NCBI GenBank assembly: GCA_965262915.1 | Contig: OZ253564.1 | Coordinates: 672,001 to 736,000 of the forward strand | DNA length: 64,000 bases | Source of the DNA: Candidatus Spongiisociaceae bacterium | GTDB taxonomy: Bacteria; Actinomycetota; Acidimicrobiia; Spongiisociales; Spongiisociaceae | Direction: 5' to 3' | Shown: piece after piece, positions 1 through 64,000 of the stretch | Layout of the letters: each line of letters begins with the position of its first letter | Position numbering within the stretch: position 1 is the first letter of the stretch | Program-made: the position numbers and the translations under genes | The notes under the pieces: model-generated | Seen by the model: the letters and a program-made list of their open reading frames with translations, nothing else | Told to the model about the DNA's origin: nothing | The model's database searches: none

Positions 1-69
1 ACCGTAACTCGCTGATCGGCGAGCTGACCGTGGCCAGGACCCGCTGAACCTCGGAGACACCCCCCCCAT
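1..69 (-). pseudogene. 5' end of a second copy of the class I/II aminotransferase (runs off the window edge)
   Basis: 1-90 aligns by eye with ~12035-12120 (CGCTGATCGGCGA.CTGACCGT.GCCAGGA...GAACCTCGGAGACACCCC..CCATCCGTGAACCCCCGTCC), with a small deletion. Confidence 0.7.
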
Positions 70-235
70 CCGTGAACCCCCGTCCGTTGCGAACCTTGCC
101 GGCGTCCCACGACAGCAGGAACTACATGGGCAACTCGACGGGCTGCTGCCCGGTTCCGGCCCTCACAGGGCGTGAGGTCAGGGTGTTCCGGCGCCCTTCG
201 GAGCGATCAACCGGTCGGGTCGCTTGGGCTGGAGT

Positions 236-476
236 GGAAGCGGTTGTATCCCACGAGACCGCACTGGAGGTTCACCGAATTCGAGTGACGACACCGCTGC
301 GGACACCGGTCGATGTCGCTGCTGTCGGCGTCGACGGCGACCAGCTTGACCGTGCGATCGAGGAGGCTCGCGATCTCGGTGTGCTCACGCCCCGTCAGCT
401 CCGCGAACGAGCCGAGGCAGCGGACATCAAAGCCGCGCTGCGCATCGAGCAGTCTCTCGGGAGGCTCGGCCTCTGA
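236..476 (+). pseudogene. AbiEi-like type IV antitoxin fragment, internally deleted
   Basis: AVVSHETALEVH and RVTTPLRTPVDVA motifs directly abut; no N-terminus. Confidence 0.55.
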
Positions 477-836
477 TGCGCTACCGAAGCCCGGCAGCAC
501 TGCACATGGCGCTTGGACAGTGCCTTCTCAACGAGTCCCGGGACTCCGGTTATCAGCCTTTATCGGCTTCGCCAGCCGGCGATGTATGAGCGAATCGGCT
601 GTCGATGCCCCGGTCAAGCACACCGTGGAACTGCAACGGGCTGACCACCGGGTGGTGAGGGCCCTTCGTTGCGGCCCTCGAGGCGGGAGCGATCCAGGTG
701 TCGATTGCGGACGCTGCAAGATGGACAGTTACCCGCGTCCGGAAACGCTTGAGCCGGTACCGCCAAGACGAGCGGTAGGACCGTTATAAAGGGAGGCGCG
801 CCCTCGCCGACCTCTAGCAGCCGTGCGTCGGCAGGT

Positions 837-1142
837 TCAGACGGAGAAGGTGAAACGGCCGGCAAAGTCGACCGTTAACACTCCCTTACAGATGATATCC
901 CTACCGATCAGCACGTCGAAAAAAGGGGAGCCGGATCCAAAGGCAGTCACTTGGTGGTCCGGGATACCGATGTGCTGTGAACCGAACTGCAGCAAGAGAT
1001 CTACGAGGTACTGGTTAGCGACGGCGGTACCGGTGGCCCCCACTACTTGCATCTTGCCGGTGGGCTGCAACCCCAGGAAGGACGTCACCCCCTCAGAGAT
1101 GCACGTCGCGTCGGCGCCGGTGTCTACAAGGCCCGAGAACAC
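837..1142 (-). CDS. retropepsin-like aspartyl protease (N-terminus probably frameshifted, may extend to ~1235)
   Basis: GLVDTGADATCIS catalytic motif and C-terminal DVLIGRDII. Confidence 0.8.
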   Translation of the reverse strand: MFSGLVDTGADATCISEGVTSFLGLQPTGKMQVVGATGTAVANQYLVDLLLQFGSQHIGIPDHQVTAFGSGSPFFDVLIGRDIICKGVLTVDFAGRFTFSV

Positions 1143-1234
1143 CCTTGCCTCGCCTTGAGGCTGCTGCTCTAGCGTTCCGCCCGGTAGGGACGGCTACCTG
1201 GAGCAAGATACCGACGGTTGGGTCGTACTCGCCG

Positions 1235-1489
1235 CTAAGACACGGCATGGGAGAACCATCCCAGATCTACAGGCCGGTCGGTGACCTCCTGTACCGAGTA
1301 ACAGTCCTCCGGGTAGAGATTGACTCCCGCCAGGTGAGCATCCCGCGCGGTGTCAAACGCGGCGGTGAGCGCGCCATCGTGAAGGAGCGCCCACTGGTTC
1401 GCGTGAGTTCTTATCAGACCGGGAAGCAAAGCCACGAAGGCCTCGTAGTTACGGTCCACTTCCTTCTGAGCTTCTGTCTTCGTCACCAT
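1235..1489 (-). CDS. small DUF5678-like protein upstream of the aspartyl protease
   Basis: 84 aa, NYEAF..LP.L..THANQWALLHDG; GAGGA RBS upstream. Confidence 0.6.
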   Translation of the reverse strand: MVTKTEAQKEVDRNYEAFVALLPGLIRTHANQWALLHDGALTAAFDTARDAHLAGVNLYPEDCYSVQEVTDRPVDLGWFSHAVS

Positions 1490-1784
1490 TTTCCTCTAGT
1501 ACCCCTCGGTCGGTGAGGGCCGCCACCCTACTACGGCGCCCGAGGTACGTTTCGGCCCCACCTCGGCGGTGTTCGGGTCAAGTCCATCTTCTGTCGAGCC
1601 TAACCGGCTGTAGCTCGGGCCGGGATCAGCTAGCCGGGCAGCCCCGGCCTTTTCTGCATGGTGGCGCTCCACGCCCCGCCGCCCCCCTGCGCTCCCAGGC
1701 AACCCCACCAATGCCCGCCAGCAGCCCGACCCGGAACCCGAACCGGAAGCACTTGATGTCAGCTGTCACCGGTCTTCCTTACCG

Positions 1785-2126
1785 TCATCGATCTCCTCGG
1801 CGAAGAGGAAATCCCCATGGACGGTAGACCCTGTGCCAGACGACTCGCTCAGAGCTTCGATGTCGACGCATTCCGACTGGCCTGCAGTCATCGCCAGTCT
1901 CTTGAAGGATCGATCGTCCCTTACCACCTAGCGAACTTAGCAGCGCCTCTCTGGACTGATCGGCGTCCTTAGCACCCAAGACGTGGACGACCTGCTCAAG
2001 GTAGGCCAGACGTTCCGCATTGCGAGCGTTCATCCGAGCCCCACCAGCCCAAAGATGCATGGACCGCTCACTAACACCGAACAGGCGTCTCAGCTGATCC
2101 CAGGTCAGACCTGATTGGTTCTTCAA
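1785..2126 (-). CDS. XRE-like HTH protein, probably partial
   Basis: SGLTWDQLRRLFGVSERSMHLWAGG helix-turn-helix pattern. Confidence 0.55.
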   Translation of the reverse strand: MKNQSGLTWDQLRRLFGVSERSMHLWAGGARMNARNAERLAYLEQVVHVLGAKDADQSREALLSSLGGKGRSILQETGDDCRPVGMRRHRSSERVVWHRVYRPWGFPLRRGDR

Positions 2127-2368
2127 CCGACGGACCCGTGACGCCGCAAGCGGCTTGGGATGCGGATCGCCCTTGAGGCTTCGAACAAGTGAACCATTCG
2201 AAGATGTGGATGCATCCGTCGCGACGCGAGCAGCTACGTATTCCCACGAACCATCGAAGACTGCCCACGCCAGGCGGCACCGCGGTTGAGTCAGGTCCGG
2301 GGGGTCGGTGTACGGGTCGCGCGGAACGCATCGGACCGTCGCCGCCGACCACTGCGGGGATGGGCCCG

Positions 2369-2800
2369 CTACGACCTTCGTCGTTGACGCCGCCGCCTAT
2401 GCCCCTTGCGGTGCGGTCTGGACCCGTTGTTCACGAACGCGCCGACCAAGAGCAGGAGTACGGCGATCAGGAGGACTCCCAGCATTATGGGTATCGCCGC
2501 CAACGCCGAGATGACGAGCCCGGCGACGGCCCACTCCCGTCCCTCCTTCGCGCCCCGGGCGCCGTGGAGCCCCGCCCAGGACAGCGACGCCCCCACCAGG
2601 ATCAGGATCACGCACCACGTCACCGGCTGCCCTGACGCCAGGAACCTCACCAGGTTCGACCAGGTCCACCCGTGGCTGAACCACCAGGCGGTCTGCAGCG
2701 CCGCGGCGGCTAGGGCGACGACGAAGCCCGCTACGGGTAGGGTGCCCGACCAACCGGGATGCGGTCGGTAGACCTCTAGATATTCTCGTGTAGCCATCAC
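2369..2800 (-). CDS. small integral membrane protein, copy A
   Basis: 3 hydrophobic segments; near-identical to 20434-20862. Confidence 0.75.
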   Translation of the reverse strand: MMATREYLEVYRPHPGWSGTLPVAGFVVALAAAALQTAWWFSHGWTWSNLVRFLASGQPVTWCVILILVGASLSWAGLHGARGAKEGREWAVAGLVISALAAIPIMLGVLLIAVLLLLVGAFVNNGSRPHRKGHRRRRQRRRS

Positions 2801-2952
2801 ACACCTCTCCTGCGGGTGCGGTATCCATATCTGTGTGATTCCAACTGTATGGGGTGGGTGTGACAGATCGCCGCGGCAAGGTCTGCCGATCCTCCCGATA
2901 TGCTCCCCCCGGTACTAGCGGATGGCCCCGAGCAACGGGCCGGGCGCCACGG

Positions 2953-3272
2953 CTACGGGTGGAGACGGACTGGACGGGGAGGGGGCCCGTTCCAGCCTCG
3001 CGCCACCAGCTCGGAGAGCTTGAGGCCCGCGTCGGAGGCCGATGCGGGCAGCCGCCGAGCAGTGGTCACTCCGGTCACTTCGCGGCGCAGAACCAAACCA
3101 CAGTCAGCCCCGAGGTAGTCGATCAACTCCGGATGATGCGAGCAGATCACCGCCTGTGAAGGTGTCTCCTCGCAGAGGTCGACCAACTCCATCAGCCATG
3201 GCCGGAGTTCGGCAAGAGCCACGTAATTGTCGGCCTCGTCGAGAAACTACAGGATTCCGTTTCCGTTCTGTC
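2953..3272 (-). pseudogene. C-terminal part of an AAA_21/OLD-like ATPase
   Basis: FLDEADNYVAL (Walker B) and ICSHHPELIDY; joins 7610 across a CTAG duplication. Confidence 0.7.
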
Positions 3273-3276
3273 CTAG

Positions 3277-3959
3277 GGCCTATTGACACTGCGTAGGGCT
3301 TCGGTTATCAGCACGAAGGTGATGAACCCGATGTAGATCACGTTGAGTTTGTCGTAGCGGGAGAAGATACGGCGGTATCGGTTCAGCCAGCGGAACAGTC
3401 GCTCTACCTGGTTGCGTCTCTTGTACATCTGTCGGTTGTAGTCCCACGGTGTTTTGCGGTTGCTCTTGGGAGGAACCACCGGGGTGTAGCCGAGTTCGAG
3501 CGCGAGTCGTCGTGTCTCGTCGCCTTCATAGGCACGGTCCATCACCAAGAACCGCTCGTCGGGTTGGGGACCCCCTTTTTTGTGGGGTGCCGGTACCGTC
3601 GGGATGGACCTTGACGATTGTGGAGTCGATCCCGACGGCTTCGGTGTTGAGGTTTATGGTCCCTTCTTGGGCTAACCCCTTCAGTATCCGGTCTAGGACT
3701 CCGTTTCGGGTCCAGCGGTTCATCCGCTTATAGATGGTGTACCACTTACCGAACCGCGGTGGGCGTCCCCGCCATTTTGCAGCCGTGTTCCGCCACATAG
3801 AGGAACGCGTTGAGCATGTCAAGGTTTGATATCTTGACGTTGCCGCGCTGTGTCGGGAATAGATGAACGATACGGTCGTATTGTTCTTGCGTAACCGTCA
3901 TACATAGATTATATCGAAATCTACCAAAAAACGCGAGCGTCGGATAGCGTCAACAGGCC
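3277..3959 (-). mobile_element. IS5-family (IS427-like) element, internally deleted
   Basis: IRs GGCCTATTGAC...GTCAACAGGCC; CTAG on both sides; orfA/orfB with A6G5 slippery site; DSTIVKVH, MDRAYE and YKRRNQVER motifs. Confidence 0.85.
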
Positions 3960-3963
3960 CTAG

Positions 3964-4123
3964 ATCAACGTCGCCCAAGCCTACCAGCATCTCGCACATG
4001 CGCGCAGGGGTCAGCTTCCACAGGGATCCTCCCGACTCGGATGTCGTTGCTTTAAACCTGAGTATCGAGGACCCCTGTTCACTCCTGGTGGATTACGACC
4101 CCCTGACACATCCCCCTACTCCC
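3964..4123 (-). mobile_element. 5' fragment of an ISL3 transposase
   Basis: Similar to 38657-38815; continuous with the sequence ending at 7609. Confidence 0.7.
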
Positions 4124-4192
4124 GATCCACTCACCAAGGGACTGTTACGGTGACTGCACCATCACACGCCTCGCGCCTTTGCTGGGAGCCCC

Positions 4193-5023
4193 ATGGCCAT
4201 TCTGTTAGCTGCCCTGACTTCTGTCTTCTACGGGGTGTTTGACTTCGCCGGTGGGATGGCCACCCGTCGTGCCTCTGTGTTTGCCGTTGTTTTTTGGTCC
4301 AATGTCATGGGTCTGGCACTTTCGGGTTTTATTGCGTTCGTTTACCATCAGGTGTTCGGGGCCACCGTCACTCTCTCCGACCTGGCCTGGGGAGCATTGA
4401 GCGGCGTAGCCGCGGTCGCCGGGGTGGTCGCCTACTACGAGGGGTTGGCAAAGGGCCAGATGGCGGTGGTTGCTCCGGTATCGGCCGTCACCCTGGCATT
4501 GGTCCCTCTCCTGTTTGGGTTCCTGACCGGAGAACGCTACGACTTGTTGGCGTGGATAGGGGTTGTGATTGCCGCCCCTGCCCTGTGGCTGACCGTTGCG
4601 ACTCCGACCCGTGAAGACCGTCCGGGGAAGGCGATTTACGGTCTCGCAGCCGGTTTGGGCTTCTCGTTGATGTTCATCGGCCTCGCGCAAGTCTCAAGCG
4701 ACGCCGGAATGTGGACGTTGATTCCCTTCAAGTGCGCCAGCGTCGCCGTAGCAGGTGTCCTGATCAAAGTGCGGGGAATTCCGCTCGGCCTGCCAAGGAA
4801 GAATCTCCTTTTGGCGTTCGCTGCCGGGGGTTCAGTGTTGGCCAACCTCACCTACCTGCTGGCGGTGCGATTCGGGCCACTGGGACTTGTGGCGGTTGCG
4901 TCGTCCCTCTACCCGGCTGTGGTAGTCGTTATGGCCTTCTTGGTCTATAAAGAAAAAGCTCCTCCCCAACGCATCGCAGGCCTCGTGCTATCCCTAGTAG
5001 CCCTGTCCCTGATCGCCCTTTGA
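4193..5023 (+). CDS. EamA/DMT family transporter
   Basis: 276 aa, ~10 TM helices, GQMAVVAPVSA and VAVASSLYPAVVV. Confidence 0.9.
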   Translation: MAILLAALTSVFYGVFDFAGGMATRRASVFAVVFWSNVMGLALSGFIAFVYHQVFGATVTLSDLAWGALSGVAAVAGVVAYYEGLAKGQMAVVAPVSAVTLALVPLLFGFLTGERYDLLAWIGVVIAAPALWLTVATPTREDRPGKAIYGLAAGLGFSLMFIGLAQVSSDAGMWTLIPFKCASVAVAGVLIKVRGIPLGLPRKNLLLAFAAGGSVLANLTYLLAVRFGPLGLVAVASSLYPAVVVVMAFLVYKEKAPPQRIAGLVLSLVALSLIAL

Positions 5024-5108
5024 GCTAGTTGGACTGTCGGGGCGGGATTCGAGTTCCACCTTGTCGAGCGTGTCCCTCAACTGGTGGTGGGCTATCACGC
5101 GGTAATGG

Positions 5109-5241
5109 GGCTCATCGCGTTTTAGTGGGGTGTGACGGTGGCGAGTGGGTCCCAGTTGGGTTTCCCCGCGTACAGGAGTGCCCGGATTAGGTAGTTCGCG
5201 AAGTTGCGGAACCCGAAGGCTGCTCGTTTGATGCGTTTGAT
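5109..5241 (-). mobile_element. ISL3 3'-end remnant
   Basis: GGCTCATCG IR; encodes IKRIKRAAFGFRNFANY. Confidence 0.7.
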
Positions 5242-5265
5242 GGCTCATCGATGCTCCTATGGTTG

Positions 5266-6495
5266 TCAAATCGATGATGGGGCGGTTTGGTGGGTGTGCA
5301 GCCAGTTCTGGTATCGGGTGGCGAGGTGGTGGTTGTGGTCTCGGCCGTGTTCGAGTGCTGAGATGCGATTGGGGTGGGTTCCGACGGCTTGGGCGGTCTG
5401 GGTGAGGGTGATGCCGCGTTGTTGGCGTCGGGTGCGTAGGCGGGCGCAGTTCGGGGTTGGGTGCGGGTTGGTGAGGAGCCGGTAGATTTCTCGGGCGATG
5501 TGCCGCTTGAGGCAGCGGATGATCTCCTTTTTCTTCTTGCCCTCGGCCTTGCGTCGTGCCACGTAGGCTTTGGTGGCGGCGTCGGTGCGCATCCGGGTGG
5601 TAGCGATCCGCCATAGCGCGTTGTTGGCTTGGCGGTTGCCGCCCCGGTTGAGACGATGCCGAAGGGTTCGTCCTGATGACGCCTGGACGGGGCTGGCGCC
5701 GCACAGCGCCGCGAAAGACCGTTCCGATTTCATTCGCTTGGGGTTGTCGCCGGCGGCGACCAACAACGCGGCGGCTGTGTCAGGACCGACACCTTCTGTG
5801 GCCAGCAGGGCCGGGTTGGCCTGGGCGCAGAGACGCCGGATCTCGGCTTCGAGTTGGGCGATCTCTACGTCGAGGGCCTGATACCGGCGGGCCAAATGCT
5901 GTAGGGCACGCTTCGCATACGCGGTGGTGGTGTGGTCTGTGCCGGGTCGGAACCGGGCACAGGTTTTGACCCGTGCTTTGAGATTCATGCCCTTTAGCTG
6001 GTGTTTTAGCGGCTCGGGAGCTGTTACGACCAGCGCATGTATCTGGTTAGCGGCCTGGGTGCGGGCCTTGACCGCGGAGCGGCGCACCACCCACAGCATC
6101 CGTATGCACTCGACCGGGCCCACACCGGACTTGGGAACCGCGGTTGCTTCGCCCGAGGCAGCTGCCCGAGCTGCCGCCTCGGCGTCGACGCTGTCGGTCT
6201 TGCCGCCCTTCTGGCGGCGTAGTTGGCGGTTGGGGCGGTTGACCTCCACCACCTCGATGTTCATCTCGGTCAGGTAACGGGCCAGGCCGGCGCCGTAACT
6301 ACCCGTTCCTTCCACCCCAACCCGAACCAACTGTCCCCGCGACTCGAACCAGGTGACCATTCGCCGATAACCGGATTCCTCCACCGCGAAAGACTCCGAT
6401 CCCAGTACCCGCCCGACGCCATCCACCACCGCTGCTACGTGGACGTCCCGATGGGTGTCAACCCCACCGTAGATAATCTGGTCTGCTTCTCCCAT
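5266..6495 (-). CDS. IS110 DEDD recombinase with C-terminal XRE HTH
   Basis: GVDTH, VEGTGSYG, KTDSVDA, SSG, GGNRQAN; tail RQQRGITLTQTAQAVGTHPNRISALEHG. Confidence 0.92.
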   Translation of the reverse strand: MGEADQIIYGGVDTHRDVHVAAVVDGVGRVLGSESFAVEESGYRRMVTWFESRGQLVRVGVEGTGSYGAGLARYLTEMNIEVVEVNRPNRQLRRQKGGKTDSVDAEAAARAAASGEATAVPKSGVGPVECIRMLWVVRRSAVKARTQAANQIHALVVTAPEPLKHQLKGMNLKARVKTCARFRPGTDHTTTAYAKRALQHLARRYQALDVEIAQLEAEIRRLCAQANPALLATEGVGPDTAAALLVAAGDNPKRMKSERSFAALCGASPVQASSGRTLRHRLNRGGNRQANNALWRIATTRMRTDAATKAYVARRKAEGKKKKEIIRCLKRHIAREIYRLLTNPHPTPNCARLRTRRQQRGITLTQTAQAVGTHPNRISALEHGRDHNHHLATRYQNWLHTHQTAPSSI

Positions 6496-6539
6496 GATGC
6501 TCTTCTCCTCTAGGGGATAGAATCATTTCCGATCCCCGG

Positions 6540-6725
6540 ACCCGTGTGCGGTTGGACAGGCCACTCACGGTGGAGAAGTTGAAGGCTCCTATTAGGTCAC
6601 ATCCGCCCCGGGTCAGGGGGTTACGCCCCAGGCCGGGAACGGGCCGACAGATCGATGAAAAGGCACAAGGCCAGATTTCAGTTGGGTCAGACCCGTCCCA
6701 GCCCAGGAACCCTCCAATTATGAGT
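6540..6725 (-). ncRNA. putative IS110 bridge RNA
   Basis: Scaffold shared with 43140-43372; four guide segments match the donor ends and target flanks. Confidence 0.75.
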
Positions 6726-7609
6726 GGATTTCAGTGGGGAGTGACCGATGCGAGGAGGTCCCAGTTGGGTTTCCCCGCATATAGGAGTGCCCGGATTAGG
6801 TAGTTCGCGAAGTTGCGGAACCCGAACGCGATGCGTTTGATCCGCTTTATGAGGTTGTTGAGGGCTTCGGTGGGTCCGTTGGTTACCTTCGAGATGTGCC
6901 AGATGGTGATCTGGGGGGTCCAGCGGCCGATGGTGCGGCCCAGCTTGTTGATCTCGGGTGGGCATGATTCGTCCTGGAGGTCGTCTGCAAGCTGGAGGGT
7001 GTATCGGATAGCCAGGGCGGGGCTGTCGATCTCGTAGATGCCTCGGACGGTTTCCTTGGCGTGCCAGGCGGTGCGGACTTCTCCGTGGGGGTCACCGGCT
7101 TCGAGGAGACCACGCAGGCGGGTCTGACCGCGGTGGCTGATCCGTTCGTGGGCGGTGGTCAGTAGCCGCCGTATGCGATAAAGGGGGTCTGGTTTCCGGC
7201 CTCTGTGTCCGAGGGTTTCGTTCTGGACCCTTGCGTACTTCGTCGAGTCGCTGGTTAGCTAGGCGGATGACGTGGAACGGGTCTGCTACCTGCAGAGCGT
7301 TCGGCAGCACCCGGTCATAGGCCCGTTCGATACGGGCCCGACATGTCCAACACAGCCCGGCGGATCCCGTCGCGCCACTCCACCGGTTGTGATCGGAACC
7401 ACCCGGCGGCGCTCTCGGCACGTCCAGCGGCGCTTCCGCTAACAGAGACGAACCGGCCGGCCGAACGCAGGCAAATCCACCAACACCACGCTCCGATATC
7501 CCTTGGACCACACCCCTCCGCCACAGGCCTCACAGACCGGACGGGCCTTACGGGAGCGGATCACCACCTCCAACGGACCCTCACTGCCCGCGTTGATGAT
7601 CCCGACTAG

Positions 7610-8449
7610 TTGGAGCAGCGCGTACAGTACGACCAGGGTCTGCTGCCCGTCCTAGAGACGCAACCTGCAGTGCCCCCCGTTCCGAGAGCGTCCGCCACCG
7701 TGGGCGACGAAGTCGAGCAACATTGCCCGCGTGTCCAGCCCGGCCTGCCGGAGGTGGACATCGTGGAAGCCGTCGACAGAAGGCCGTAGAGCCTCGACAT
7801 GGGCCCGGGCCAACCGGGGGTTCTCCTGGACGGCGTGGCGATACCAGTCCACGAAGTTGCCCGCGTATCGATCGACGAGCCTGGCTTCCCCGGTCGACTC
7901 GGCGCGCAGTCCCGCCGGACGGATGGTGCAGACCACCGTGTCCCGGATCGTATCCATGAACGCCGTGAGGCGGGTGTTACCCGGTTGCGGCACGACGCGG
8001 GCCAGAGCGGACTCGCTCCGGTCAGCCTTGTAGACCGGCCCTTCGGAGCCGTCGTCACGGAAGAGCCTCACCTCGCCGAGATCGAATCGGAACAACGTAG
8101 TCCCAATTCCGACGAGGCTCTCCTCGATGATGCGGGAACGCTTACCGCCCTCATCGTGCTCGATGTCGAGCCGGTAGATGAAGGACTCGCCGCCGATCCC
8201 GGCCTGAACCTCGAACACCTGGTTACGTCTCGCCTGCCAACGTGTGAGGGTGGACGGATGGAAGGCGACCCGATCGTCGATCTTGATCTCGCCCGCCAGC
8301 AACTTGCGGAGCGCGAAAATCACATCGGGGACGGACGTCTTGCCCACACCGTTTCCGCCGAGAAGCAGGACGGTGTTCTGCAACCTCAGATCGAACTCGA
8401 CCAGGCACTTGTAGTTGTGGATGTAGATCCGCTCGAACACGGGTGCCAT
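7610..8449 (-). pseudogene. N-terminal part of an AAA_21/OLD-like ATPase
   Basis: RIYIHNYKCL and GGNGVGKTS Walker A; in-frame stop; split by an insertion. Confidence 0.8.
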
Positions 8450-8571
8450 GGTACCCGCCACCCCGAGTACCACTCCGGAGAGCCGGGGATCGAAGGGCCG
8501 GACGGACGGCCGGAACGGCGCTCACCGGCTTCGGGTTGTCGGCCCGGCGCCGTCCGCTCACCCGGACGGTT

Positions 8572-8684
8572 CGTCGGACCATCCCTCCTGGTTGCGGATC
8601 ATCTCCCGGAGATAGGCGGGCACCCGTTTGGGGCGCATGGTCTCGTGGTCGACGATGACCTGCACCTGGCGTCCCTCCACCAGC
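8572..8684 (-). pseudogene. 3' fragment of acyl-CoA thioesterase, copy A
   Basis: Near-identical to 47323-47429. Confidence 0.8.
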
Positions 8685-9327
8685 GTCTCGCTTGTTCTGC
8701 GGTTGCTAGGTCGCTTGCGTTGGGTGGTTCGGAGAGTTGCGCAAGGGTTTCTTCGGTGCTTGAGAGTTGGCCGAGGGCGGTTGCGACGGCCTGTTCCGCG
8801 CTTGCCAGGTCACTCGCGCTCGGTGGTTCCGAGAGCCGCGCCAACGCCTGCTCGGCACTCGTCACCTGCGACTCCGCGGACTCGATCGACTGTCTCGCGG
8901 AGGCGACCTCGGATGCCGCGGCGGTGGCCAGAAGCGCGTCGAGCCGCAGTTGGGCGAGGCGAAGCTGCACCTCAGCCGTCTCGATCCGCCGCTGCGCGTC
9001 CGAGTCATCCAGCGCCGCCAGCGTGTCGCCGGCCTTCACGGCTTCGCCGGTCTCGACGGCGACCGAGACGACGGTGCCCTCAGCCTCGAAGTTGAGGTCG
9101 GCGCTGCGCTCGGCTACCGCCGAGCCGGACAGGTCCACCGTGGTGCTCAGTTGACCGGTCGTGGCCTCGACTCGTTCCGGCTCGGCCACGACGACGGACT
9201 CGTCCGGCTGGAGGAACAGGAAGACGCCGATCCCTGCCCCGACAACCAATACGGCGACAATCGGGAGCAGCCAACCCCTCCTAGAGCGCCGCCCTCGAAT
9301 CAAGGCATCGATGTCTACATCACTCAT
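8685..9327 (-). pseudogene. truncated efflux periplasmic adaptor (HlyD/MacA-like)
   Basis: TM anchor; LSTTVDLSGS and GEAVKAGDTLAALD lipoyl half; coiled coil; fused to the thioesterase fragment. Confidence 0.75.
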
Positions 9328-9997
9328 GTCGACCTCTCATTCTCCGGAGGGTCAGGCGAGCGACGCTCACCTGGAAAGGGAGGGGCACAGGAGCATTCAT
9401 GAGCTCCCACACTGGTGTAGGTCGGGTGTGTGGCACAGCCGGTGGCTGTGGCCGGGTCGCCTGCCATCGTTGTTTCGGTCTCATATCAAACTCTCCCCTC
9501 CTGCCTGATCCCGCCTGACAGAGACGGATCCGCTTCCACTCCTATGCCTTTCGGCGCCGCGCCGCTGTACGGGATCAGTGAGGCTTCTCTTCGATGGCGG
9601 AGGCAAGGGCGTCCGGTTGCTCATGGGTGACCGTCCGTCTTCCACAAAGTCTTCGAGGACCTCCTCGAAGACCCCATCCTGCCGCACGATCCCTCTCGTC
9701 CGGTCGCCTGCCGTCCGGTATCGGCCCCGGCGGCGGCGCCGGAATGGCAGAACCGTTGACACAGCTACCCGGATGATGATCCGGCACGGAACTTCTGCGT
9801 TCATGTGTGGTCATGTAGCGATCATCTTGCAGCTCGAACCTGTGAATTCCCTGAGAAGAACCTGAGAACTTACCGAGGATTGCGAGACCGGCCCCCCGGG
9901 GCCTTCGTCAGTGGCCCCCCGGGGAAACAGCAGCCCAGGCCGACCGTCGGAGGAGGTGACAGTGATGGGACCGTTCTCCGCCGCGCACACGCATCCT

Positions 9998-10920
9998 TCA
10001 CGAGAGCGCTGTTCGTAGATCCGCGAGGAAGGAGGCTCTGGGCACCTCCCGGACCACCCCGGCGTTGGGAGGCCGTCCGCCGGAGCCTCCCCAGTCGGTG
10101 CTCTGCACGCCCCGGGCTGGTCCGGCGCCCCGGGTCAGCACCTCGACAAATGCGGGCGATGTCGAGGCTATCGAGGGGTTCAGCGCCACCGCCATGGCGA
10201 TCGGGTCGGGCAGGTCGAGGCCGGCCAGACCGGTATTGCGGGCGTAGGCATCCACTACTGCCTGGCAGTCCACCGCCACCTCCGCGTACGGGGTGCCGAT
10301 GGACCGCAGGTCGGCCGCCTCCTCAGGGGAGAACGTGGCCGACGCGACCGAGATGTCCCACCCGACGATGGTCTTGGGCATCGGCGCCCGCACCACGATG
10401 GCGGCCGCTTCGGGATCCGCCCAGAAGTTGTCTCGGCCAGCGGGGTCACGTTGCCGTGTCCCGCCCCGGTACCGCCCATGATGTAGCAATGGCCGACCGC
10501 CCCGGCCAGCTCCGGCGCCCGGGTGAGAGCCAAGGCCACGTTGGTGAGCGGTCCTAGCGTCACCAGGTCGATCTCTCCGGGCCGGGCCAGGAAGGTGTCG
10601 ATGAGCACGTCCACCGCGTGCCCGCCGGCCGGGGTGCGGCCCCGGACCGGCAGCCCGATGTCGCCCATCCCGTCGTGGCCGTGGACGTCCTGGGCGGTGG
10701 TCAGGTCCTGGACCAGCGGCCCGGCTTCTCCGGCGTGGACCGGCACCGCTTTCCCGGACAGCTCAACGACGTAGAGAGCGTTCTGGACGGCCTGGTCGAT
10801 GCCCACGTTGCCTGCGACCACCGTGATGGCGGCCACCTCGATGTCGGGGTGGCGCAGCGCCATCATCAGGGCCACGGCGTCGTCGGAGGCGGTGTCGGTG
10901 TCGATGACGAGGCTGTGCAT
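9998..10920 (-). pseudogene. IU-family nucleoside hydrolase, frameshift near 10440
   Basis: IDTDTASDD, VHGHDGMGD, TLGPLTN; continues as NFWADPEAA...LPDPIA in another frame. Confidence 0.85.
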
Positions 10921-10928
10921 CGGATGGT

Positions 10929-12104
10929 TCAGAGGCCGGAGGCGCTCTCGTTGAGACGCCGGGCCAGTGCGGGGATGTCCCCGTCCTCGAGGTTGGCGAA
11001 GGCCAGCCGCAGGTAGCGGTCCTGGTCGGCCCCGAACATCTCCCCGGCCAGCGCCAGCACCGCGTGCTCGTCGAACAGCCGGCGGGCCACCCGGAGGCCG
11101 GGCACTCCCTCGAACGGGTGGCGCACGTAGGCGAAGTAGGCCCCCGCTGATACCACCTCGTAGGAGCTGCCCTGCATCGACTCGCCGAACTGCTGTACCC
11201 GGCGGTTCATGGTCGTCCGGTTGGCGGCCACCCAGCCGTCGAGGTGCCCGAGCCCGTACAGGGCGGCCTCCTGCCCTATCCGGCTGGGGCAGATGGTGAG
11301 GCAGTCGGCCACCTTGTCCACCTCGAGGAGCAGCTCTGGGGAGGCGGCCATGGCCCCCACCCGGTAGCCGGGGATGGAGTAGACCTTGGAGAAGCTCTGG
11401 ATCTGGATCACCGACCGGTCCCAGCGGGGATCCCGGAACAGGTCGTGGGCCGGGGCGGTGGTGTCCCGGAAGTCACGGTAGGTCTCGTCGACGATCAGGT
11501 GGATGCCTGCCTCGGCGGCCAGCCGGGCGAAGGCCGAGATGAGCTCCGGGGGATACACCCGGCCGGTCGGGTTGTTGGGGGTCACCAGCACGATCGCCCT
11601 GGTGCGAGCGTCCAGCAACGCCGCGGCGTCCTCCACCGACGGGAGCATCCCCGCCGAACACTCCAGGTAGGCGGCCTGTATCCCGAACATGGAGAGCCAC
11701 ATGTCGTAGTTGAAGTAGTAGGGGACCGGCATGATGACCTCGTCGCCCGGTTCGCACAGCACCGACACCGCGAGGCAGAAGGCCTGGTTGGCGCCCGCGG
11801 TGACCGCCACTTGCTCGTGGCGTATTTCGGCCCGGTAGGCGGCCGAGAGCTCGGCGGCCAGGGCCGACCGGAGGGGCATCTCGCCCAGCACCGGCCCGTA
11901 GCGGGACACGGTGGCCTGGTCCAGGCGCGACACATGGTCGATCAGACCCCGCTCCGGGGGGTAGCCGGGAGCGGCCTGGGCCACGTCCACCAGCGGCAGG
12001 TCCTGACGCCGTCGCCCGGCCGCCACCCAGGAACGCACCTCGCTGATCGGCGAACTGACCGTTGCCAGGATCCGGTGGTTGAACCTCGGAGACACCCCGC
12101 CCAT
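10929..12104 (-). CDS. PLP-dependent aminotransferase class I/II
   Basis: VTPNNPTG, VDETY, SFSKVYSIPGYRVG. Confidence 0.92.
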   Translation of the reverse strand: MGGVSPRFNHRILATVSSPISEVRSWVAAGRRRQDLPLVDVAQAAPGYPPERGLIDHVSRLDQATVSRYGPVLGEMPLRSALAAELSAAYRAEIRHEQVAVTAGANQAFCLAVSVLCEPGDEVIMPVPYYFNYDMWLSMFGIQAAYLECSAGMLPSVEDAAALLDARTRAIVLVTPNNPTGRVYPPELISAFARLAAEAGIHLIVDETYRDFRDTTAPAHDLFRDPRWDRSVIQIQSFSKVYSIPGYRVGAMAASPELLLEVDKVADCLTICPSRIGQEAALYGLGHLDGWVAANRTTMNRRVQQFGESMQGSSYEVVSAGAYFAYVRHPFEGVPGLRVARRLFDEHAVLALAGEMFGADQDRYLRLAFANLEDGDIPALARRLNESASGL

Positions 12105-12561
12105 CCGTGAACCCCCGTCCATTGTGAGATCCCCCCTGTTCAGATCCCCACCAGCAGGAACTATATAGGCAATCGACGGCCTGCTGCCCGGCTCAGGCCT
12201 TCACAGGGTTCCGAGGTCCGGGTTCCGGCGGCCCTCGGAGCGATCAACTGGTTCGGTCCCTGGGTCTCGGTGTATTACTTAACAGCATCAGAATCGCCTG
12301 CCGCCGCCGCCGGCGGGGTTTTGGCTGATGAGGCGCCAAGTCTGGCGGAAAGTTCAGATGCTCACCCGTCATCGGAAGCTGCGAACAGGGGTAGCACCGG
12401 TTGTGGCGGCGCTCTGGCTATCGATACTCAACGAGCTGTTCGCCGCACCGACCGTATAGCCGGGGCGTGGCCGGACGCACAAGGCGTCGCGCACGCCACA
12501 CGGGGTGTACCCCCAGGCGTTGTAGGTGGCGCCGAGGTCCAAGCCCAACAGTTCCCCTAAG

Positions 12562-14341
12562 CCTGAATCCACCGACGGCCTCCCCGGGGGGTGGTCCGGG
12601 TGCGGTTGGTGGGGGGTTGAGGGGTTGGAGCTGGTTGGTGTCGGGAACTTTTGGGGGTGTGGTGCGTGTGGTTTGGTGGGTTAGATCATGTTGGAGGCTG
12701 GTTGGGGTTGTTTCTGGCGTGTGTGGCTGGGGTTTGGGTGGTTGGTTATGGTTGTGGGGGGTGTGTGGGGCCGGGTTAGCAGAGTTGGGGCAGCGCCCGG
12801 AGGTTAGTGAGGGTGGTTAGGTAGGTGCCGGCCCAGGGCCATCGGGCGGGTAGACGCACGAGGCGGCGTCCGCTGTGGTTGACGACCCGTCCAGGGAGCC
12901 CGAACAGTCGGGTACGGATTGTGCGTCCACAGACCAACCGCCCAGCCCGATGCGTTCCGCCGAGGAGGCCTATATGGCGGTAGAGGTTATGGGCCAGAGC
13001 GGCGCACAGCAGCCAGGCGGCGTTAGCTGCGAAGACGCCGGAGGGTAGGTGGGCGAGACCCCCGGAGTCTTTGAGGTCGCGGATGGCGAGTTCGCATGTG
13101 GCGTGGCGGCGGTGGTACCGGTCGGCTTCGACCACGGCCGTCCCGTTGTTGTCCTTCCGCGGGTTGTCACCGATCTCTGTAGCTGGCAGTTCGGCCACTT
13201 CGGTGTCTTGTCCGGCCCGGGGTTGGTGGTGCTGGTCGGCTTCTGCCGTGGCTAGGTCCAGGTTGGTGACGAAGGTGTGGTGACGCCAGTCGGGGAACAA
13301 CTCGGCTTGGGAACCGAGCAGGCGGGTGCGGCGCACCACGAGACGAACCCTGCGTTTCTGCGACCGTTTCCGGGGGTTGGTCATCTCCAGGACGGTTTCC
13401 GCGACCTGTGCCTGGCCGCCTTCGGGATAGGCGATGGGGACCCACGCGTCTTTGTCGATATTGTTGATCAGTGTCCTGACCTTGTCGTTCACCTGGCAGG
13501 TGATCGACCAGCCCACCCCGAGTTTGTCGAGGGCGGCCAACATGGCATAGGACCAGAACCCTGAATCGGCCCGCACGCTCACCGGGCCCCTGGCCCCGGC
13601 CCGTCGCACACGCCGGATCGTCTCCCCGACGAAATGGACCACACCCCTCTGCGATGCTCCTGCACGCAGACGGGCACCGACCACCTCCCCCGTATCGGCT
13701 CGGAACGCCAACAGAGGGTGATAACCCAACTCTTTGGTGTAGCCGTAAGCGGCCCCTTGTTTGGTCTTGCCCGACACCGCACAGATCGTCGAGTCCACAT
13801 CAACGGTCACCGCACCATTGGAGGGACCGGCACCCGCCCGCCACGCCCGGCCCAGCGCCGAGGTCAACACCTTCTCCAACTGGCGTACATGACCCCAGGT
13901 GAACGAACGCAGGAAGGTTCCCACCGTGGACGGGGCCATCACCGCATGGGGCAACACCCGGTCGGTGGAACCCGCCCGGAGCCGACCCACATGGTCAATA
14001 TGGGAGCCGCCCACCAGCATCGCAGCTACCACCGTGCACACCTTACGACCCGGATTCGCTCCACCCACCCGGCCACCCAGGCACACCGTCCGATCCACCA
14101 AATCTTCCAAACCCAGCCGGTCCATCAACGTCCCGGCTACCAGCAGCCCCGCGTCGGCCACCAACCCCTCATCGTCGAAAACCACCTCATACCGGTCGAT
14201 ATTCTGCAATACTTCACTCACAGGAAGTGCCTCCTGACTCCGGGCCAATAACCTTGTTTCGTATCGCTATTGTCCCAGATCAGAGGCACTTTCCGCGTCT
14301 ATCCACCCCCAACCACAGGATATCTACCAGGTGGATTCAGG
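12562..14341 (-). mobile_element. IS1380-family element, copy 1 (transposase 12776-14248)
   Basis: IRs CCTGAATCCACC/GGTGGATTCAGG; CTAAG duplication; DVDSTI, GYHPL, RADSGF motifs. Confidence 0.92.
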
Positions 14342-14739
14342 CTAAGTGGGGTCTTCGCGACCACCCCTGACCAGGGGTAATGGTAGGGGTCCCACGAGCC
14401 TGTCACCTCCTCAACCGGAATCTGTCACCTTGTATCACCAACTGCGAATCGAACGGCTTAGCCGGGCGTGGCCCTCGTCGCTCACTTGGATTCCCCCACC
14501 CGCCGGACACCAACTCGGTCGTCTCCAGCCGACATCCAGGCTCGTAACAGATTAGGGACCATGTGGAACCGGTCCAGGACATGGCGGGTGTCGGGCAGAT
14601 ACTGCGCGATAGCGGCCTGATAGGAACGTGACCCGTCCGACACGACTATCTCCACCCGCTGGCACCAGCGTTGCCCGTGTTCGCGTAAGAACCTGCTCAG
14701 AGACGTGTTGGTGGGGCCTGGGCACTATCCTCACATGCC

Positions 14740-15138
14740 ATGCCTGTGAAAGTTGTCGGTGTAGGAACGTTGGACGGCTACCGCATCTGGGTCCGCTTCG
14801 ACGACGGAACATCCGGCGACATCGACCTAGCGCATCTGGCTGAAATGCCCATGCACAAACCGTGGCATGACCCAGCCGTGTTCGCGACGGTCCGGGTCGG
14901 CCCATACGGGCACTCTGTGATCTGGTACACGCCGCCGGTCGATGTTGATCTGGTCGCCCACTGGCTGTACACCGAAATAACAGGCGTGACGATGCCGGAG
15001 TTGATGGAACGGCAGGGCATCAAACCGCCGGGTCGTTTCACGCACTGGCAGATCAAACAGTGGGAAAGGTGGTGGCGTCTCCTACGGCACCTACGCCGTG
15101 GAAGACGCCAGCCACGCTCAGCAGGTGACCATGGTTGA
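14740..15138 (+). CDS. DUF2442-like protein
   Basis: GYRIWVRFDDGTSGDIDL...DPAVFATV...SVIW...VDL. Confidence 0.8.
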   Translation: MPVKVVGVGTLDGYRIWVRFDDGTSGDIDLAHLAEMPMHKPWHDPAVFATVRVGPYGHSVIWYTPPVDVDLVAHWLYTEITGVTMPELMERQGIKPPGRFTHWQIKQWERWWRLLRHLRRGRRQPRSAGDHG

Positions 15139-15385
15139 GCTAGACCGCTTGCGCGACGGGGACATCCGAATATGTATGTTCGTGGACCACCCCCCGCCGC
15201 ACATACACGCATACCAAGCGGAGCACGAGCTGGAGGTAGACATCAAAACCTTCTCCACCAAAGGGAGAATGCCTAAGACGCGAGCAGCGCGAGTGGTCAG
15301 CTATGTAAGAGAGGATCAGCAGGCTCTTCTAGATGCCTGGGACTCGCTCGCTCGGGGAGTCACCCCATCTCGACTGGACCGCTGA
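15131..15385 (+). CDS. DUF4160-like putative toxin
   Basis: IRICMFVDHPPPHIHAY...GRMP...LLDAW. Confidence 0.8.
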   Translation: MVELDRLRDGDIRICMFVDHPPPHIHAYQAEHELEVDIKTFSTKGRMPKTRAARVVSYVREDQQALLDAWDSLARGVTPSRLDR

Positions 15386-15741
15386 ACCTGCCACCACCAC
15401 CCCGCAACCACCGCCACACACCAGCCAATTCCACCCCGAACACCCCGAAATAGGCCAGAATCCCCACCAACATCCCTAACCCGCGAACTCAACACCCCAC
15501 AACACGCGAAGACCCCGTTGTGGGATGTTCGCCACCATCCCTGACCTGCGGTGATACGACCATGCCCACGGGGACTTCCACATTAACAGTGGGGGGACTT
15601 CCACATTCGGCAGCCAGCCTCCACCCTCCGCCCGCGGGTCGTTCCCGCGTCCGGTGGTGTAGTCTGCGTGATAGGCGACCCGTCCGGCGAGACTAGTGTG
15701 CCTGTCCCTTCGGTACGCCGATTGGAAGGGAGGAGAGAGCG

Positions 15742-16123
15742 CATGGTCGCAGCAACTACATCAAACCCCGACGTAGACGTGTACACCGACCGGGACGGCC
15801 GGCGTTACGTAGTCGACGGTCGCCTACCCCCCGGCGACATGAAGTACGTGACCCGTGTCAAGCCCCTCCGGGGGCTTCGCTTATGGGTCGAGTTCCGTGA
15901 CGGAACCAGCGGCGTCGCCGACCTGTCGGAAATATCGGCCGCGTCGCACCTCGCGGCGGCCCTGTGGTCGGACCGGGAATACTTCGAGACGGTTCATGCA
16001 CTCGACGGCGGCGGCGTCTCCTGGGAAGACGAACGCTACGACATGAGCCCTCTCGTGCTTTACATGCTGGTCACCGGCAAACCTTTAGACGAAGTATGCC
16101 CACAGGTCAGATACCTCGACTGA
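15742..16123 (+). CDS. DUF2442-like protein
   Basis: VKPLRGLRLWVEFRDGTSGVADL...YFETV...VSW...DMSP..LY. Confidence 0.8.
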
Positions 16124-16124
16124 C

Positions 16125-16400
16125 ATGCCCAGGCTGTCCACGTTCTATGGCATCGCCATCTACATGTATTACAGCGAACCCCATCTGCAGCCCCACTTCC
16201 AAGCCGTCCACGCCGGTAAGGAGATAACTGTAAGAGTCGCGGATATGAACCTTCTTGCCGGCGGCGTAGGGGCCATTTCGACACGACTGCATGGAAACGG
16301 GTACAGAAGTGGGGATGGCTACACCAAGCGGAGCTGTTTGACCGTTGGGAGACTAGGAGCCGGGGAGGGGAGCTCCCCCCGATAGCTCCCCTCCGGTAAG
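16125..16400 (+). pseudogene. DUF4160-like protein, 3' frameshift
   Basis: MPRLSTFYGIAIYMYYSEPHLQPHFQA. Confidence 0.75.
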
Positions 16401-16841
16401 AACCGCTCGTGATGCCATTCACCTGCCTCCTGCTCCGGGCCGTTTCACCACAACCACCCCGAACACCGCCACAACCGGCTCTAAGACCCCCGAAACCACC
16501 CAAAACCCCGACCGAACCCCCTAACCCGCGAACTCAACACCCCACAACACGCGAAGACCCCCTGGTGGGGTCTTCGCGACCACCCCTGACCAGGACCTTA
16601 GCCAACAGCCAGGGGAGGACGTCACCTGCAGGGACACGACTACGTCACCTCACCTCAGTGGCTGAGAAGGCGGCGAGGCTAGCCCGGTACGGCTAGTTTG
16701 CTGATCGTCAGCGGCGCCAGTTGGCATCAATTGCCAGATGGGCATGGAGCGGCGGCGGAAGCGTCACGGCTGCCGCTGAGCAAGGGAGTTAGAAGTGATC
16801 GAAGTAGGTGACCCGAGGTCAGATGGCGACCTTCCTGCACC

Positions 16842-17114
16842 GTGCGGGCGTTCAGTGACATGAAGGAGCATTATCACTGTGTCCACACCTTCGGCAAGGA
16901 CAAGGTTGTCGGTGCACGTTGCTGGAGCAAGCATGGCCGTCCCGACCTAGCCCTGCGGCATCGCCGCAACAAGGAGGAGTTTCGTGAGATGTTGGTCAGG
17001 TGGGGGACCGTGCGATGCGAAGGCAATTGCTCTGACTTCACGCGGTGGAAGGAGATACCGGCGTGGAGGGTCATATGGCTGGAAGCTCCTCGTCCAGTGG
17101 ACGGTGGGCAATGA
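16842..17114 (+). CDS. hypothetical protein
   Basis: 90-aa ORF in cargo orientation; no motif recognised. Confidence 0.35.
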   Translation: MRAFSDMKEHYHCVHTFGKDKVVGARCWSKHGRPDLALRHRRNKEEFREMLVRWGTVRCEGNCSDFTRWKEIPAWRVIWLEAPRPVDGGQ

Positions 17115-17262
17115 AGCGGCTACTCGCCACGGCCGGAGTGGTGTGAGTGCTGGTGGGTTCTGCTCCCCCGGTAGGGGGCGGGCGGCCCTAGAGCGATCCG
17201 TTAGACAGACTGTTGACGTGTCAGTCCCGCTACTGAGGGAACGTGGGAACAGCGTGGTTGCC

Positions 17263-18614
17263 GAGGCTGCGCGAAAACGTGGGTTTTGGCTGTGCTGGCG
17301 CTCGGTGTGGGGTCATGTTACGAGGATTCCTCGGGCGGCGTAATTGTCGTAGTTGGTGAACCCGTGGGCGACGCGTCGTAGGACTTGTAGGAGGTTGTTG
17401 ATCCCTTCGATGGGTCCGTTGGATACCCGTCGTCGGGTGGTGTGGTAGGCCAAGATCTGTTCTCCCCATGCGATGATGGTGTCCACAACTTGGTGGTATT
17501 CGGGTATCTGTCCGGTGGCGTAGAGATCGGCGAACCGTCCTAGGGCCTGGTTGGCCCCGTCGAGGTCTTCGGCTTCGTAGAGCTGGTAGAGCTCTTGGAG
17601 CGCGTCCCACGCGGTTCGGAGACGGGGATGGGCGTCGAAGATCCGGTCGAGATGGCTCTGGTGGGCGTCTGTGAGATGATCGGCCCGCCGCAGCAGGGTG
17701 AAGCGGGCTCGGAACAGGTCAGGTTCGAACGTTGGGGGACGCTGATCGGGGTCGCGGCGCTGGAGCTCTCTTCGCACGAGGGTGAGGCCTTGGGTGAACC
17801 AGCGGGCGACGTGAAAGCGGTCCAACACATGGCGGGCACCGGGAAGGTATTGCGCGATGGCAGCTTGGTATGAGCGGGACCCATCGCTGACAACTATCTC
17901 CACCTGCCGGCACCACCAGACCCCTTGATCCCTGAAGAACCTGGACAGGGACCCTTTCGTGCGGCCTGGGATCATCGCTAAGATCTTGCCGCTCTCACCG
18001 CAGACGATCACGGTCACATACCGATGCCGGCGCCGTATCGACGTTTCGTCGACCAACAGCACACGACACGGACGGGCCCGGCGACGCTTCGCCACCACAG
18101 CCGCCTCCGCTCTCACCAGGCCCATGATCCGATGCCACCCCACTCCGTGGTGACGGGACGCTGCCCGAATCGACATCACCCTCGCATCTGCCACTAGGCG
18201 GCGGGCGAACCGGCGGGTAAGCCCACCGGCGAACTGGTCGTGGTCCTGGAGGTGGCGCTCCCCGCAGTTCGAACATTCGAATCGGCGACGCCTCCACACC
18301 AGCGTTGCACGGCGGCCGCTCACCCCAAGATCACGAACCCTCTTCGGTCTCCTGTCCCACACCCGAAAGCAGCGGAACCCGCAATGGCGGCACCTCGACC
18401 ACTCCCGGGTTGATTCCACCTCCACCTCGAGGCGGTCAACAGAATCGACCCCCACCCCCCTCACGCGAACACCCCACAGGTGCAAACGAACAGACATAAC
18501 ATCAGACATCGAGGCCTCCCTGGACCGGCGAGCTAGTACTTCACCGATTCCAGCGAGGCCTCACCCCCATTCCAAGGATTTCACCCCACCCAACCCACGT
18601 TTCCGCGCAGGGCC
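17263..18614 (-). mobile_element. ISL3-family element (transposase 17313-18509)
   Basis: 8-bp duplication TGGTTGCC (17255, 18615); zinc finger, VDETS, DRFHV, NGPIEGINN. Confidence 0.92.
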
Positions 18615-18642
18615 TGGTTGCCTCTACCCTGATCACAGAGCC

Positions 18643-19545
18643 TTGGAATCGTCGTGCATGAGTAGTACTAGTGATTCCACAAAGCTCGGCACGTTGCTAC
18701 GTGAATGGACTGATTCGGAGTTCTGTGGCGATCTGGACCGTGTATTGAGCTCGATTCCTCGCTTGCTGAATCTGCCGAGCTATAACTTCCGTCATGGCTT
18801 GTGCCCAGCCCTGCAGTCCTTGGATAGTCGTATAGCGGGGATCGGTTTGCACAATCTGGAGTGGCACGGCGGAATCCCTCGCATGCCGCTCGCGCCATCG
18901 TTCGAATCGATCAGTAGGCCCCTTGAGCATGTGGCATACAGTCTCAGCGTATCTGACTCACCGCGGCGGCTGATGTCATATCAGGTGGCAGCAGGCGCAG
19001 GAAGCCATCTTGAGCAATGTGTGAAGAGGGTCCCAGAGGCGCCTCAGCGAACGCCGTTAGGGGGACTCGTACAGCCGAGCCAAGGTCGAGTCATCAGCAT
19101 CCTTGGGGAGAGGCTCAGCCGTTCTATCCGTGAGTACGCCCGTTTCGCCAACATGCCAAAGCACGTATTGGCGGATGGACACAACGAGGAATCACCGATC
19201 AGCTTCATCGTGGCCGTCAGGTCGTACTTTGTGTCTCGTGCCCTCGGTGCCCGTGTTCTGGAGAAACTCGGAATCCTCGATGACCTCGCAGCTCAGACCC
19301 AGGACGCGGCCCGGTTTGGCCGATTTGACACGGATAGCGACACAGCGGATCCCGTAACTTACCTGCGGGATACGGGTCCGGCCGAAGCAGTAACTGTCCG
19401 ACCTATCGACGTTCGCGCCCTCCCCGACTTCGGAGACTGGTTGGAGAACCTTCGGTCACCCACACGAATAGCGGTTTTCGCAGCGATACAGCGACTGGCC
19501 GACGCCTACGGCGACGAGTTGGCTGGCCCACATGTTGTGCCTTGA
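18643..19545 (+). CDS. hypothetical protein
   Basis: 300-aa ORF with protein-like composition. Confidence 0.6.
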   Translation: MESSCMSSTSDSTKLGTLLREWTDSEFCGDLDRVLSSIPRLLNLPSYNFRHGLCPALQSLDSRIAGIGLHNLEWHGGIPRMPLAPSFESISRPLEHVAYSLSVSDSPRRLMSYQVAAGAGSHLEQCVKRVPEAPQRTPLGGLVQPSQGRVISILGERLSRSIREYARFANMPKHVLADGHNEESPISFIVAVRSYFVSRALGARVLEKLGILDDLAAQTQDAARFGRFDTDSDTADPVTYLRDTGPAEAVTVRPIDVRALPDFGDWLENLRSPTRIAVFAAIQRLADAYGDELAGPHVVP

Positions 19546-19563
19546 GGAAGAAGGGCGTTTCTC

Positions 19564-20088
19564 TTGAGGCCCGAAACGCCAGCCCATACGTTATCAGTCG
19601 TATTCTCCCAGCTATGGGGGGACCAGGCGGTCCTCCTGTTCGGCGTGAACGACTGGGACATGGAGAAGCGACCCCTGAAACATATGCGCATGGCTATGAG
19701 GCGACGCCGTCAGGCAGCACGCTCAAGGGGAAGGACGGTCACGTTGTCCGACCTGATCGGCCATCTCAACAAGGAGACGCAGATCGAGTTCGATGCGGCT
19801 ACGGCCTACGCAGCAGCAGTCTCTATCGGATACCAAGAGCGGCAGATAAGCCAGGCACGGAGGCTGATACAGGTTGACTTGGACTTCATAGACAAGATGC
19901 CGACGAACGTAACCGACTCAACGCCAGACGATGACAACCCGGCCTACTACCACAGAAGAGCCTTGGCCTCGCTCAGGCTAGGCCCCGACATGCTGGCAAA
20001 CCTCCCGTACGAAGAACGCGTCCCCTTGGTACCGGTGCACCAGCGTGTACCTCCAAAGGCATGGGAGACGTGGCTGCAACGCGACTGA
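19564..20088 (+). CDS. hypothetical protein
   Basis: 174-aa ORF ending just before the cassette right end. Confidence 0.55.
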   Translation: MRPETPAHTLSVVFSQLWGDQAVLLFGVNDWDMEKRPLKHMRMAMRRRRQAARSRGRTVTLSDLIGHLNKETQIEFDAATAYAAAVSIGYQERQISQARRLIQVDLDFIDKMPTNVTDSTPDDDNPAYYHRRALASLRLGPDMLANLPYEERVPLVPVHQRVPPKAWETWLQRD

Positions 20089-20433
20089 ATTAGGCGCTCG
20101 GACCAGATACGCAAAGTGATAATCGGGCAGCCTCACCAACCCAACGCCCGGGCCAGTCCACACCCACCCAGAACCGCCCCCTAGACCATCATCGGCGACC
20201 CACCACGCTGAACACACCCGAACACCCCTGAAACAGGCCAAAGATCCCGCCAACACCCCTAACCCGCGAACTCAACACCCCACAACACGCGAAGACCCCT
20301 AAGTAGGGGCTGGAGCCCATAGGGGTCTTGGCGACCGGCATCGTCCTGGCAGTCCTGACCTAACCCGTACTAGCGGCGAACGGTGGTCACGCGTCGGCAG
20401 GGTCGCTGGCCGTGTCGCCGTCCGGATGCAGCG

Positions 20434-20862
20434 CTAGCGGATCCTTCGTCGCCTGTGGTGCCCGGCTCTCCTGTGCCGTCCCCTCCCGCTGCCCACGAAC
20501 GCGTCGATCAGGAGCAGGAGTACGGCGATCAGGAGGACTCCCAGCATTATGGGTATCGCCGCCACCATCGAGATCGTCAGTCCGGCGACGGCCCACTCGC
20601 GGCCCTCCCCGCCGTCCCGGACGCTGCGGAGCCCCGCCCAGGATAGCGACGCCCCCACCAGGATCAGGATCACGCACCACGTCACCGGCTGCCCTGACGC
20701 CAGGAACCTCACCAGGTTCGACCAGGTCCACCCGTGGCTGAACCACCAGGCGGTCTGCAGCGTCGCGGCGGCCAAGGCGACGACGAAGCCCGCTACGGGT
20801 AGGGTGCCCGACCAACCGGGATGCGGTCGGTAGACCTCTAGATATTCTCGTGTAGTCATCAC
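20434..20862 (-). CDS. small integral membrane protein, copy B
   Basis: Near-identical to 2369-2800. Confidence 0.75.
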   Translation of the reverse strand: MMTTREYLEVYRPHPGWSGTLPVAGFVVALAAATLQTAWWFSHGWTWSNLVRFLASGQPVTWCVILILVGASLSWAGLRSVRDGGEGREWAVAGLTISMVAAIPIMLGVLLIAVLLLLIDAFVGSGRGRHRRAGHHRRRRIR

Positions 20863-20945
20863 ACACCTCCCCTGCGGGCGCGGTGTCCATATCTGTGTGA
20901 CTCCAAATGTATGGGGTGGGTGTGACAGATCGCCGTGGCATGGTC

Positions 20946-23795
20946 TGGAGTTGCCCCGCTTTTTCGGACACTTCGCGATTTGTTATCCACAGGGTGGTTG
21001 GGGACTCGGCTCGTAGTCTACGGGTGAGTGGTATCCGATGGCTGAGTGCCACCGGTGGGGTTGTAGAAACCTTCGATGTAGTCGAAGACGGCGGAGCGGG
21101 CCTGGTTCCGGGTGGCGAAGCTGGTCCGGTCCAGGAGTTCGGTCTCGAGGGTGGCGAAGAACGACTCGGCTACCGCGTTGTCGTAAGCGTCGCCTCGTCG
21201 TCCCATCGATACTGCGATGCCGGCTTGGGCACAGCGGGCCCCGAACGCCCCCGAGGTGGGTTGGGAACCCCTATCCGAATGATGGATCACCCTCTCCGGC
21301 CGTCGGCGTGCGATGGCCATGTCCAAAGCGTCGGTGACCAGCGGTGTAGCCATGTCATCTCGCATGGACCATCCAACGACCCGCCGTGACCAGACATCGA
21401 TCACAACCGCGAGGTACCCGAACCCTGCTCCCGTCGGGACATACGTTATGTCCGATACCCAGGTTCGGTCTGGCCGGAGTTTGGCGGGTGCGTGGGGGTT
21501 TGGTTATGGGGGAGGCCGCTGACCTGGGGTTTTGCGGTGTTGGGTACCGTTTGGGTAGGGATTTGTAGGGGCGACATATGGTTGGTTGGCCGGGCTGTTA
21601 GTGGTATTATCCTGGGGTATGTTCGTGAAGACGACCCGCCGCCGCAGGGGCGACAAGGTGTACGAGTATTTGTCTTTGGTGGAGTCCGTCCGCGACGGCC
21701 CGAAGGTCGGGCATCGGACCCTTCTGCGCCTGGGGGAGGTGACCGCTTTACGCGAGTCGGGCCAGCTGGAGCGGATCGTGGCCGCCCTGGAACGTCATCT
21801 ACGACGCGAACGGGTCGATGTCGGGGCGTTGGCGGCTGAAGGGGCGCCCGGGGTGGGGGCGGTAGCGGCGGTGTGGGCGGTGTGGCAGCGGTTGGGCCTT
21901 GGGGAGTGGTTCGCTGCGGTCGGCGCCGTACGGGGCGCGAAGGCCCTGGAGCATGCGGTGTTCGCGATGGTGGCGAACCGGCTGGTGGCGCCGTGCTCGA
22001 AGCGGCGGCTGGTCGAGTGGGCGGCTTGTGATGTGGTGATGCCCGATGGCTGGTCGGCTCCGTCGCTTGACCAGTACTACCGGGCTTTGGATGCGGTAGC
22101 CGCCGCCAAAGACGGAACCGAAATGCATCTGTATGCGCGGTTGTGCGACTTGACGAACCTGGACCTGAGGCTGGTGTGCTACGACGTCGCCTCCACGTAT
22201 TTCGAGGGTTCGACCCGTCCCTCTGAGCGGTTCCCCTCCCGCGCGTTCGGGTACTCGCGGGACCATCGCGCGGATCGGCCCCAGATAATGATCGGCCTGT
22301 TATGCACCTCCGATGGGATCCCTATCGCCCATCGGGTGTTTTCGGGGAACACCAACGACGCCACCACCCTGCCGGCCGTGTTGGGCGACCTCGCGGAGCG
22401 GTTCGCGGTGGGCCGGATCTGTGTAGTCGCCGACCGTGGCCTGATCTCGGCAGCCAACATCGACGTGGTCGCCGAAGCCGGGTTCGACCACCTATTAGCC
22501 ACGAAGCTGCGCCGCGACCGCATCAGCACCGAAGCCCTTGCGGCCATCGAGGACGACACCGCCTGGGTCGACATCGCCCAGCTGTGCTGCCGCGCCGCCG
22601 ATATCTGCCTCGACGACGGGACCCGCGCGGTTGTGGTCGAGTCCGACGCCCGCGCCCGCCGAGACGACGCCCGCACAGCGCAGATCGTCGCCACCGCCGA
22701 GGCCAAGCTCCCGGCGTTGGAGCACCGCGTCCGCGCCGGGCGGCTGAAGGACTCCGCCAAAATAGGGGCAGCCGCCCAGCGCATCCTCGCCTCCGGCGGC
22801 GCGGGGCGGCTCTTCGACACAGAGATCGGAGCGGGCCGGTTCCTCTACCACTACAACGAAGACGCCCACGCATACGAAGAACTCCTCGCCGGTCGCTACG
22901 TGCTAGCTACCAGCCTCACACCCAACCAAGCTGACACCGCCCAAGTCGTGGACTACTACCGCCAACTGCAAGCAGTCGAAGCCCGCTTCCGGGTCGTCGG
23001 AGACTTCCTACGGCTCCGCCCGGTGCGGCACTGGACCGAACAACGAGTCCGCGGCCACGTCGCTGTCTGCGTCTACGCCACCCTAATCGAGACCCTCATC
23101 AACCACGCCCTCGTAGCAGCCGACGTCCGCGACTCCGACCTCGGCGACCAACACCTCACCGCCGCCCGAGCCCTGCGCGACCTCAACCGCATCCGCCGCC
23201 ACCAACTCACAGCCAACAGTCGCCGAATCCATCTCACCACCCGCCGAACCCCCCTACAAAACCGAACCCTCACCGCCATCGGAGCAGACACCCGCACCTG
23301 GGACAAAGCCACCATTACCTGACCCCATCACCAGCCCCCACACCGCCCATGTAGTGGAAACACCCCACCCCCAAACCCCCCTGACCAGGCAAAACGCGAA
23401 ACACCCGCCAAATTCGGGTCTGGTCCGTCAGCTGTGAACTCTCTTCGTACCAGATCAGGTGCCGCCGCCTGGGCGGGATTCTGCCTGGTAGTAGCTATCT
23501 TGCGGCGGCGGTGAACACCCTGGATACGGGCCTGGCGTATGAGACGGGCTACCCGCTTGCGGCCCACACATACACCCTCGAAGCTCAGTTCGGCGTGAAT
23601 GCGGGGAGCACCATAGGTGCCCCGTGACCGGCTGTGGATATCGACGATCCGGTTCCGCAGTGACCGATCAGCGTGTTCGCGGGCGGATGGGCTGCGGCGG
23701 AGCCATGCGTAGTAGCCGCTGGCCGACCACACCCAGCAGGCTGCACATGCGCCGCACGGAATGGGAGGCCTGGTTGGCTTTCACGAACCCATGAG
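20946..23795 (-). mobile_element. IS3-family remnant (orfB) interrupted by IS1634
   Basis: TYGAPRIHAEL, HHSDRGSQ, DNAVAESFFATLETE; IR TGGAGTTGCCCC. Confidence 0.85.
21474..23418 (+). mobile_element. IS1634-family element (transposase ~21619-23322)
   Basis: IRs CCGGAGTTTGGCGGG/CCCGCCAAATTCGGG; TCTGG duplication; STYFEG, FGYSRDHR, VADRG, RPVRHW. Confidence 0.92.
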
Positions 23796-23809
23796 ACCTG
23801 CGTTACGCA

Positions 23810-24358
23810 CTAAGGGCGAGTTGCGCTTAGCCGCTCAATTAGTCCAGCTATATGACCGCGCATCTCTGTCCCCAGACGACTGTCGACCCCGGCCAAACGG
23901 CGTATGAGGGTGGCAGGATCCACCAGCCCTTCATCCATTAGAGCAGCGCAGTACTCCCGGTCCTTCAGGCGATAGGCAATAGCCTTGGATATCCATAGGT
24001 CATGTATGTCAAGGCACCATGCCACTACACAGTTGGTGCTTGGTGTCTCGTATCTGACGAGACGCTTCTGCCAGCCTTGAGGGAGAACAGCCGTGGTCTC
24101 GATGACCCCCTGCGCGTAGTATCCGAAGGTCGTATGGAACATCGACCCTTCGCCGATGGAACCATCGATCAAGTCAGCCTTTTGTTCGTGGGGATCGTCT
24201 AACGCAGCAATGTCCGTTTCCACGGATAGGGCCGCTACCGGCGGGAGAGGCCCAGGGATCGACGCGTAAAGGGCTTGACTGTCAATCACCAAGACTTCTT
24301 TCTCGCCCAAGATTGCGCCAGAAGCCCGGATAGCGTGATCGAACGCCTGCCGGTTCAG
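23810..24358 (-). CDS. DUF6036-like nucleotidyltransferase-fold protein
   Basis: DLIDGSIGEGSMFHTTFGYYAQGV...LPQGWQKRL...HDL..SK...R.KD. Confidence 0.7.
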   Translation of the reverse strand: MNRQAFDHAIRASGAILGEKEVLVIDSQALYASIPGPLPPVAALSVETDIAALDDPHEQKADLIDGSIGEGSMFHTTFGYYAQGVIETTAVLPQGWQKRLVRYETPSTNCVVAWCLDIHDLWISKAIAYRLKDREYCAALMDEGLVDPATLIRRLAGVDSRLGTEMRGHIAGLIERLSATRP

Positions 24359-24702
24359 GCTGCACCAATGAACGGGTTGGAGGCGCCTACGCGCCGGGTA
24401 GCCCTGAACGCCCGGTAAACATCAGCGCGACGGACGGGAGAGAGTATCCCGCCGAAGGGGGTGACCTGCCGAAGGTCTTGGCCGTGGACGCTGGGGTCGA
24501 GCATGCGTGCGACGATCTGGCGGATCGAGCCCTGGATGATCCGCTCCCATTCGTCTAGGAGCGGCAACGCATGCGGATTGGCTGACCGCATCCGGGCAAT
24601 GTTCCGTCGGGTGATCTCGGCAATTTCCCTTCTGCCGAGGGATACCAGTTCCTCTGCTATAGCGGTATGCAAGAACAGGCTCCGCTCCTGATCGCGGGTC
24701 AC
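24355..24702 (-). CDS. putative antitoxin partner of the DUF6036-like gene
   Basis: RSLFLHTAIAEEL...EWERI...DLRQVTPFGGIL. Confidence 0.6.
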   Translation of the reverse strand: MTRDQERSLFLHTAIAEELVSLGRREIAEITRRNIARMRSANPHALPLLDEWERIIQGSIRQIVARMLDPSVHGQDLRQVTPFGGILSPVRRADVYRAFRATRRVGASNPFIGAA

Positions 24703-25169
24703 AGGCTCCTCTCCTGATCGCGGGTTATTTTCTCAGTATATCGCGGTCATGTGGGGACACACCGGCGCGCAGTCACAAACCGATGACCCGCAACGAGTTT
24801 CTAACGACCGGACTCACCGAAGGGCCAGCGCCCACCACCCTCGGCGCTCCCCTGGTGGCCCGGCCACAGCGCGGTCAGGTCCCCACGCTCCCGGCCGTGT
24901 CTAGGGGCCAACTGACTCCCCGGTAACCGTCACTGCCAATTTCGTGCATCCTGCCTCTAACCGATGCATCCATCACCACACTCGGACGGAACGCGTCAAA
25001 GATGTAATCATCGTCGTATGGCCCAAGACCTCCTAGACGGAACCATCTGGGGTGACTTCGCCGTGATCGCCCGCCTCGAAGCAACTGTAGTAGTGCTGTG
25101 GGGCGGTGAACACTTCGCGCCTGTCCGTCACCGCACAATCAAAGACACAATCAAAAACTGCGCCCACCA

Positions 25170-25325
25170 TCATCAACACCGTAGGACCCGGATTCGCGTC
25201 ACCCACCCGGTCGCCCAACCGCAGGGTGGGATCCACCTACTCTTCTAACCCACGACGATCCATCAACGTTGCGGCTGGCGGCAACCCCGCGTCGGATACC
25301 AGCAGCGCATCATCGAAAACCACCC
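25170..25325 (-). mobile_element. IS1380 5' fragment
   Basis: Similar to 14020-14190 (VVFDD..LV.DAG; LGDRVGDANPG). Confidence 0.6.
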
Positions 25326-25408
25326 CAAGGAGTCAATACTGCGGCGAGGCTCCACCGGGTCCGTTTGGTCGGCATAGCGCCAGGGTAGGCGTACGATTCT
25401 GAGGTGTT

Positions 25409-25813
25409 ATGGACCGTGAACAGCGCCCGGTGTCGAATGTGGACCAGATTGCTGGTTTGTTACTGGAAGGGAGGAATGCTTTTCGTGTTCGTGAGGCGGT
25501 TGCATTTCGGAATGGTCGCGGCGAGCGGCGGGTGAGTTGGTGGGCTCATCGGGCGGAGTTGGATGTGCTCCGGGAACATGCTGGGGGATTGAAGTCGAGT
25601 GTGAGCGCTGTGGTGCGGCAGTGGTGGCTGGACGGTCTGCCGTTGTTAATAGATACTTCGGTGATGTTGGGGGATTCTGGGGGTTGGACGGTTTATGTTC
25701 ATCATTTACCGCGGTTCTTGCCTCGTGCTAGAGGTACGCCTCGTGGGGAGTGGGTGGAGTGGCCGTTGCCAGAGGGGGTGTTGGACTTGGAGACAGGCCC
25801 TTCGGGCAGGTAG
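25409..25813 (+). CDS. hypothetical protein
   Basis: GAGG RBS; 134 aa. Confidence 0.45.
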   Translation: MDREQRPVSNVDQIAGLLLEGRNAFRVREAVAFRNGRGERRVSWWAHRAELDVLREHAGGLKSSVSAVVRQWWLDGLPLLIDTSVMLGDSGGWTVYVHHLPRFLPRARGTPRGEWVEWPLPEGVLDLETGPSGR

Positions 25814-25996
25814 CACCCACCGCCCGTTTAGGGATGGCTGTCGGATACCCATGCTGTGAGGGGTGGATGGGGTGTAACAGAAAGACCCGGGGGATGGCGT
25901 GTGTTACGGGTTGTTTGGTTGTTGTCACTCGCGTGTAGGGTTTTATATTTTCGGCTGTCGGATAGGTCTGTTACGTGTTACAGATCCCCCCCCCAG

Positions 25997-27589
25997 GGGG
26001 GTCCCTGTCTTGTTGTCAAGCGGCTTGGGGCAGGTTTTCGGACTTGTCGGGGTTGGTAGGGGGTTCGGTTCTTGAGCATGGCGAGGATGATGTTGGGGCG
26101 GCGGCGGGCGACGCAGACGACGGCGGCGTTGTGGCGTTTGCCCTCGGCTCGTTTACGCAAGTAGTAGGCGCGGGCGTCGGGATCGTGTCGGGTAGCGACG
26201 AACGCGGCGATGAACATAGCGTTTTTTTGGGCGGTGGTTACCGCCCCTGGGCCGTCGGGTGGTACTGGTGCGGCCTGATTGCCAGTCGACGGGGGCGAGG
26301 CCAGCTGTATGCGGCTAGACGGCGTGGGTTGGCGAAACGGTTGGGGTCGCCGATCTCAGCGAGGGTGCGGGCGCCGGTGCGGGGCCCGCACCCGCACATT
26401 GTGTTGAGGACTTGTTCGGAGGGGATGCTCCAGGAACGCCTACGCGATGTCGGCCTCGAGTTGGTCTCGGCGCCCGGTGATACGGTCCAAGTCGGCTGCG
26501 AGGTCACCAATTGGTTCGCACCAGGTGGCTTCGGCGACCACGGTGACGGTCTGAGCGGCCAGGGCAGCCCAGATGGCGTCAGCGACGCTTGGGGCTGAGC
26601 GGCCCGAGCGTTTAGCGATCAACCTCCGGATACGGGCCTTGCCGGCGTTGCGCAACGCGGTGGGCGTCGACCATTTTATGAGCACAGTTCGCAGTCCAGG
26701 CACGGACACGAGTTTGTCTCCTATGGCACGTTCGAGAGCTGGGGAAACGGCTAAGCCTGAATCCACCGATGGGGAGGGCGCAGCGGACATGGGGATATGG
26801 TGGAAATGCCTCCTGATCTGCGGCGATAGCTATTGGTAAGGATGGTTCGGTCCTGGGAAGAGGAACAACTTCCTGTGAGTGGTGGATCCCGGAGATCGCC
26901 CTGGTCAGGATTGGTTTTCGGAACATGAATCGGTGGATTCAGGCTAAGAGGGCGTCTCTCAGGCGGTTCGCGGCTCTGGTGGCGTCCCCAGCCAGGTCTG
27001 TGTCCCGCCCGTTGAGGATACGCAGACGGGCCAATAGCTCGTCGGTGACGCTGGTCCATGTCAGCCGGTCCGGCGTTACGCCGAGCGTAATAAGCCAAGA
27101 CCTGGGCGTCTTTAGGATCGGTCTTGGCCGCGCCGGCGTAGAGGTCCGCGGCCCGACGCATCACCAGACCCGACACATAGGCCACCGGGATCCCGCACTC
27201 GGCCGCCACAGTCAAGGCCAACACAGCCGCAGACGAGGTCGTATCGACCACCAGCGCCGGGTGGCCATGTGTAGCCGCCTCGTCGATGACCTGCCGGATG
27301 TCCGCCTCGTCGTTGGTAACCGGCCGGAAAAACAGCGCCTCGCCACGAGCCGACACCGCACAGACGAAATGTTTGCCCTTGGCGATGTCCACACCAACGA
27401 ACACCTCGGCTGGCTGGGAACGATCTTGCACTCCAAGATTCCTCTCTGTCGGAGCGTATTCATCCGCTGCTCGCAGGTACCAACGCCTCAACCACATCTG
27501 CGAACCAGCCCCACAACTTCGGTGCATGTCCCCCTCAGAGATCGCAGGCACCCAACCACGGCGGGTGACATCACCCCCCAGGCCATCTC
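25997..27589 (-). mobile_element. IS110-family element (IS900-like), frameshifted, MITE-interrupted, truncated by IS3
   Basis: GVDIAK, KTDPKDA, GPRTGARTLAEIGD, GKRHNAAVV. Confidence 0.85.
26756..26943 (+). mobile_element. 188-bp IS1380-derived MITE
   Basis: IRs CCTGAATCCACCGAT/ATCGGTGGATTCAGG; CTAAG duplication; keeps the ACTTCCTGTGAGTG start region. Confidence 0.85.
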
Positions 27590-27928
27590 TGAACCGTACC
27601 GGGTTTCCCGGAGAGTGTTTTACTTGACACCAGCTACCTGGGCTGGGGTGTGCTCTTGATGGTAGTTGGCCTCCTTTTCTGTGGGTCGGATGTCTCCGAT
27701 GGGTTCCAAGAGCCGGCGGTGGTTGAACCAGTCGACGTATTCGAGGGTGGCGTACTCGAGGTGGTCGAGGTCCTTCCAGGGAGCGCGTTTGTGGATGAGT
27801 TCTGTCTTGTACAGACCGACGACGGATTCGGCGAGGGCGTTATCGTACGAATCCCCAACCGAGCCGACCGATGGTTCGATACCGACCTCCGCCAAGCGGT
27901 TGATGTATCGAATGGACAAATATTGGGT

Positions 27929-30879
<2,951 letters not shown>

Positions 30880-31214
30880 TCATTCGCCCGCCGCAACTCT
30901 CGGTTCTCCCGGCGCAACTCCTTCAACTCCGCCAGCTGATCCGAGCTCAGTCCAGGGCGCACACCCTGATCCGTCTCAGCCCGCCGTACCCACTTGCGTA
31001 GCGTCTCGGACGAACACCCGAACTTCTCCGCTCCCGAACAGATAGCCGCCCACCCAAAGCGGTGCTCCCCCCGATGCTCCAACACCATCCGGACAGCACG
31101 CTCCCGCACCTCCGGCGAATACATCATCAGTCTTCCCATGACTCCATTATCTCCCAACTAATCGAGTCTCCGGAAAACCCGGTGCGGTTCAAACATCTGG
31201 CAGGGATATAAGGT

Positions 31215-31600
31215 GTGGGGTCGGACCGGGGCGCCCTTCCTGCTCTTCAGCTGGTGGGTTTCTGGTGGCCAGCCCTCCGAACCGGACAAGCAACTTCGGC
31301 TGCACCCGGCTCTCTATGTGTCCACACCAATACTGGTTCAGCCTTGGTCTGCATCACACGTACCCGCCACCCGGCCTCCTGGAAGGTCGGGCCACAGCGC
31401 GTCGGGATTTTCGCCAGCCACCTCCGTGATCAGCACTTCGGCTACGAACACACTCGATGCCTTCGCCATGCGACCGGCTTTCCCGGCCCCGGACTACTAC
31501 AGGTCCTTCACCCATTCTATCGGCATCAGCCGACAACGGGCCTCACCTGCCGGCCGACAGGCACCGGCGGGACGGTTCCCACGTTCGGTTCCCAACCGAT
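31215..31600 (-). ncRNA. 3' half of a second RT-less group II intron
   Basis: Domain V GAGCCGGGTGCAGCCGAAGTTGCTTGTCCGGTTC, end CCCCAC; homologous to 29260-29672. Confidence 0.8.
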
Positions 31601-31630
31601 TAACAGCGTCGTCTTTTCGGCGGGCCGGGC

Positions 31631-34603
31631 TCAGCCGGGAGGCCGTCTAGGGGATGCTAGTTTGATGCCGGCTCGGATTCGGGTTACTTTGCCTTCAACA
31701 CGTGCGGTTTGTGATGGTCCGTATTGGTTGGTGAGGAAGCGTTGAAGGTTTCGAGTCGGGAGGGGCTCGACCCCGTTTGCTTGACACCATCCGCCGTAGG
31801 AGACGATGAACGCGGCGGTGGGGGTGGCCGCGTCGGAGTCCTGGATGATGCAATTTCTTGCCCACTGGTGGATGGTGTCTACCGGTTGTGGGTGGTTGCC
31901 ATGAGAACCCGACACCGGACCGGCGGTTGCGGTCGCTGGTGGGGTGGTTGTGTGCTGTTGCTGTTGTGCCGCTTGTTCGGTGGAGAGGAGTTGGCCGGTT
32001 CGGAGCCAGTGGGCGATGCGTGTGGGGAGGGTGTCGAAGTGGTCGAGTCTTCGGTCGATGGGTTCGAGGCCGGTGTTTTCGGTGATTTGTTGAGTGATGT
32101 CGTGGTCGGTTCGGAGGTGGCTCCAGGTTTGGTCGGCGTTGATGCCCTTGAGTTGGAACGCTGATGAGGGTTCGCCGTCTTGGGTGATCTGGCAGGTGAA
32201 GTGCCATTGGGGCATTCCGAGCAGATCCCCGCTTTCGATAGGCGTCGAACCGTAGTTTTCGTGGTCTTGCCGTAGGCGGGTACCGTGTTGTTGTCCGCCC
32301 ATGGCTTTGGCCAGGATCTCGGCGTCTTTGGGGTTTCCCAGCTGCCCGACGAAGAGGTGGGTGCGGTTGGCGATGATGACATCTCGCATCTTGGCAGACA
32401 GCACCGAGGGGCTCTGGTTGATGAAGTGGACCTTCGCTCCGAACTTTCTCAGTTCCTGGACGGTCACCTCGGCCTGTGCTTCCAGCACCGGCGCATAGCT
32501 TTGAAATTCGTCGAGGAACAGATGGAAGGGACGGACGGGTTGGCCCGGTTGGTGGGTGAGGCTTCGTTCTTTGAACGCTGTGACCATTTCCCCCACGATG
32601 AGTCTGGCGAGGAGGTTGTCGGTTTCTGATCGATCGTTATTGGTGACTGCCAAAAGGATCTGTCCTTGGTCGATGATGTCGCGCCACCGCAGGGTGCTCT
32701 GGCTGGCGCCCAACAAGGCTTGGATGCGGTCTTGGGTTTTCCACTGCTCCAATGCGTTGAGAGTTGGCGTCAACGCGGCCGATGTGGAGCCTTTGTCACC
32801 GACCCACTGCGGGAAGGTCTGGTGCCACCATCTCTGGTCCCGGAAAGGCAGTTTGGCTGTGGCCAGGTTCCTCCATGCTTCGTCCAGCAGCAGGTTCTCC
32901 AGGCAGAAGATGTTGGCCTGGATTGGTGGGGGGAGCCGATAGTTGAGGTTGAGGAGGCATGCCAACGAGTTACGGATGATGGTGCCCGTTCGGGGTGCTT
33001 TGGCGTTCGGGCCGATGTAGGTGGGGAACAGCGCTCCCGGGAGCATGCCTCTGAGATTTTCGATCCGACCTTTGCGCATCTCTGGAGGCACGACGGTGAG
33101 GTCGAGCGGATTCCAGGCCGCCGAGACGGGTTCTCCCCGGATGTCGGTGGCTTGGAGATCGATCTCCAAGATCCTGTGACCGTGACGCGCTCCGAGTCGC
33201 CGTTTGATTTCGTGAACCGCGGTTCGGTGCGGGTCGAGGAACAGGAACCCCCGTCCGGTTTCCGCGAGAGCGATCACCCGGGACAGCGCGTGCCAGGTTT
33301 TTCCCGATCCAGTCGCTCCCACGGTCCAGTCCACCAACGGATCGGTGGGCCCACCCCAGGGGATGCCCACGAGCCGTTCGGTGCCGTTATCGTCGGAAAC
33401 CACCCCGATCGGCATCAACTCTCCGGGTGCCTGGGGAAGAAACGTTGGCAGCGCAGGAGGGTCGGGCAGTCGCTTCGAAGTGGTTGCTCTGCCGATGCCG
33501 GCGGGAGGTGGCGCCAAAAGTACTTTCAAAGCATGCCAATGGAAGGCGGGAACGTCCCGACTGACTGTGCCCCGTGTCCACATGTCGTCGAACCGCTTGT
33601 CGGAGACATTCTTCCGCACCGCCAGTCGGTTGTGGTCGGTCGCCCAAGAGGTGCCCAACACCCGGCAGATGCGATCCGCGACCTGCTGACACTCGGCGGC
33701 GTGACCCGGTCCCTTACGAGCTACCCGCAACAACACCCGCACACCCGCCACCAACGCCCGGGTGTCGTCCGATTCCCAGATCCGTCGGTCCGGGTCGGAC
33801 TCACCTAACGTTCTTAGCCGCTCCCGGCACGCCCGTTCCCGCTCGGACACAGACAAAGGCAACACGTCAATCTTCATCTGGACATCGACCGCCGGATGGT
33901 CCGCGATGACGTCGCCTATCGGTGCCATGGGATGATCAGGGCTCGTGAGCGCGGTGTGAAGCGGTCGGGACAACACCCGGGGTGCCAGGAACCGGCGCAC
34001 CACCGAACCTCCACCCTCTTCCACAGGCAGACTGTCCGAGACCTCCACTCTGGCGTCGTAGGGCCAGGGTTCGATCTTGTGCTCGGGCCACACCGAACTC
34101 ACAGCCCGTTCAACACTCCGTTTTATTTCCCGATCAACCGACACGACCCACACCAACCCGTCCCCCTCATGGGCGGCCCACAACACCCGAACCACCCGTC
34201 GAGAAGCGGTGTTCAGGTCGCCGGCGGTGCGCAACAGCCACCGCCAGAAATCCATGACAGGATCACCCTTCCCTCGTCTGAGGCTCGGTCCTGCACCAGC
34301 CCGCCGACGCTCACCACCCCGCACGGGCACCACCGCAATCACCTCCCGACCCTCCAGATGCCAGCCACCTCCAACATCAGCACGACCGCCCACCAACCAA
34401 CGCCGCACCCACCACACCACAGCGGCCACGCAGCCCACAACCACTACCACAGCAACCACTTGGACGAGACGGTCAAGGTTAACTACCAACCTAGGACCCG
34501 CCCACGTAGACCACAACAAAGGACCCACAAACAACGCCGCCAGGGCACCATTTGCGAGGAGACCACCCTTTACGTGTTTGGTTTCTTCCTTTTTCTGCCT
34601 CAT
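31631..34603 (-). CDS. conjugative coupling protein/VirB4-TraD-like ATPase with N-terminal TMs and C-terminal winged helix
   Basis: GATGSGKT, FLDPH, LFLDEFQ, ELRKFG, INQSP. Confidence 0.8.
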   Translation of the reverse strand: MRQKKEETKHVKGGLLANGALAALFVGPLLWSTWAGPRLVVNLDRLVQVVAVVVVVGCVAAVVWWVRRWLVGGRADVGGGWHLEGREVIAVVPVRGGERRRAGAGPSLRRGKGDPVMDFWRWLLRTAGDLNTASRRVVRVLWAAHEGDGLVWVVSVDREIKRSVERAVSSVWPEHKIEPWPYDARVEVSDSLPVEEGGGSVVRRFLAPRVLSRPLHTALTSPDHPMAPIGDVIADHPAVDVQMKIDVLPLSVSERERACRERLRTLGESDPDRRIWESDDTRALVAGVRVLLRVARKGPGHAAECQQVADRICRVLGTSWATDHNRLAVRKNVSDKRFDDMWTRGTVSRDVPAFHWHALKVLLAPPPAGIGRATTSKRLPDPPALPTFLPQAPGELMPIGVVSDDNGTERLVGIPWGGPTDPLVDWTVGATGSGKTWHALSRVIALAETGRGFLFLDPHRTAVHEIKRRLGARHGHRILEIDLQATDIRGEPVSAAWNPLDLTVVPPEMRKGRIENLRGMLPGALFPTYIGPNAKAPRTGTIIRNSLACLLNLNYRLPPPIQANIFCLENLLLDEAWRNLATAKLPFRDQRWWHQTFPQWVGDKGSTSAALTPTLNALEQWKTQDRIQALLGASQSTLRWRDIIDQGQILLAVTNNDRSETDNLLARLIVGEMVTAFKERSLTHQPGQPVRPFHLFLDEFQSYAPVLEAQAEVTVQELRKFGAKVHFINQSPSVLSAKMRDVIIANRTHLFVGQLGNPKDAEILAKAMGGQQHGTRLRQDHENYGSTPIESGDLLGMPQWHFTCQITQDGEPSSAFQLKGINADQTWSHLRTDHDITQQITENTGLEPIDRRLDHFDTLPTRIAHWLRTGQLLSTEQAAQQQQHTTTPPATATAGPVSGSHGNHPQPVDTIHQWARNCIIQDSDAATPTAAFIVSYGGWCQANGVEPLPTRNLQRFLTNQYGPSQTARVEGKVTRIRAGIKLASPRRPPG

Positions 34604-34790
34604 ACCCTCACCTTTCTGTAGTTAACGAGACATCCAAGAGATCTCAAGATATTTGCCCGTGGATGCCATTCATTGTATATATCTATATTGCTCCCTGATA
34701 GGCGACAGTCTCGAAAAACCGGGATTGACCTGACGTTTCCCTCGGATTCCCGATTCGTAAAGCTGAGTTGCGAAACGTCGTTTTATCGGC

Positions 34791-34823
34791 CATACTTATT
34801 GTTGTATGTATTTTTGTATGTAT
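34791..34823 (+). promoter_or_regulatory. candidate operator in an AT-rich divergent intergenic region
   Basis: TTGTATGTAT direct repeat at 34802 and 34814, upstream of the XRE gene. Confidence 0.35.
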
Positions 34824-34863
34824 GGCATATGTTAGGCATACAGCGTCGGCTAGTGTGGCGGTA

Positions 34864-35787
34864 TGTCTTCGGAGTCGAAACCACGCTCAACTCCTCGCTG
34901 TTATCTGACCGCGGACGGGGAATGGCCAGACGGTCCCCTCGAGGACGGAGCCATACCCGAAGCCAGCCTCTCCCAGGCGATCACTTGGAGACTCAGAGAG
35001 GCCCTGGACCGCGATAGGGGAACCCGAGACGACGTAGCCGCCAAGGCCTGCCTTTCCCCTGCGACGATTTACAAGCTTCTCCGTGGAGCCTCATGGAGTC
35101 GTGTCCCTACCATCGCGCGGCTCGAACGGATCCTTCGGTACCCCGGTTGTGGGGTAACGAACACCTCCGCCCCCCTCCCCGTTTCTACATCGCCTCCGGT
35201 GAATGGCCCGACGGGCGACTAGACACGGAAGCCCCGCCTGAAGTCCGCCTCGCTCGGGCGGTTGTCCTAAGGCTCGAACAAGAACGCGGGAGCCGCCGCC
35301 TGGAGTATGTCGCCAGGGAAGCTGGCGTCAGTGTCCCAACCCTGAGAGACCTCTGCAACGGAACGTTTTGGGGTGATTTGGACACTATCGCCCGTCTCGA
35401 ACGGTTCCTCGAAATTCGACTATGGGGCGACGAACATCAGAAGCGGTCGAGTTTCCCCCCCGAGGCTACCTAGGTGTTGGAGTCTGGCCAGAGGGGCGGC
35501 TGAAAGGCGATGCTCCACCAGAAGCCCGCCTCGCTCAGGCAATGGTGCTCAGGCTCCACAGCGCCTGCAGCAAATCCTCACCCGAAAAGGTTGCCCAACA
35601 AGCCGAAATCCCCCTCAGAGTCGTCCAAGACCTCCTAGACGGCGCCATCTGGCCTGATTACGCGGTCGTCGTCCGTCTCGACACAGCTGGAATAGTGCTA
35701 TGGGGCAGCGAAAACCGCCAGGATGTCCGTAAACGCACAATCAAAGAAACGAAGCGAGAGGAATACCGCCTGAGCAGACGGCGGTAG
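34864..35787 (+). pseudogene. protein with three tandem XRE-HTH units, frameshifted
   Basis: Three repeats of PR.Y...G.WP.G.L....P.E..L...VA..A...W......RL...LWG. Confidence 0.7.
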
Positions 35788-36219
35788 TCCCACCCGCGAG
35801 TGAGGCAGCCCTACCTAAGGTGCTCGTGTCCGCGTGGCAACCGGCAGCCCGCCCCGGGCACAGATCCCTGCGGTCGGCTGCGCCGAGTTGTGGCAGCGCA
35901 TCCCCAGACCCCTGCCCAGGGCAGTTGGCACGCCTCGCCCGAGACTTCGAATCTGATGTGCGCTGGAGTATCACGTTCAAAGCAAACACCCGAGCCAAGG
36001 TCCTAACCCACCTCACCGACGCTTCTCTTGGCCTAACAAACCCGCGAGCGGACCTCTGTCGCCGTTACATGAACGCCCTCAGCATCAACCAGGCCCTTAT
36101 CCGGGTCGTCGAACCCGAACAGCTAACCAAGGAGGTCGTACTTCAAATCCAAATCGGCTAGAACAGAACCCAACAAGAAGAGACCAACGCGGAACCATCC
36201 GATACATCCCATCCCTGGA

Positions 36220-37190
<971 letters not shown>

Positions 37191-37397
37191 CTATGCCATC
37201 CACAGCAGCGACCTCACCGCGAGAACGACCCCGGACGCAGTGGCGAACTCGTCGTTCACGGCAAGCAGCAAGCGGAAGGTGTCCACCTATCGATGGTGTC
37301 CCTGTTGACCGGTACATCGACGCCACGGCCCAGGAGTTAGGAGTCCAGTTCGACACAGCGACGGCCAACGCCCTGCGTATGCTTCAGCAGGATTGGT

Positions 37398-38835
37398 GGC
37401 TCTTCGGATTTCACGGGGGAGTGACCGCAGGGAGTAGGTCCCAGTCAGGTTTCCCCGCGTATAGAAGAGCCCGTATTCGGTAGTTCGCGAAGTTGGGTAA
37501 CCCGAAGGCTGCTCGTTTGATGCGTTTGATCAGGTTGTTGAGAGCTTCGGTGGCATCTGTTGGTCACCTTTGAGATGTGCCAGTTGGTGATCTGTGGGGT
37601 CCAGCGGGCGATGGTACGGCCCAGCTTGTTGATCTCCGGGGGGCAGGATTCGTTCTGGAGGTCGTCGGCGAGCCGGGTGGGTGTATCGGAGCGCGAGAGC
37701 GGGGCGGTCAACTTCGTAGATGCCGCGCACGGTTTCCTTAGCGTGCGGGGCACAGCGGACCTCCCCGTGGGGATCACCCGCGTCGAGGAGGCCCCGCAGC
37801 CGGACCTGGCCCCGGTCGCTGTATCTTCTTGTGGGCCGCGGTCAGGAGCCGGCGTATCCGATAGAGGGGGTCTCGGCTGCGGCCCCTGTGGCCGAGGGTT
37901 TCGTTGGGGACCCTTCTGCGTACCTCGTCGAGCCGCTGGTTAGCAAGGCGGATCACGTGGAAAGGGTCTGCGACCTGCGCAGCGTTGGGCAGGACCCGGT
38001 CGTAGGCCGTGCGGTATGCGCCGGACATGTCCAACACCGCCCAGCGGATCCCGTCGCGCCATCCCACCGGTTGCGACCGGAACCAGGCTTCAGCACTATT
38101 AGCTGTCTTACCACCGACTATGTCAATCAACTGGCGGTTCCCCACATCTACGACAGAAGTGCACCACTGCTTGGCCCGGAACCGGCCGCGCCGCCACAAC
38201 AACGTCTCATCGACCCCGACAGCCTCAACCTTGCCTACCCGGCTGGTGTCGGCTTCGAGCAGTGCTTCACCCCAGCGGCGGACCTCGTCGGCCACCGTAT
38301 GCCAATCACAGCCCAACTCTTTCGGCGACTTCGTCGACGGGGCGGCCCCGCCGGCCGACCCCGATGGTCGCCCATCTTGCTGCTCGGGATGTCAGCAACG
38401 CCCGCGGTGGGGCGATCGTGGCGTCTTGCTCGACGAACGAGCGGACCGCACACCCAGAGTCTGGGCACGTCCAGCGGCGTTTCCGCCACCTGAGACGAAC
38501 CGGCCTGCCGAACGCAGGCAGATCAACCAACACAGCTGTCCGATAGCCCTTAGACCACACCCGACCACCGCAGGCCTCACAGGTCGGGCGGGGCCTGCGG
38601 GAGCGGATCACCACCCCGATCGGTGTTTGCTCACCGGAGTCGTTGATGCCACACAGGTCAACGTCGCCTAGGCCTACCAGCTTCTCGCACATGCGCGCAG
38701 GGATCAGTTTCCACAGGGGTCCTCCTGGCTCGGATGTCATTGCTGAAGTCCGATTATGGAGGACCCCTCCTCACTTCTGGCGGATTCCGGCTCCCCCGAC
38801 AGGATCCCCTACTCCCCCCTAATTTCTGAAGAGCC
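37398..38835 (-). mobile_element. ISL3-family element, frameshifted
   Basis: IRs GGCTCTTC...GAAGAGCC; 8-bp duplication GGATTGGT; GVDET, ADPFHV; splits a small membrane ORF (…QQDW|FLFWMW…AAVT*). Confidence 0.9.
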
Positions 38836-39003
38836 GGATTGGTTCCTGTTCTGGATGTGGGCCGTGGGCATCCTTTTGGGTGCCGTCGGCATCGCGACCG
38901 GCATCGTCCTGGCGGCCGTTACCTGATCCGAACCACGGACGGATCCGATGTCACGGCCCCTCAAGGCTGCTGCTCCCACGACTGCCGCGACATCGCGGAA
39001 TCG

Positions 39004-39474
39004 CTAGCGGGTCGTGGCCCCGGTCACATTATCCGGCCAGGGTTCCCCATCGCAGGGTCCGTCGTCCGTGTCGCTCGGCCCGCTCGGCTGGGTGGCCGGT
39101 CGCTCACAAGCGTACCGATCAGGAGCAGGAGCATGGTGATCAGGTAGTAATCCCAGCATGATCGGTACGGTCGTCAGCGCCGATATCGCCAGTCCGGCGG
39201 CCGCCCATTCGCGTCCCTCCGCTCCGTAGTCCGCACGGCGGAGTCCCAGCCAGGACAGGGAGGCCCCTAGCAGTATGAGGACGACGCACCAGGTGACGGC
39301 CTGGCCGGATATGAGGAACCCGGCGAGGTTCGACCAGGTCCATCCGTGGCTGAACCACCAGGTGATCTGTAACAGGGCGGCGGCCGTCGCCACGACGAAT
39401 CCGGCTACGGCTAGAGCATCGGGCAACTGGGCGTACGCCCGTTCGGTCGGATGGCACTGTCAGGTAGCCATCAC
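39004..39474 (-). pseudogene. small membrane protein, copy C (more diverged, disrupted)
   Basis: WWFSHGWTWSNL and GREWA motifs; frameshifts. Confidence 0.7.
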
Positions 39475-39642
39475 GCCTCCTCGGGGGGAATGCTTGGTAT
39501 ACAGTCCAATGTAAGGGGTGGGTGTGACAGTTCCCGGTGAGGGTGGTTCCGTCCGCTCCGGGGGGAAGCAACCCGGGGCCTTCACGCCGAGGGATCCGAC
39601 CGGCGATCGGCTCGGGCGAGAAGCGTCAGGGGCGAGCGCCGA

Positions 39643-40092
39643 TCACCCGGATACGTCCGACCATCCCTCGTGGCGGGCGATCATCTCCCGGAGGTAGGCG
39701 GGTACGGCCTTGGGCTGCATCGTCTCGTGGTCGACGATCACCTGCACTTGGCGTCCCTCGACCACCGTCTCGCCGCTTTCGGTGGTCAGGTACTCGAAGG
39801 TGATGGAGCTCCGTCCGATCCCCACGACCCGGGCGGTGGTGCTCACCACCTGTCCCATCCGGGCCGACCGCCGGTAGTCGATCTCGGTGCGGGCCAGCAC
39901 CACGTCGTCGCCGTTCGCCACCATGAAGTTCCACGGGCAGCCGACGGCGTCCATGTAGTCGGTGAAGGCGTCGTCCCAGTACACCAGGTAGGTGGGGTTG
40001 TAGACGATGCCCTGGGCGTCGCAGTCGGAGAACCGGAGCCTCCGGCTGTAGATGACCGGTTCGCGGCCGGGTGCGATGCTCGGATCGGTCAT
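39643..40092 (-). CDS. acyl-CoA thioesterase (YbgC/4HBT hot-dog fold)
   Basis: RFSDCDAQGIVYNPTYL, EIDYRRSAR, IGRSS. Confidence 0.9.
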   Translation of the reverse strand: MTDPSIAPGREPVIYSRRLRFSDCDAQGIVYNPTYLVYWDDAFTDYMDAVGCPWNFMVANGDDVVLARTEIDYRRSARMGQVVSTTARVVGIGRSSITFEYLTTESGETVVEGRQVQVIVDHETMQPKAVPAYLREMIARHEGWSDVSG

Positions 40093-40158
40093 GCCGACAC
40101 ACGATAGAGCCTGCGGGGCATCGCCCCGTCCCGGATGATCGCCACCGGATGGACCCGG

Positions 40159-41100
40159 CTAGCCGGGAAGCTCGGGGGCCGGCAGGCGGGTGGGCGGGTC
40201 GTCGTGGCGGGGCAGCTTCACCGGGTTGCCCGCCATCTCGAGGGTCGAACCGTCAGGCAGCCCGACCTCCACCACCATATTGCGGGCCCGCACGCCCGGG
40301 TCCGACACCACCGCGGCGATGTCGTTGATCGGCCCGCACGGTATGCCCGCCGCCTCCAACCGGACCAGCCAGGCTTCGGCGATGTCTCCGGAGAGGGCCG
40401 CCTCGAGTTCGGCGCCCAGAGCCTCGGCGTGTTCGGTGCGGGCCTCGTTGGTGGCGAAGCGGGGGTCGTCCACCAGCTCGGGACGTCCAAGCGTCCCGCA
40501 CAATGCCGAGAACAGGCGGTCGTTCCCGGCGGCGACCACGAGGGGGCGGTCCGCAGCCTGATAGGCGGCGAAGGGCGTGATCGATGGGTGGCGGCTGCCG
40601 AGAGGTCCGGGGACCAGGCCGGTGGCCGAGTAGCGGGCGATGGCATTCTCGAGGATGGCCACCTGGCAGTCCAGCATGGCGATGTCCACCATCTGTCCCA
40701 TCCCGGTCCGTTCCCGCTCGTGCAGGGCGGCCAGGATCCCGACGGCGGCAAACAGGCCGGCCGCGATGTCCCCCACCGACGTGCCCACCCGGGTGGGAAG
40801 CCCCCCGGGATGGCCGGTGAGGCTCATCAGCCCGCCCATGGCCTGCACCACCATGTCGTAGGCGGGACGCTCCGAGTACGGGCCGGTATGGCCGAACCCG
40901 CTCACCGCCGCGTACACCAGCCCCGGCCAGCGGGCATGCAGCGTCTCCCACCCGTAACCCATCCGCTCCATAGCGCCGGGACGGAAGTTCTCCACCAGCA
41001 CGTCGGCCCCGTCGAGCAGCTCCTCGAACCTGACCCGGTCCTCCGGGTGGTCGAGGTCCAGCGCCACGGACGTCTTGCCCCGGTTCAAAGACTCGAAGTT
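40159..41100 (-). pseudogene. CaiB/BaiF CoA-transferase lacking its N-terminus
   Basis: LNRGK, DVLVENFRPG, YDMVVQAMGG; compare full copy 49936-51048. Confidence 0.85.
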
Positions 41101-41548
41101 CACCTTCTCCGATGGGAAGCGTTTCCTGATCGGAACGGACGACCCGGAAGGCCTGACCCGCGGCTTTCCTCTGAGTCGGTGCCGGAGCGGGTCGGCACCG
41201 GTCGGCCAGCCGCGGCTGGGTATGCGTGGTCCGTTGCTCTAACGAATCCAGCTTCAGGCGGAACCCGGTCGCCCCTTCGATGGTGATGACAACGCCGAGC
41301 GACTCGAGCTCCACCAGGGATTCTCGACGAGCGTCTTGACGAGCGTCTTGAGTTGCGAGGGCCGTATCGGCCTCGGATTTGACTCGTTCGCCGTGTGCGC
41401 GGCGTTCAACCGGACGTACCTTTGGGTTGCCGCCACCGCCTCCCCGAGCAAATTCCCGATCCTCCACATACCCGTGTACGAGTAGATGAGGCAGGGGGCC
41501 AGCTCCGCCAGGCACCGTCAATACGTTGTCGCTCCTGTAAGGCTTCAA
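41101..41548 (-). pseudogene. N-terminal fragment of an IetS-like S8 protease
   Basis: LPHLLV...R.AHGE...GVVITIEG..GF.LKLDSLE; directly follows the AAA C-terminus. Confidence 0.5.
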
Positions 41549-41690
41549 CCAACGTAGCGGTAGCGACTCGCTCCTCCCCTGATAGGAGGGAACGCTTCGC
41601 TGCCGTCTCGGCCGCCTTCACCAGTTCGGCATGGCTCATTCCGTCATCGTCTTGCCGGTCCCCGGAGGGCCTTCGAGCAGTATCCGGTGC
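41515..41690 (-). pseudogene. C-terminal fragment of an IetA-like AAA ATPase
   Basis: GMSHAELVKAAETAAKR...LVEALQER. Confidence 0.6.
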
Positions 41691-41843
41691 GGGGGGGTGT
41701 CCCTGTCTTGTTGTCAAGCCGCTTGGGGTAGGTTTTTGGGGGTTTCGGGTTGGGTCTGGGGTGGTTGGTAGGGGGTTTGGGTTTTGAGCATGGCCAGGAT
41801 GATGTTGGGGCGTCGGCGGGCTACGTAGATGACGGCTGCGTTG

Positions 41844-43372
41844 ATGCTCCTATGATTGTCAAATCGATGATGGTGGGGCGGGTTGGTGGGTTCGGAGCCA
41901 GTTCTGGTATCGGGTAGCGAGCTGGTGGTTGTGGTCTCGGCCGCGTTCGATTTCTGAGATGCGGGCAGGGTGGGTTCGGAGAGCGTGGGCGGCTTGGGTG
42001 ATGGTGATGCCGCCTTGTTGGCGTAGGGTGCGCAGCTTCGCGCAGTTCGGGGTTGGTGGCGGGTTAGTGATGAGTCGGTATATTTCTCGGGCGATGTGCC
42101 TCTTGAGGCAGCGGATGATCTCTTTTCGGTTCTTTCCTTCGGTCTGGCGTCGGGTTACGTAGTCTTTGGTGCGGGCGTCGTGGCGCATCCGGGTGGTAGC
42201 GATGCGCCACAGCGCACAGTTTGCTTGCCGGTCGCCGCCCCGGTTGAGACGATGCCGCATGGTCTGTCCCGATGATGCCTGGACGGGGCTGGTGCCGCAC
42301 AGCGCCGCAAAGGACCGTTCCGATTTCATACGCCCGGGTTTGTCGCCGACTGCGACCAACAAAGCGGCGGCTGTGTCAGGACCGACACCTTCTGCCGCCA
42401 GCAGCGCCGGGTTCGCCTTCGCGCAGAGGCCTCTGATCTCGGTGTCGAGTTCGCCGATCTCTGTGTCGAGGGTTTGGTATCGGCGGGCCAGATGCCGCAG
42501 GGCACGCTTCGCGTAGGCGGTGGTGGTGTGGTCTGTGCCGGGTCGGAACCGGGCGCAAACTCGGACCTGGGCTTTGAGATTCATGCCCTTTAGCTGTTGT
42601 TTGACCTGCTCAGGGCCGGTAACCACCAGAGAGTGGATCTGGTTGGCGGCCTGGGTGCGGGCTTTGACCGCGGAGCGGCGGGCCGTCCTCAGCATCCGCA
42701 GGCACTCGACCGGACCGTCACCGGACTTGGGAACTGCGGTTGCTTGGCCCGAGGCGGCCGACCGAGTTGCTGCCTCGGCGTCGACGCTGTCGGTCTTGCC
42801 GCCCTTCTGGCGGCGTAGCTGGCGGTTCGGCCGGTTCACCTCCACCACCTCGATGTCGGCCTCGGTCAGATAGCGGGCCAGCCCGGCGCCGTAACTACCG
42901 GTTCCTTCTACCCCGACCCGGACCAGATGTCCCTGCGATCCCAGCCAGGCGACCAACCGCTGATACCCAGCTCCCTCCGCTGCGAACGACTCTGACCCCA
43001 ACAGGCGACCAGCAGTATCCACCACCGCCGCTACATGGGTGTCACGATGGGTATCAACCCCACCGAACACATCAACCCGATTCCCCGACACGACCACCAC
43101 CTCCTCGAGGGCGCTACTCTTGTTGCGGGGTTCCGGCAAAAAGCGGTGGACAGTACACTCACGGTGCTGGGAAGCTAAAGCTCCTATTAGGTCACATCCG
43201 CTCGGAGCCGAAACCCCGCTCTTCCCTGGACCGGGGGACAGGCCGACAGATCAACGCAAAGGCAACGCAAGCGCACGCCAGTGTTCTTTTGAGTCAGACC
43301 CGCCCCCCGCTCCAAGGGGCCACCCCATCTTCGCAGGTGGCCCCCAAAGGAAAGAGCCATTCCATTATGAGT
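41844..43372 (-). mobile_element. IS110-family element, HTH-tailed type, copy 2 (CDS 41859 to ~43100)
   Basis: Homologous to 5251-6725; removal restores GKEHNAAVI in the host transposase. Confidence 0.92.
43140..43372 (-). ncRNA. putative IS110 bridge RNA
   Basis: Guides at 43156, 43180, 43252 and 43281 match donor and target. Confidence 0.75.
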
Positions 43373-43994
43373 GTGTTCTTTGCCTTGGGCTCGTTTGCGC
43401 AGGTAGCAGGCGCGGGCGTCGGGGTCGTGTTGGCTGGCGACGAACGCGGCGACGAACATGGCGTTGCCGACGCGGTGGTTGCCGCCTCGTGCCCGTCGGG
43501 TGTTGCTGGTGCGGCCCGATTGCCAGTTGACGGGGGCTAGTCCGGCGTAGGCGGCTAGGCGTGCGGGGTTGGCGAAACGGTGCGGGTCGCCGATCTCAGC
43601 GAGGGTTCTCGCTCCGGTGCGGGGCCCGAACCCGCACATGCTGTTGAGGACTTTTCCCAGCGGATGCTCCAAGAACGCCGCCCCGATGTCGGCTTCGAGC
43701 CGCTCGCGGCGGTCGATGATCCGGTCCAAGTCGGCAGCGAGATCGCTGATAGTTTCGCCCCATGTCGCTTCGGCCACCACCGTGACGGTCTGGGCGGCTA
43801 GAGCGGCCCAGATCTCGTCGGTGAGCTTTGCGGCTGTCCGCTTGGAACGTTTCGCCACCAGCGTCCGGACGCGGGCTTTGCCAGCGGCGCGCAGCGCCGA
43901 AGGTGTGGGCCACCTCCCCAGTGCTGCTCGCAGCCCGGACACCGACACCAGCCTGTCGCCTACGGCACGTTCCAGAGCCGGGGACACGGCTAAG

Positions 43995-45810
43995 CCTGAA
44001 TCCACCGACGGCCTCCCCGGGGGGTGGTCCGGGGTGCGGTTGGTGGGAGGTTGAGGGGTCGGGGTTGGTTGGTTTTGGGGGGGTTCTAGGGGCGTGGTGG
44101 GTATGGTTTAGTGGCTAGATGGTGTTGAAAGCTGGTTGGGGTTGTTTCAGGCGTGTATGGCTGGGGTTTAGGTGGTTGGTTATGGTTGTGGGGGGTGTGT
44201 GAGGCCGGGTTAGCAGAGCTGTGGCAGCGTCCGGAGGTTAGTGAGGGTGGTTAGGTAGGTGCCGGCCCAGGGCCATCGGGCGGGTAGACGCAGCAGGCGG
44301 CGTCCGCCGTGGTTGACGACCCGTCCAGGGACCCCGAACAGTCGGGTACGGATGGTACGTCCACAGACCAGCCGCCCTCTTGGGCGGGTTCCGCCCAAGA
44401 GGGCTATATGGCGGTAGAGGTTATGCGCCAGGGCGGCGCAGATCAGCCAGGCCGCGTTAGCTGCGAAGACGCCGGAAGGTAGGTGGGCGAGTCCCCCTGA
44501 GTCTTTGAGGTCGCGGATGGCGAGTTCGCATGTGGCGTGGCGGCGGTGGTACCGGTCGGCTTCGACCGCGGGCACCTGGCTGTGCGCCTCCCCAGGGTTG
44601 TCACCGATCTCTACCGCCGACAGTTCGGCCACTTCGGTGTCTTGTTCGCCTCGGCGGGGTTGGTGACCGGTGTCGTCTTGTACGGCCCGGGGTTGGTGGT
44701 GCCGGTCGGCTTCTGCCGCGGCTAGGTCCAGGTTGGTGACCAAGGTGTGGTACCGCCAGTCGGGGAACAGCTGGGCTTGGGAACCGACCAAGCGGGTGCG
44801 GCGCACCACGAGACGGACCCGGCGCCGCTGCGACCGTTTCTTGGGGTTGGTCATCTCCAGGACGGTTTCCCCCACTTGTGCTTCGCCGCCCCGGGGATAG
44901 ACGATGGGAGCCCAGGCGTCTTCGTCGATATGTGTGATCTGTGCCCTGACCTTGGCATTCACCTGGGTGGTGATCGACCATCCCACCCCGAGTTTGTCGA
45001 GGGCGGCCAACATGGCATAGGACCAGAACCCCGAATCGGCCCGCACGCTCACCGGGCCCCTGGCCCCGGCCCGTCGCACACGCCGGATCGTCTCCCCGAC
45101 GAAATGGACCACACCCCGCTGCGACCCTCCTGCACGCAGACGGGCACCGACCACCTCCCCCGTATCGGCTCGGAACGCCAACAGCGGGTGATAACCCAGC
45201 ACTTTGGTGTAACCGAAAGCCGCGCCTTGTTTGGTCTTGCCCGACACTTCACAGATCGTCGAGTCCAAATCAACGGTCACAGGTCCCTTACCGGGACCCG
45301 CGCCCGCCCGCCACGCCCGGCCCAGCGTCAAGGTCAACACCTTCTCCAACTGGCGTACATGACCCCAGGTGAACGAACGCAGGAAGGTTCCCACAGTGGA
45401 CGGGGCCATCACCGCATGGGGCAACACCCGATCGGTGGAACCCGCCCGGAGCCGACCCACATGATCAATATGGGAGGCGCCCACCAGCATCGCAGCTACC
45501 AACGTGCACACCTTACGACCCGGGTTCGCGCCACCCACCCGGCCCTCCAGCCGCACCGTCCGATCCACCACATCTTCCAACCCCAAACGGTCCATCAGCG
45601 TCCCGGCCGCCAACAGCCCAGCGTCGGCCACCAACGACTCATCATCGAAAACCACCTCATAGCGGTCGATATTCTGCAATACTCCACTCACAGGAAGTGC
45701 CTCCTGACTCCGGGCCAATACACTTGTTTCGTATGGCTATTGTCCCAGATCAGAGGCACTTTCCGCGTCTATCCACCCCCAACCACAGGATATCTACCGG
45801 TGGATTCAGG
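43995..45810 (-). mobile_element. IS1380-family element, copy 2 (transposase 44210-45718)
   Basis: Same IRs as copy 1; CTAAG duplication. Confidence 0.92.
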
Positions 45811-46549
45811 CTAAGAGGGCGTCTCTCAGGCGGTTCGCGGCCCGGGTCGCGTTCCCAGCCAGGTCAGTGTCCCGCCCGTTGAGTATCCGTAGACGGGCCA
45901 GGAGCTCGTCGGTAATAGTGGTCCACGTGAGCCGGTCCGCGTTGCGCCACGCGTAGTCGGCCAGCACCCCGGCGTCTTTGGGGTCGGTCTTGGCCGCTCC
46001 TGCGTAAAGATCCGCGGCTCGGCGCATCGCCAGGCCGGTGACATAAGCCACCGGTATCTGACACTCGGCGGCCACCCCCAAGGCCAGCACAGCCGCAGAC
46101 GAGGTCGTGTCAACCACCAGCGCCGCGCTGCCATGAGATGCTGCGTCGTCGATCAACCGGCGGATAGCCCCCTCGTCGTTGGGAACCGGACGGGCGAACA
46201 AAGCCTCGCCTCGAGCCGACAGCGCACAGGCATAATGTTTCCCCTTGGCGATATCAACACCGACGAACACCTCAGGGGCGGGCTGGGGACAATCTTGCAT
46301 CAGGAGAATCCTTTCCGGTTCGGACGCATGCGACGCTGCCCGCAGGTACCAACGCCTCAACCACTTTACGAACCACCAGCCCCACAATCTCGGTGCATGT
46401 CCCCCTCAGAGGTCGCAGGCACCCAACCACGGCGGGTGGCAACACCCCCCAGGCCATCTCGGTGACAGGGGGACAGAGCCCTGCCCGCCGCGGCGAGCAA
46501 CCAGCCCCGATACTCACACACCAGAGCTACCCAACAAGGTAAAGGGGGA

Positions 46550-46896
46550 GCCCTTCTCCATTGGAGCGTGGCGTTGACGCTGCTCACCAATCACCTCTTC
46601 GAGCCGTGCTCTCGCAGTTCCGCGCCGACCGCCAGGTCTCGCATCGACCTCTCCGAGAACGATGCAACTACAAGACCGCCGAGCTCGCCCCGAGGTTGGG
46701 CAATGGGTGTCACGACAGATCCGGCGAGTTCCTTCCGCCCGGAGTCGACCAACAGCTTCATCTCAGCAGCGAACTTGTGATGTCCCCTACGGGCCGCCTT
46801 GGCCGTAACTTGGAGTACGATCGAGTAAAATGTCTCGTCGTCTCGCGAGCCGTGAGACTTCACAAATGCTTTGATGTGATCAGTTGACGCGGCCAC
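46550..46896 (-). pseudogene. N-terminal fragment of an IetA-like AAA ATPase
   Basis: DHIKAFVKSH..DDETFYSIVLQV.AKAAR.GHH.FA.E...QPRGELGGL. Confidence 0.65.
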
Positions 46897-47322
46897 GAGG
46901 GTCCTCCGTACTTCGACTATAGAGTAAGGGCCATCGCTGACACGCACTCCAATCGGTGTTCGTACGATAGATGCCCTCGTCCTGCTGGAGGCTCTGCTCC
47001 TTGAGAGGATCGGGTTGTGGGAAGGCCAAACAGGTATTCACCGTAGGTCCGCGGAGTATGACAGTGCGCGTGGTGGTCGAGTAGCGAAAGGGGTGCGGTT
47101 CGCAGTGGTTGACCAGTGACCCACCGAATCGGCCTCGGTGGCGGCGCTTTCTCCCTATTCGCGACATTCGCGATTCGCGACCCTCCAATGATCTTGTGGG
47201 ACGGACTGCCGGGTGCCCGGGCGGGATCGCCCGGCCGCACTTGTCGTTCTGACGGAACAACCCTGGGTTAGGAGGCTAGGTCGACCTGACCCGCCGTCCG
47301 CTTACCCGGCCGGTTCGTCGGG

Positions 47323-47760
47323 TCATTCCTCCTGGTTGCCGATCATCTCCCGGAGATAGGTGGGCACTCGTTTGGGGCGCATGGTCTCGTGGTCGACGAT
47401 GACCTGCACCTGGCGTCCCTCCACCAGCGCCTCGCCCGTGTCGGCGTCGGTGGTCAGGTACTCGAAGACGATGGAACTGCGGCCGATCCCCACCACCCGG
47501 GGCACGGTACGGGCCACCTGCCCCATCCGGGCCGAGCGGCGGTAGTCGATCTCGGTCCGGGCCAGCGCCACGTCGTCCCCCTTGCACACCATGTAGTCCC
47601 AGGAACACCCCACGGCGTCCATGTAGTCGGTGAAGGCGTCGTCCCAGTAGACGAGATAGTTGGGGTTGTAGACGATTCCCTGGGTGTCGCAGTCGGAGAA
47701 GCGGATCCTGCGGTCGTAGACGACGGGTTCGGGGGCGGGCGCGGTCATCGGATCGATCAT
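47323..47760 (-). CDS. acyl-CoA thioesterase
   Basis: Paralogue of 39643-40092. Confidence 0.9.
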   Translation of the reverse strand: MIDPMTAPAPEPVVYDRRIRFSDCDTQGIVYNPNYLVYWDDAFTDYMDAVGCSWDYMVCKGDDVALARTEIDYRRSARMGQVARTVPRVVGIGRSSIVFEYLTTDADTGEALVEGRQVQVIVDHETMRPKRVPTYLREMIGNQEE

Positions 47761-47772
47761 GTCAGGAGAATA

Positions 47773-47800
47773 GGTGTCAGGTGTCAGGTGTCAGGTGTCA
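47773..47800 (+). repeat. (GGTGTCA)4 heptamer array; continues at 49288 after the IS110
   Basis: Seen directly. Confidence 0.9.
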
Positions 47801-47801
47801 G

Positions 47802-49286
47802 ACACCCCAGGCGCGTAAATGTCAAGCTGCGGCTCGGTCGATGGTGGTTCGGTGTGCCCAGGCGGTGTGTTCGTTGTAGGGGGTTTGGTGTTTGAGGCAG
47901 CCGTGGAGGATGCCGACGAGTCGGTTGGCTAGGGCTCGGAGTGCTTGGTGGTGGAGGTCGCCGGCTGCTCGTTTCTGGTCGTAGAAGGCTCGGGCTCCTG
48001 GGCTTGGGGTTAGGGAACAGAACGCCCATTGGTCCAGGGCGTCGTAGAGACGCCGCTTTTCGGACGTGGCGGGCCAGGACAGCACGTTTGCGGCCCGACG
48101 CGATGGTGATGGGCGACGTTCCGGCGTAGTTCCTGGGGGACTTGGCGCTGGTGTAACGGTGGGGGTCGTCCCCGAACTCACCGAGCACCCGGGCGCCGAG
48201 CACGGTACCGAGTCCTGGCTGGGAATGGTAGATGACGGCGTCCGGGTGCTGCTCAAAACGGGTCTGGAGGGTTGCTTCGAGTTGGCTGATCTGGCGGTTG
48301 GCCTCCCCAATGATGCTCACCAGTGCCCCCGACAGTCGCTCCGAAGGCGTCCTCAACCGGCCCCGGTGCGGCGAGGTGAGCAGCTCGGAGGCCTTTCTGT
48401 ATTTTGCGGGCGACCGGATCGAGGTTGCGTTTCCGTCCGCCCCTTTTGAGCGCAGCTCGGATCTGGGGCAGTGTCAGGCGGGCGCCAAGGGCGGGGGTGG
48501 GTGCCCGACCCAGTACGGCCACAGCGTCGGAATGGGCCAGGTCCCCGAACGTTTCCAACGCTGCGGGATAGTACTCGCGCAGGGCGTTGCGGACCCCGTT
48601 GGTGTGACGAGTCCGAGCCCAGATCAGGTTCTGATGCGTTCTGGCCACGATCTTGATACCTTCTGATTCGGGGCTGTCACCGGCCACGGGACGGTGGTTG
48701 TGACGGTCGGTGCGTACCAGATCAGCTAACACCTTGGCATCACCGCGGTCTGATTTCGCTCCGCCCAGGCTGTGACGGTCCCGGTAGCGGGACACCGCCC
48801 TAGGGTTGATCGCATACACCACATAGCCCGCCGCGACCAGCGCACCGACCCACAGCCCACGGTCGGTCTCGATGCCTACCACTACCTCAGCTGCATCCGA
48901 TGTGTGCTCGGCGACCATCTGGTGGAACCTGGCTATACCTTGGATCCCTTCCGGTATACGGGCGAACCCCAGCCGGGTTCCCCCCTCGTCCAGCAGATAC
49001 ACATCGTGGTGGCCCTCAGCCCAGTCGTTACCCACAAAAATCATCTTCGCCTCCCTCGTGCGGATCGATCCTTGCCGAGCTGTAGAGGAAACGCCTGGCG
49101 GCGACCTAGCAGATCAGTGCTCTGTGGCACGCCACCCCCTCAGCGCTACAAGCGGCCCTCGCGAACCGGCCGGGGTACGCTCTGACACTAGGAATCAGCG
49201 TTCCGGGTGCCGTCAGTACTCACCGGCCGGCCAGCTCAACCACCACACCCTCCCAGACAAACCGGCAGAAGTGGTGGACCCCCATT
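47802..49286 (-). mobile_element. IS110-family element (third type), frameshifted, inserted in the heptamer array
   Basis: GNDWAE, GIETD, KSDRGDA, ASG; CT core duplicated (AG at 47800 and 49287). Confidence 0.88.
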
Positions 49287-49383
49287 AGGTGTCGACTGGC
49301 GAGACTGAAGGATTCTCGGTGCCGCTTATCTGTGTCGGTCACTCGCCCGTTCCGTTGGTGGCTGCAGAACCCATCATCAAGGA

Positions 49384-49407
49384 CTGACACCTGGCACCTG
49401 GCACCTG
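49384..49407 (+). repeat. CTGRCAC x3
   Basis: Inverted relative to the 47773 array. Confidence 0.85.
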
Positions 49408-49444
49408 TTTCGGGTATCGGTCGTGGGTGTGCGCAGTGCTGTGC

Positions 49445-49809
49445 TTAGCGACTGTTCAATCTTTCGCGTAAGGAGCGCTTGAGCCCGTTGAGCATCTTGC
49501 CGGCTTCGCTTGCTCGTCCTTGGACAGGTCTGATCTGTTTCTCTTCTACGATCCCAAGACGCTGCGCTAGGACAAGATAGGTCTCAGTCTCCGCCAACGA
49601 TCCACTGGCTATGCCGAGGAACTGCAGGTACTCCTTCAGGCTGTGGCGGTTGGCACCCTCCGCAATGTTGGCAGCTACCGATGTCGCCGAACGCCGCATC
49701 TGGCTGGTAATCCCGAACCTCTCCTCCCGCGGGACCGGGCGGAGAGCCGGTATGACATCTCAGCCAACTCGACCGACTTCTGCCATACGTCGAGATCGTG
49801 GTAACTCAT
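49445..49809 (-). pseudogene. four-helix-bundle (23S rRNA IVS-protein-like) gene with two compensating frameshifts
   Basis: MSYHDLDVWQK...P.EERFGITSQMRRSATSVAANIAEG...FL.IA.GSLAETET. Confidence 0.85.
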
Positions 49810-49914
49810 CTATATCCCTTCGGTGCTGGCGATCCCAGGGCCGCACTTACCACAACTCCTGGTGGTATCTTTATATAACAACCGTATACATATGTAAAGA
49901 GCTAACTAAAATAC

Positions 49915-49935
49915 CTGACACCCAGCACCTGGCAC
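49915..49935 (+). repeat. degenerate CTGRCAC x3 abutting the CoA-transferase stop codon
   Basis: CTGACAC CCAGCAC CTGGCAC. Confidence 0.7.
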
Positions 49936-51048
49936 CTAGCGCGGGAGATCGGGAGCCGGTCGGCGGGTGGCGGGGTCGCCGTGAGACGGCAGCTTCACCG
50001 GGTTGCCCGCCATCTCCAGGACCGAGCCGTCCGGTAGCCCCACCCCCACGATCATGTTCCTGGCCCGCACTCCCGGATCGTCCACCACCGCGGCGATGTC
50101 GTTGATCGGCCCGCAAGGTATGCCCGCCTCGACCAGCCGGTCTAGCCAGGCGGCGGCGGTGTCGGTCGAGAGGGCCTCCTCCATCTCGGCGCCCAGCTCC
50201 ACGGCGTGCTCGGTGCGGGCCTCGTTGGTGGCGAACCGGGGATCGCCGGCCAGGTCGGGCCGCCCCAGCGTCTCGCACAGCCCCGTGAACAGGGTGTCGT
50301 TGCCGGCGGCGATCACCAGGGGACGGTCGGAGGCCCGGTAGGCGTCGAAGGGGGTTATCGAAGGGTGGCGGGCGCCCAGCGGGCCCGGAACCAGGCCGGT
50401 GGCCGAGTAGCGGGCGATGGCGTTCTCGAGGATGGCTACCTGGCAGTCGAGCATGGCGATGTCCACCATCTGTCCCAGCCCGGTCCGCTCCCGTTCGTGG
50501 AGAGCCGAGAGGATCCCGACGGCGGCGAACAGGCCGGCGGCGATGTCCCCCACCGAGGTGCCGACCCTCGTGGGAGGGCCCCCCGGATGGCCGGTCAGGC
50601 TCATCAGCCCGCCCATGGCCTGCACCACCATGTCGTAGGCGGGACGTTCGGAATAGGGGCCGGTCCGGCCGAACCCGCTCACCGCCGCGTACACCAGCCT
50701 CGGCCAGCGGGCGTGCAGGACCTCCCATCCGTAGCCCATCCGGTCGAGGGTTCCGGGGCGGAAGTTCTCCACCAGCACGTCGGCCCCGTCGAGGAGCTGC
50801 TCGAACTCCTTGCGGTCATCCGGGACCCCCAGGTCGAGCGCCGTGGCCGACTTGCCCCGGTTGAGCGACTCGAAGTACACGCTGCGACCCCCGTAGAAGG
50901 GCCCGAACCCCCGCGCGTCGTCCCCCCGACCGGGACGCTCCACCTTGATCACCCGCGCCCCGAGGTCGGAGAGCACCATGGTGGCGTACGGACCGGCCAG
51001 CACCCGGCTCAGGTCAACGATCGTTATGTCGGAGAGGGGCCCGTCCAT
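49936..51048 (-). CDS. CaiB/BaiF family III CoA-transferase
   Basis: PLSDITIVDLSRVLAGP, LGARVIKVE, NRGK. Confidence 0.93.
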   Translation of the reverse strand: MDGPLSDITIVDLSRVLAGPYATMVLSDLGARVIKVERPGRGDDARGFGPFYGGRSVYFESLNRGKSATALDLGVPDDRKEFEQLLDGADVLVENFRPGTLDRMGYGWEVLHARWPRLVYAAVSGFGRTGPYSERPAYDMVVQAMGGLMSLTGHPGGPPTRVGTSVGDIAAGLFAAVGILSALHERERTGLGQMVDIAMLDCQVAILENAIARYSATGLVPGPLGARHPSITPFDAYRASDRPLVIAAGNDTLFTGLCETLGRPDLAGDPRFATNEARTEHAVELGAEMEEALSTDTAAAWLDRLVEAGIPCGPINDIAAVVDDPGVRARNMIVGVGLPDGSVLEMAGNPVKLPSHGDPATRRPAPDLPR

Positions 51049-51405
51049 CCCCGGTGACGGTAGCGGGCGGCCGGGCGCGAATGGCCGATGGCGGGGATCG
51101 GCGGCCACGTTCCACCGGGCGGTTCCGGGCGCGAGCACAGACGGGGGCGACGCCCAGGGAGCCTTCGACCGCGGCGACCCGCTCCGCGAAGGCCCCCGAC
51201 CCCCAGCCACCTCCTCGATGTGGCGGTCGTGGGCGGTCGACCCGGAGGCGTTCCCGGAAGTGTCGGCACCCCGCGGCCCGGCGCCAGGCGCCGGTTGATC
51301 TCCCCACCCGCGATACGTATATATATATAGGTCTCAGGTGTCAGTGGTGGCTGGTGGGTCTGAGGGGTTCTCGGTGTCTTTGAGTTGTGTCGTCACTTGC
51401 CGGTC

Positions 51406-51433
51406 CTGGCCCCTGGCACCTGGCACCTGGCAC
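51406..51433 (+). repeat. CTGGCAC x4
   Basis: Seen directly; inverted GGTCTCAGGTGTCAG at ~51330. Confidence 0.85.
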
Positions 51434-51438
51434 TCGAT

Positions 51439-51996
51439 CTACCTGCCGGTAGTCACCGACCGCGGGCGGCTGGATGTGGCTTCTATGTAGCCCTCGACTC
51501 TGGAGACGCGTTCTTTGAAGCCGGCTACCTGGTCGCCGACCTCTCTGATGTTGCGGTCGTGGGTGGCGGCGTTGGTGTCGATCTTGTCGCCGATTTCCTT
51601 GAAGTCCTCCCGTGTATCACCGCGGAAGGTCTCGAATCGCTCGCGGTCCCCGGCCGCGGCGGCGGCGATGGTGTCGATCTTGGTCGTGTTGAGTGCGATG
51701 TTGCCGTTGGTCTCGGCGGCGTTGACGGCGATGGCGGTGGTGTTGGCGGCGATGGCAGCGGTGTTGGCGTCGAAGCGGTCCAGTACTTCGGTGCGGAAGT
51801 CCTTTACTTCGGTGCGGAAGTCTTTGAGTTCTTTGCGGTCGTCCTCGCGGTCCTTCCCTACTTGGTTGCTGAATTTCTCGATTGACTCGTCGAGGGTGCG
51901 CCGGAGATTGGCCTGGAGCCGCAGAGCGAGTCCCACGAAGGTGACCAGCATCACCAGCATGGGGATGAGCGCTTCCAGCATCTGGGTGGTGTTCAT
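51439..51996 (-). CDS. N-terminal TM plus coiled-coil protein, copy 1
   Basis: Hydrophobic N-terminus; I-x-x-N-T heptads; ERVSRVEG C-terminus. Confidence 0.8.
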   Translation of the reverse strand: MNTTQMLEALIPMLVMLVTFVGLALRLQANLRRTLDESIEKFSNQVGKDREDDRKELKDFRTEVKDFRTEVLDRFDANTAAIAANTTAIAVNAAETNGNIALNTTKIDTIAAAAAGDRERFETFRGDTREDFKEIGDKIDTNAATHDRNIREVGDQVAGFKERVSRVEGYIEATSSRPRSVTTGR

Positions 51997-52274
51997 GTGT
52001 CCGGACCTTACCTTTCGCCGATGTTGCCCCGGAAGGGGCTGGCCTCGTGTCGCTTCGGGGATGGTTGCCGCGGTGCGGCCAGTACCGATGCCCGGCGGTC
52101 GGAAACCCCGCAGGCATGGCAGTGGTAGGTGGCGTATGTTCGTAGTTGGTAATCTACTACATAGTTGGATGGTCGAGAAGGGGGTTACGAGTTATTCGGT
52201 GGTGTGTCGCAGCACGGGCTCTTGACGGCCTCCTGGTTAGAGGTACCGATAATCTGGTGCCCTCCCGGTCGCCA

Positions 52275-52435
52275 CTGGCACCTGGCACCTGGCACCTGGC
52301 ACCTGGCACCTGGCCACTGGCACCTGGCCTCTGGCACCTGGCCTCTGGCACCTGGCCTCTGGCACCTGGCCTCTGGCACCTGGCCTCTGGCACCTGGCCT
52401 CTGGCACCTGGCACCTGGCACCTGGCACCTGGCAC
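52275..52435 (+). repeat. 23-unit heptamer array with a 14-mer superstructure (CTGGCAC-CTGGCCT)
   Basis: Counted by hand. Confidence 0.95.
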
Positions 52436-52446
52436 TCCGGTCCGAT

Positions 52447-53160
52447 CTACCTGCCGGTGGTCACCGGCTGCGGGCGGCGGCTGGATGTGGCTTCTATGTA
52501 GCCCTCGACTCTGGAGACGCGTTCTTTGAAGCCGGCTACCTGGTCTCCGACCTCTCTGATGTTGCGGTCGTGGGTGGCGGCGTTGGTGCCGATCTTGTCG
52601 CCGAGTTCCTTGAAGTCCTCCCGTGTATCACCGCGGAAGGTCTCGAATCGCTCGCGGTCCCCGGCCGCGGCGGCGGCGATGGCGTCGATCTTGGCGTTGG
52701 TCTCGGCGGCGATGGCGTCGATCTTGGCGTTGGTCTTGGCGGCGTTGGCGTCGATCTTGGTCGTGTTGAGTGCGATGTTGCCGTTGGTCTCGGCGGCGTT
52801 GACGGCGATGGCGGTGGTGTTGGCGGCGATGGCCGCGGTGTTGGCGTCGATCTTGCGGTTGGTGGTCTCGAAGCGGTCCAATACCTCGGTGCGGAAGGCT
52901 TGGAGCTCTCTGCGGTCCTCCTCGCGGTTGGCCTGTGCTTCGGTGAGGTCTTTGTCGCGGTTGGCGCTTACTTCGGTGCGGAAGGCTTGGAGTTCTTCGC
53001 GGTCCTTCTCGCGGCCCTTCCGTACTTCGGTGCGGAATTTGTCGATTGACTCGTCGCCGCTGCGCCTGAGATTGGTCTGGAACCGCAGAGCCAGTCCCAC
53101 GAAGGCGGCCAGCATCACCAGCATGGGGATGAGCACTTCCAGCACCTGGGTGGTGTTCAT
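52447..53160 (-). CDS. N-terminal TM plus coiled-coil protein, copy 2 (repeat-expanded)
   Basis: Paralogue of 51439-51996 with extra modules. Confidence 0.8.
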   Translation of the reverse strand: MNTTQVLEVLIPMLVMLAAFVGLALRFQTNLRRSGDESIDKFRTEVRKGREKDREELQAFRTEVSANRDKDLTEAQANREEDRRELQAFRTEVLDRFETTNRKIDANTAAIAANTTAIAVNAAETNGNIALNTTKIDANAAKTNAKIDAIAAETNAKIDAIAAAAAGDRERFETFRGDTREDFKELGDKIGTNAATHDRNIREVGDQVAGFKERVSRVEGYIEATSSRRPQPVTTGR

Positions 53161-53233
53161 GTGTCCGGACCTTACCTTTCGCCGATGTTGCCCCGGAAAG
53201 GGCCATCCTCGTGTCGCTTCGGGGATGGTTGCG

Positions 53234-53282
53234 CCGGCACCTGGCACCTGGCACCTGGCACCTGGCACCTGGCACCTGGCAC
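53234..53282 (+). repeat. CTGGCAC x~7
   Basis: Seen directly. Confidence 0.95.
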
Positions 53283-54742
53283 CCCCGTGTACCGGCGTTC
53301 CCCGCTCTTGTGGGGTGGTCGTGGGGTCGGGTCGTTCCGTGCGAGGCGCAGGCAGCCGTTCGCCGGACTCGAGCGCGCATGGGGGTTGTTCCTGTCACGG
53401 TCGTGTTGCACTATGTATATACCAAGCACCCGGGCGGTGTCGGACCGACGTCATTCGACTGCCCGAGGGATCACGAATTCTCGGTGCCGGACGGCCCCCA
53501 TCGGGCGGGCAGGACGCGCCCCGAGGCCCGGATGGGTGGTGGTGGGGGAGGGCCCGATGCAGGGGTGGGGGGTGGCGTTTTTCGCGATCTGGGGGTGTGA
53601 TCGGGGGGATGGGCGGGCAGGGGGGTCTCTGTCGCCTTTTCTTTCGTTGCGGGGCGGATCATGTCGGTGTATTCGTGGGGATCGTTAGGAACTCGGGAAC
53701 CTTTGGTTACGAACGCGGGAACTATTACAGGGGCTGTTTCTCCGGGTTCGGCGCCTGTCGAGTACGCGCTGAGGAAAATATCTGGCACGCGTTGAGCCGT
53801 GGAAGGGAGCCGGGTGCTGCTTGTGGCCGGAGTTCGGGATGAGATTCTCGGGGGAGTTCGTCGTCGGGGGTTTGCCGACCGGGGGGTGTGAGTTGCCGGT
53901 GCTGGCGGGCTACACGTCTATGTGTCTGCGTTCTTGTTCTTCGGTCGGGCAGGTGGACCGGATCGGCCTATCGGGCGGGCGGGTAACCGGCCATGTGATG
54001 GAACCGTGTCGTATATGGGCATGGCCGATCTGTCGGGGCGACCGTGGAACGTATAGTTGGTGATCCGGCGATGGCGGGGCGTGAGCCTGGCGGTGGCGGG
54101 GCGGGCGGTGCGGCGCCGGCGGATCCGGTCCCGAGGGTGGGTTCTGGAGAACGCAGCGGTGTCCGGTTCTGCTGTCGGGTTTGGGCAAAACGTTACGTGA
54201 CCAGGGGATTCGGCGTATCGGTCCGGGTGCTATCGCTCCCTCGCCGGTCGGGATCCGGTCGGGGTGGCCGGTGGTCGAGGATGTGATCGGTGGCCGGCGC
54301 CAGGTGGGAGCGGCGGCCGGTCGGGCTGCATGGGTCGCCGCCGGGCAACCGCCGGCGACCGTACTCTGGGGGCCGCGAAAAAAGGCTTAGACCAGGGAAC
54401 AGCGGAGTTCGCGAAGAACCGCGTACGCACGATTCGGGAAGTGCCATGTCCCGCGGGTTCCGCGCGGTTCGGGCGATCCTCCGGAACCGTCGATCGGCAC
54501 CGTAGATATCTGCGGGTCGGCATTTTCAAGGGGCCAAGTAGCTTGCGTTCGCGGGTTGGCATCGGTACCGTTAGACCCACATGGCTGATCAGGCCCGCAG
54601 CGAAGTTGCGTTGAGCGACGCTTCACATAACATGCGCGTGGGTGGGCGGCGTGTTATATTGGATGGCTAGCCGAGAAATTGGGTTGTAACCGATCCTTCT
54701 CGGCGGCCGACTAAGCCATATGAAAGAAGGAAGGGAGGGCAA

Positions 54743-57130
54743 ATGCCCCTGATAGCGAGGCAGCGTTCGCGGCTGGCTGTGCTGGCCGTGCTGGCCTTGG
54801 TGGGTTCACTTCTTGCCGTTTCTGCGGTGCCAGTCGCCGCTGAGGACGGGAAGGCGGACAACGAGGCCGTATATTCAGCATGTGCCGGTGCTGCGATGGC
54901 CGATGCCGGATTCACCGATATGGACGGCAGCTTTGCCGAGGCTGCAGCGAATTGCTTGGCCCACTACGGCATCACGACGGGAACCAGCGAGGGTGTATTC
55001 TCGCCGACTGATTCGATCACCCGGTTGCAGATGGCTCTGTTCCTGAGCCGGGCTGCTGGCCCGGCGGGGATCGAGTTGCTGGATCCCGCAAAGGATCAGG
55101 GCTTCGACGACATCGCCGGTTTGGCCGACTTCATTCAGGACGCCATCAACCAGGTGGCCGAGTTGGAGATCATGACGGGGACCGATGGTTCGTTCTCGCC
55201 CATGGCTGACGTGAACCGCGAGGACATGGCGACGTTCTTGGACGCATTCCTTGCCAATGCGATCTTGGGCCCGGGTGCAATCGGCGGTGGCATCAACGAC
55301 GATAAGTACTCAGGGGACAACGCGGACGTTGAGCCCGATGACAAGCAGTTCACCGACATCGATCGGGTACCGAGGGTGGCGTACGAAGCAATCCGCCGCC
55401 TCTATGAGGTTGGCGTGGCGCAGGGTACGACCGATACGACCTTCGGCCCGAGTGAGTTGGTGAACCGTGGGCAGATGGCAGTGTTCATCTCCCGGATGCT
55501 GGCTCACACCAATGCCCGTCCGGCCGGTCTGACTATCCAGGCCGAGGGCGATGCGACCGCGGACTCGGACAGCACCATCGCGGTCCATGTGTCTCTGCGC
55601 GGTGACGATCATCAGCCGGTGGCCGATGCGATCATTGATGCCTTCCGTACCTCCGCTCCGGCAGATGCGTTCAACGACGACGGTACCTGTGACGTGTCTT
55701 CCGACGGTGTCGCGCACGAAGGAGGCACGGACACGTGTCAGATTGACGCGAGCGACGAGATCACCGATCCGGACGGAAACCTGATCATTGATCCGCCAGG
55801 GACCTCCGCCGGTGCCGTGACGCTGTGGGTGTGGACCGGCAAGAGCGGCGACACCTACGACGATGACGAGACCACCAAGGCAACGATCGAACTCTCGTAC
55901 ACCAAGCCTGCCAGCATGGTCAGGGTGACCGACACCATGGACAAGCACGCCGTGGCCTTGAAGTTCGGCGATTCGATTACCTTCACCTTCCAAGTGGTTA
56001 ACGAGGACGGTAACGCGGTAACCGAGAAGGATGTCGCGATCAATGTCGTTTCCATGGAGCGGGCCGCGTCGCCTACGGCCGACACCACCGCGATGGCAAG
56101 GTTGGACATCGCCGACGGCAGCACCGGCTATGTGGCCCCGTTCCGTAGTCTCAACACGGAATACATGACGAACGCGGACGGTCAGGTGGAGGTCACCTTC
56201 GGCATTGATGACCTCCGTCCCATGTCGGGTGACGGAGGTGATCTCGGTCGGCTCGATCTGGATGTGACTCTCGACGCCAGCTCGACGTTGACGCTGAGTG
56301 ACATGACGGAACGCAAGGTCATCGACGACGGCGACGGCGACGTCGCTACCGACCCGGTGATCGAGTGGCGGGATACGCCGTCGGCGCCTACAAGCTTGGC
56401 GCTCGGCCTTCCGCAGAGCTATCACTTGGTGTCTACTGCAGGTAGCGGGGCGAGTAGCTCGGTTACGGCCACCCTCGTCAACCAGTACGGCGATCCGATC
56501 TCACGCGCCAAGGTGCGTTTCTACTCGGATGCCACTGAAACGGTAGGTAGTCCCCCTGTTTCATTGAATACATTGGCGGGAATGGCTGACGGATCAACGG
56601 GTCCGAAGCCTCGTAGCACCAACCGCAACGGTGTGGCCACCCAGTCGTACAGTCGAAGTGCGGCCGGCGTTGATGTAGAGACCATCAACGCTCAGTACGT
56701 CCAGGGTCCTTGCAACGATGAGGATTCCGACTGTCCCGATGGTCTCGCCACGGGTGTGACCGATGTAGCGGATATATCCGCCATGGCGGTTATGCATTAC
56801 TGGGGTGTATCGGCGCCGGCGGGTACACCGACTAACGCTCTGCCCATCGTGGTGAGGGATACCGATAGCAACACCATCGTGTTGTCGAATGGGACAAATA
56901 TCTACATCGTCAGCTACAAGTCGATCGATGCCTTCGAGGTGGTTAACACGGGCACAGCGACGGGCGTCTTGGCTACCGGCACTAGGACCATGGACACGTT
57001 CGTGAGCACTCTCAACGCTCTCAGCACTGCTCAGCTAGCTGAAAGCAGTACCACGTTGAATGTCACGCTGTCGGGCAGTCGCAAGGTACCGGGCAGGTTC
57101 GTCTTGGCCTTCAATATTGACGACACATAA
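54743..57130 (+). CDS. SLH-domain surface/S-layer protein 1
   Basis: GGAGG RBS; signal peptide; SLH-like repeats (FTD...GIT.GT...FSP...ITR.QMA.F); acidic beta-rich C-terminus. Confidence 0.88.
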   Translation: MPLIARQRSRLAVLAVLALVGSLLAVSAVPVAAEDGKADNEAVYSACAGAAMADAGFTDMDGSFAEAAANCLAHYGITTGTSEGVFSPTDSITRLQMALFLSRAAGPAGIELLDPAKDQGFDDIAGLADFIQDAINQVAELEIMTGTDGSFSPMADVNREDMATFLDAFLANAILGPGAIGGGINDDKYSGDNADVEPDDKQFTDIDRVPRVAYEAIRRLYEVGVAQGTTDTTFGPSELVNRGQMAVFISRMLAHTNARPAGLTIQAEGDATADSDSTIAVHVSLRGDDHQPVADAIIDAFRTSAPADAFNDDGTCDVSSDGVAHEGGTDTCQIDASDEITDPDGNLIIDPPGTSAGAVTLWVWTGKSGDTYDDDETTKATIELSYTKPASMVRVTDTMDKHAVALKFGDSITFTFQVVNEDGNAVTEKDVAINVVSMERAASPTADTTAMARLDIADGSTGYVAPFRSLNTEYMTNADGQVEVTFGIDDLRPMSGDGGDLGRLDLDVTLDASSTLTLSDMTERKVIDDGDGDVATDPVIEWRDTPSAPTSLALGLPQSYHLVSTAGSGASSSVTATLVNQYGDPISRAKVRFYSDATETVGSPPVSLNTLAGMADGSTGPKPRSTNRNGVATQSYSRSAAGVDVETINAQYVQGPCNDEDSDCPDGLATGVTDVADISAMAVMHYWGVSAPAGTPTNALPIVVRDTDSNTIVLSNGTNIYIVSYKSIDAFEVVNTGTATGVLATGTRTMDTFVSTLNALSTAQLAESSTTLNVTLSGSRKVPGRFVLAFNIDDT

Positions 57131-57187
57131 CTTGGACTCTGGAGGGCGGGAGTCGCCGTAAGGCACTTGACGCCCGCCAGAACTAGG

Positions 57188-57220
57188 AGGAGGGTCCCGG
57201 TTAGATACCGGGACCCTCCT
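57188..57220 (+). terminator. perfect 14-bp hairpin after S-layer gene 1
   Basis: AGGAGGGTCCCGGT-TAGAT-ACCGGGACCCTCCT; no U-tract. Confidence 0.65.
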
Positions 57221-57305
57221 CGCGTCTGGGGTGGTTGCGCCCAAACTGCCGCTGGTTGGGGCGGTTTGGCCACTAGACTCGGGGATGGATGAAAGGAGAG
57301 ATCTG

Positions 57306-59339
57306 ATGTCGCGGCGTTCATCGTTGATCGTGTTGGCTGTGTTGTCCTTGGTGGCCACGCTCCTGGCCGTCTCCGCGGTGCCGGCCGCTGGGGAGGACTA
57401 TCCGGCGACCTACTCGGCCTGTGTGGGCCCGGCCACCGAATCGGCCGGGTTCGAGGACGTACCGGAGGGGAGCGTTTCGGAGGCGGCGATCAACTGCATG
57501 GCGCACTACGGGATCATGCCTGGCGCTTCCGCCAATACTTTCTCACCGACGTTGGGTGTTACCCGCCAGGCGATGGCCCTGTTCCTCATCCGATCGGCGG
57601 GCCCGGCCGGCATCGACATCCCGAAAGCCAGGGACGAGGGATTCAGGGACATCGACGATCTTCCCCGCTCGGTCCGTGACGCCATCAACCAGTTGGTCGC
57701 GCTCGATATCACCAGGGGCACGACGTCCAAGACCTTCTCCCCCGATGATTTGGTGACCCGTCGCCAGATGGTCCAGTTCCTGGCCCGGTTTCTCGATGAG
57801 GCGCCGGTCGGGGAGGGCGGTGTGGATATCGAAGATGTGGACCCCGACGACGACCAGTTCGTCGATATCGACGACCTTCCCCACGGTCCTTACGACGCCA
57901 TCCGCAACCTGTTCGAGATGGGCGTTACCAACGGCACCTCACGAACCAGGTTCTCTCCCGACCGTACGGTGACCAGGGCCCAGATGGCCATGTTCATCTC
58001 CCGGATGCTGGCCCACACCAACGCCCGCCCGGCCGGGGTCACCATGCAGGCGCCCGACACGTCGGTGGCCGCCGGCGACACCGCCGAGGTGGTGATATCG
58101 GTGCGGAACTCCGACTTCGAAGCCGCGCAGGACGTGTTCGTGGATCTATTCCATGCTCCGTCCCGGCGTGTGGCCTTCGACTCCGGCGGACGGTGCTACG
58201 ACGACGTGACCGCCGCAGCCGGAGACCAGCCCTGCGTCATCGACTTTAGCGACACGACCACGGACAGTCTCGGCAACCTGGTCTACGATGTACTCGTCGA
58301 CGCGAGCCTGGTGTTGTGGGTGTGGACCGGGGATCGCAACGACCGGTTTGACGCCGACAGGACCCAGGCCGCGACGTTGGAGTTCAGCGCCGGCAAGGCC
58401 CCCGATAAGTTCAAGATCACCTACGACATACCCGAGGAGGCCATCAAGGTCCCCTTCGGGAGGTCGGTCACCGTCACCTTCCAGTTGGTGGACGAGGACG
58501 ACAACCCGGCGAGCGAGCGGGGCGCGGAGATACGAGTCCGCAGCATCGAGAAGAACGGGGGTAGGGTGGATCGTGACCGCAGCAGGACGCTTACCACCGA
58601 CTCGTCGGGCCAGGCGCAGCTACGCTTCCGCCAGACCGATCCGGACTCGCGCGACGGTGATCCCGACGCCACTCTCGACCTCACCGTGGAGAGAGCCGAC
58701 TACGATTGGGATCCGACGCCGAGGGTGCAGTGGTCCGATGAGGACGAAGAGGCCAGAACCCTGGTCGCCGAGCAATCAGTCGCCTATCACTACGCGTCAA
58801 ACGCGGGCCAGGGCGTCTATCACACGGTGACCGCCACCCTGTACGATCAGTACGGTGATCCGGTGCGATCACGGCAGAAGGTGTCCTTCAAGTCCAACGA
58901 TCCGGCCGGGTTGAGTTCCACGGGCCAGGGCGACGCCCAGAGTGTCTACCGCAAGTCGGTCAGCAGCCGGGGCGTAGCCAGAGTCGGCTACTGGCGTAGA
59001 TCGACCGACACTCTCAGGGAGATCATCGAAATCAGCATGCTGGTGGGCAGTCGCCTGATACAGGTCATTCCCCCCGTCGAGCACTACTGGGTCGGAGACC
59101 CCCGCGTCGGCGAGCCGACAAGGGGTCTGGTGTTGCATCACGACGAGGACCGGAACACGTTGGTCTTCGGTGCCGACGACGACCCCTACGTGATCACCTA
59201 CCACTCGAGCGACCAGTTCATCGGGCCGGACGGCAACGAGGTCTTCTCCACGTTCGCAAAGGAGATCGGTGTGGGTGACAATCTGACGGTTACAGTTGAC
59301 GGCTCGCGTGGGGCCCCCAACCGCTTAGTCCGGGGTTGA
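57306..59339 (+). CDS. SLH-domain surface protein 2
   Basis: AAGGAG RBS; same architecture; MLAHTNARPAG linker. Confidence 0.88.
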   Translation: MSRRSSLIVLAVLSLVATLLAVSAVPAAGEDYPATYSACVGPATESAGFEDVPEGSVSEAAINCMAHYGIMPGASANTFSPTLGVTRQAMALFLIRSAGPAGIDIPKARDEGFRDIDDLPRSVRDAINQLVALDITRGTTSKTFSPDDLVTRRQMVQFLARFLDEAPVGEGGVDIEDVDPDDDQFVDIDDLPHGPYDAIRNLFEMGVTNGTSRTRFSPDRTVTRAQMAMFISRMLAHTNARPAGVTMQAPDTSVAAGDTAEVVISVRNSDFEAAQDVFVDLFHAPSRRVAFDSGGRCYDDVTAAAGDQPCVIDFSDTTTDSLGNLVYDVLVDASLVLWVWTGDRNDRFDADRTQAATLEFSAGKAPDKFKITYDIPEEAIKVPFGRSVTVTFQLVDEDDNPASERGAEIRVRSIEKNGGRVDRDRSRTLTTDSSGQAQLRFRQTDPDSRDGDPDATLDLTVERADYDWDPTPRVQWSDEDEEARTLVAEQSVAYHYASNAGQGVYHTVTATLYDQYGDPVRSRQKVSFKSNDPAGLSSTGQGDAQSVYRKSVSSRGVARVGYWRRSTDTLREIIEISMLVGSRLIQVIPPVEHYWVGDPRVGEPTRGLVLHHDEDRNTLVFGADDDPYVITYHSSDQFIGPDGNEVFSTFAKEIGVGDNLTVTVDGSRGAPNRLVRG

Positions 59340-61441
59340 TGTTCGGAGCGGCGAGGCTGGGCCGGGGGTGGGTGGCCCCGGCCCTCGTAGCCCTGGCAGC
59401 TTCATTGCTGATGGGACCAGCGGTTCCGGTGGCCGCCGGAGACGGGCAGGCGGATGCCTTGGCTACGTACTCGGCCTGCCCGGGCGCGGCAACCGGGTCG
59501 GTCGGTTTCGAGGACACGGCGGGCAATTGGGCGGAGGCTGCTATAGACTGCCTTGCCCACTACGGGATCACCGGGGGAGGCAGCTCCGCACGGTTCGATC
59601 CCGATGGCGACGTGACCCGCCGCCAGATGGCCCTCTTCCTGGCTGTTGCGGCGAGACCGGCCGGTATCACGTTACCGCAGCCCGCCCAGCAGGGATTCAC
59701 CGACCTCGGCGGGTTGGACGCCCATACCGTGGTCGCTATCCATCGGCTGGCAGAGTCGGGCATCATGACCGGTACCTCCACGATGACCTTCTCTCCGCAT
59801 GAGCCGGTCACCCGCCGCCAGATGGTTCACTTCCTGACCCGCTTCCTGCAGCTCGCGCCGGTGGGGCAGGGAGGGATCGACATCGACGATGTGGAGTCCG
59901 ACGACACCCGGTTCGAGGATATCGGGGACCTGCCGCGTGACACCTACGACGCCATCCTGGACCTGTTCGAGATGGGGATCGCCCGCGGTACGTCGATGAC
60001 CGGGTTCTCACCCGAGCAGCCGGTCACCCGCGCCCAGATGGCAATGTTCATCACCCGGGCCCTGGCCCACACCAACGCCCGCCCCGCCGGTATCACCATC
60101 CAGACCGGCCCCACCACGGTGCCCGTCGAGGCCATCGCCCCGCTGGCGATATCGGTGCGTGACGGCAACCATCGACCGCTGGTGGATGCCTCGGTCGACC
60201 TGATCCGCGCCTCGTCCTGGAGGGAGGCCTTCGAGAACGACGGAAAGTGCTCCGGCGAAGTGGAGGCGGAGGTCGGCCACCGGCCGTGCAGTATCGACCT
60301 CTCCGACCGGGTCACCGACCGGAACGGGAACCTGGCGCACGACCTGATCGTCTTCGAGGATCTGGTGCTGTGGGCCTGGACAGGAGATCAACATGACCGG
60401 TTCGACCTCGACGAAACCGATGCCGCGACGGTGGAGTTCACCACCATCAAGCCCGCCGCCGCCTTCCTGCTGACCGACGACATGCATCCCGACGCGGTCG
60501 CGGTCCCGTACGGCAGATGGGTGAAGTTCACGTTCGGGCTGGTGGACAACAACGGGCAGCCGGTTGCAGAGCAATGGGTGGCGATCCGGATCCGCGCCGA
60601 CCAGGAGCGGGACGGGATCGTCGAGCGGCGTATCAAGACCTACTACACCGACTCGTCGGGCGAGGTGGAGCTGAGCTACACCATCCGCGACCCCTACGCC
60701 GGCGAGAACGACGTCGACAGTTATCTCGACATCAACGTGCTGGAGTCCTCCGAGTTGGAGGTCACCGACCGGTCGGCCGTCCGGATCCTGAGAGAGGACG
60801 ACCAGGGAGTGGATAACCGGCTGCGGTGGTCGGACGACGCAGAGCAACCCAACGCCCTTGTGCTCGAGTTGCCCGTCGTATATCGCTCCGCCTCGGATAT
60901 CGGCCGGGGCGCTCCGAACACCGTCAGTGCCACGTTGGTGGATCAGTACGGCGATCCGGTACGCGGGGAGCGGATCCACTTCAAGTCGGACGACCCCGAC
61001 GGCCTGTACAAAGACACCGACGATCCCGCTCTGGCCATACGCCGCCACCGCAAGGAGACCGACCATCTGGGTGTTGCTACGGTCAGCTACCACCGGAAGA
61101 ACGACGGCTCGCGGATCGAGACCATCTCGGCGTTTTCCGAGGACGACGAGATACAAGCTCAGGCCGTGAGGCAGTACTGGGTCGAGGAAGCCCCCGAAGA
61201 TGAGCTCCTTCACCTCTACGAGGTGCTGCATCTCGACGAGGAACGGTACACGTTGGTGATCCGGCGCGGTGGCCTTGGTCCGTATACGGTCGCCTTCGAC
61301 TCGAACGACCGGTTCGACGTGGACGGGGACACGGAGAGGTTCGAAGCTTTCAAGAGGAGCCTGGAAGAGGGTGACAAGGTGACCGTCGAGGTCCGATCCC
61401 ACGACCCGGACGCCGTGAACTCCTTCACGAGGTATGAATAG
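59339..61441 (+). CDS. SLH-domain surface protein 3
   Basis: TGATG coupling to gene 2; same architecture. Confidence 0.88.
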   Translation: MFGAARLGRGWVAPALVALAASLLMGPAVPVAAGDGQADALATYSACPGAATGSVGFEDTAGNWAEAAIDCLAHYGITGGGSSARFDPDGDVTRRQMALFLAVAARPAGITLPQPAQQGFTDLGGLDAHTVVAIHRLAESGIMTGTSTMTFSPHEPVTRRQMVHFLTRFLQLAPVGQGGIDIDDVESDDTRFEDIGDLPRDTYDAILDLFEMGIARGTSMTGFSPEQPVTRAQMAMFITRALAHTNARPAGITIQTGPTTVPVEAIAPLAISVRDGNHRPLVDASVDLIRASSWREAFENDGKCSGEVEAEVGHRPCSIDLSDRVTDRNGNLAHDLIVFEDLVLWAWTGDQHDRFDLDETDAATVEFTTIKPAAAFLLTDDMHPDAVAVPYGRWVKFTFGLVDNNGQPVAEQWVAIRIRADQERDGIVERRIKTYYTDSSGEVELSYTIRDPYAGENDVDSYLDINVLESSELEVTDRSAVRILREDDQGVDNRLRWSDDAEQPNALVLELPVVYRSASDIGRGAPNTVSATLVDQYGDPVRGERIHFKSDDPDGLYKDTDDPALAIRRHRKETDHLGVATVSYHRKNDGSRIETISAFSEDDEIQAQAVRQYWVEEAPEDELLHLYEVLHLDEERYTLVIRRGGLGPYTVAFDSNDRFDVDGDTERFEAFKRSLEEGDKVTVEVRSHDPDAVNSFTRYE

Positions 61442-61706
61442 CTCACGATTCTGTTACGAGTTATAGAAGAGGAGAGGGCATCGATGACATCGGGGGGGTG
61501 TCGGCACTTTCGGATCTCGCTTCGTCCGATACCCCCCGACCACTGCTCTCGTCGTTTCCCACCTGTGATATCGACGGCTGATTCGTAACGGCGTTCGGTA
61601 CGCTCCGAAAGCCTCTCGAATCCGGCCACCGGCTACCTGGCCGTTTGGATATGCCGTGTTTGTCACCGTGTGGGGCTTACTATGTCCCCCAGGCAAGCAA
61701 ACAGAA

Positions 61707-63785
61707 ATGGGGCTGGTGTTCCTCGAGGCGAACGTCCGTAGGAAGTGGATCGAGCCGATCCTCGTCGCGGTGGTAGGTTCACTTCTAGCTGTCGCGGCGG
61801 TTCCGGCCGCTGCAGTGGACGGGGTGGTGGACCACCCGGCCGAGTACTCGGCTTGTATCGGTCCGGCGGCGGAGTCTGCGGGGTTTCGGGACATGAAGCG
61901 GAACTTTGCAGAGTCGGCCGCCGACTGCCTCGCCTACTACGGGATAACGAAGGGAACCTCCACCGGGATATTCTCACCCGACGACGTAGTGCCCCGGTGG
62001 CAGATGGCCCTGTTCCTGGTACGGGCGGCCGGCCCGGCGGGAATCGTGGTCCCCAAGGCATCCGATCAGGGATTCACCGACCTCGAGCAGTTGGGACCCA
62101 GCACCCGTGACGCCATCAACCAATTGGCGGCACTGCGCATCATGGAGGGCACGTCGGCTTCGACTTTCGCTCCCTCTGCAATGGTGACCCGCCAGCAGAT
62201 GGCAGCGCTGCTGTCGCGATTCCTGAAGGCCGCACCCACGGGGCCGGGAGGATCGGACATCGATGACGTGAAACCCGATGACAATAACTTCCGTGACCTG
62301 GGCCCTGTCCCGTTCATCACGTCCGAGGATATCCGCCGCCTCTACGAGATGGGTGTGACCGGTGGCACTTCGAGCACTACCTTCTCGCCGGGGGCCCCGG
62401 TGAGTCGGGCTCAGATGGCGGTGTTCATCACCAGGATGCTGGCCCACACCAACGCGCGTCCCGCTGGTCTAACGATCCAGATAGCTGACCAGGACGTGTT
62501 CAAGAATTCCGATATCCGCTTGGCGATCTCGCTTCGCGACTCCGATCGGCGGCCCTTCGAAGGCAGGCTGATCGATATTTTCGACGCCACGGATCCCACC
62601 GAAGCGTTCGACCAGAACGGCGCCTGCACGGATCATGTCACTCCGGCGGTCGGTGGCGATGCCTGCACCATCGACGTGTCGGATATGAGCACCGACAATC
62701 TGGGCAATGTCGTGGTAGATGTGGAGATAGCTAACGTCAAACGGCTACGGATCTGGGTCTGGACAGACGAAAAAGGCGAGGTATTCGACGAGGATAGTGC
62801 GGAACCGCTCGTCCTGGATCTAACGCCCCGTAGTGGGGCTTCTGCCTTGGAGGTCTCCGATGACCTACCGCCCACCGCCAGGAAAGTGGAGTTCGGGGAT
62901 TCGGTCACCTTCACGTTCCGCATGATCGACGACGACGGTGATCCGGTCGCCCGTCAAGGCGTCAGCTTTACCGTCCAGGTTAACGAGTCCCGGGACAACG
63001 GCCGCAGTTTCGAGCGGACGACTATCACCAAGGAAACCGGTCCTTATGGAGGGACGCAGCTCACGTTCCGGTTCACGGATCCGTCTTCGAGCCCGGGTGA
63101 CATCGCCAAACTCGACCTTGATGTCCAGAACAGCGGCGGATTCAAGGTGACTGACAAGACGACCACTCAGATGGTGGACGACGACGGGACCAATGACGAT
63201 AGCTTGCTGGACTGGTCGGACGAGCGAAGGGAGCCCACGACCCTCAAGCTGACTCTTACCAAGGAATTCCGGACTGCTTCCGCGGACGGGGCAGGCGCGG
63301 GCACTACCGTACGGGCCGCACTCACCGATCAGTTCGGGGGCCCGGTGGCCCGCGAACAGATCGTCTTCACCTCCAACGACAGCAACGGAGTTCCCGACGG
63401 AGTCCGACGGACCAGTAACCCACAGGGGGTGGCCACGCTCAACTACCAGCGCGACGATTCAGGGAGGGGGATCGAGACGATAACTGGCAAATTCGGCCGG
63501 CTGGTCGGCACCGCCCGCCAGTACTGGGTGACGCCCATATCCGGCAGTGTCAACGGTTCGGGAAGCGTCCGCGTGGTGAACAGGGACACCAACACGATCG
63601 TCGTGGCCGGACGTAGCGTTGCTGAGATAATCGAGTACGACGACAACGACCGTTACCTGATCGATGACGATCCGGCAACCGTGGGCGTATTCGAAGCGCA
63701 TCTCAGCGTGGGTGACATCCTCACCTATGAGATCACCGACCCGAAAAAGAGCACCGTCAACTCCTTCAGCCTCACTAACCGCTGA
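61707..63785 (+). CDS. SLH-domain surface protein 4 (start uncertain)
   Basis: Same architecture. Confidence 0.85.
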   Translation: MGLVFLEANVRRKWIEPILVAVVGSLLAVAAVPAAAVDGVVDHPAEYSACIGPAAESAGFRDMKRNFAESAADCLAYYGITKGTSTGIFSPDDVVPRWQMALFLVRAAGPAGIVVPKASDQGFTDLEQLGPSTRDAINQLAALRIMEGTSASTFAPSAMVTRQQMAALLSRFLKAAPTGPGGSDIDDVKPDDNNFRDLGPVPFITSEDIRRLYEMGVTGGTSSTTFSPGAPVSRAQMAVFITRMLAHTNARPAGLTIQIADQDVFKNSDIRLAISLRDSDRRPFEGRLIDIFDATDPTEAFDQNGACTDHVTPAVGGDACTIDVSDMSTDNLGNVVVDVEIANVKRLRIWVWTDEKGEVFDEDSAEPLVLDLTPRSGASALEVSDDLPPTARKVEFGDSVTFTFRMIDDDGDPVARQGVSFTVQVNESRDNGRSFERTTITKETGPYGGTQLTFRFTDPSSSPGDIAKLDLDVQNSGGFKVTDKTTTQMVDDDGTNDDSLLDWSDERREPTTLKLTLTKEFRTASADGAGAGTTVRAALTDQFGGPVAREQIVFTSNDSNGVPDGVRRTSNPQGVATLNYQRDDSGRGIETITGKFGRLVGTARQYWVTPISGSVNGSGSVRVVNRDTNTIVVAGRSVAEIIEYDDNDRYLIDDDPATVGVFEAHLSVGDILTYEITDPKKSTVNSFSLTNR

Positions 63786-64000
63786 CCCTCCTCGACCACG
63801 AGAATGGACGTGACCACGCCACTCCATTCGCGTACCAAGGAGAAACTGCGGAGGAGGAGCCGCACTTCGTCGGTGTACGAATCAGGATCGAACATGAGCG
63901 ATCTTGCACCGGATGGCATCGAAGAGGGTTCTTCTCGGGACGGGTGGCGGAGCCACGCGCTCGTGGACCTTCCTCGCAGGCGCCGCTCCCGCCGTCCTGC

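Follow-up and report, generated by a model that had tools for sequence, protein, structure and literature searches.

Three cassettes lie head to tail in the window (the whole 64,000-nucleotide stretch of DNA analysed here), bounded and separated by 5-bp sequences. On the plus strand the order is TAAGT (14343-14347), cassette A (14348-15516), GTTGT (15517-15521), cassette B (15522-16561), CTGGT (16562-16566), cassette C (16567-20299) and TAAGT again (20300-20304), the two outer copies being the target duplication of the whole A-B-C train. This layout, the shared ends and the 12-bp inverted repeat had been set out in a preliminary description, and the sequence together with repeat and pattern scans bears them out: the 12-bp tips form perfect inverted repeats in each cassette, the right-end 43-mer is identical in all three, and the left-end 25-mer is identical in A and C. 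The 25-mer of B has 4 mismatches; it is an exact copy of two further genomic left ends (1597043 and 1598255), so B is a member of a subfamily and not a decayed copy. It is also a hybrid, with a B-subfamily left end and an A-type right end. One metagenome contig, from run X12, spans the A-GTTGT-B junction.

Cassette A begins with a left end (tip and two GTCACCT repeats, at positions 55 and 77), followed by an ISL3 transposase fragment on the minus strand (14556-14722), a DUF2442 gene (14740-15138), a DUF4160 gene (15098-15385) and the right end. Cassette B likewise carries a DUF2442 gene (15668-16123) and a DUF4160 gene (16125-16385), the latter apparently truncated since its profile match covers only positions 1-41 of 65. 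Cassette C has three open reading frames (16842-17114, 18643-19545 and 19564-20088), none of which matches any family in a family search, and an ISL3 element (17255-18614), with its transposase at 17313-18509 on the minus strand, splits the cassette; the form of C without ISL3 was seen in four of four metagenome runs. Just before its right end, at about 20128-20188, C retains the 3′ end of a cognate transposase gene as a remnant, which suggests an origin by deletion. These contents amend what had been said of the array. Cargo was held to differ between cassettes, which is true of C but not of A and B, and all content was held to read left to right, which the minus-strand ISL3 sequences in A and C contradict. 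A profile search of A-B-C found no cognate transposase, only the unrelated ISL3 transposase and the DUF2442 and DUF4160 genes, so the claim that none is present holds for a gene but not for the remnant in C. With passenger genes, no cognate transposase and a flanking TAAGT duplication, A-B-C has the features of a mobile insertion cassette (MIC).

The neighbourhood in the window is rich in insertion sequences (IS1380-like, ISL3 and IS3-like fragments). To the left of the train lies an IS1380-like element (12562-14341, minus strand) with an inverted repeat, matches to PF13701 and PF01609, and a transposase at 12776-14248. This element has no relation to the cassette family and is a later arrival; its own duplication, CTAAG (12557-12561 and 14342-14346), overlaps the left TAAGT of the train. 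The empty allele of the site, lacking both the array and the IS1380-like element, is found on metagenome contigs from runs X5 and X7, from two studies, where 12553 is joined to 20296 with 8 shared letters; these contigs show the presence of the allele and not transposition. The case for TAAGT as a target duplication had been built on a minus-strand reading frame restored by removing both insertions. That frame is indeed continuous across the empty-site join, yet it lacks support as a gene, and since the empty-allele contigs exist this weak argument is not needed. On the plus strand of the right flank lie what is left of the C-terminal part of a membrane-protein paralogue and the 15-mer GGGGTCTTGGCGACC (20322-20336, plus strand); the 15-mer matches the left tip at 14 of 15 positions (with a 12-mer match at 20322) and is probably the leftover left end of an older element, fused to the gene remnant. 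A tRNA check of the insertion site found that it is not a tRNA, and neither GTTGT nor CTGGT equals any tRNA site in the window genome (G000).

A, B and C belong, as non-autonomous members, to a rare transposon family, seen only in Acidimicrobiia. The window genome has about 30 additional family ends. It has copies with other cargo and other 5-bp flanks, and three intact autonomous copies that supply the transposase-bearing unit implied by the earlier proposal of mobilisation in trans. An autonomous member consists of a left end (tip and two subterminal repeats), cargo, a gene for a 317-aa partner, a gene for a transposase of about 600 aa, and a right end of about 210 bp; the partner and transposase pairs lie beside right ends at 1661794-1664546, 1676907-1679647 and 4155733-4158468, and they are the only two conserved genes seen in that position. 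Compared with the cassettes, the autonomous copies (E5′, E8′ and a copy at tRNA-Arg) have 0-2 mismatches in 25 at the left end and 2-8 mismatches in the right 43-mer. Their cargo comprises an HKD+Snf2 protein, a type IIG restriction-modification enzyme and an MmeI-like enzyme. A scan that accepted any gap of 0-20 nt between two exact 9-nt tips gave 12 family junctions in three genomes, every one of them spaced by exactly 5 bp, and the single non-family match of the scan was an unrelated hairpin in genome G038; at three places tip-to-tip gaps (right versus left) of 21, 22 or 43 bp fall outside the simple model. It is highly improbable that all this is ordinary debris, that is, decayed copies of a known insertion sequence made adjacent by chance or tandem duplication, with random flanks: the abundance of IS1380-like, ISL3 and IS3-like fragments would suit such a history, but the exact spacing at 12 of 12 junctions, the conservation of ends around cargo that is unrelated between copies, the empty allele and the lack of any curated insertion sequence family above threshold all run against it.

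The ends had not been recognised as those of a named family, and the profile comparisons agree. For the transposase, no curated insertion sequence family was reached above threshold: NCBIfam gave weak matches to the C-terminal part of IS1182 and IS5 models, PF13751 scored 23 bits against a cut-off of 25.1, NF033551 scored 25.8 bits against 270, and PF01609 scored 18.9 bits against 23 in one of the three transposase copies. The transposase family is very rare: a search of 5.8 billion clustered proteins yielded 26 relatives, all of them unnamed. In the alignment D217, D340 and E515 are invariant, as is Y508-x2-R511-x3-E515, and K522, six residues on, is present in most rows, giving the Y-x2-R-x3-E-x6-K (YREK) signature of IS4/Tn5. 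A Tn5-like fold with the beta insertion domain is putative: among PDB structures Tn5 transposase matches best (1muh; E 1.7e-4 over 529 columns), but with a TM of only 0.32-0.40 and a model pLDDT of 75.9. The family has GGGG tips and a 5-bp duplication, which are typical of the Tn3 family; the only match in the genome to a Tn3-type TnpA (PF01526, about 1000 aa) is a 260-aa frame at 4453004-4453471, far from any element. We infer that the DDE transposase is the engine of movement.

The family homes to the 3′ ends of tRNA genes. In seven of the eight arrays with a recognisable right tip, that tip lies 3 nt beyond the tRNA end (the exception, in G005, is 9 nt away), and at least 10 of 31 loci, some of them from clades only about 30% identical, have a facing tRNA 144-248 bp after the point where the transposase match ends. 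The 5-bp duplication is made up of the terminal AC of the tRNA and 3 nt, and spacers therefore take the form NNNGT, GT being the reverse complement of AC. This accounts for the earlier observation that all three 5-mers in the window end in GT, as do 22 of 24 junction spacers from six genomes. The 5-mer of the local tRNA site recurs in the arrays themselves, as TTCGT (four times, at tRNA-Leu in G010) and as ACCGT at tRNA-Val, and GTTGT, the A/B spacer of the window, equals both the tRNA-Met site 5-mer (AC+AAC) and array spacers of the congeneric genome G005. Copies at off-target sites carry unrelated 5-mers (TAAGT, TTGGT, GTAGT and ACCTT).

Nested 5-mers indicate that trains move as units, as had been proposed. 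In G001 the array reads GCTGT[E1 TGCGT E2 TGCGT E3 TGCGT E4]GCTGT[E5 GCCGT E6]GCTGT[E7 TCTGT E8]GCTGT-tRNA-Met. In the window genome a two-element train, GCTGT[E4′ TGCGT E5′]GCTGT, sits between E8′ and tRNA-Met; at the same tRNA-Met G001 has E8-GCTGT-tRNA, and the train is absent. The two genomes are 99-99.9% identical in E1, E7 and E8, and 94.6% identical over a stretch covering the transposase region and the tRNA-side flank. The difference could be a precise loss instead of a gain, and because spacer diversity is low (among the 24, TGCGT occurs six times and GCTGT four times) some nested matches could be coincidence. These data also bear on copy-out/paste-in junctions, such as the circles and tandem dimers of IS3, IS30 and IS256, in which a right end would attack 5 nt outside a neighbour's left end and the intervening DNA would be deleted. 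Spacer length would then equal duplication length, as it does, and NNNGT adjoins left ends in solo and array copies alike. But runs of identical spacers that match the local tRNA-site 5-mer (TTCGT four times; ACCGT at tRNA-Val) are predicted by repeated insertion and not by the zipping of neighbours, the train that differs between the two genomes has duplicated GCTGT flanks, and the nearest fold is that of Tn5, which transposes by cut-and-paste. A copy-out origin is thus quite unlikely.

The partner is the second conserved component. By fold it comes closest to XerA, Cre, XerH and Tn1549 Int (E 1e-5 to 1e-3), and it has the full two-domain tyrosine-recombinase fold. Tyrosine is absent from its C-terminal alignment block (columns 301-372 of alignment A2) in 20 of 20 rows, the GAGLR of XerA corresponds to GAGLL here, and most rows have another residue in place of the first catalytic arginine, all of which, with the fold model, points to a catalytically inactive protein. 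This matters for the alternative of site-specific recombination in the style of integrons, tycheposons or Tn916, where circular cassettes would be joined by a tyrosine recombinase (the partner or another enzyme in trans), tRNA ends or resident junctions would be the sites, and the 5-mer would be a crossover or coupling sequence. The fold of the partner, the short spacer between inverted arms of 12 bp (an arrangement that looks like a recombinase core site) and the use of tRNA 3′ ends, a classic integrase target, would all fit. We nonetheless regard recombination as unlikely: the partner shows the tyrosine and arginine changes just described, off-target copies carry unrelated 5-mers, only 5 bp and no tRNA fragment are duplicated at junctions, and clades only about 30% identical keep, beside the partner, a DDE transposase whose catalytic residues are intact.

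In our judgement, then, the locus is probably the product of a tRNA-homing DDE transposon family whose cassettes stack and whose trains are mobilised in trans. The preliminary model is largely upheld: the checks it proposed, on other copies, transposase-bearing units, the empty allele and the movement of trains, all came out in support of it. The transposase would cut with a 5-bp stagger and insert the element in a single orientation at a fixed point at the 3′ end of a tRNA gene. The duplication would restore the target, so later arrivals would land at the same point and build head-to-tail arrays with exact 5-bp spacers, the newest unit presumably being the one nearest to the tRNA. Flush addition to an existing end, as originally suggested, is right in that the cassettes abut, but attraction to a resident end is unneeded, as the fixed tRNA 3′ point explains the arrays. 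Any left end with any downstream right end would serve as substrate; trains could thus move as units, internal spacers included, and those spacers would record earlier landing sites. Cassettes A, B and C would lie head to tail because the family lands at tRNA ends, stacks and leaves as trains: A-GTTGT-B-CTGGT-C would have been mobilised in trans into an off-target site ending in CCCC-T-AC, which resembles a tRNA acceptor end, duplicating TAAGT, and the IS1380-like and ISL3 elements would have come after. A more specific version is possible, and we put it forward tentatively: in a minimal two-protein transposon specific for site and orientation, a domesticated and catalytically dead tyrosine recombinase may steer the Tn5-like transposase to tRNA 3′ ends, perhaps also to the tips of the element itself, producing self-extending arrays whose spacers are an ordered landing record that includes other genomes. 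Such a family would offer a means of gene accumulation distinct from both integrons and integrase islands, with a DDE transposon regenerating its tRNA-adjacent target, stacking cargo there (restriction-modification, Snf2/HKD defence genes, DUF2442/DUF4160 pairs) and reshuffling the stacks as trains. Through the nested 5-mers the order and origin of insertions could, unusually, be reconstructed from sequence alone.

Among known systems, integrons were the first comparison. The array was called integron-like, and it shares with integrons one-directional arrays, promoter-poor cargo and a conserved imperfect palindrome bounding each cassette. This is an analogy only: neither the window array nor the DNA beside it showed an IntI, attI, Pc or attC, no integrase is active there, the boundaries are transposon ends and target duplications, whole trains transpose, and the engine would be a DDE transposase. 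Tn5/IS50 of the IS4 family is the best structural match, shares the DDE residues and the YREK signature, and can likewise move composite units between any two suitably oriented ends. The duplication of Tn5 is 9 bp; the present family differs in its 5-bp duplication, in ends that are asymmetric and contain several binding-site-like repeats, in being specific for site and orientation and in having a partner gene, and it reached no curated IS4 or IS1182 model. The MICs of Xanthomonas, as outlined in the cited report, are passenger genes between transposon ends, without a transposase, that are mobilised in trans with a target duplication (PMC4337579). The window cassettes resemble them in all of these respects and differ in forming ordered trains at tRNA ends, head to tail and exactly 5 bp apart; the parent of the MICs described there is of the Tn3 family, which the parent transposase here is not. 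Tycheposons, in the account consulted, are cargo elements at tRNA genes whose successive integrations stack into islands (Hackl et al., bioRxiv 10.1101/2020.12.28.424599). Cargo at tRNA genes and stacking beside the tRNA are common to both, but tycheposons are presented there as using active tyrosine recombinases with partial tRNA copies as separators; here the engine is likely a DDE enzyme, only 5 bp are duplicated, and no partial tRNA copies flank the elements as att sites at the junctions examined. The ISAba32 subgroup of the IS1202 family consists, in the outline given in its preprint, of DDE insertion sequences with an end 5 bp from an XerCD site and a 5-bp duplication (Siguier et al., bioRxiv 10.1101/2022.12.17.520857). 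A DDE enzyme, a 5-bp duplication and a connection to tyrosine recombinases are shared; those elements exploit host XerCD sites and, as outlined there, have no cargo or arrays, whereas this family encodes a recombinase-like protein itself and goes to tRNA ends. A recombinase fold also features in the Tn6022-like Tn7 transposons, in which TnsF, a protein with an inactivated tyrosine-recombinase domain, is reported to select the target comM (Faure et al., 2023, PMC10293859). Both are DDE transposons encoding such a protein. As described in that paper, Tn6022 relies on TnsABC and TniQ and targets comM, whereas this family has a single Tn5-like transposase with its partner and targets tRNA 3′ ends. 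By analogy with TnsF, the dead recombinase-like partner might read the tRNA end or the tips and act as target selector, a role that we give rather less than an even chance. If it does, this would be a second, independent recruitment of the fold for transposon targeting, and, with just two proteins and an insertion point and orientation that are both fixed, a much simpler one than that in Tn7; this simplicity makes the family attractive for mechanistic study.

The train in the window reads TAAGT-[A 14348-15516]-GTTGT-[B 15522-16561]-CTGGT-[C 16567-20299]-TAAGT, and the array of three cassettes with 5-bp spacers and TAAGT on both sides that the preliminary description had proposed is borne out by the sequence and by repeat scans. 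Repeat and pattern scans find a common starting 25-mer in A and C and an identical terminal 43-mer in all three cassettes, whose 12-nt tips form perfect inverted repeats. The left end of B mismatches the 25-mer of A and C at 4 of 25 positions and is identical to two left ends elsewhere in the genome (G000), at 1597043 and 1598255, whose elements carry two direct 20-nt repeats in a right end of their own type; cassette B, which pairs the B-type left end with a right end of the A type, is therefore a hybrid. The IS1380-like element that adjoins the train (12562-14341) has its own duplication, CTAAG, which overlaps the left TAAGT, and must therefore be later than the train. In both A and B the cargo comprises a DUF2442 gene and, after it, a DUF4160 gene (in B, the DUF4160 profile match is limited to positions 1-41 of 65). 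Searches of Pfam, NCBIfam, PADLOC and the protein atlas leave the three ORFs of C unmatched, and PADLOC and the atlas likewise assign no family to the cargo in any of the three cassettes. It had been said that everything reads left to right, which is not quite so: C is split by an ISL3 element whose transposase lies on the minus strand, and a minus-strand fragment of an ISL3 transposase is present in A. The cassettes had been correctly described as lacking a cognate transposase; near the right-hand terminus of C, a stretch sharing 82% identity with the final 60 nt of the family's transposase gene is a remnant that marks them as deletion derivatives. A, B and C are each, by definition, a mobile insertion cassette.

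The empty allele of the site, which the preliminary description had called for, exists in metagenomes. Contigs from public sequencing runs were mapped onto window 12300-20700 (such contigs speak to presence, not frequency), and a joint from 12553 to 20296 with 8 shared letters (CCCCTAAG) occurs in two runs from two different studies: X5 (depth 72, shorter side 22 letters) and X7 (depth 22.7, 52 letters, 1 mismatch in 221). The joint corresponds to the empty site as predicted, with neither the train nor the IS1380-like element. Cassette C free of ISL3 (joint 17254 to 18615) is found in 4 of 4 runs, and a contig from run X12 (14369-15977) bridges A-GTTGT-B; the sequencing runs include no RNA data set that carries the sequence. 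Both flanks searched in 40 relatives gave just 69-79% identical matches, unalignable over the junction. Three further contig joints (14376 to 15474, 15518 to 16567 and 15546 to 16567) are short, with sides of less than 30 letters in repeated ends, and are unassignable; the first, in a short X5 contig, joins the first 29 nt of the left end to the right 43-mer (shorter side 24 letters) and hints, with some uncertainty, at a cargo-free miniature element of the family.

No tRNA or other RNA gene was found at the window insertion site. The sole notable match when the site is considered as an RNA gene is to the Rfam family Ms_IGR-7, an Actinobacteria sRNA (window 14222-14340, plus strand; 44.9 bits against a gathering score of 45); it is below the cut-off and lies inside the IS1380-like element, at the transposase-upstream end. 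The "sRNA" family may actually be an IS end. Judged by its bases, the right flank may loosely resemble an acceptor end: in the tRNA reading sense it ends ...CAGCCCC-T-AC. The minus-strand ORF over the join is continuous, as had been reported, but nothing else supports it; a left-flank paralogue (G000 671518-671750) extends a few bases over the join. A paralogous copy of the target locus (G000 667067-674838, including window 106-230 and 2423-2838), 81-92% identical in both flanks, itself contains interrupting insertions (about 4.2 kb and 2.7 kb), and this type of locus therefore looks like an insertion hot spot. The right flank of the train (window 20305-20352, plus strand) codes for the last residues (...GVLATGIVLAVLT*) of a small membrane protein; this remnant has a paralogue in the final part of an ORF at window 38840-38927 (plus strand), and a left-tip-like 15-mer 22 bp past the right tip of C is apparently fused to this remnant via a common GCGACC. 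Immediately to the right of the train there is further IS debris, namely an IS3-like integrase-core fragment (window 21018-21404, minus strand) and the start of another transposase gene (window 21620 onward, plus strand).

The train belongs to a family with many more copies in G000, a single contig of 5.06 Mb that holds about 30 family ends besides those of the window. These form arrays at 1596053-1604015, 1661584-1689799 and 4155525-4181769, and solo copies that include one at 476302-479044 (duplication TTGGT) and one of 19 kb at 3624645-3643793 (duplication GTAGT). The ends are conserved over about 110-130 nt and the interiors are unrelated. Three G000 elements have, beside the right end and directed at it, an ORF of 315-317 aa (the recombinase-like "partner") and then one of 576-600 aa (the transposase); among the cargo of these autonomous copies are an HKD+Snf2 protein, a type IIG restriction-modification enzyme and an MmeI-like enzyme. 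The two ends differ in architecture. Left ends have two direct repeats at positions 55 and 77 (11 of 20 left ends contain two or more copies of GTC[AT]CCT, compared with 1 of 5000 random 140-mers), with a different repeat at the corresponding places in B-type left ends; in right ends the tip motif recurs about 23 nt inward. This asymmetry fits orientation-specific insertion. A Tn3-family origin, to which GGGG tips and a 5-bp duplication might point, is ruled out: there is no TnpA except for one distant remnant.

Spacing between neighbouring elements follows a strict rule. In a scan of 42 genomes that permitted 0-20 nt between exact 9-nt tips, 12 of 12 family junctions had exactly 5 bp: three in G000, three in G010 and six in G001, a near-identical relative of G000. 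The only other match was an unrelated hairpin in G038, and reversed-pattern controls gave 0 matches. A mismatch-tolerant set comprises 24 junctions in six genomes, with GT-ending spacers in 22 of them; three places depart from 5 bp, namely two in G000 where degenerate right tips stand 21 and 43 bp before the next left tip, and the left-tip-like 15-mer 22 bp past the right tip of C in the window.

The large G000 arrays all sit at tRNA genes (ends as called by ARAGORN), with the tRNA 3′ end facing the last right tip 3 nt past the gene end: tRNA-Glu ends at 1596049 (tip 1596053), tRNA-Met at 1661580 (tip 1661584) and tRNA-Arg at 4155521 (tip 4155525). The identical 3-nt gap is seen in G001 (Met), G010 (Leu), G003 (Leu) and G025 (Met), making 7 of 8 arrays; the exception is the congeneric genome G005, with 9 nt. 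There (locus L071, G005:C110, 5370-5380) the right tip follows tRNA-Met after AAC AACGCA, which looks, from the bases, as if a TGCGT-type spacer had been retained beside the native ACAAC 5-mer. The order of partner and transposase genes is retained in clades just 30-33% identical, and in at least 10 of 31 loci a facing tRNA lies 144-248 bp beyond the point where the transposase match stops; when tips were defined by an assumed 3-nt gap, no convincing left tips emerged in the clades of about 30% identity. A run of 16 C immediately follows tRNA-Arg(acg) in G000 (237400-237423).

The duplicated 5-mer consists of the last two called tRNA bases (AC for Glu and Met) and three downstream bases, so that in element orientation it reads NNNGT: GCCGT at Glu, GCTGT at Met. 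Because the tRNA-side copy of the duplication re-creates the target, the same point is open to a later arrival, and repeated landing gives rise to identical consecutive spacers. Thus TTCGT occurs four times around three elements at tRNA-Leu in G010, and ACCGT spacers occur in an array ending at tRNA-Val, a site whose 5-mer in G000 is ACCGT. GTTGT and CTGGT, the internal spacers of the window train, fit none of the 50 G000 tRNAs and therefore may record landings in other genomes; GTTGT is the tRNA-Met site 5-mer of G005 and occurs as spacers in its array.

That trains move as units, as the preliminary description had inferred, is seen both in nested spacers and in a filled/empty pair. In G001 the array reads GCTGT-[E1 TGCGT E2 TGCGT E3 TGCGT E4]-GCTGT-[E5 GCCGT E6]-GCTGT-[E7 TCTGT E8]-GCTGT-tRNA-Met (E1-E8 are its elements): three composite units with the local 5-mer on both sides and foreign spacers inside, of which GCCGT is the tRNA-Glu site 5-mer. 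G000 shares this tRNA-Met locus (E1 and distal sequence 99.5% identical over 8.6 kb, E7 and E8 99.0-99.9%; mean 94.6% for the alignment that includes the tRNA-side flank). Where G001 has E8-GCTGT-tRNA-Met, G000 (elements primed) has E8′-GCTGT-[E4′ TGCGT E5′]-GCTGT-tRNA-Met, and the difference is base-exact; the two genomes represent the filled and empty states for a two-element train of 15 kb, with GCTGT duplicated, on the tRNA side of the array. Elsewhere in G000, two B-type elements joined by TCTGA lie between GCCGT copies at tRNA-Glu, and the whole 26-kb tRNA-Arg island is flanked by GGAGC. Arrays also decay, one way being a 25-bp deletion between two ACCCC repeats (G000 1687150-1687155, compared with G001, L068) that took the spacer between E1 and E2 together with the initial 20 nt of the E2 left end, fusing two cassettes.

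Both proteins of the autonomous copies are unnamed and rare, with 26 (transposase) and 32 (partner) homologues among 5.8 billion clustered proteins, one distant partner match carrying the source label "integrase"; all 31 loci in the species-representative genome collection are in MAGs titled Acidimicrobiia, Acidimicrobiales or just "bacterium". The transposase has weak Pfam and NCBIfam matches through its C-terminal part (PF13751, 23 bits; IS1182, 26 bits vs a cut-off of 270). D217, D340 and E515 are invariant in 17 aligned homologues, and E515 lies within DYAGRNPVEGVNGMIK, which carries Y-x2-R-x3-E-x6-K, the signature of IS4-type enzymes. The AlphaFold model (pLDDT 75.9) best matches Tn5 transposase (1muh; E 1.7e-4, 529 columns, TM 0.32-0.40); a PDB search with the sequence profile returned nothing meaningful. 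The partner has no Pfam or NCBIfam match, and Pfam was likewise empty for 20 homologues. Both domains of its model (pLDDT 78.2) match XerA, Cre, XerH and Tn1549 integrase (34 matches at E <= 0.001), and the sole PDB match to its sequence profile is XerA (E 0.38). That weak alignment has GAGLL in place of XerA GAGLR and retains the HxxR-box arginine; a tyrosine in the C-terminal alignment block (columns 301-372) is absent from 20 of 20 aligned homologues. From alignment and model, the partner reads as a DNA-binding protein that has probably lost the ability to recombine. A predicted complex of transposase and partner (score 0.00, no controls) speaks neither for nor against their association.

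The sequence comparisons establish the ends with their 5-bp duplication, insertion at tRNAs in one position and orientation, the stacking of elements, moves of composite units, and the presence of intact autonomous copies in G000. In the mechanism we propose, the DDE enzyme would cut and join and the partner would bind DNA and steer insertion. Literature searches yielded no description of the family or of such arrays, nor of the combination of a single Tn5-like transposase, a recombinase-like partner, tRNA homing and ordered trains with nested-duplication spacers; supplementary tables (of PMC10293859 or the tycheposon paper) could list relatives. Individual parts have precedents: tycheposons stack at tRNAs (bioRxiv 10.1101/2020.12.28.424599), and the ISAba32 group of the IS1202 family consists of DDE insertion sequences that land 5 bp from a recombinase site with a 5-bp duplication (bioRxiv 10.1101/2022.12.17.520857). 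A dead tyrosine-recombinase domain that serves as the target selector has been described for TnsF of Tn6022-like Tn7 elements (PMC10293859).

Follow-up and report, generated by a model that had tools for sequence, protein, structure and literature searches.

The 64,000-nt stretch of DNA analyzed here (the window) holds two copies of an operon with a CoA-transferase gene and a thioesterase gene, and in copy 1 a four-helix-bundle (4HB) gene is placed between the two, bracketed by tandem copies of a heptamer. What is this gene doing at such a tight junction, and what are the repeats around it? The answer we favor, with a probability of about 0.6, is that the 4HB gene is the cargo of an intervening sequence (IVS)-type cassette squeezed between the CoA-transferase stop and the thioesterase start. 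From its layout we infer that the RNA of such a cassette may be processed, that the cassette may move, and that the 4HB protein would have a role. A general description of a heptamer-armed 4HB cassette was not found in the literature. The features concerned are as follows.

39643..40092, minus strand: thioesterase of operon copy 2, the copy with the empty site (Pfam 4HBT_2, E 5.6e-20)
40093..40158, no strand: CoA-transferase/thioesterase junction of 66 bp, without arrays or insert (ORF coordinates)
40159..41103, minus strand: CoA-transferase copy 2 (Pfam CoA_transf_3, E 7.5e-104, profile positions 55-362), its N-terminal part in a different frame
47323..47760, minus strand: thioesterase of operon copy 1 (Pfam 4HBT_2, E 3.7e-17)
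47774..47801, minus strand: downstream (inverted) arm, sense (CTGACAC)4, doubling as the left half of the IS110 target (TRF 47772-47801, 4.3 copies)
47802..49288, minus strand: IS110-family element with a frameshifted transposase, between heptamer units (Pfam, two frames)
49289..49383, plus strand: dispersed hairpin element copy 1, 96-nt core (nhmmer E 8e-23; consensus fold)
49384..49407, plus strand: right arm of hairpin copy 1, CTGACAC CTGGCAC CTGGCAC, 37 nt beyond the 4HB stop (TRF, 3.4 copies)
49445..49810, minus strand: 4HB gene, PF05635 / TIGR02436 (profile matches)
49811..49914, minus strand: 4HB leader, its distal half AT-rich at about 49860-49914 (read from the sequence)
49915..49940, minus strand: upstream arm, sense TAG GTGCCAG GTGCTGG GTGTCAG (sequence; TRF 49913-49940)
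49936..51048, minus strand: CoA-transferase family III, copy 1 (Pfam CoA_transf_3, E 4.4e-128), start placed by likeness to the ORF of congener G007
51331..51433, plus strand: short hairpin-element variant, with inverted units 51331-51344, core 51345-51405 and (CTGGCAC)4 51406-51433 (nhmmer; alignment of the two 3' modules; TRF 51405-51433, 4.1 copies)
51439..51996, minus strand: CC1, membrane-anchored coiled-coil protein without known family (alignment)
52275..52435, minus strand: heptamer array of 23 units between CC2 and CC1 (TRF, 23 copies)
52447..53160, minus strand: CC2, coiled-coil protein, tandem paralogue of CC1 (alignment)
53234..53282, minus strand: 7-unit array upstream of CC2 (TRF 53236-53283, 6.9 copies)

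A preliminary description of this DNA had named six CTGRCAC arrays, which are present at the positions given, and had claimed that such arrays occur only here. For the window this is correct: CTGRCACCTGRCAC has 23 matches with at most one mismatch, all within 47774-53282, where 0.15 would be expected by chance and no shuffle out of 100 gave as many. For the genome it is not, as there are 74 CTGRCAC arrays at 55 loci. The ORF coordinates bear out the 66-bp empty junction of copy 2, in which a search allowing ≤1 mismatch found no match to the heptamer. At the filled junction, the array said to start at the CoA-transferase stop (49913-49940) does overlap the TAG stop codon (49936-49938), and the one said to lie just before the thioesterase start ends 13 nt ahead of the ATG.

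The assignment of the 4HB gene is clear from PF05635 (80.2 bits, cut-off 33.8; E 1.5e-22) and TIGR02436 (84.3 bits, cut-off 24; E 6.4e-24). Its ORF is not intact: three-frame translation revealed a frame break at about 49725-49738, with the N-terminal 24 residues read in another frame, which may reflect decay or a long-read/assembly error. Logan contigs of X5 and X6 over 49632-49810 have one gap relative to the window. The cassette runs from the stop of the upstream gene through a heptamer array, an AT-rich leader, the 4HB ORF and an inverted array to the next start, and both PF05635 genes of the genome share this layout. The second lies between a His_Phos_1 gene and secG, an arrangement kept in congeners G002 and G007; we rejected the secG slot as a clean empty allele because synteny differs in G001 and G003-G006. 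The repeat bracket that the preliminary description drew around its cargo genes, direct upstream and inverted downstream, exists for the 4HB gene.

The PF05635/S23p family was first found in 23S rRNA IVSs, and the accessible sections of PMC4990558 describe a Coxiella IVS that carries an S23p ORF behind three to four tandem heptamers, their number varying between strains, and that has a 28-bp terminal stem; cleavage by RNase III at the first repeat, and excision, were demonstrated by experiment. As far as those sections go, the cassette here resembles the helix-45 IVS of Coxiella burnetii (also Leptospira) in its PF05635/S23p gene, the heptamers before the ORF and an apparently decaying ORF: three units stand directly upstream of the ORF (49915-49940), and (CTGACAC)4 supplies the reverse-complement repeat downstream, with imperfect complementarity. 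Unlike the 23S IVSs, it lies between protein-coding genes of an operon and not inside 23S rRNA (helix 25 or 45), its arms are longer, and its heptamer recurs at the 55 loci. Because of its place between the CoA-transferase and thioesterase genes, we file it as a variant and not as a classical IVS. The DGR accessory protein Avd has a four-helix-bundle fold/family related to 4HB (PMC10053308, in the portion available), and DGR identity was rejected because PF00078 (reverse transcriptase) had 0 hits in this genome, which is 96% complete; in further difference from an Avd context, no template/variable repeat pair was seen. By eye, the arms are tandem heptamers and lack the attC core motifs of integron gene cassettes.

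If the 4HB cassette works as an IVS does, transcription of the operon would bring its two arms together as a long stem of the type cleaved by RNase III in the ORF-bearing 23S rRNA IVS. Cutting at the cassette arms is what this analogy suggests, and such processing would make the insert tolerable between genes. An RNase III gene is present in the genome. The 23S IVS, the sole case studied experimentally, offers a testable mechanism in RNase III acting at the heptamer stem. In 5/5 transcripts, MFE folds joined the arms on either side of the 4HB gene by pairs predicted to span >300 nt. The preliminary description had proposed folding the insert RNA with the IS110 removed; long-range pairs are predicted, but the MFE of the window cassette without IS110 (-260.6) was no better than that of shuffled sequence (-256.4, sd 8.2). 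Within the upstream arm only GTGTCAG units are perfectly complementary to (CTGACAC)4, GTGCCAG units giving C.A mismatches. The partner closest to the inverted arm belongs to the hairpin element, and the arm ahead of the 4HB gene lies farther off. Arms, or arrays from lost cassettes, would persist as polar solo arrays, which on the sense strand would read as a stop and then (GTGYCAG)n, or as (CTGRCAC)n and then a start. Guided insertion of the IS110 into the downstream arm and arrival of the gene-less hairpin element beside the 4HB gene would be later additions.

The cassette layout is widespread. A period-7 array was present near the gene (≤260 nt upstream or ≤160 nt downstream) in 72 of 80 homologous 4HB loci from many phyla, and arrays stood on both sides in 53/80. 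Density was 4.16 arrays per kb near the 4HB gene versus 0.24 per kb in the remainder of these loci (17-fold). Where arrays stood on both sides, the two units were reverse complements (≤1 mismatch) in 49/53 loci, versus a direct-repeat fit in 1/53. This density and these matched inverted units count against the view that the arrays are ordinary simple-sequence repeats, made by slippage and filling free intergenic DNA, whose adjacency to 4HB genes is coincidental. The arrays do look the part: they are tandem 7-nt units, mainly intergenic (457 of 4133 array bases inside crude gene calls), and period 7 (342 TRF rows) is over-represented among non-triplet periods in the genome. Intergenic heptamers near or overlapping stops are also known in Xanthomonas, Nostoc and Beggiatoaceae, according to the accessible parts of PMC4692102 and PMC4679880. 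However, both 4HB genes of the genome are bracketed, and slippage alone leaves unexplained why one unit occurs at 55 loci and why the arrays of each sister species share another one. We consider it very improbable, and it is already disfavored.

The repeats described in those parts of PMC4692102 and PMC4679880 (cyanobacterial STRR, Xanthomonas GGGAATC, Nostoc GGGGAYT, Beggiatoaceae TAACTGA) resemble the arrays here in being lineage-specific and intergenic, close to or overlapping stops or just before starts, with some inverted pairs; unlike them, the unit here forms the arms of a resident 4HB cassette. A link to PF05635 was not found in the available text of either source, and the terms '23S', 'four helix' and 'intervening' are absent from that of PMC4679880. 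PF05635 is a large orphan protein family, and its genes and heptanucleotide repeats are now tied physically and statistically. To our knowledge, heptanucleotide repeats peculiar to single lineages, such as STRR, have lacked an explanation since 1990, and the 4HB layout common to many phyla may help explain bacterial 7-base repeats.

In this genus a single operon junction occurs empty, filled, or filled with another gene, and orthologous arrays consist of different species-specific units. The preliminary description had proposed comparing filled and empty alleles of the CoA-transferase/thioesterase junction among relatives, and both exist among congeners. The junction is empty in G001, which the copy-2 junction of the window resembles. 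In G002 the CoA-transferase is followed by a 4HB gene, frameshifted at least twice by eye, and this pair is inverted relative to the thioesterase, while in G007 a SLFN_AlbA_2/HATPase_c_4 gene stands between (TGTGGCT)n and (GCCACAA)n; in both, the array includes the CoA-transferase stop codon. At orthologous junctions the arrays are made of GTGYCAG in this genome, GGTGAAT in G002 and TGTGGCT in G007.

One slot with different cargo in different species, always array-bounded, could also mean that the arms act as DNA, serving host recombination or some recombinase as portable homology or as hairpin/cruciform sites for insertion, loss, swap or rearrangement, with the RNA stem incidental. The inversion in G002 fits this, as do 4HB proteins that share 72-73% identity between MAGs from different phyla and whose genes have similar CAGTGGY-type arms. 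Logan contigs also join array to array across the IS110 (47801>49297), across the whole insert (47797>51336) and across CC1 (51433>52123), each in one contig with sides of ~25 nt; the contigs are short and come from four runs, so that the joints are hints only and, with such short repetitive sides, may stem from other loci or organisms. Against a DNA-level role, no recombinase or reverse transcriptase that could make such moves is seen in the cassette or in the genome. The pairs of the hairpin element, moreover, are strand-specific (93% on one strand vs 66% on its complement), as one would expect of RNA and not DNA. We regard it as unlikely.

The dominant unit of this genome (G000) is CTGRCAC with 205 matches and that of G002 is CACCAYT with 920, in each case the arm unit of the genome's own 4HB cassette at the CoA-transferase site. 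Congeners with 4HB genes have 683 (G000) and 1048 bp (G002) of period-7 arrays per 200-kb sample and those without (G004-G006) have 35 to 171 bp, a co-occurrence that within the genus rests on one clade and hence one evolutionary event. In other phyla, 25/68 far arrays share the unit of the arms, versus 6/68 in a shuffled-locus control. All three observations would agree with the heptamers being putative binding sites of the 4HB protein, which would regulate or mark its own cassette; solo arrays after stops would then be its regulon, and each genome would have the unit that its resident protein recognizes. That is quite doubtful, given that the cognate 4HB ORF has a frameshift in G000 and likewise in G002 and that the dominant unit of G007, GCCACAA, has no matching 4HB gene, the sole PF05635 gene there having GCTAGTT-type arms. 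Tentatively, and with the odds against it, the heptamer may be a genome-wide "dialect" tied to the resident 4HB cassette, the junction arrays being rewritten in each sister species by an active process that would also underlie bacterial heptanucleotide repeats, with a guided IS110 following through changes in its guides. Cassette-templated conversion or protein-repeat coevolution would be candidates for this process.

Two counts tell against the favored reading, an IVS-type cassette. Stretches with (CTGGCAC)4 number at least 109 and come from many phyla, and 1/109 of these loci elsewhere had a 4HB gene within the DNA fetched, 29 of them with 300-nt flanks only; the unit alone is therefore no predictor of a 4HB gene. 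Since most of the 55 loci in this genome also have no 4HB gene nearby, arrays also stand alone. The idea that arrays are confined to cassettes was contradicted, as the 55 loci mostly flank ordinary genes, and genome-wide there is no preference for small genes: by crude gene calls made for the analysis, median length is 317 aa for the 85 genes ≤150 nt from an array versus 302 aa overall, and genes <160 aa make up 16/85 near arrays versus 872/3923 overall. The arrays are polar, 30/74 standing in GTGYCAG orientation ≤12 nt after a same-strand stop versus 5/74 in the other orientation. Beside starts the polarity is opposite (5 vs 0 arrays).

The transposase of the IS110 matched DEDD_Tnp_IS110 (E 2.6e-32) and Transposase_20 (E 1.9e-8) in two frames, and 7 of the 11 full-length IS110 copies lie within arrays. 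Its 5' leader (49045-49288) contains bridge-RNA-like guides matching the flanks. By eye, 11/11 copies have a leader segment that matches their left flank (5-7 nt), and guide and flank covary, with three array-unit variants and two other targets each mirrored; the guide variants GTGTCAG, GTGCCAG and GTGCTAG track the unit variants. The IS110 came in later, as a secondary insertion guided to the arrays. Repeated extragenic sequences are the targets of IS110-family elements with a bridge (guide) RNA, and the element here is like them in its DEDD and Transposase_20 domains and in two leader segments, which copy by copy match the target flanks on the left and on the right. It differs in that its target is a heptamer tandem array, where every unit boundary is a potential site, and guides that track repeat variants constitute a natural case of guide reprogramming to a tandem-repeat target.

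The coiled-coil genes had been taken for cargo; they are lineage-specific genes in array-marked slots and do not form a recurring class of cargo. Their proteins matched no family above cut-off in Pfam or NCBIfam, Protein Atlas hits were uninformative, and one weak hit was the only relative beyond the genus. The two copies of the "3' module" described downstream of cargo do align (74% mean column identity), but the module does not belong to the cargo. It is a hairpin element in its own right, with 15 copies, antisense to genes in the window, with heptamer arms around a 96-nt core, gene-less, intergenic and mostly downstream of genes. Among the 31 genomes searched it was found only in this one, and Rfam had no match for the arrays or the hairpin core, its only match being Ms_AS-4 inside the IS110. 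By eye, the 96-nt core has no likeness to the inner ends of 4HB cassettes. REP/BIME-type and MITE-type elements are dispersed hairpins, and the element here is like them in its intergenic location, its hairpin-forming ability and its position mostly downstream of genes; unlike theirs, its arms are tandem heptamers.

Heptamer units in the window are confined to one short region: CTGRCACCTGRCAC (≤1 mismatch) has 23 matches, every one in 47774-53282, against 0.15 expected, and 0/100 shuffled windows equalled that number. TRF resolves six arrays in the window, of 2 to 23 units each. All genes of the cassette region (47323-53282) are on the minus strand, and the features are given in minus-strand order, i.e., by descending coordinates:

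53282-53234, minus strand: (GTGCCAG)7 in minus-strand reading
53160-52447, minus strand: coiled-coil gene CC2
52435-52275, minus strand: 23-unit heptamer array between CC2 and CC1
51996-51439, minus strand: coiled-coil gene CC1, tandem paralogue of CC2
51433-51331, read along the minus strand: (GTGCCAG)4, a short core, and two inverted units
51048-49936, minus strand: CoA-transferase
49940-49915, minus strand: three heptamer units overlapping the CoA-transferase TAG stop, then an AT-rich leader
49810-49445, minus strand: four-helix-bundle (4HB) gene of family PF05635
49407-49289, read along the minus strand: three heptamer units and a 96-nt core
49288-47802, minus strand: IS110
47801-47774, minus strand: (CTGACAC)4, then 13 nt to the thioesterase
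47760-47323, minus strand: thioesterase

The paralogous operon (copy 2, ~39643-41103) is the empty site that the preliminary description took it to be, with its two enzymes 66 bp apart and a repeat-free junction. Comparing filled and empty alleles among relatives was also proposed there. Among the congeners (G001-G007; G000 is the window's own genome), thioesterase orthologues were found, one each, in G001, G002, and G007, with none in the four others. In G001, CoA-transferase and thioesterase adjoin across an array-free gap of ~57 bp, resembling copy 2. In G002, an array of (GGTGAAT) type contains the CoA-transferase stop, a 4HB gene with a frameshift comes next, and inverted units follow it; the thioesterase is 5 kb off in opposite orientation. 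The G007 slot is occupied by a 545-aa SLFN_AlbA_2/HATPase_c_4 gene, with (TGTGGCT)n at the CoA-transferase stop on one side of it and, on the other, (GCCACAA)n 14 nt 5′ of the thioesterase ATG. By eye, CCTATTCTCC precedes the ATG in filled alleles and is absent from empty ones. Thus, with an empty G001, a 4HB-filled G002, and other cargo in G007, the junction exhibits array-bounded presence/absence and cargo polymorphism. Inside its heptamer arms, the G007 cargo gene is flanked on both sides by direct repeats of ~170 bp, seen by eye.

The 4HB family itself proved to be the consistent partner of inverted heptamers. G000 contains two PF05635 genes, both of them flanked in this way. For the second, the neighbours are a His_Phos_1 gene on one side and secG on the other; its upstream arm runs from the stop through TGGCCAG GTGTCAG GTGTCAG GTGCTAG (TTGCTAG)3 to an AT-rich leader and the 4HB gene, and CTAGCAA/CTACAAA/CTACCAA-type units reach the secG start. 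The corresponding slot is also used in G002 and G007, where the arms are of TTGGTAG/TTGCTAG and (CTACCAA)3. Among 80 loci from many phyla coding for 4HB relatives, 72 had a period-7 array near the gene (within 260 nt on its upstream side or 160 nt on its downstream side), and 53 had one on both flanks; array density was 4.16 per kb close to the gene, compared with 0.24 per kb in the remainder of these loci. Of the 53 loci with arrays on both flanks, 49 had upstream and downstream units that were reverse complements (≤1 mismatch; 31 exactly), and only one fitted direct repeats. Arrays farther away in the cross-phylum loci carried the arms' unit in 25/68 cases vs 6/68 against a random other locus. 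No general description of this link between family and heptamers was found in the literature searched, which lay largely outside subscription journals. Among named matches to the 4HB alignment, the best is a MAG bearing the title Candidatus Spongiisociaceae (Acidimicrobiia). MAGs under the titles Entotheonella, Latescibacteria, Arenicellales, and Dehalococcoidia encode 4HB proteins that share 72-73% identity with those of G000, several with similar CAGTGGY-type arms. This identity, together with the similar arms across phyla, suggests inter-phylum transfer, in which the whole 4HB cassette would move.

The sole experimentally studied relative is the Coxiella 23S rRNA intervening sequence (IVS) (PMC4990558). 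As described there, it carries an S23p ORF with tandem GACAGAT heptamers 5′ of it and a terminal stem of 28 bp that RNase III cuts at the first repeat. Its ORF is decaying, and the 4HB reading frame is likewise broken in the window and in G002. These broken frames indicate that the protein is possibly dispensable, and it may be so by analogy with what was argued for Coxiella. By analogy with the Coxiella IVS, we consider it probable (roughly 0.6) that the 4HB gene is an IVS-type cassette tolerated at the RNA level: the arms would pair in the transcript as a stem, and RNase III would cut this stem, making the insert tolerable. Two rival readings, use of the arms at the DNA level and binding of a protein to them, may operate alongside it. 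G000 has an RNase III gene, and a search of this genome found no encoded reverse transcriptase. In MFE folds of all five transcripts, the arms on either side of the 4HB gene are joined by pairs spanning >300 nt. The fold of the insert RNA without IS110, suggested in the preliminary description, did give arm-to-arm long-range pairs, but its MFE of -260.6 was at chance level (shuffles -256.4, sd 8.2). The G002 secG-slot transcript reached -207.3 vs -177.0 for shuffles (sd 6.4).

Units are species-specific. (CTGRCAC)3 has 205 matches in G000, 4 to 8 in G001, G002, and G007, and 0 in 27 other relatives; (CACCAYT)3 has 920 in G002, where a reversed-pattern control gives 328, and 6 in G007; (GCCACAA)3 (≤1 mismatch) has 125 in G007 and 10 in G002. 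By these counts, the orthologous slots (CC/CoA-transferase, CoA-transferase/4HB, and cargo/thioesterase) differ in unit by species. Of the eight congeners, only G000, G002, and G007 have PF05635 genes. Period-7 coverage in evenly spaced 200-kb samples was 683 bp per sample in G000 and 1048 bp in G002, vs 35, 142, and 171 bp in G004, G005, and G006. The secG genes of the latter three are 96-98% identical, so they appear to be one clade and their array/4HB contrast counts as a single event.

We had described the arrays as occurring only here and hugging small genes. The first statement holds within the window but not across the 5.05-Mb, one-contig G000 genome (64% G+C), which has 74 arrays (4133 bp) at 55 loci, counted after extension and merging. 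The second fails genome-wide, since the 85 genes ≤150 nt from an array are ordinary in size (median 317 aa vs 302 aa overall; 16/85 under 160 aa vs 872/3923), with only the 4HB, coiled-coil, and IS110 pairs and a few other families recurring. Crude gene calls cover 457 of the 4133 array bases. Read as GTGYCAG, 30/74 arrays start ≤12 nt past a same-strand stop codon vs 5/74 in opposite orientation; ≤20 nt from gene starts the polarity flips (5 vs 0), and TAG immediately precedes 17/74 arrays. Heptameric repeats in intergenic DNA near stop codons were already described (PMC4692102, PMC4679880). In unrelated phyla, (GTGCCAG)n often sits beside other-heptamer arrays, e.g., GGTGATC-like, GAAACCT, and CATTCCC.

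The two "3′ modules" (core plus heptamer arms) do align with each other, as previously noted. nhmmer found 15 core copies in G000 (13 full-length), all flanked as (GTGTCAG)n-core-(CTGGCAC)n, none in 30 relatives searched, and the core has no Rfam match. An alignment of the full-length copies gives a consensus hairpin of 35 pairs with 93.0% of 445 cells paired (129 of these G.U), vs 65.6% for the complementary strand, and in 14/15 copies the consensus-hairpin strand folds more stably. Covariation is modest (five pairs with both sides changed, reached by 30/500 shuffles), and these statistics come from closely related copies from which the structure was itself derived. As we read the positions, most copies lie downstream of a gene in sense direction; both window copies are antisense. 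In our view the module is a hairpin element without a gene, related to the cassettes and outside the cargo. At G000 2648674-2648893, a heptamer array and core directly adjoin a tRNA-Leu(CAA) gene at its 3′ end.

Of 11 full-length IS110 copies in G000, seven lie between heptamer units (GTGYCAG/IS/GTGYCAG) and four, an 85%-identical subfamily with other guides, in other sequence. In bridge-RNA-guided IS110 elements, leader segments match the target flanks. Here, by eye, two short 5′-leader segments vary copy by copy, mirroring left and right flanks: AGTGTCAG, AGTGCCAG, and AGTGCTAG go with flanks of GTGTCAG, GTGCCAG, and GTGCTAG, in that order, GCTGATAG accompanies TGATAG, and the second segment is GGCACC or GGCTCC. 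On sequence grounds, this IS110 behaves as a bridge-RNA-guided element and is a late arrival in the array; because leader and flank covary, we took it out of the cassette model. Rfam Ms_AS-4 ("Actinobacteria sRNA", 88.6 bits) matches 48141-48222 (+), antisense within the transposase gene; the Rfam family may be no more than a conserved piece of IS110.

The gap between the two operon copies (41859-47260) is full of transposase genes, including one of IS110 type that has an HTH domain and another of this type interrupted by a DDE_Tnp_1 element, and four tandem paralogous surface proteins (700-795 aa, SLH and Big_1 domains) occupy 54743-63785. Frameshifts affect CoA-transferase copy 2 (40159-41548), the IS110 transposase (48253-48356), and the 4HB gene (49725-49738); since the MAG is a one-contig assembly, homopolymer errors may account for them, in place of true pseudogenes. 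One base at 48326 is absent from contigs of 4/4 sequencing runs, for which other IS110 copies are a possible source.
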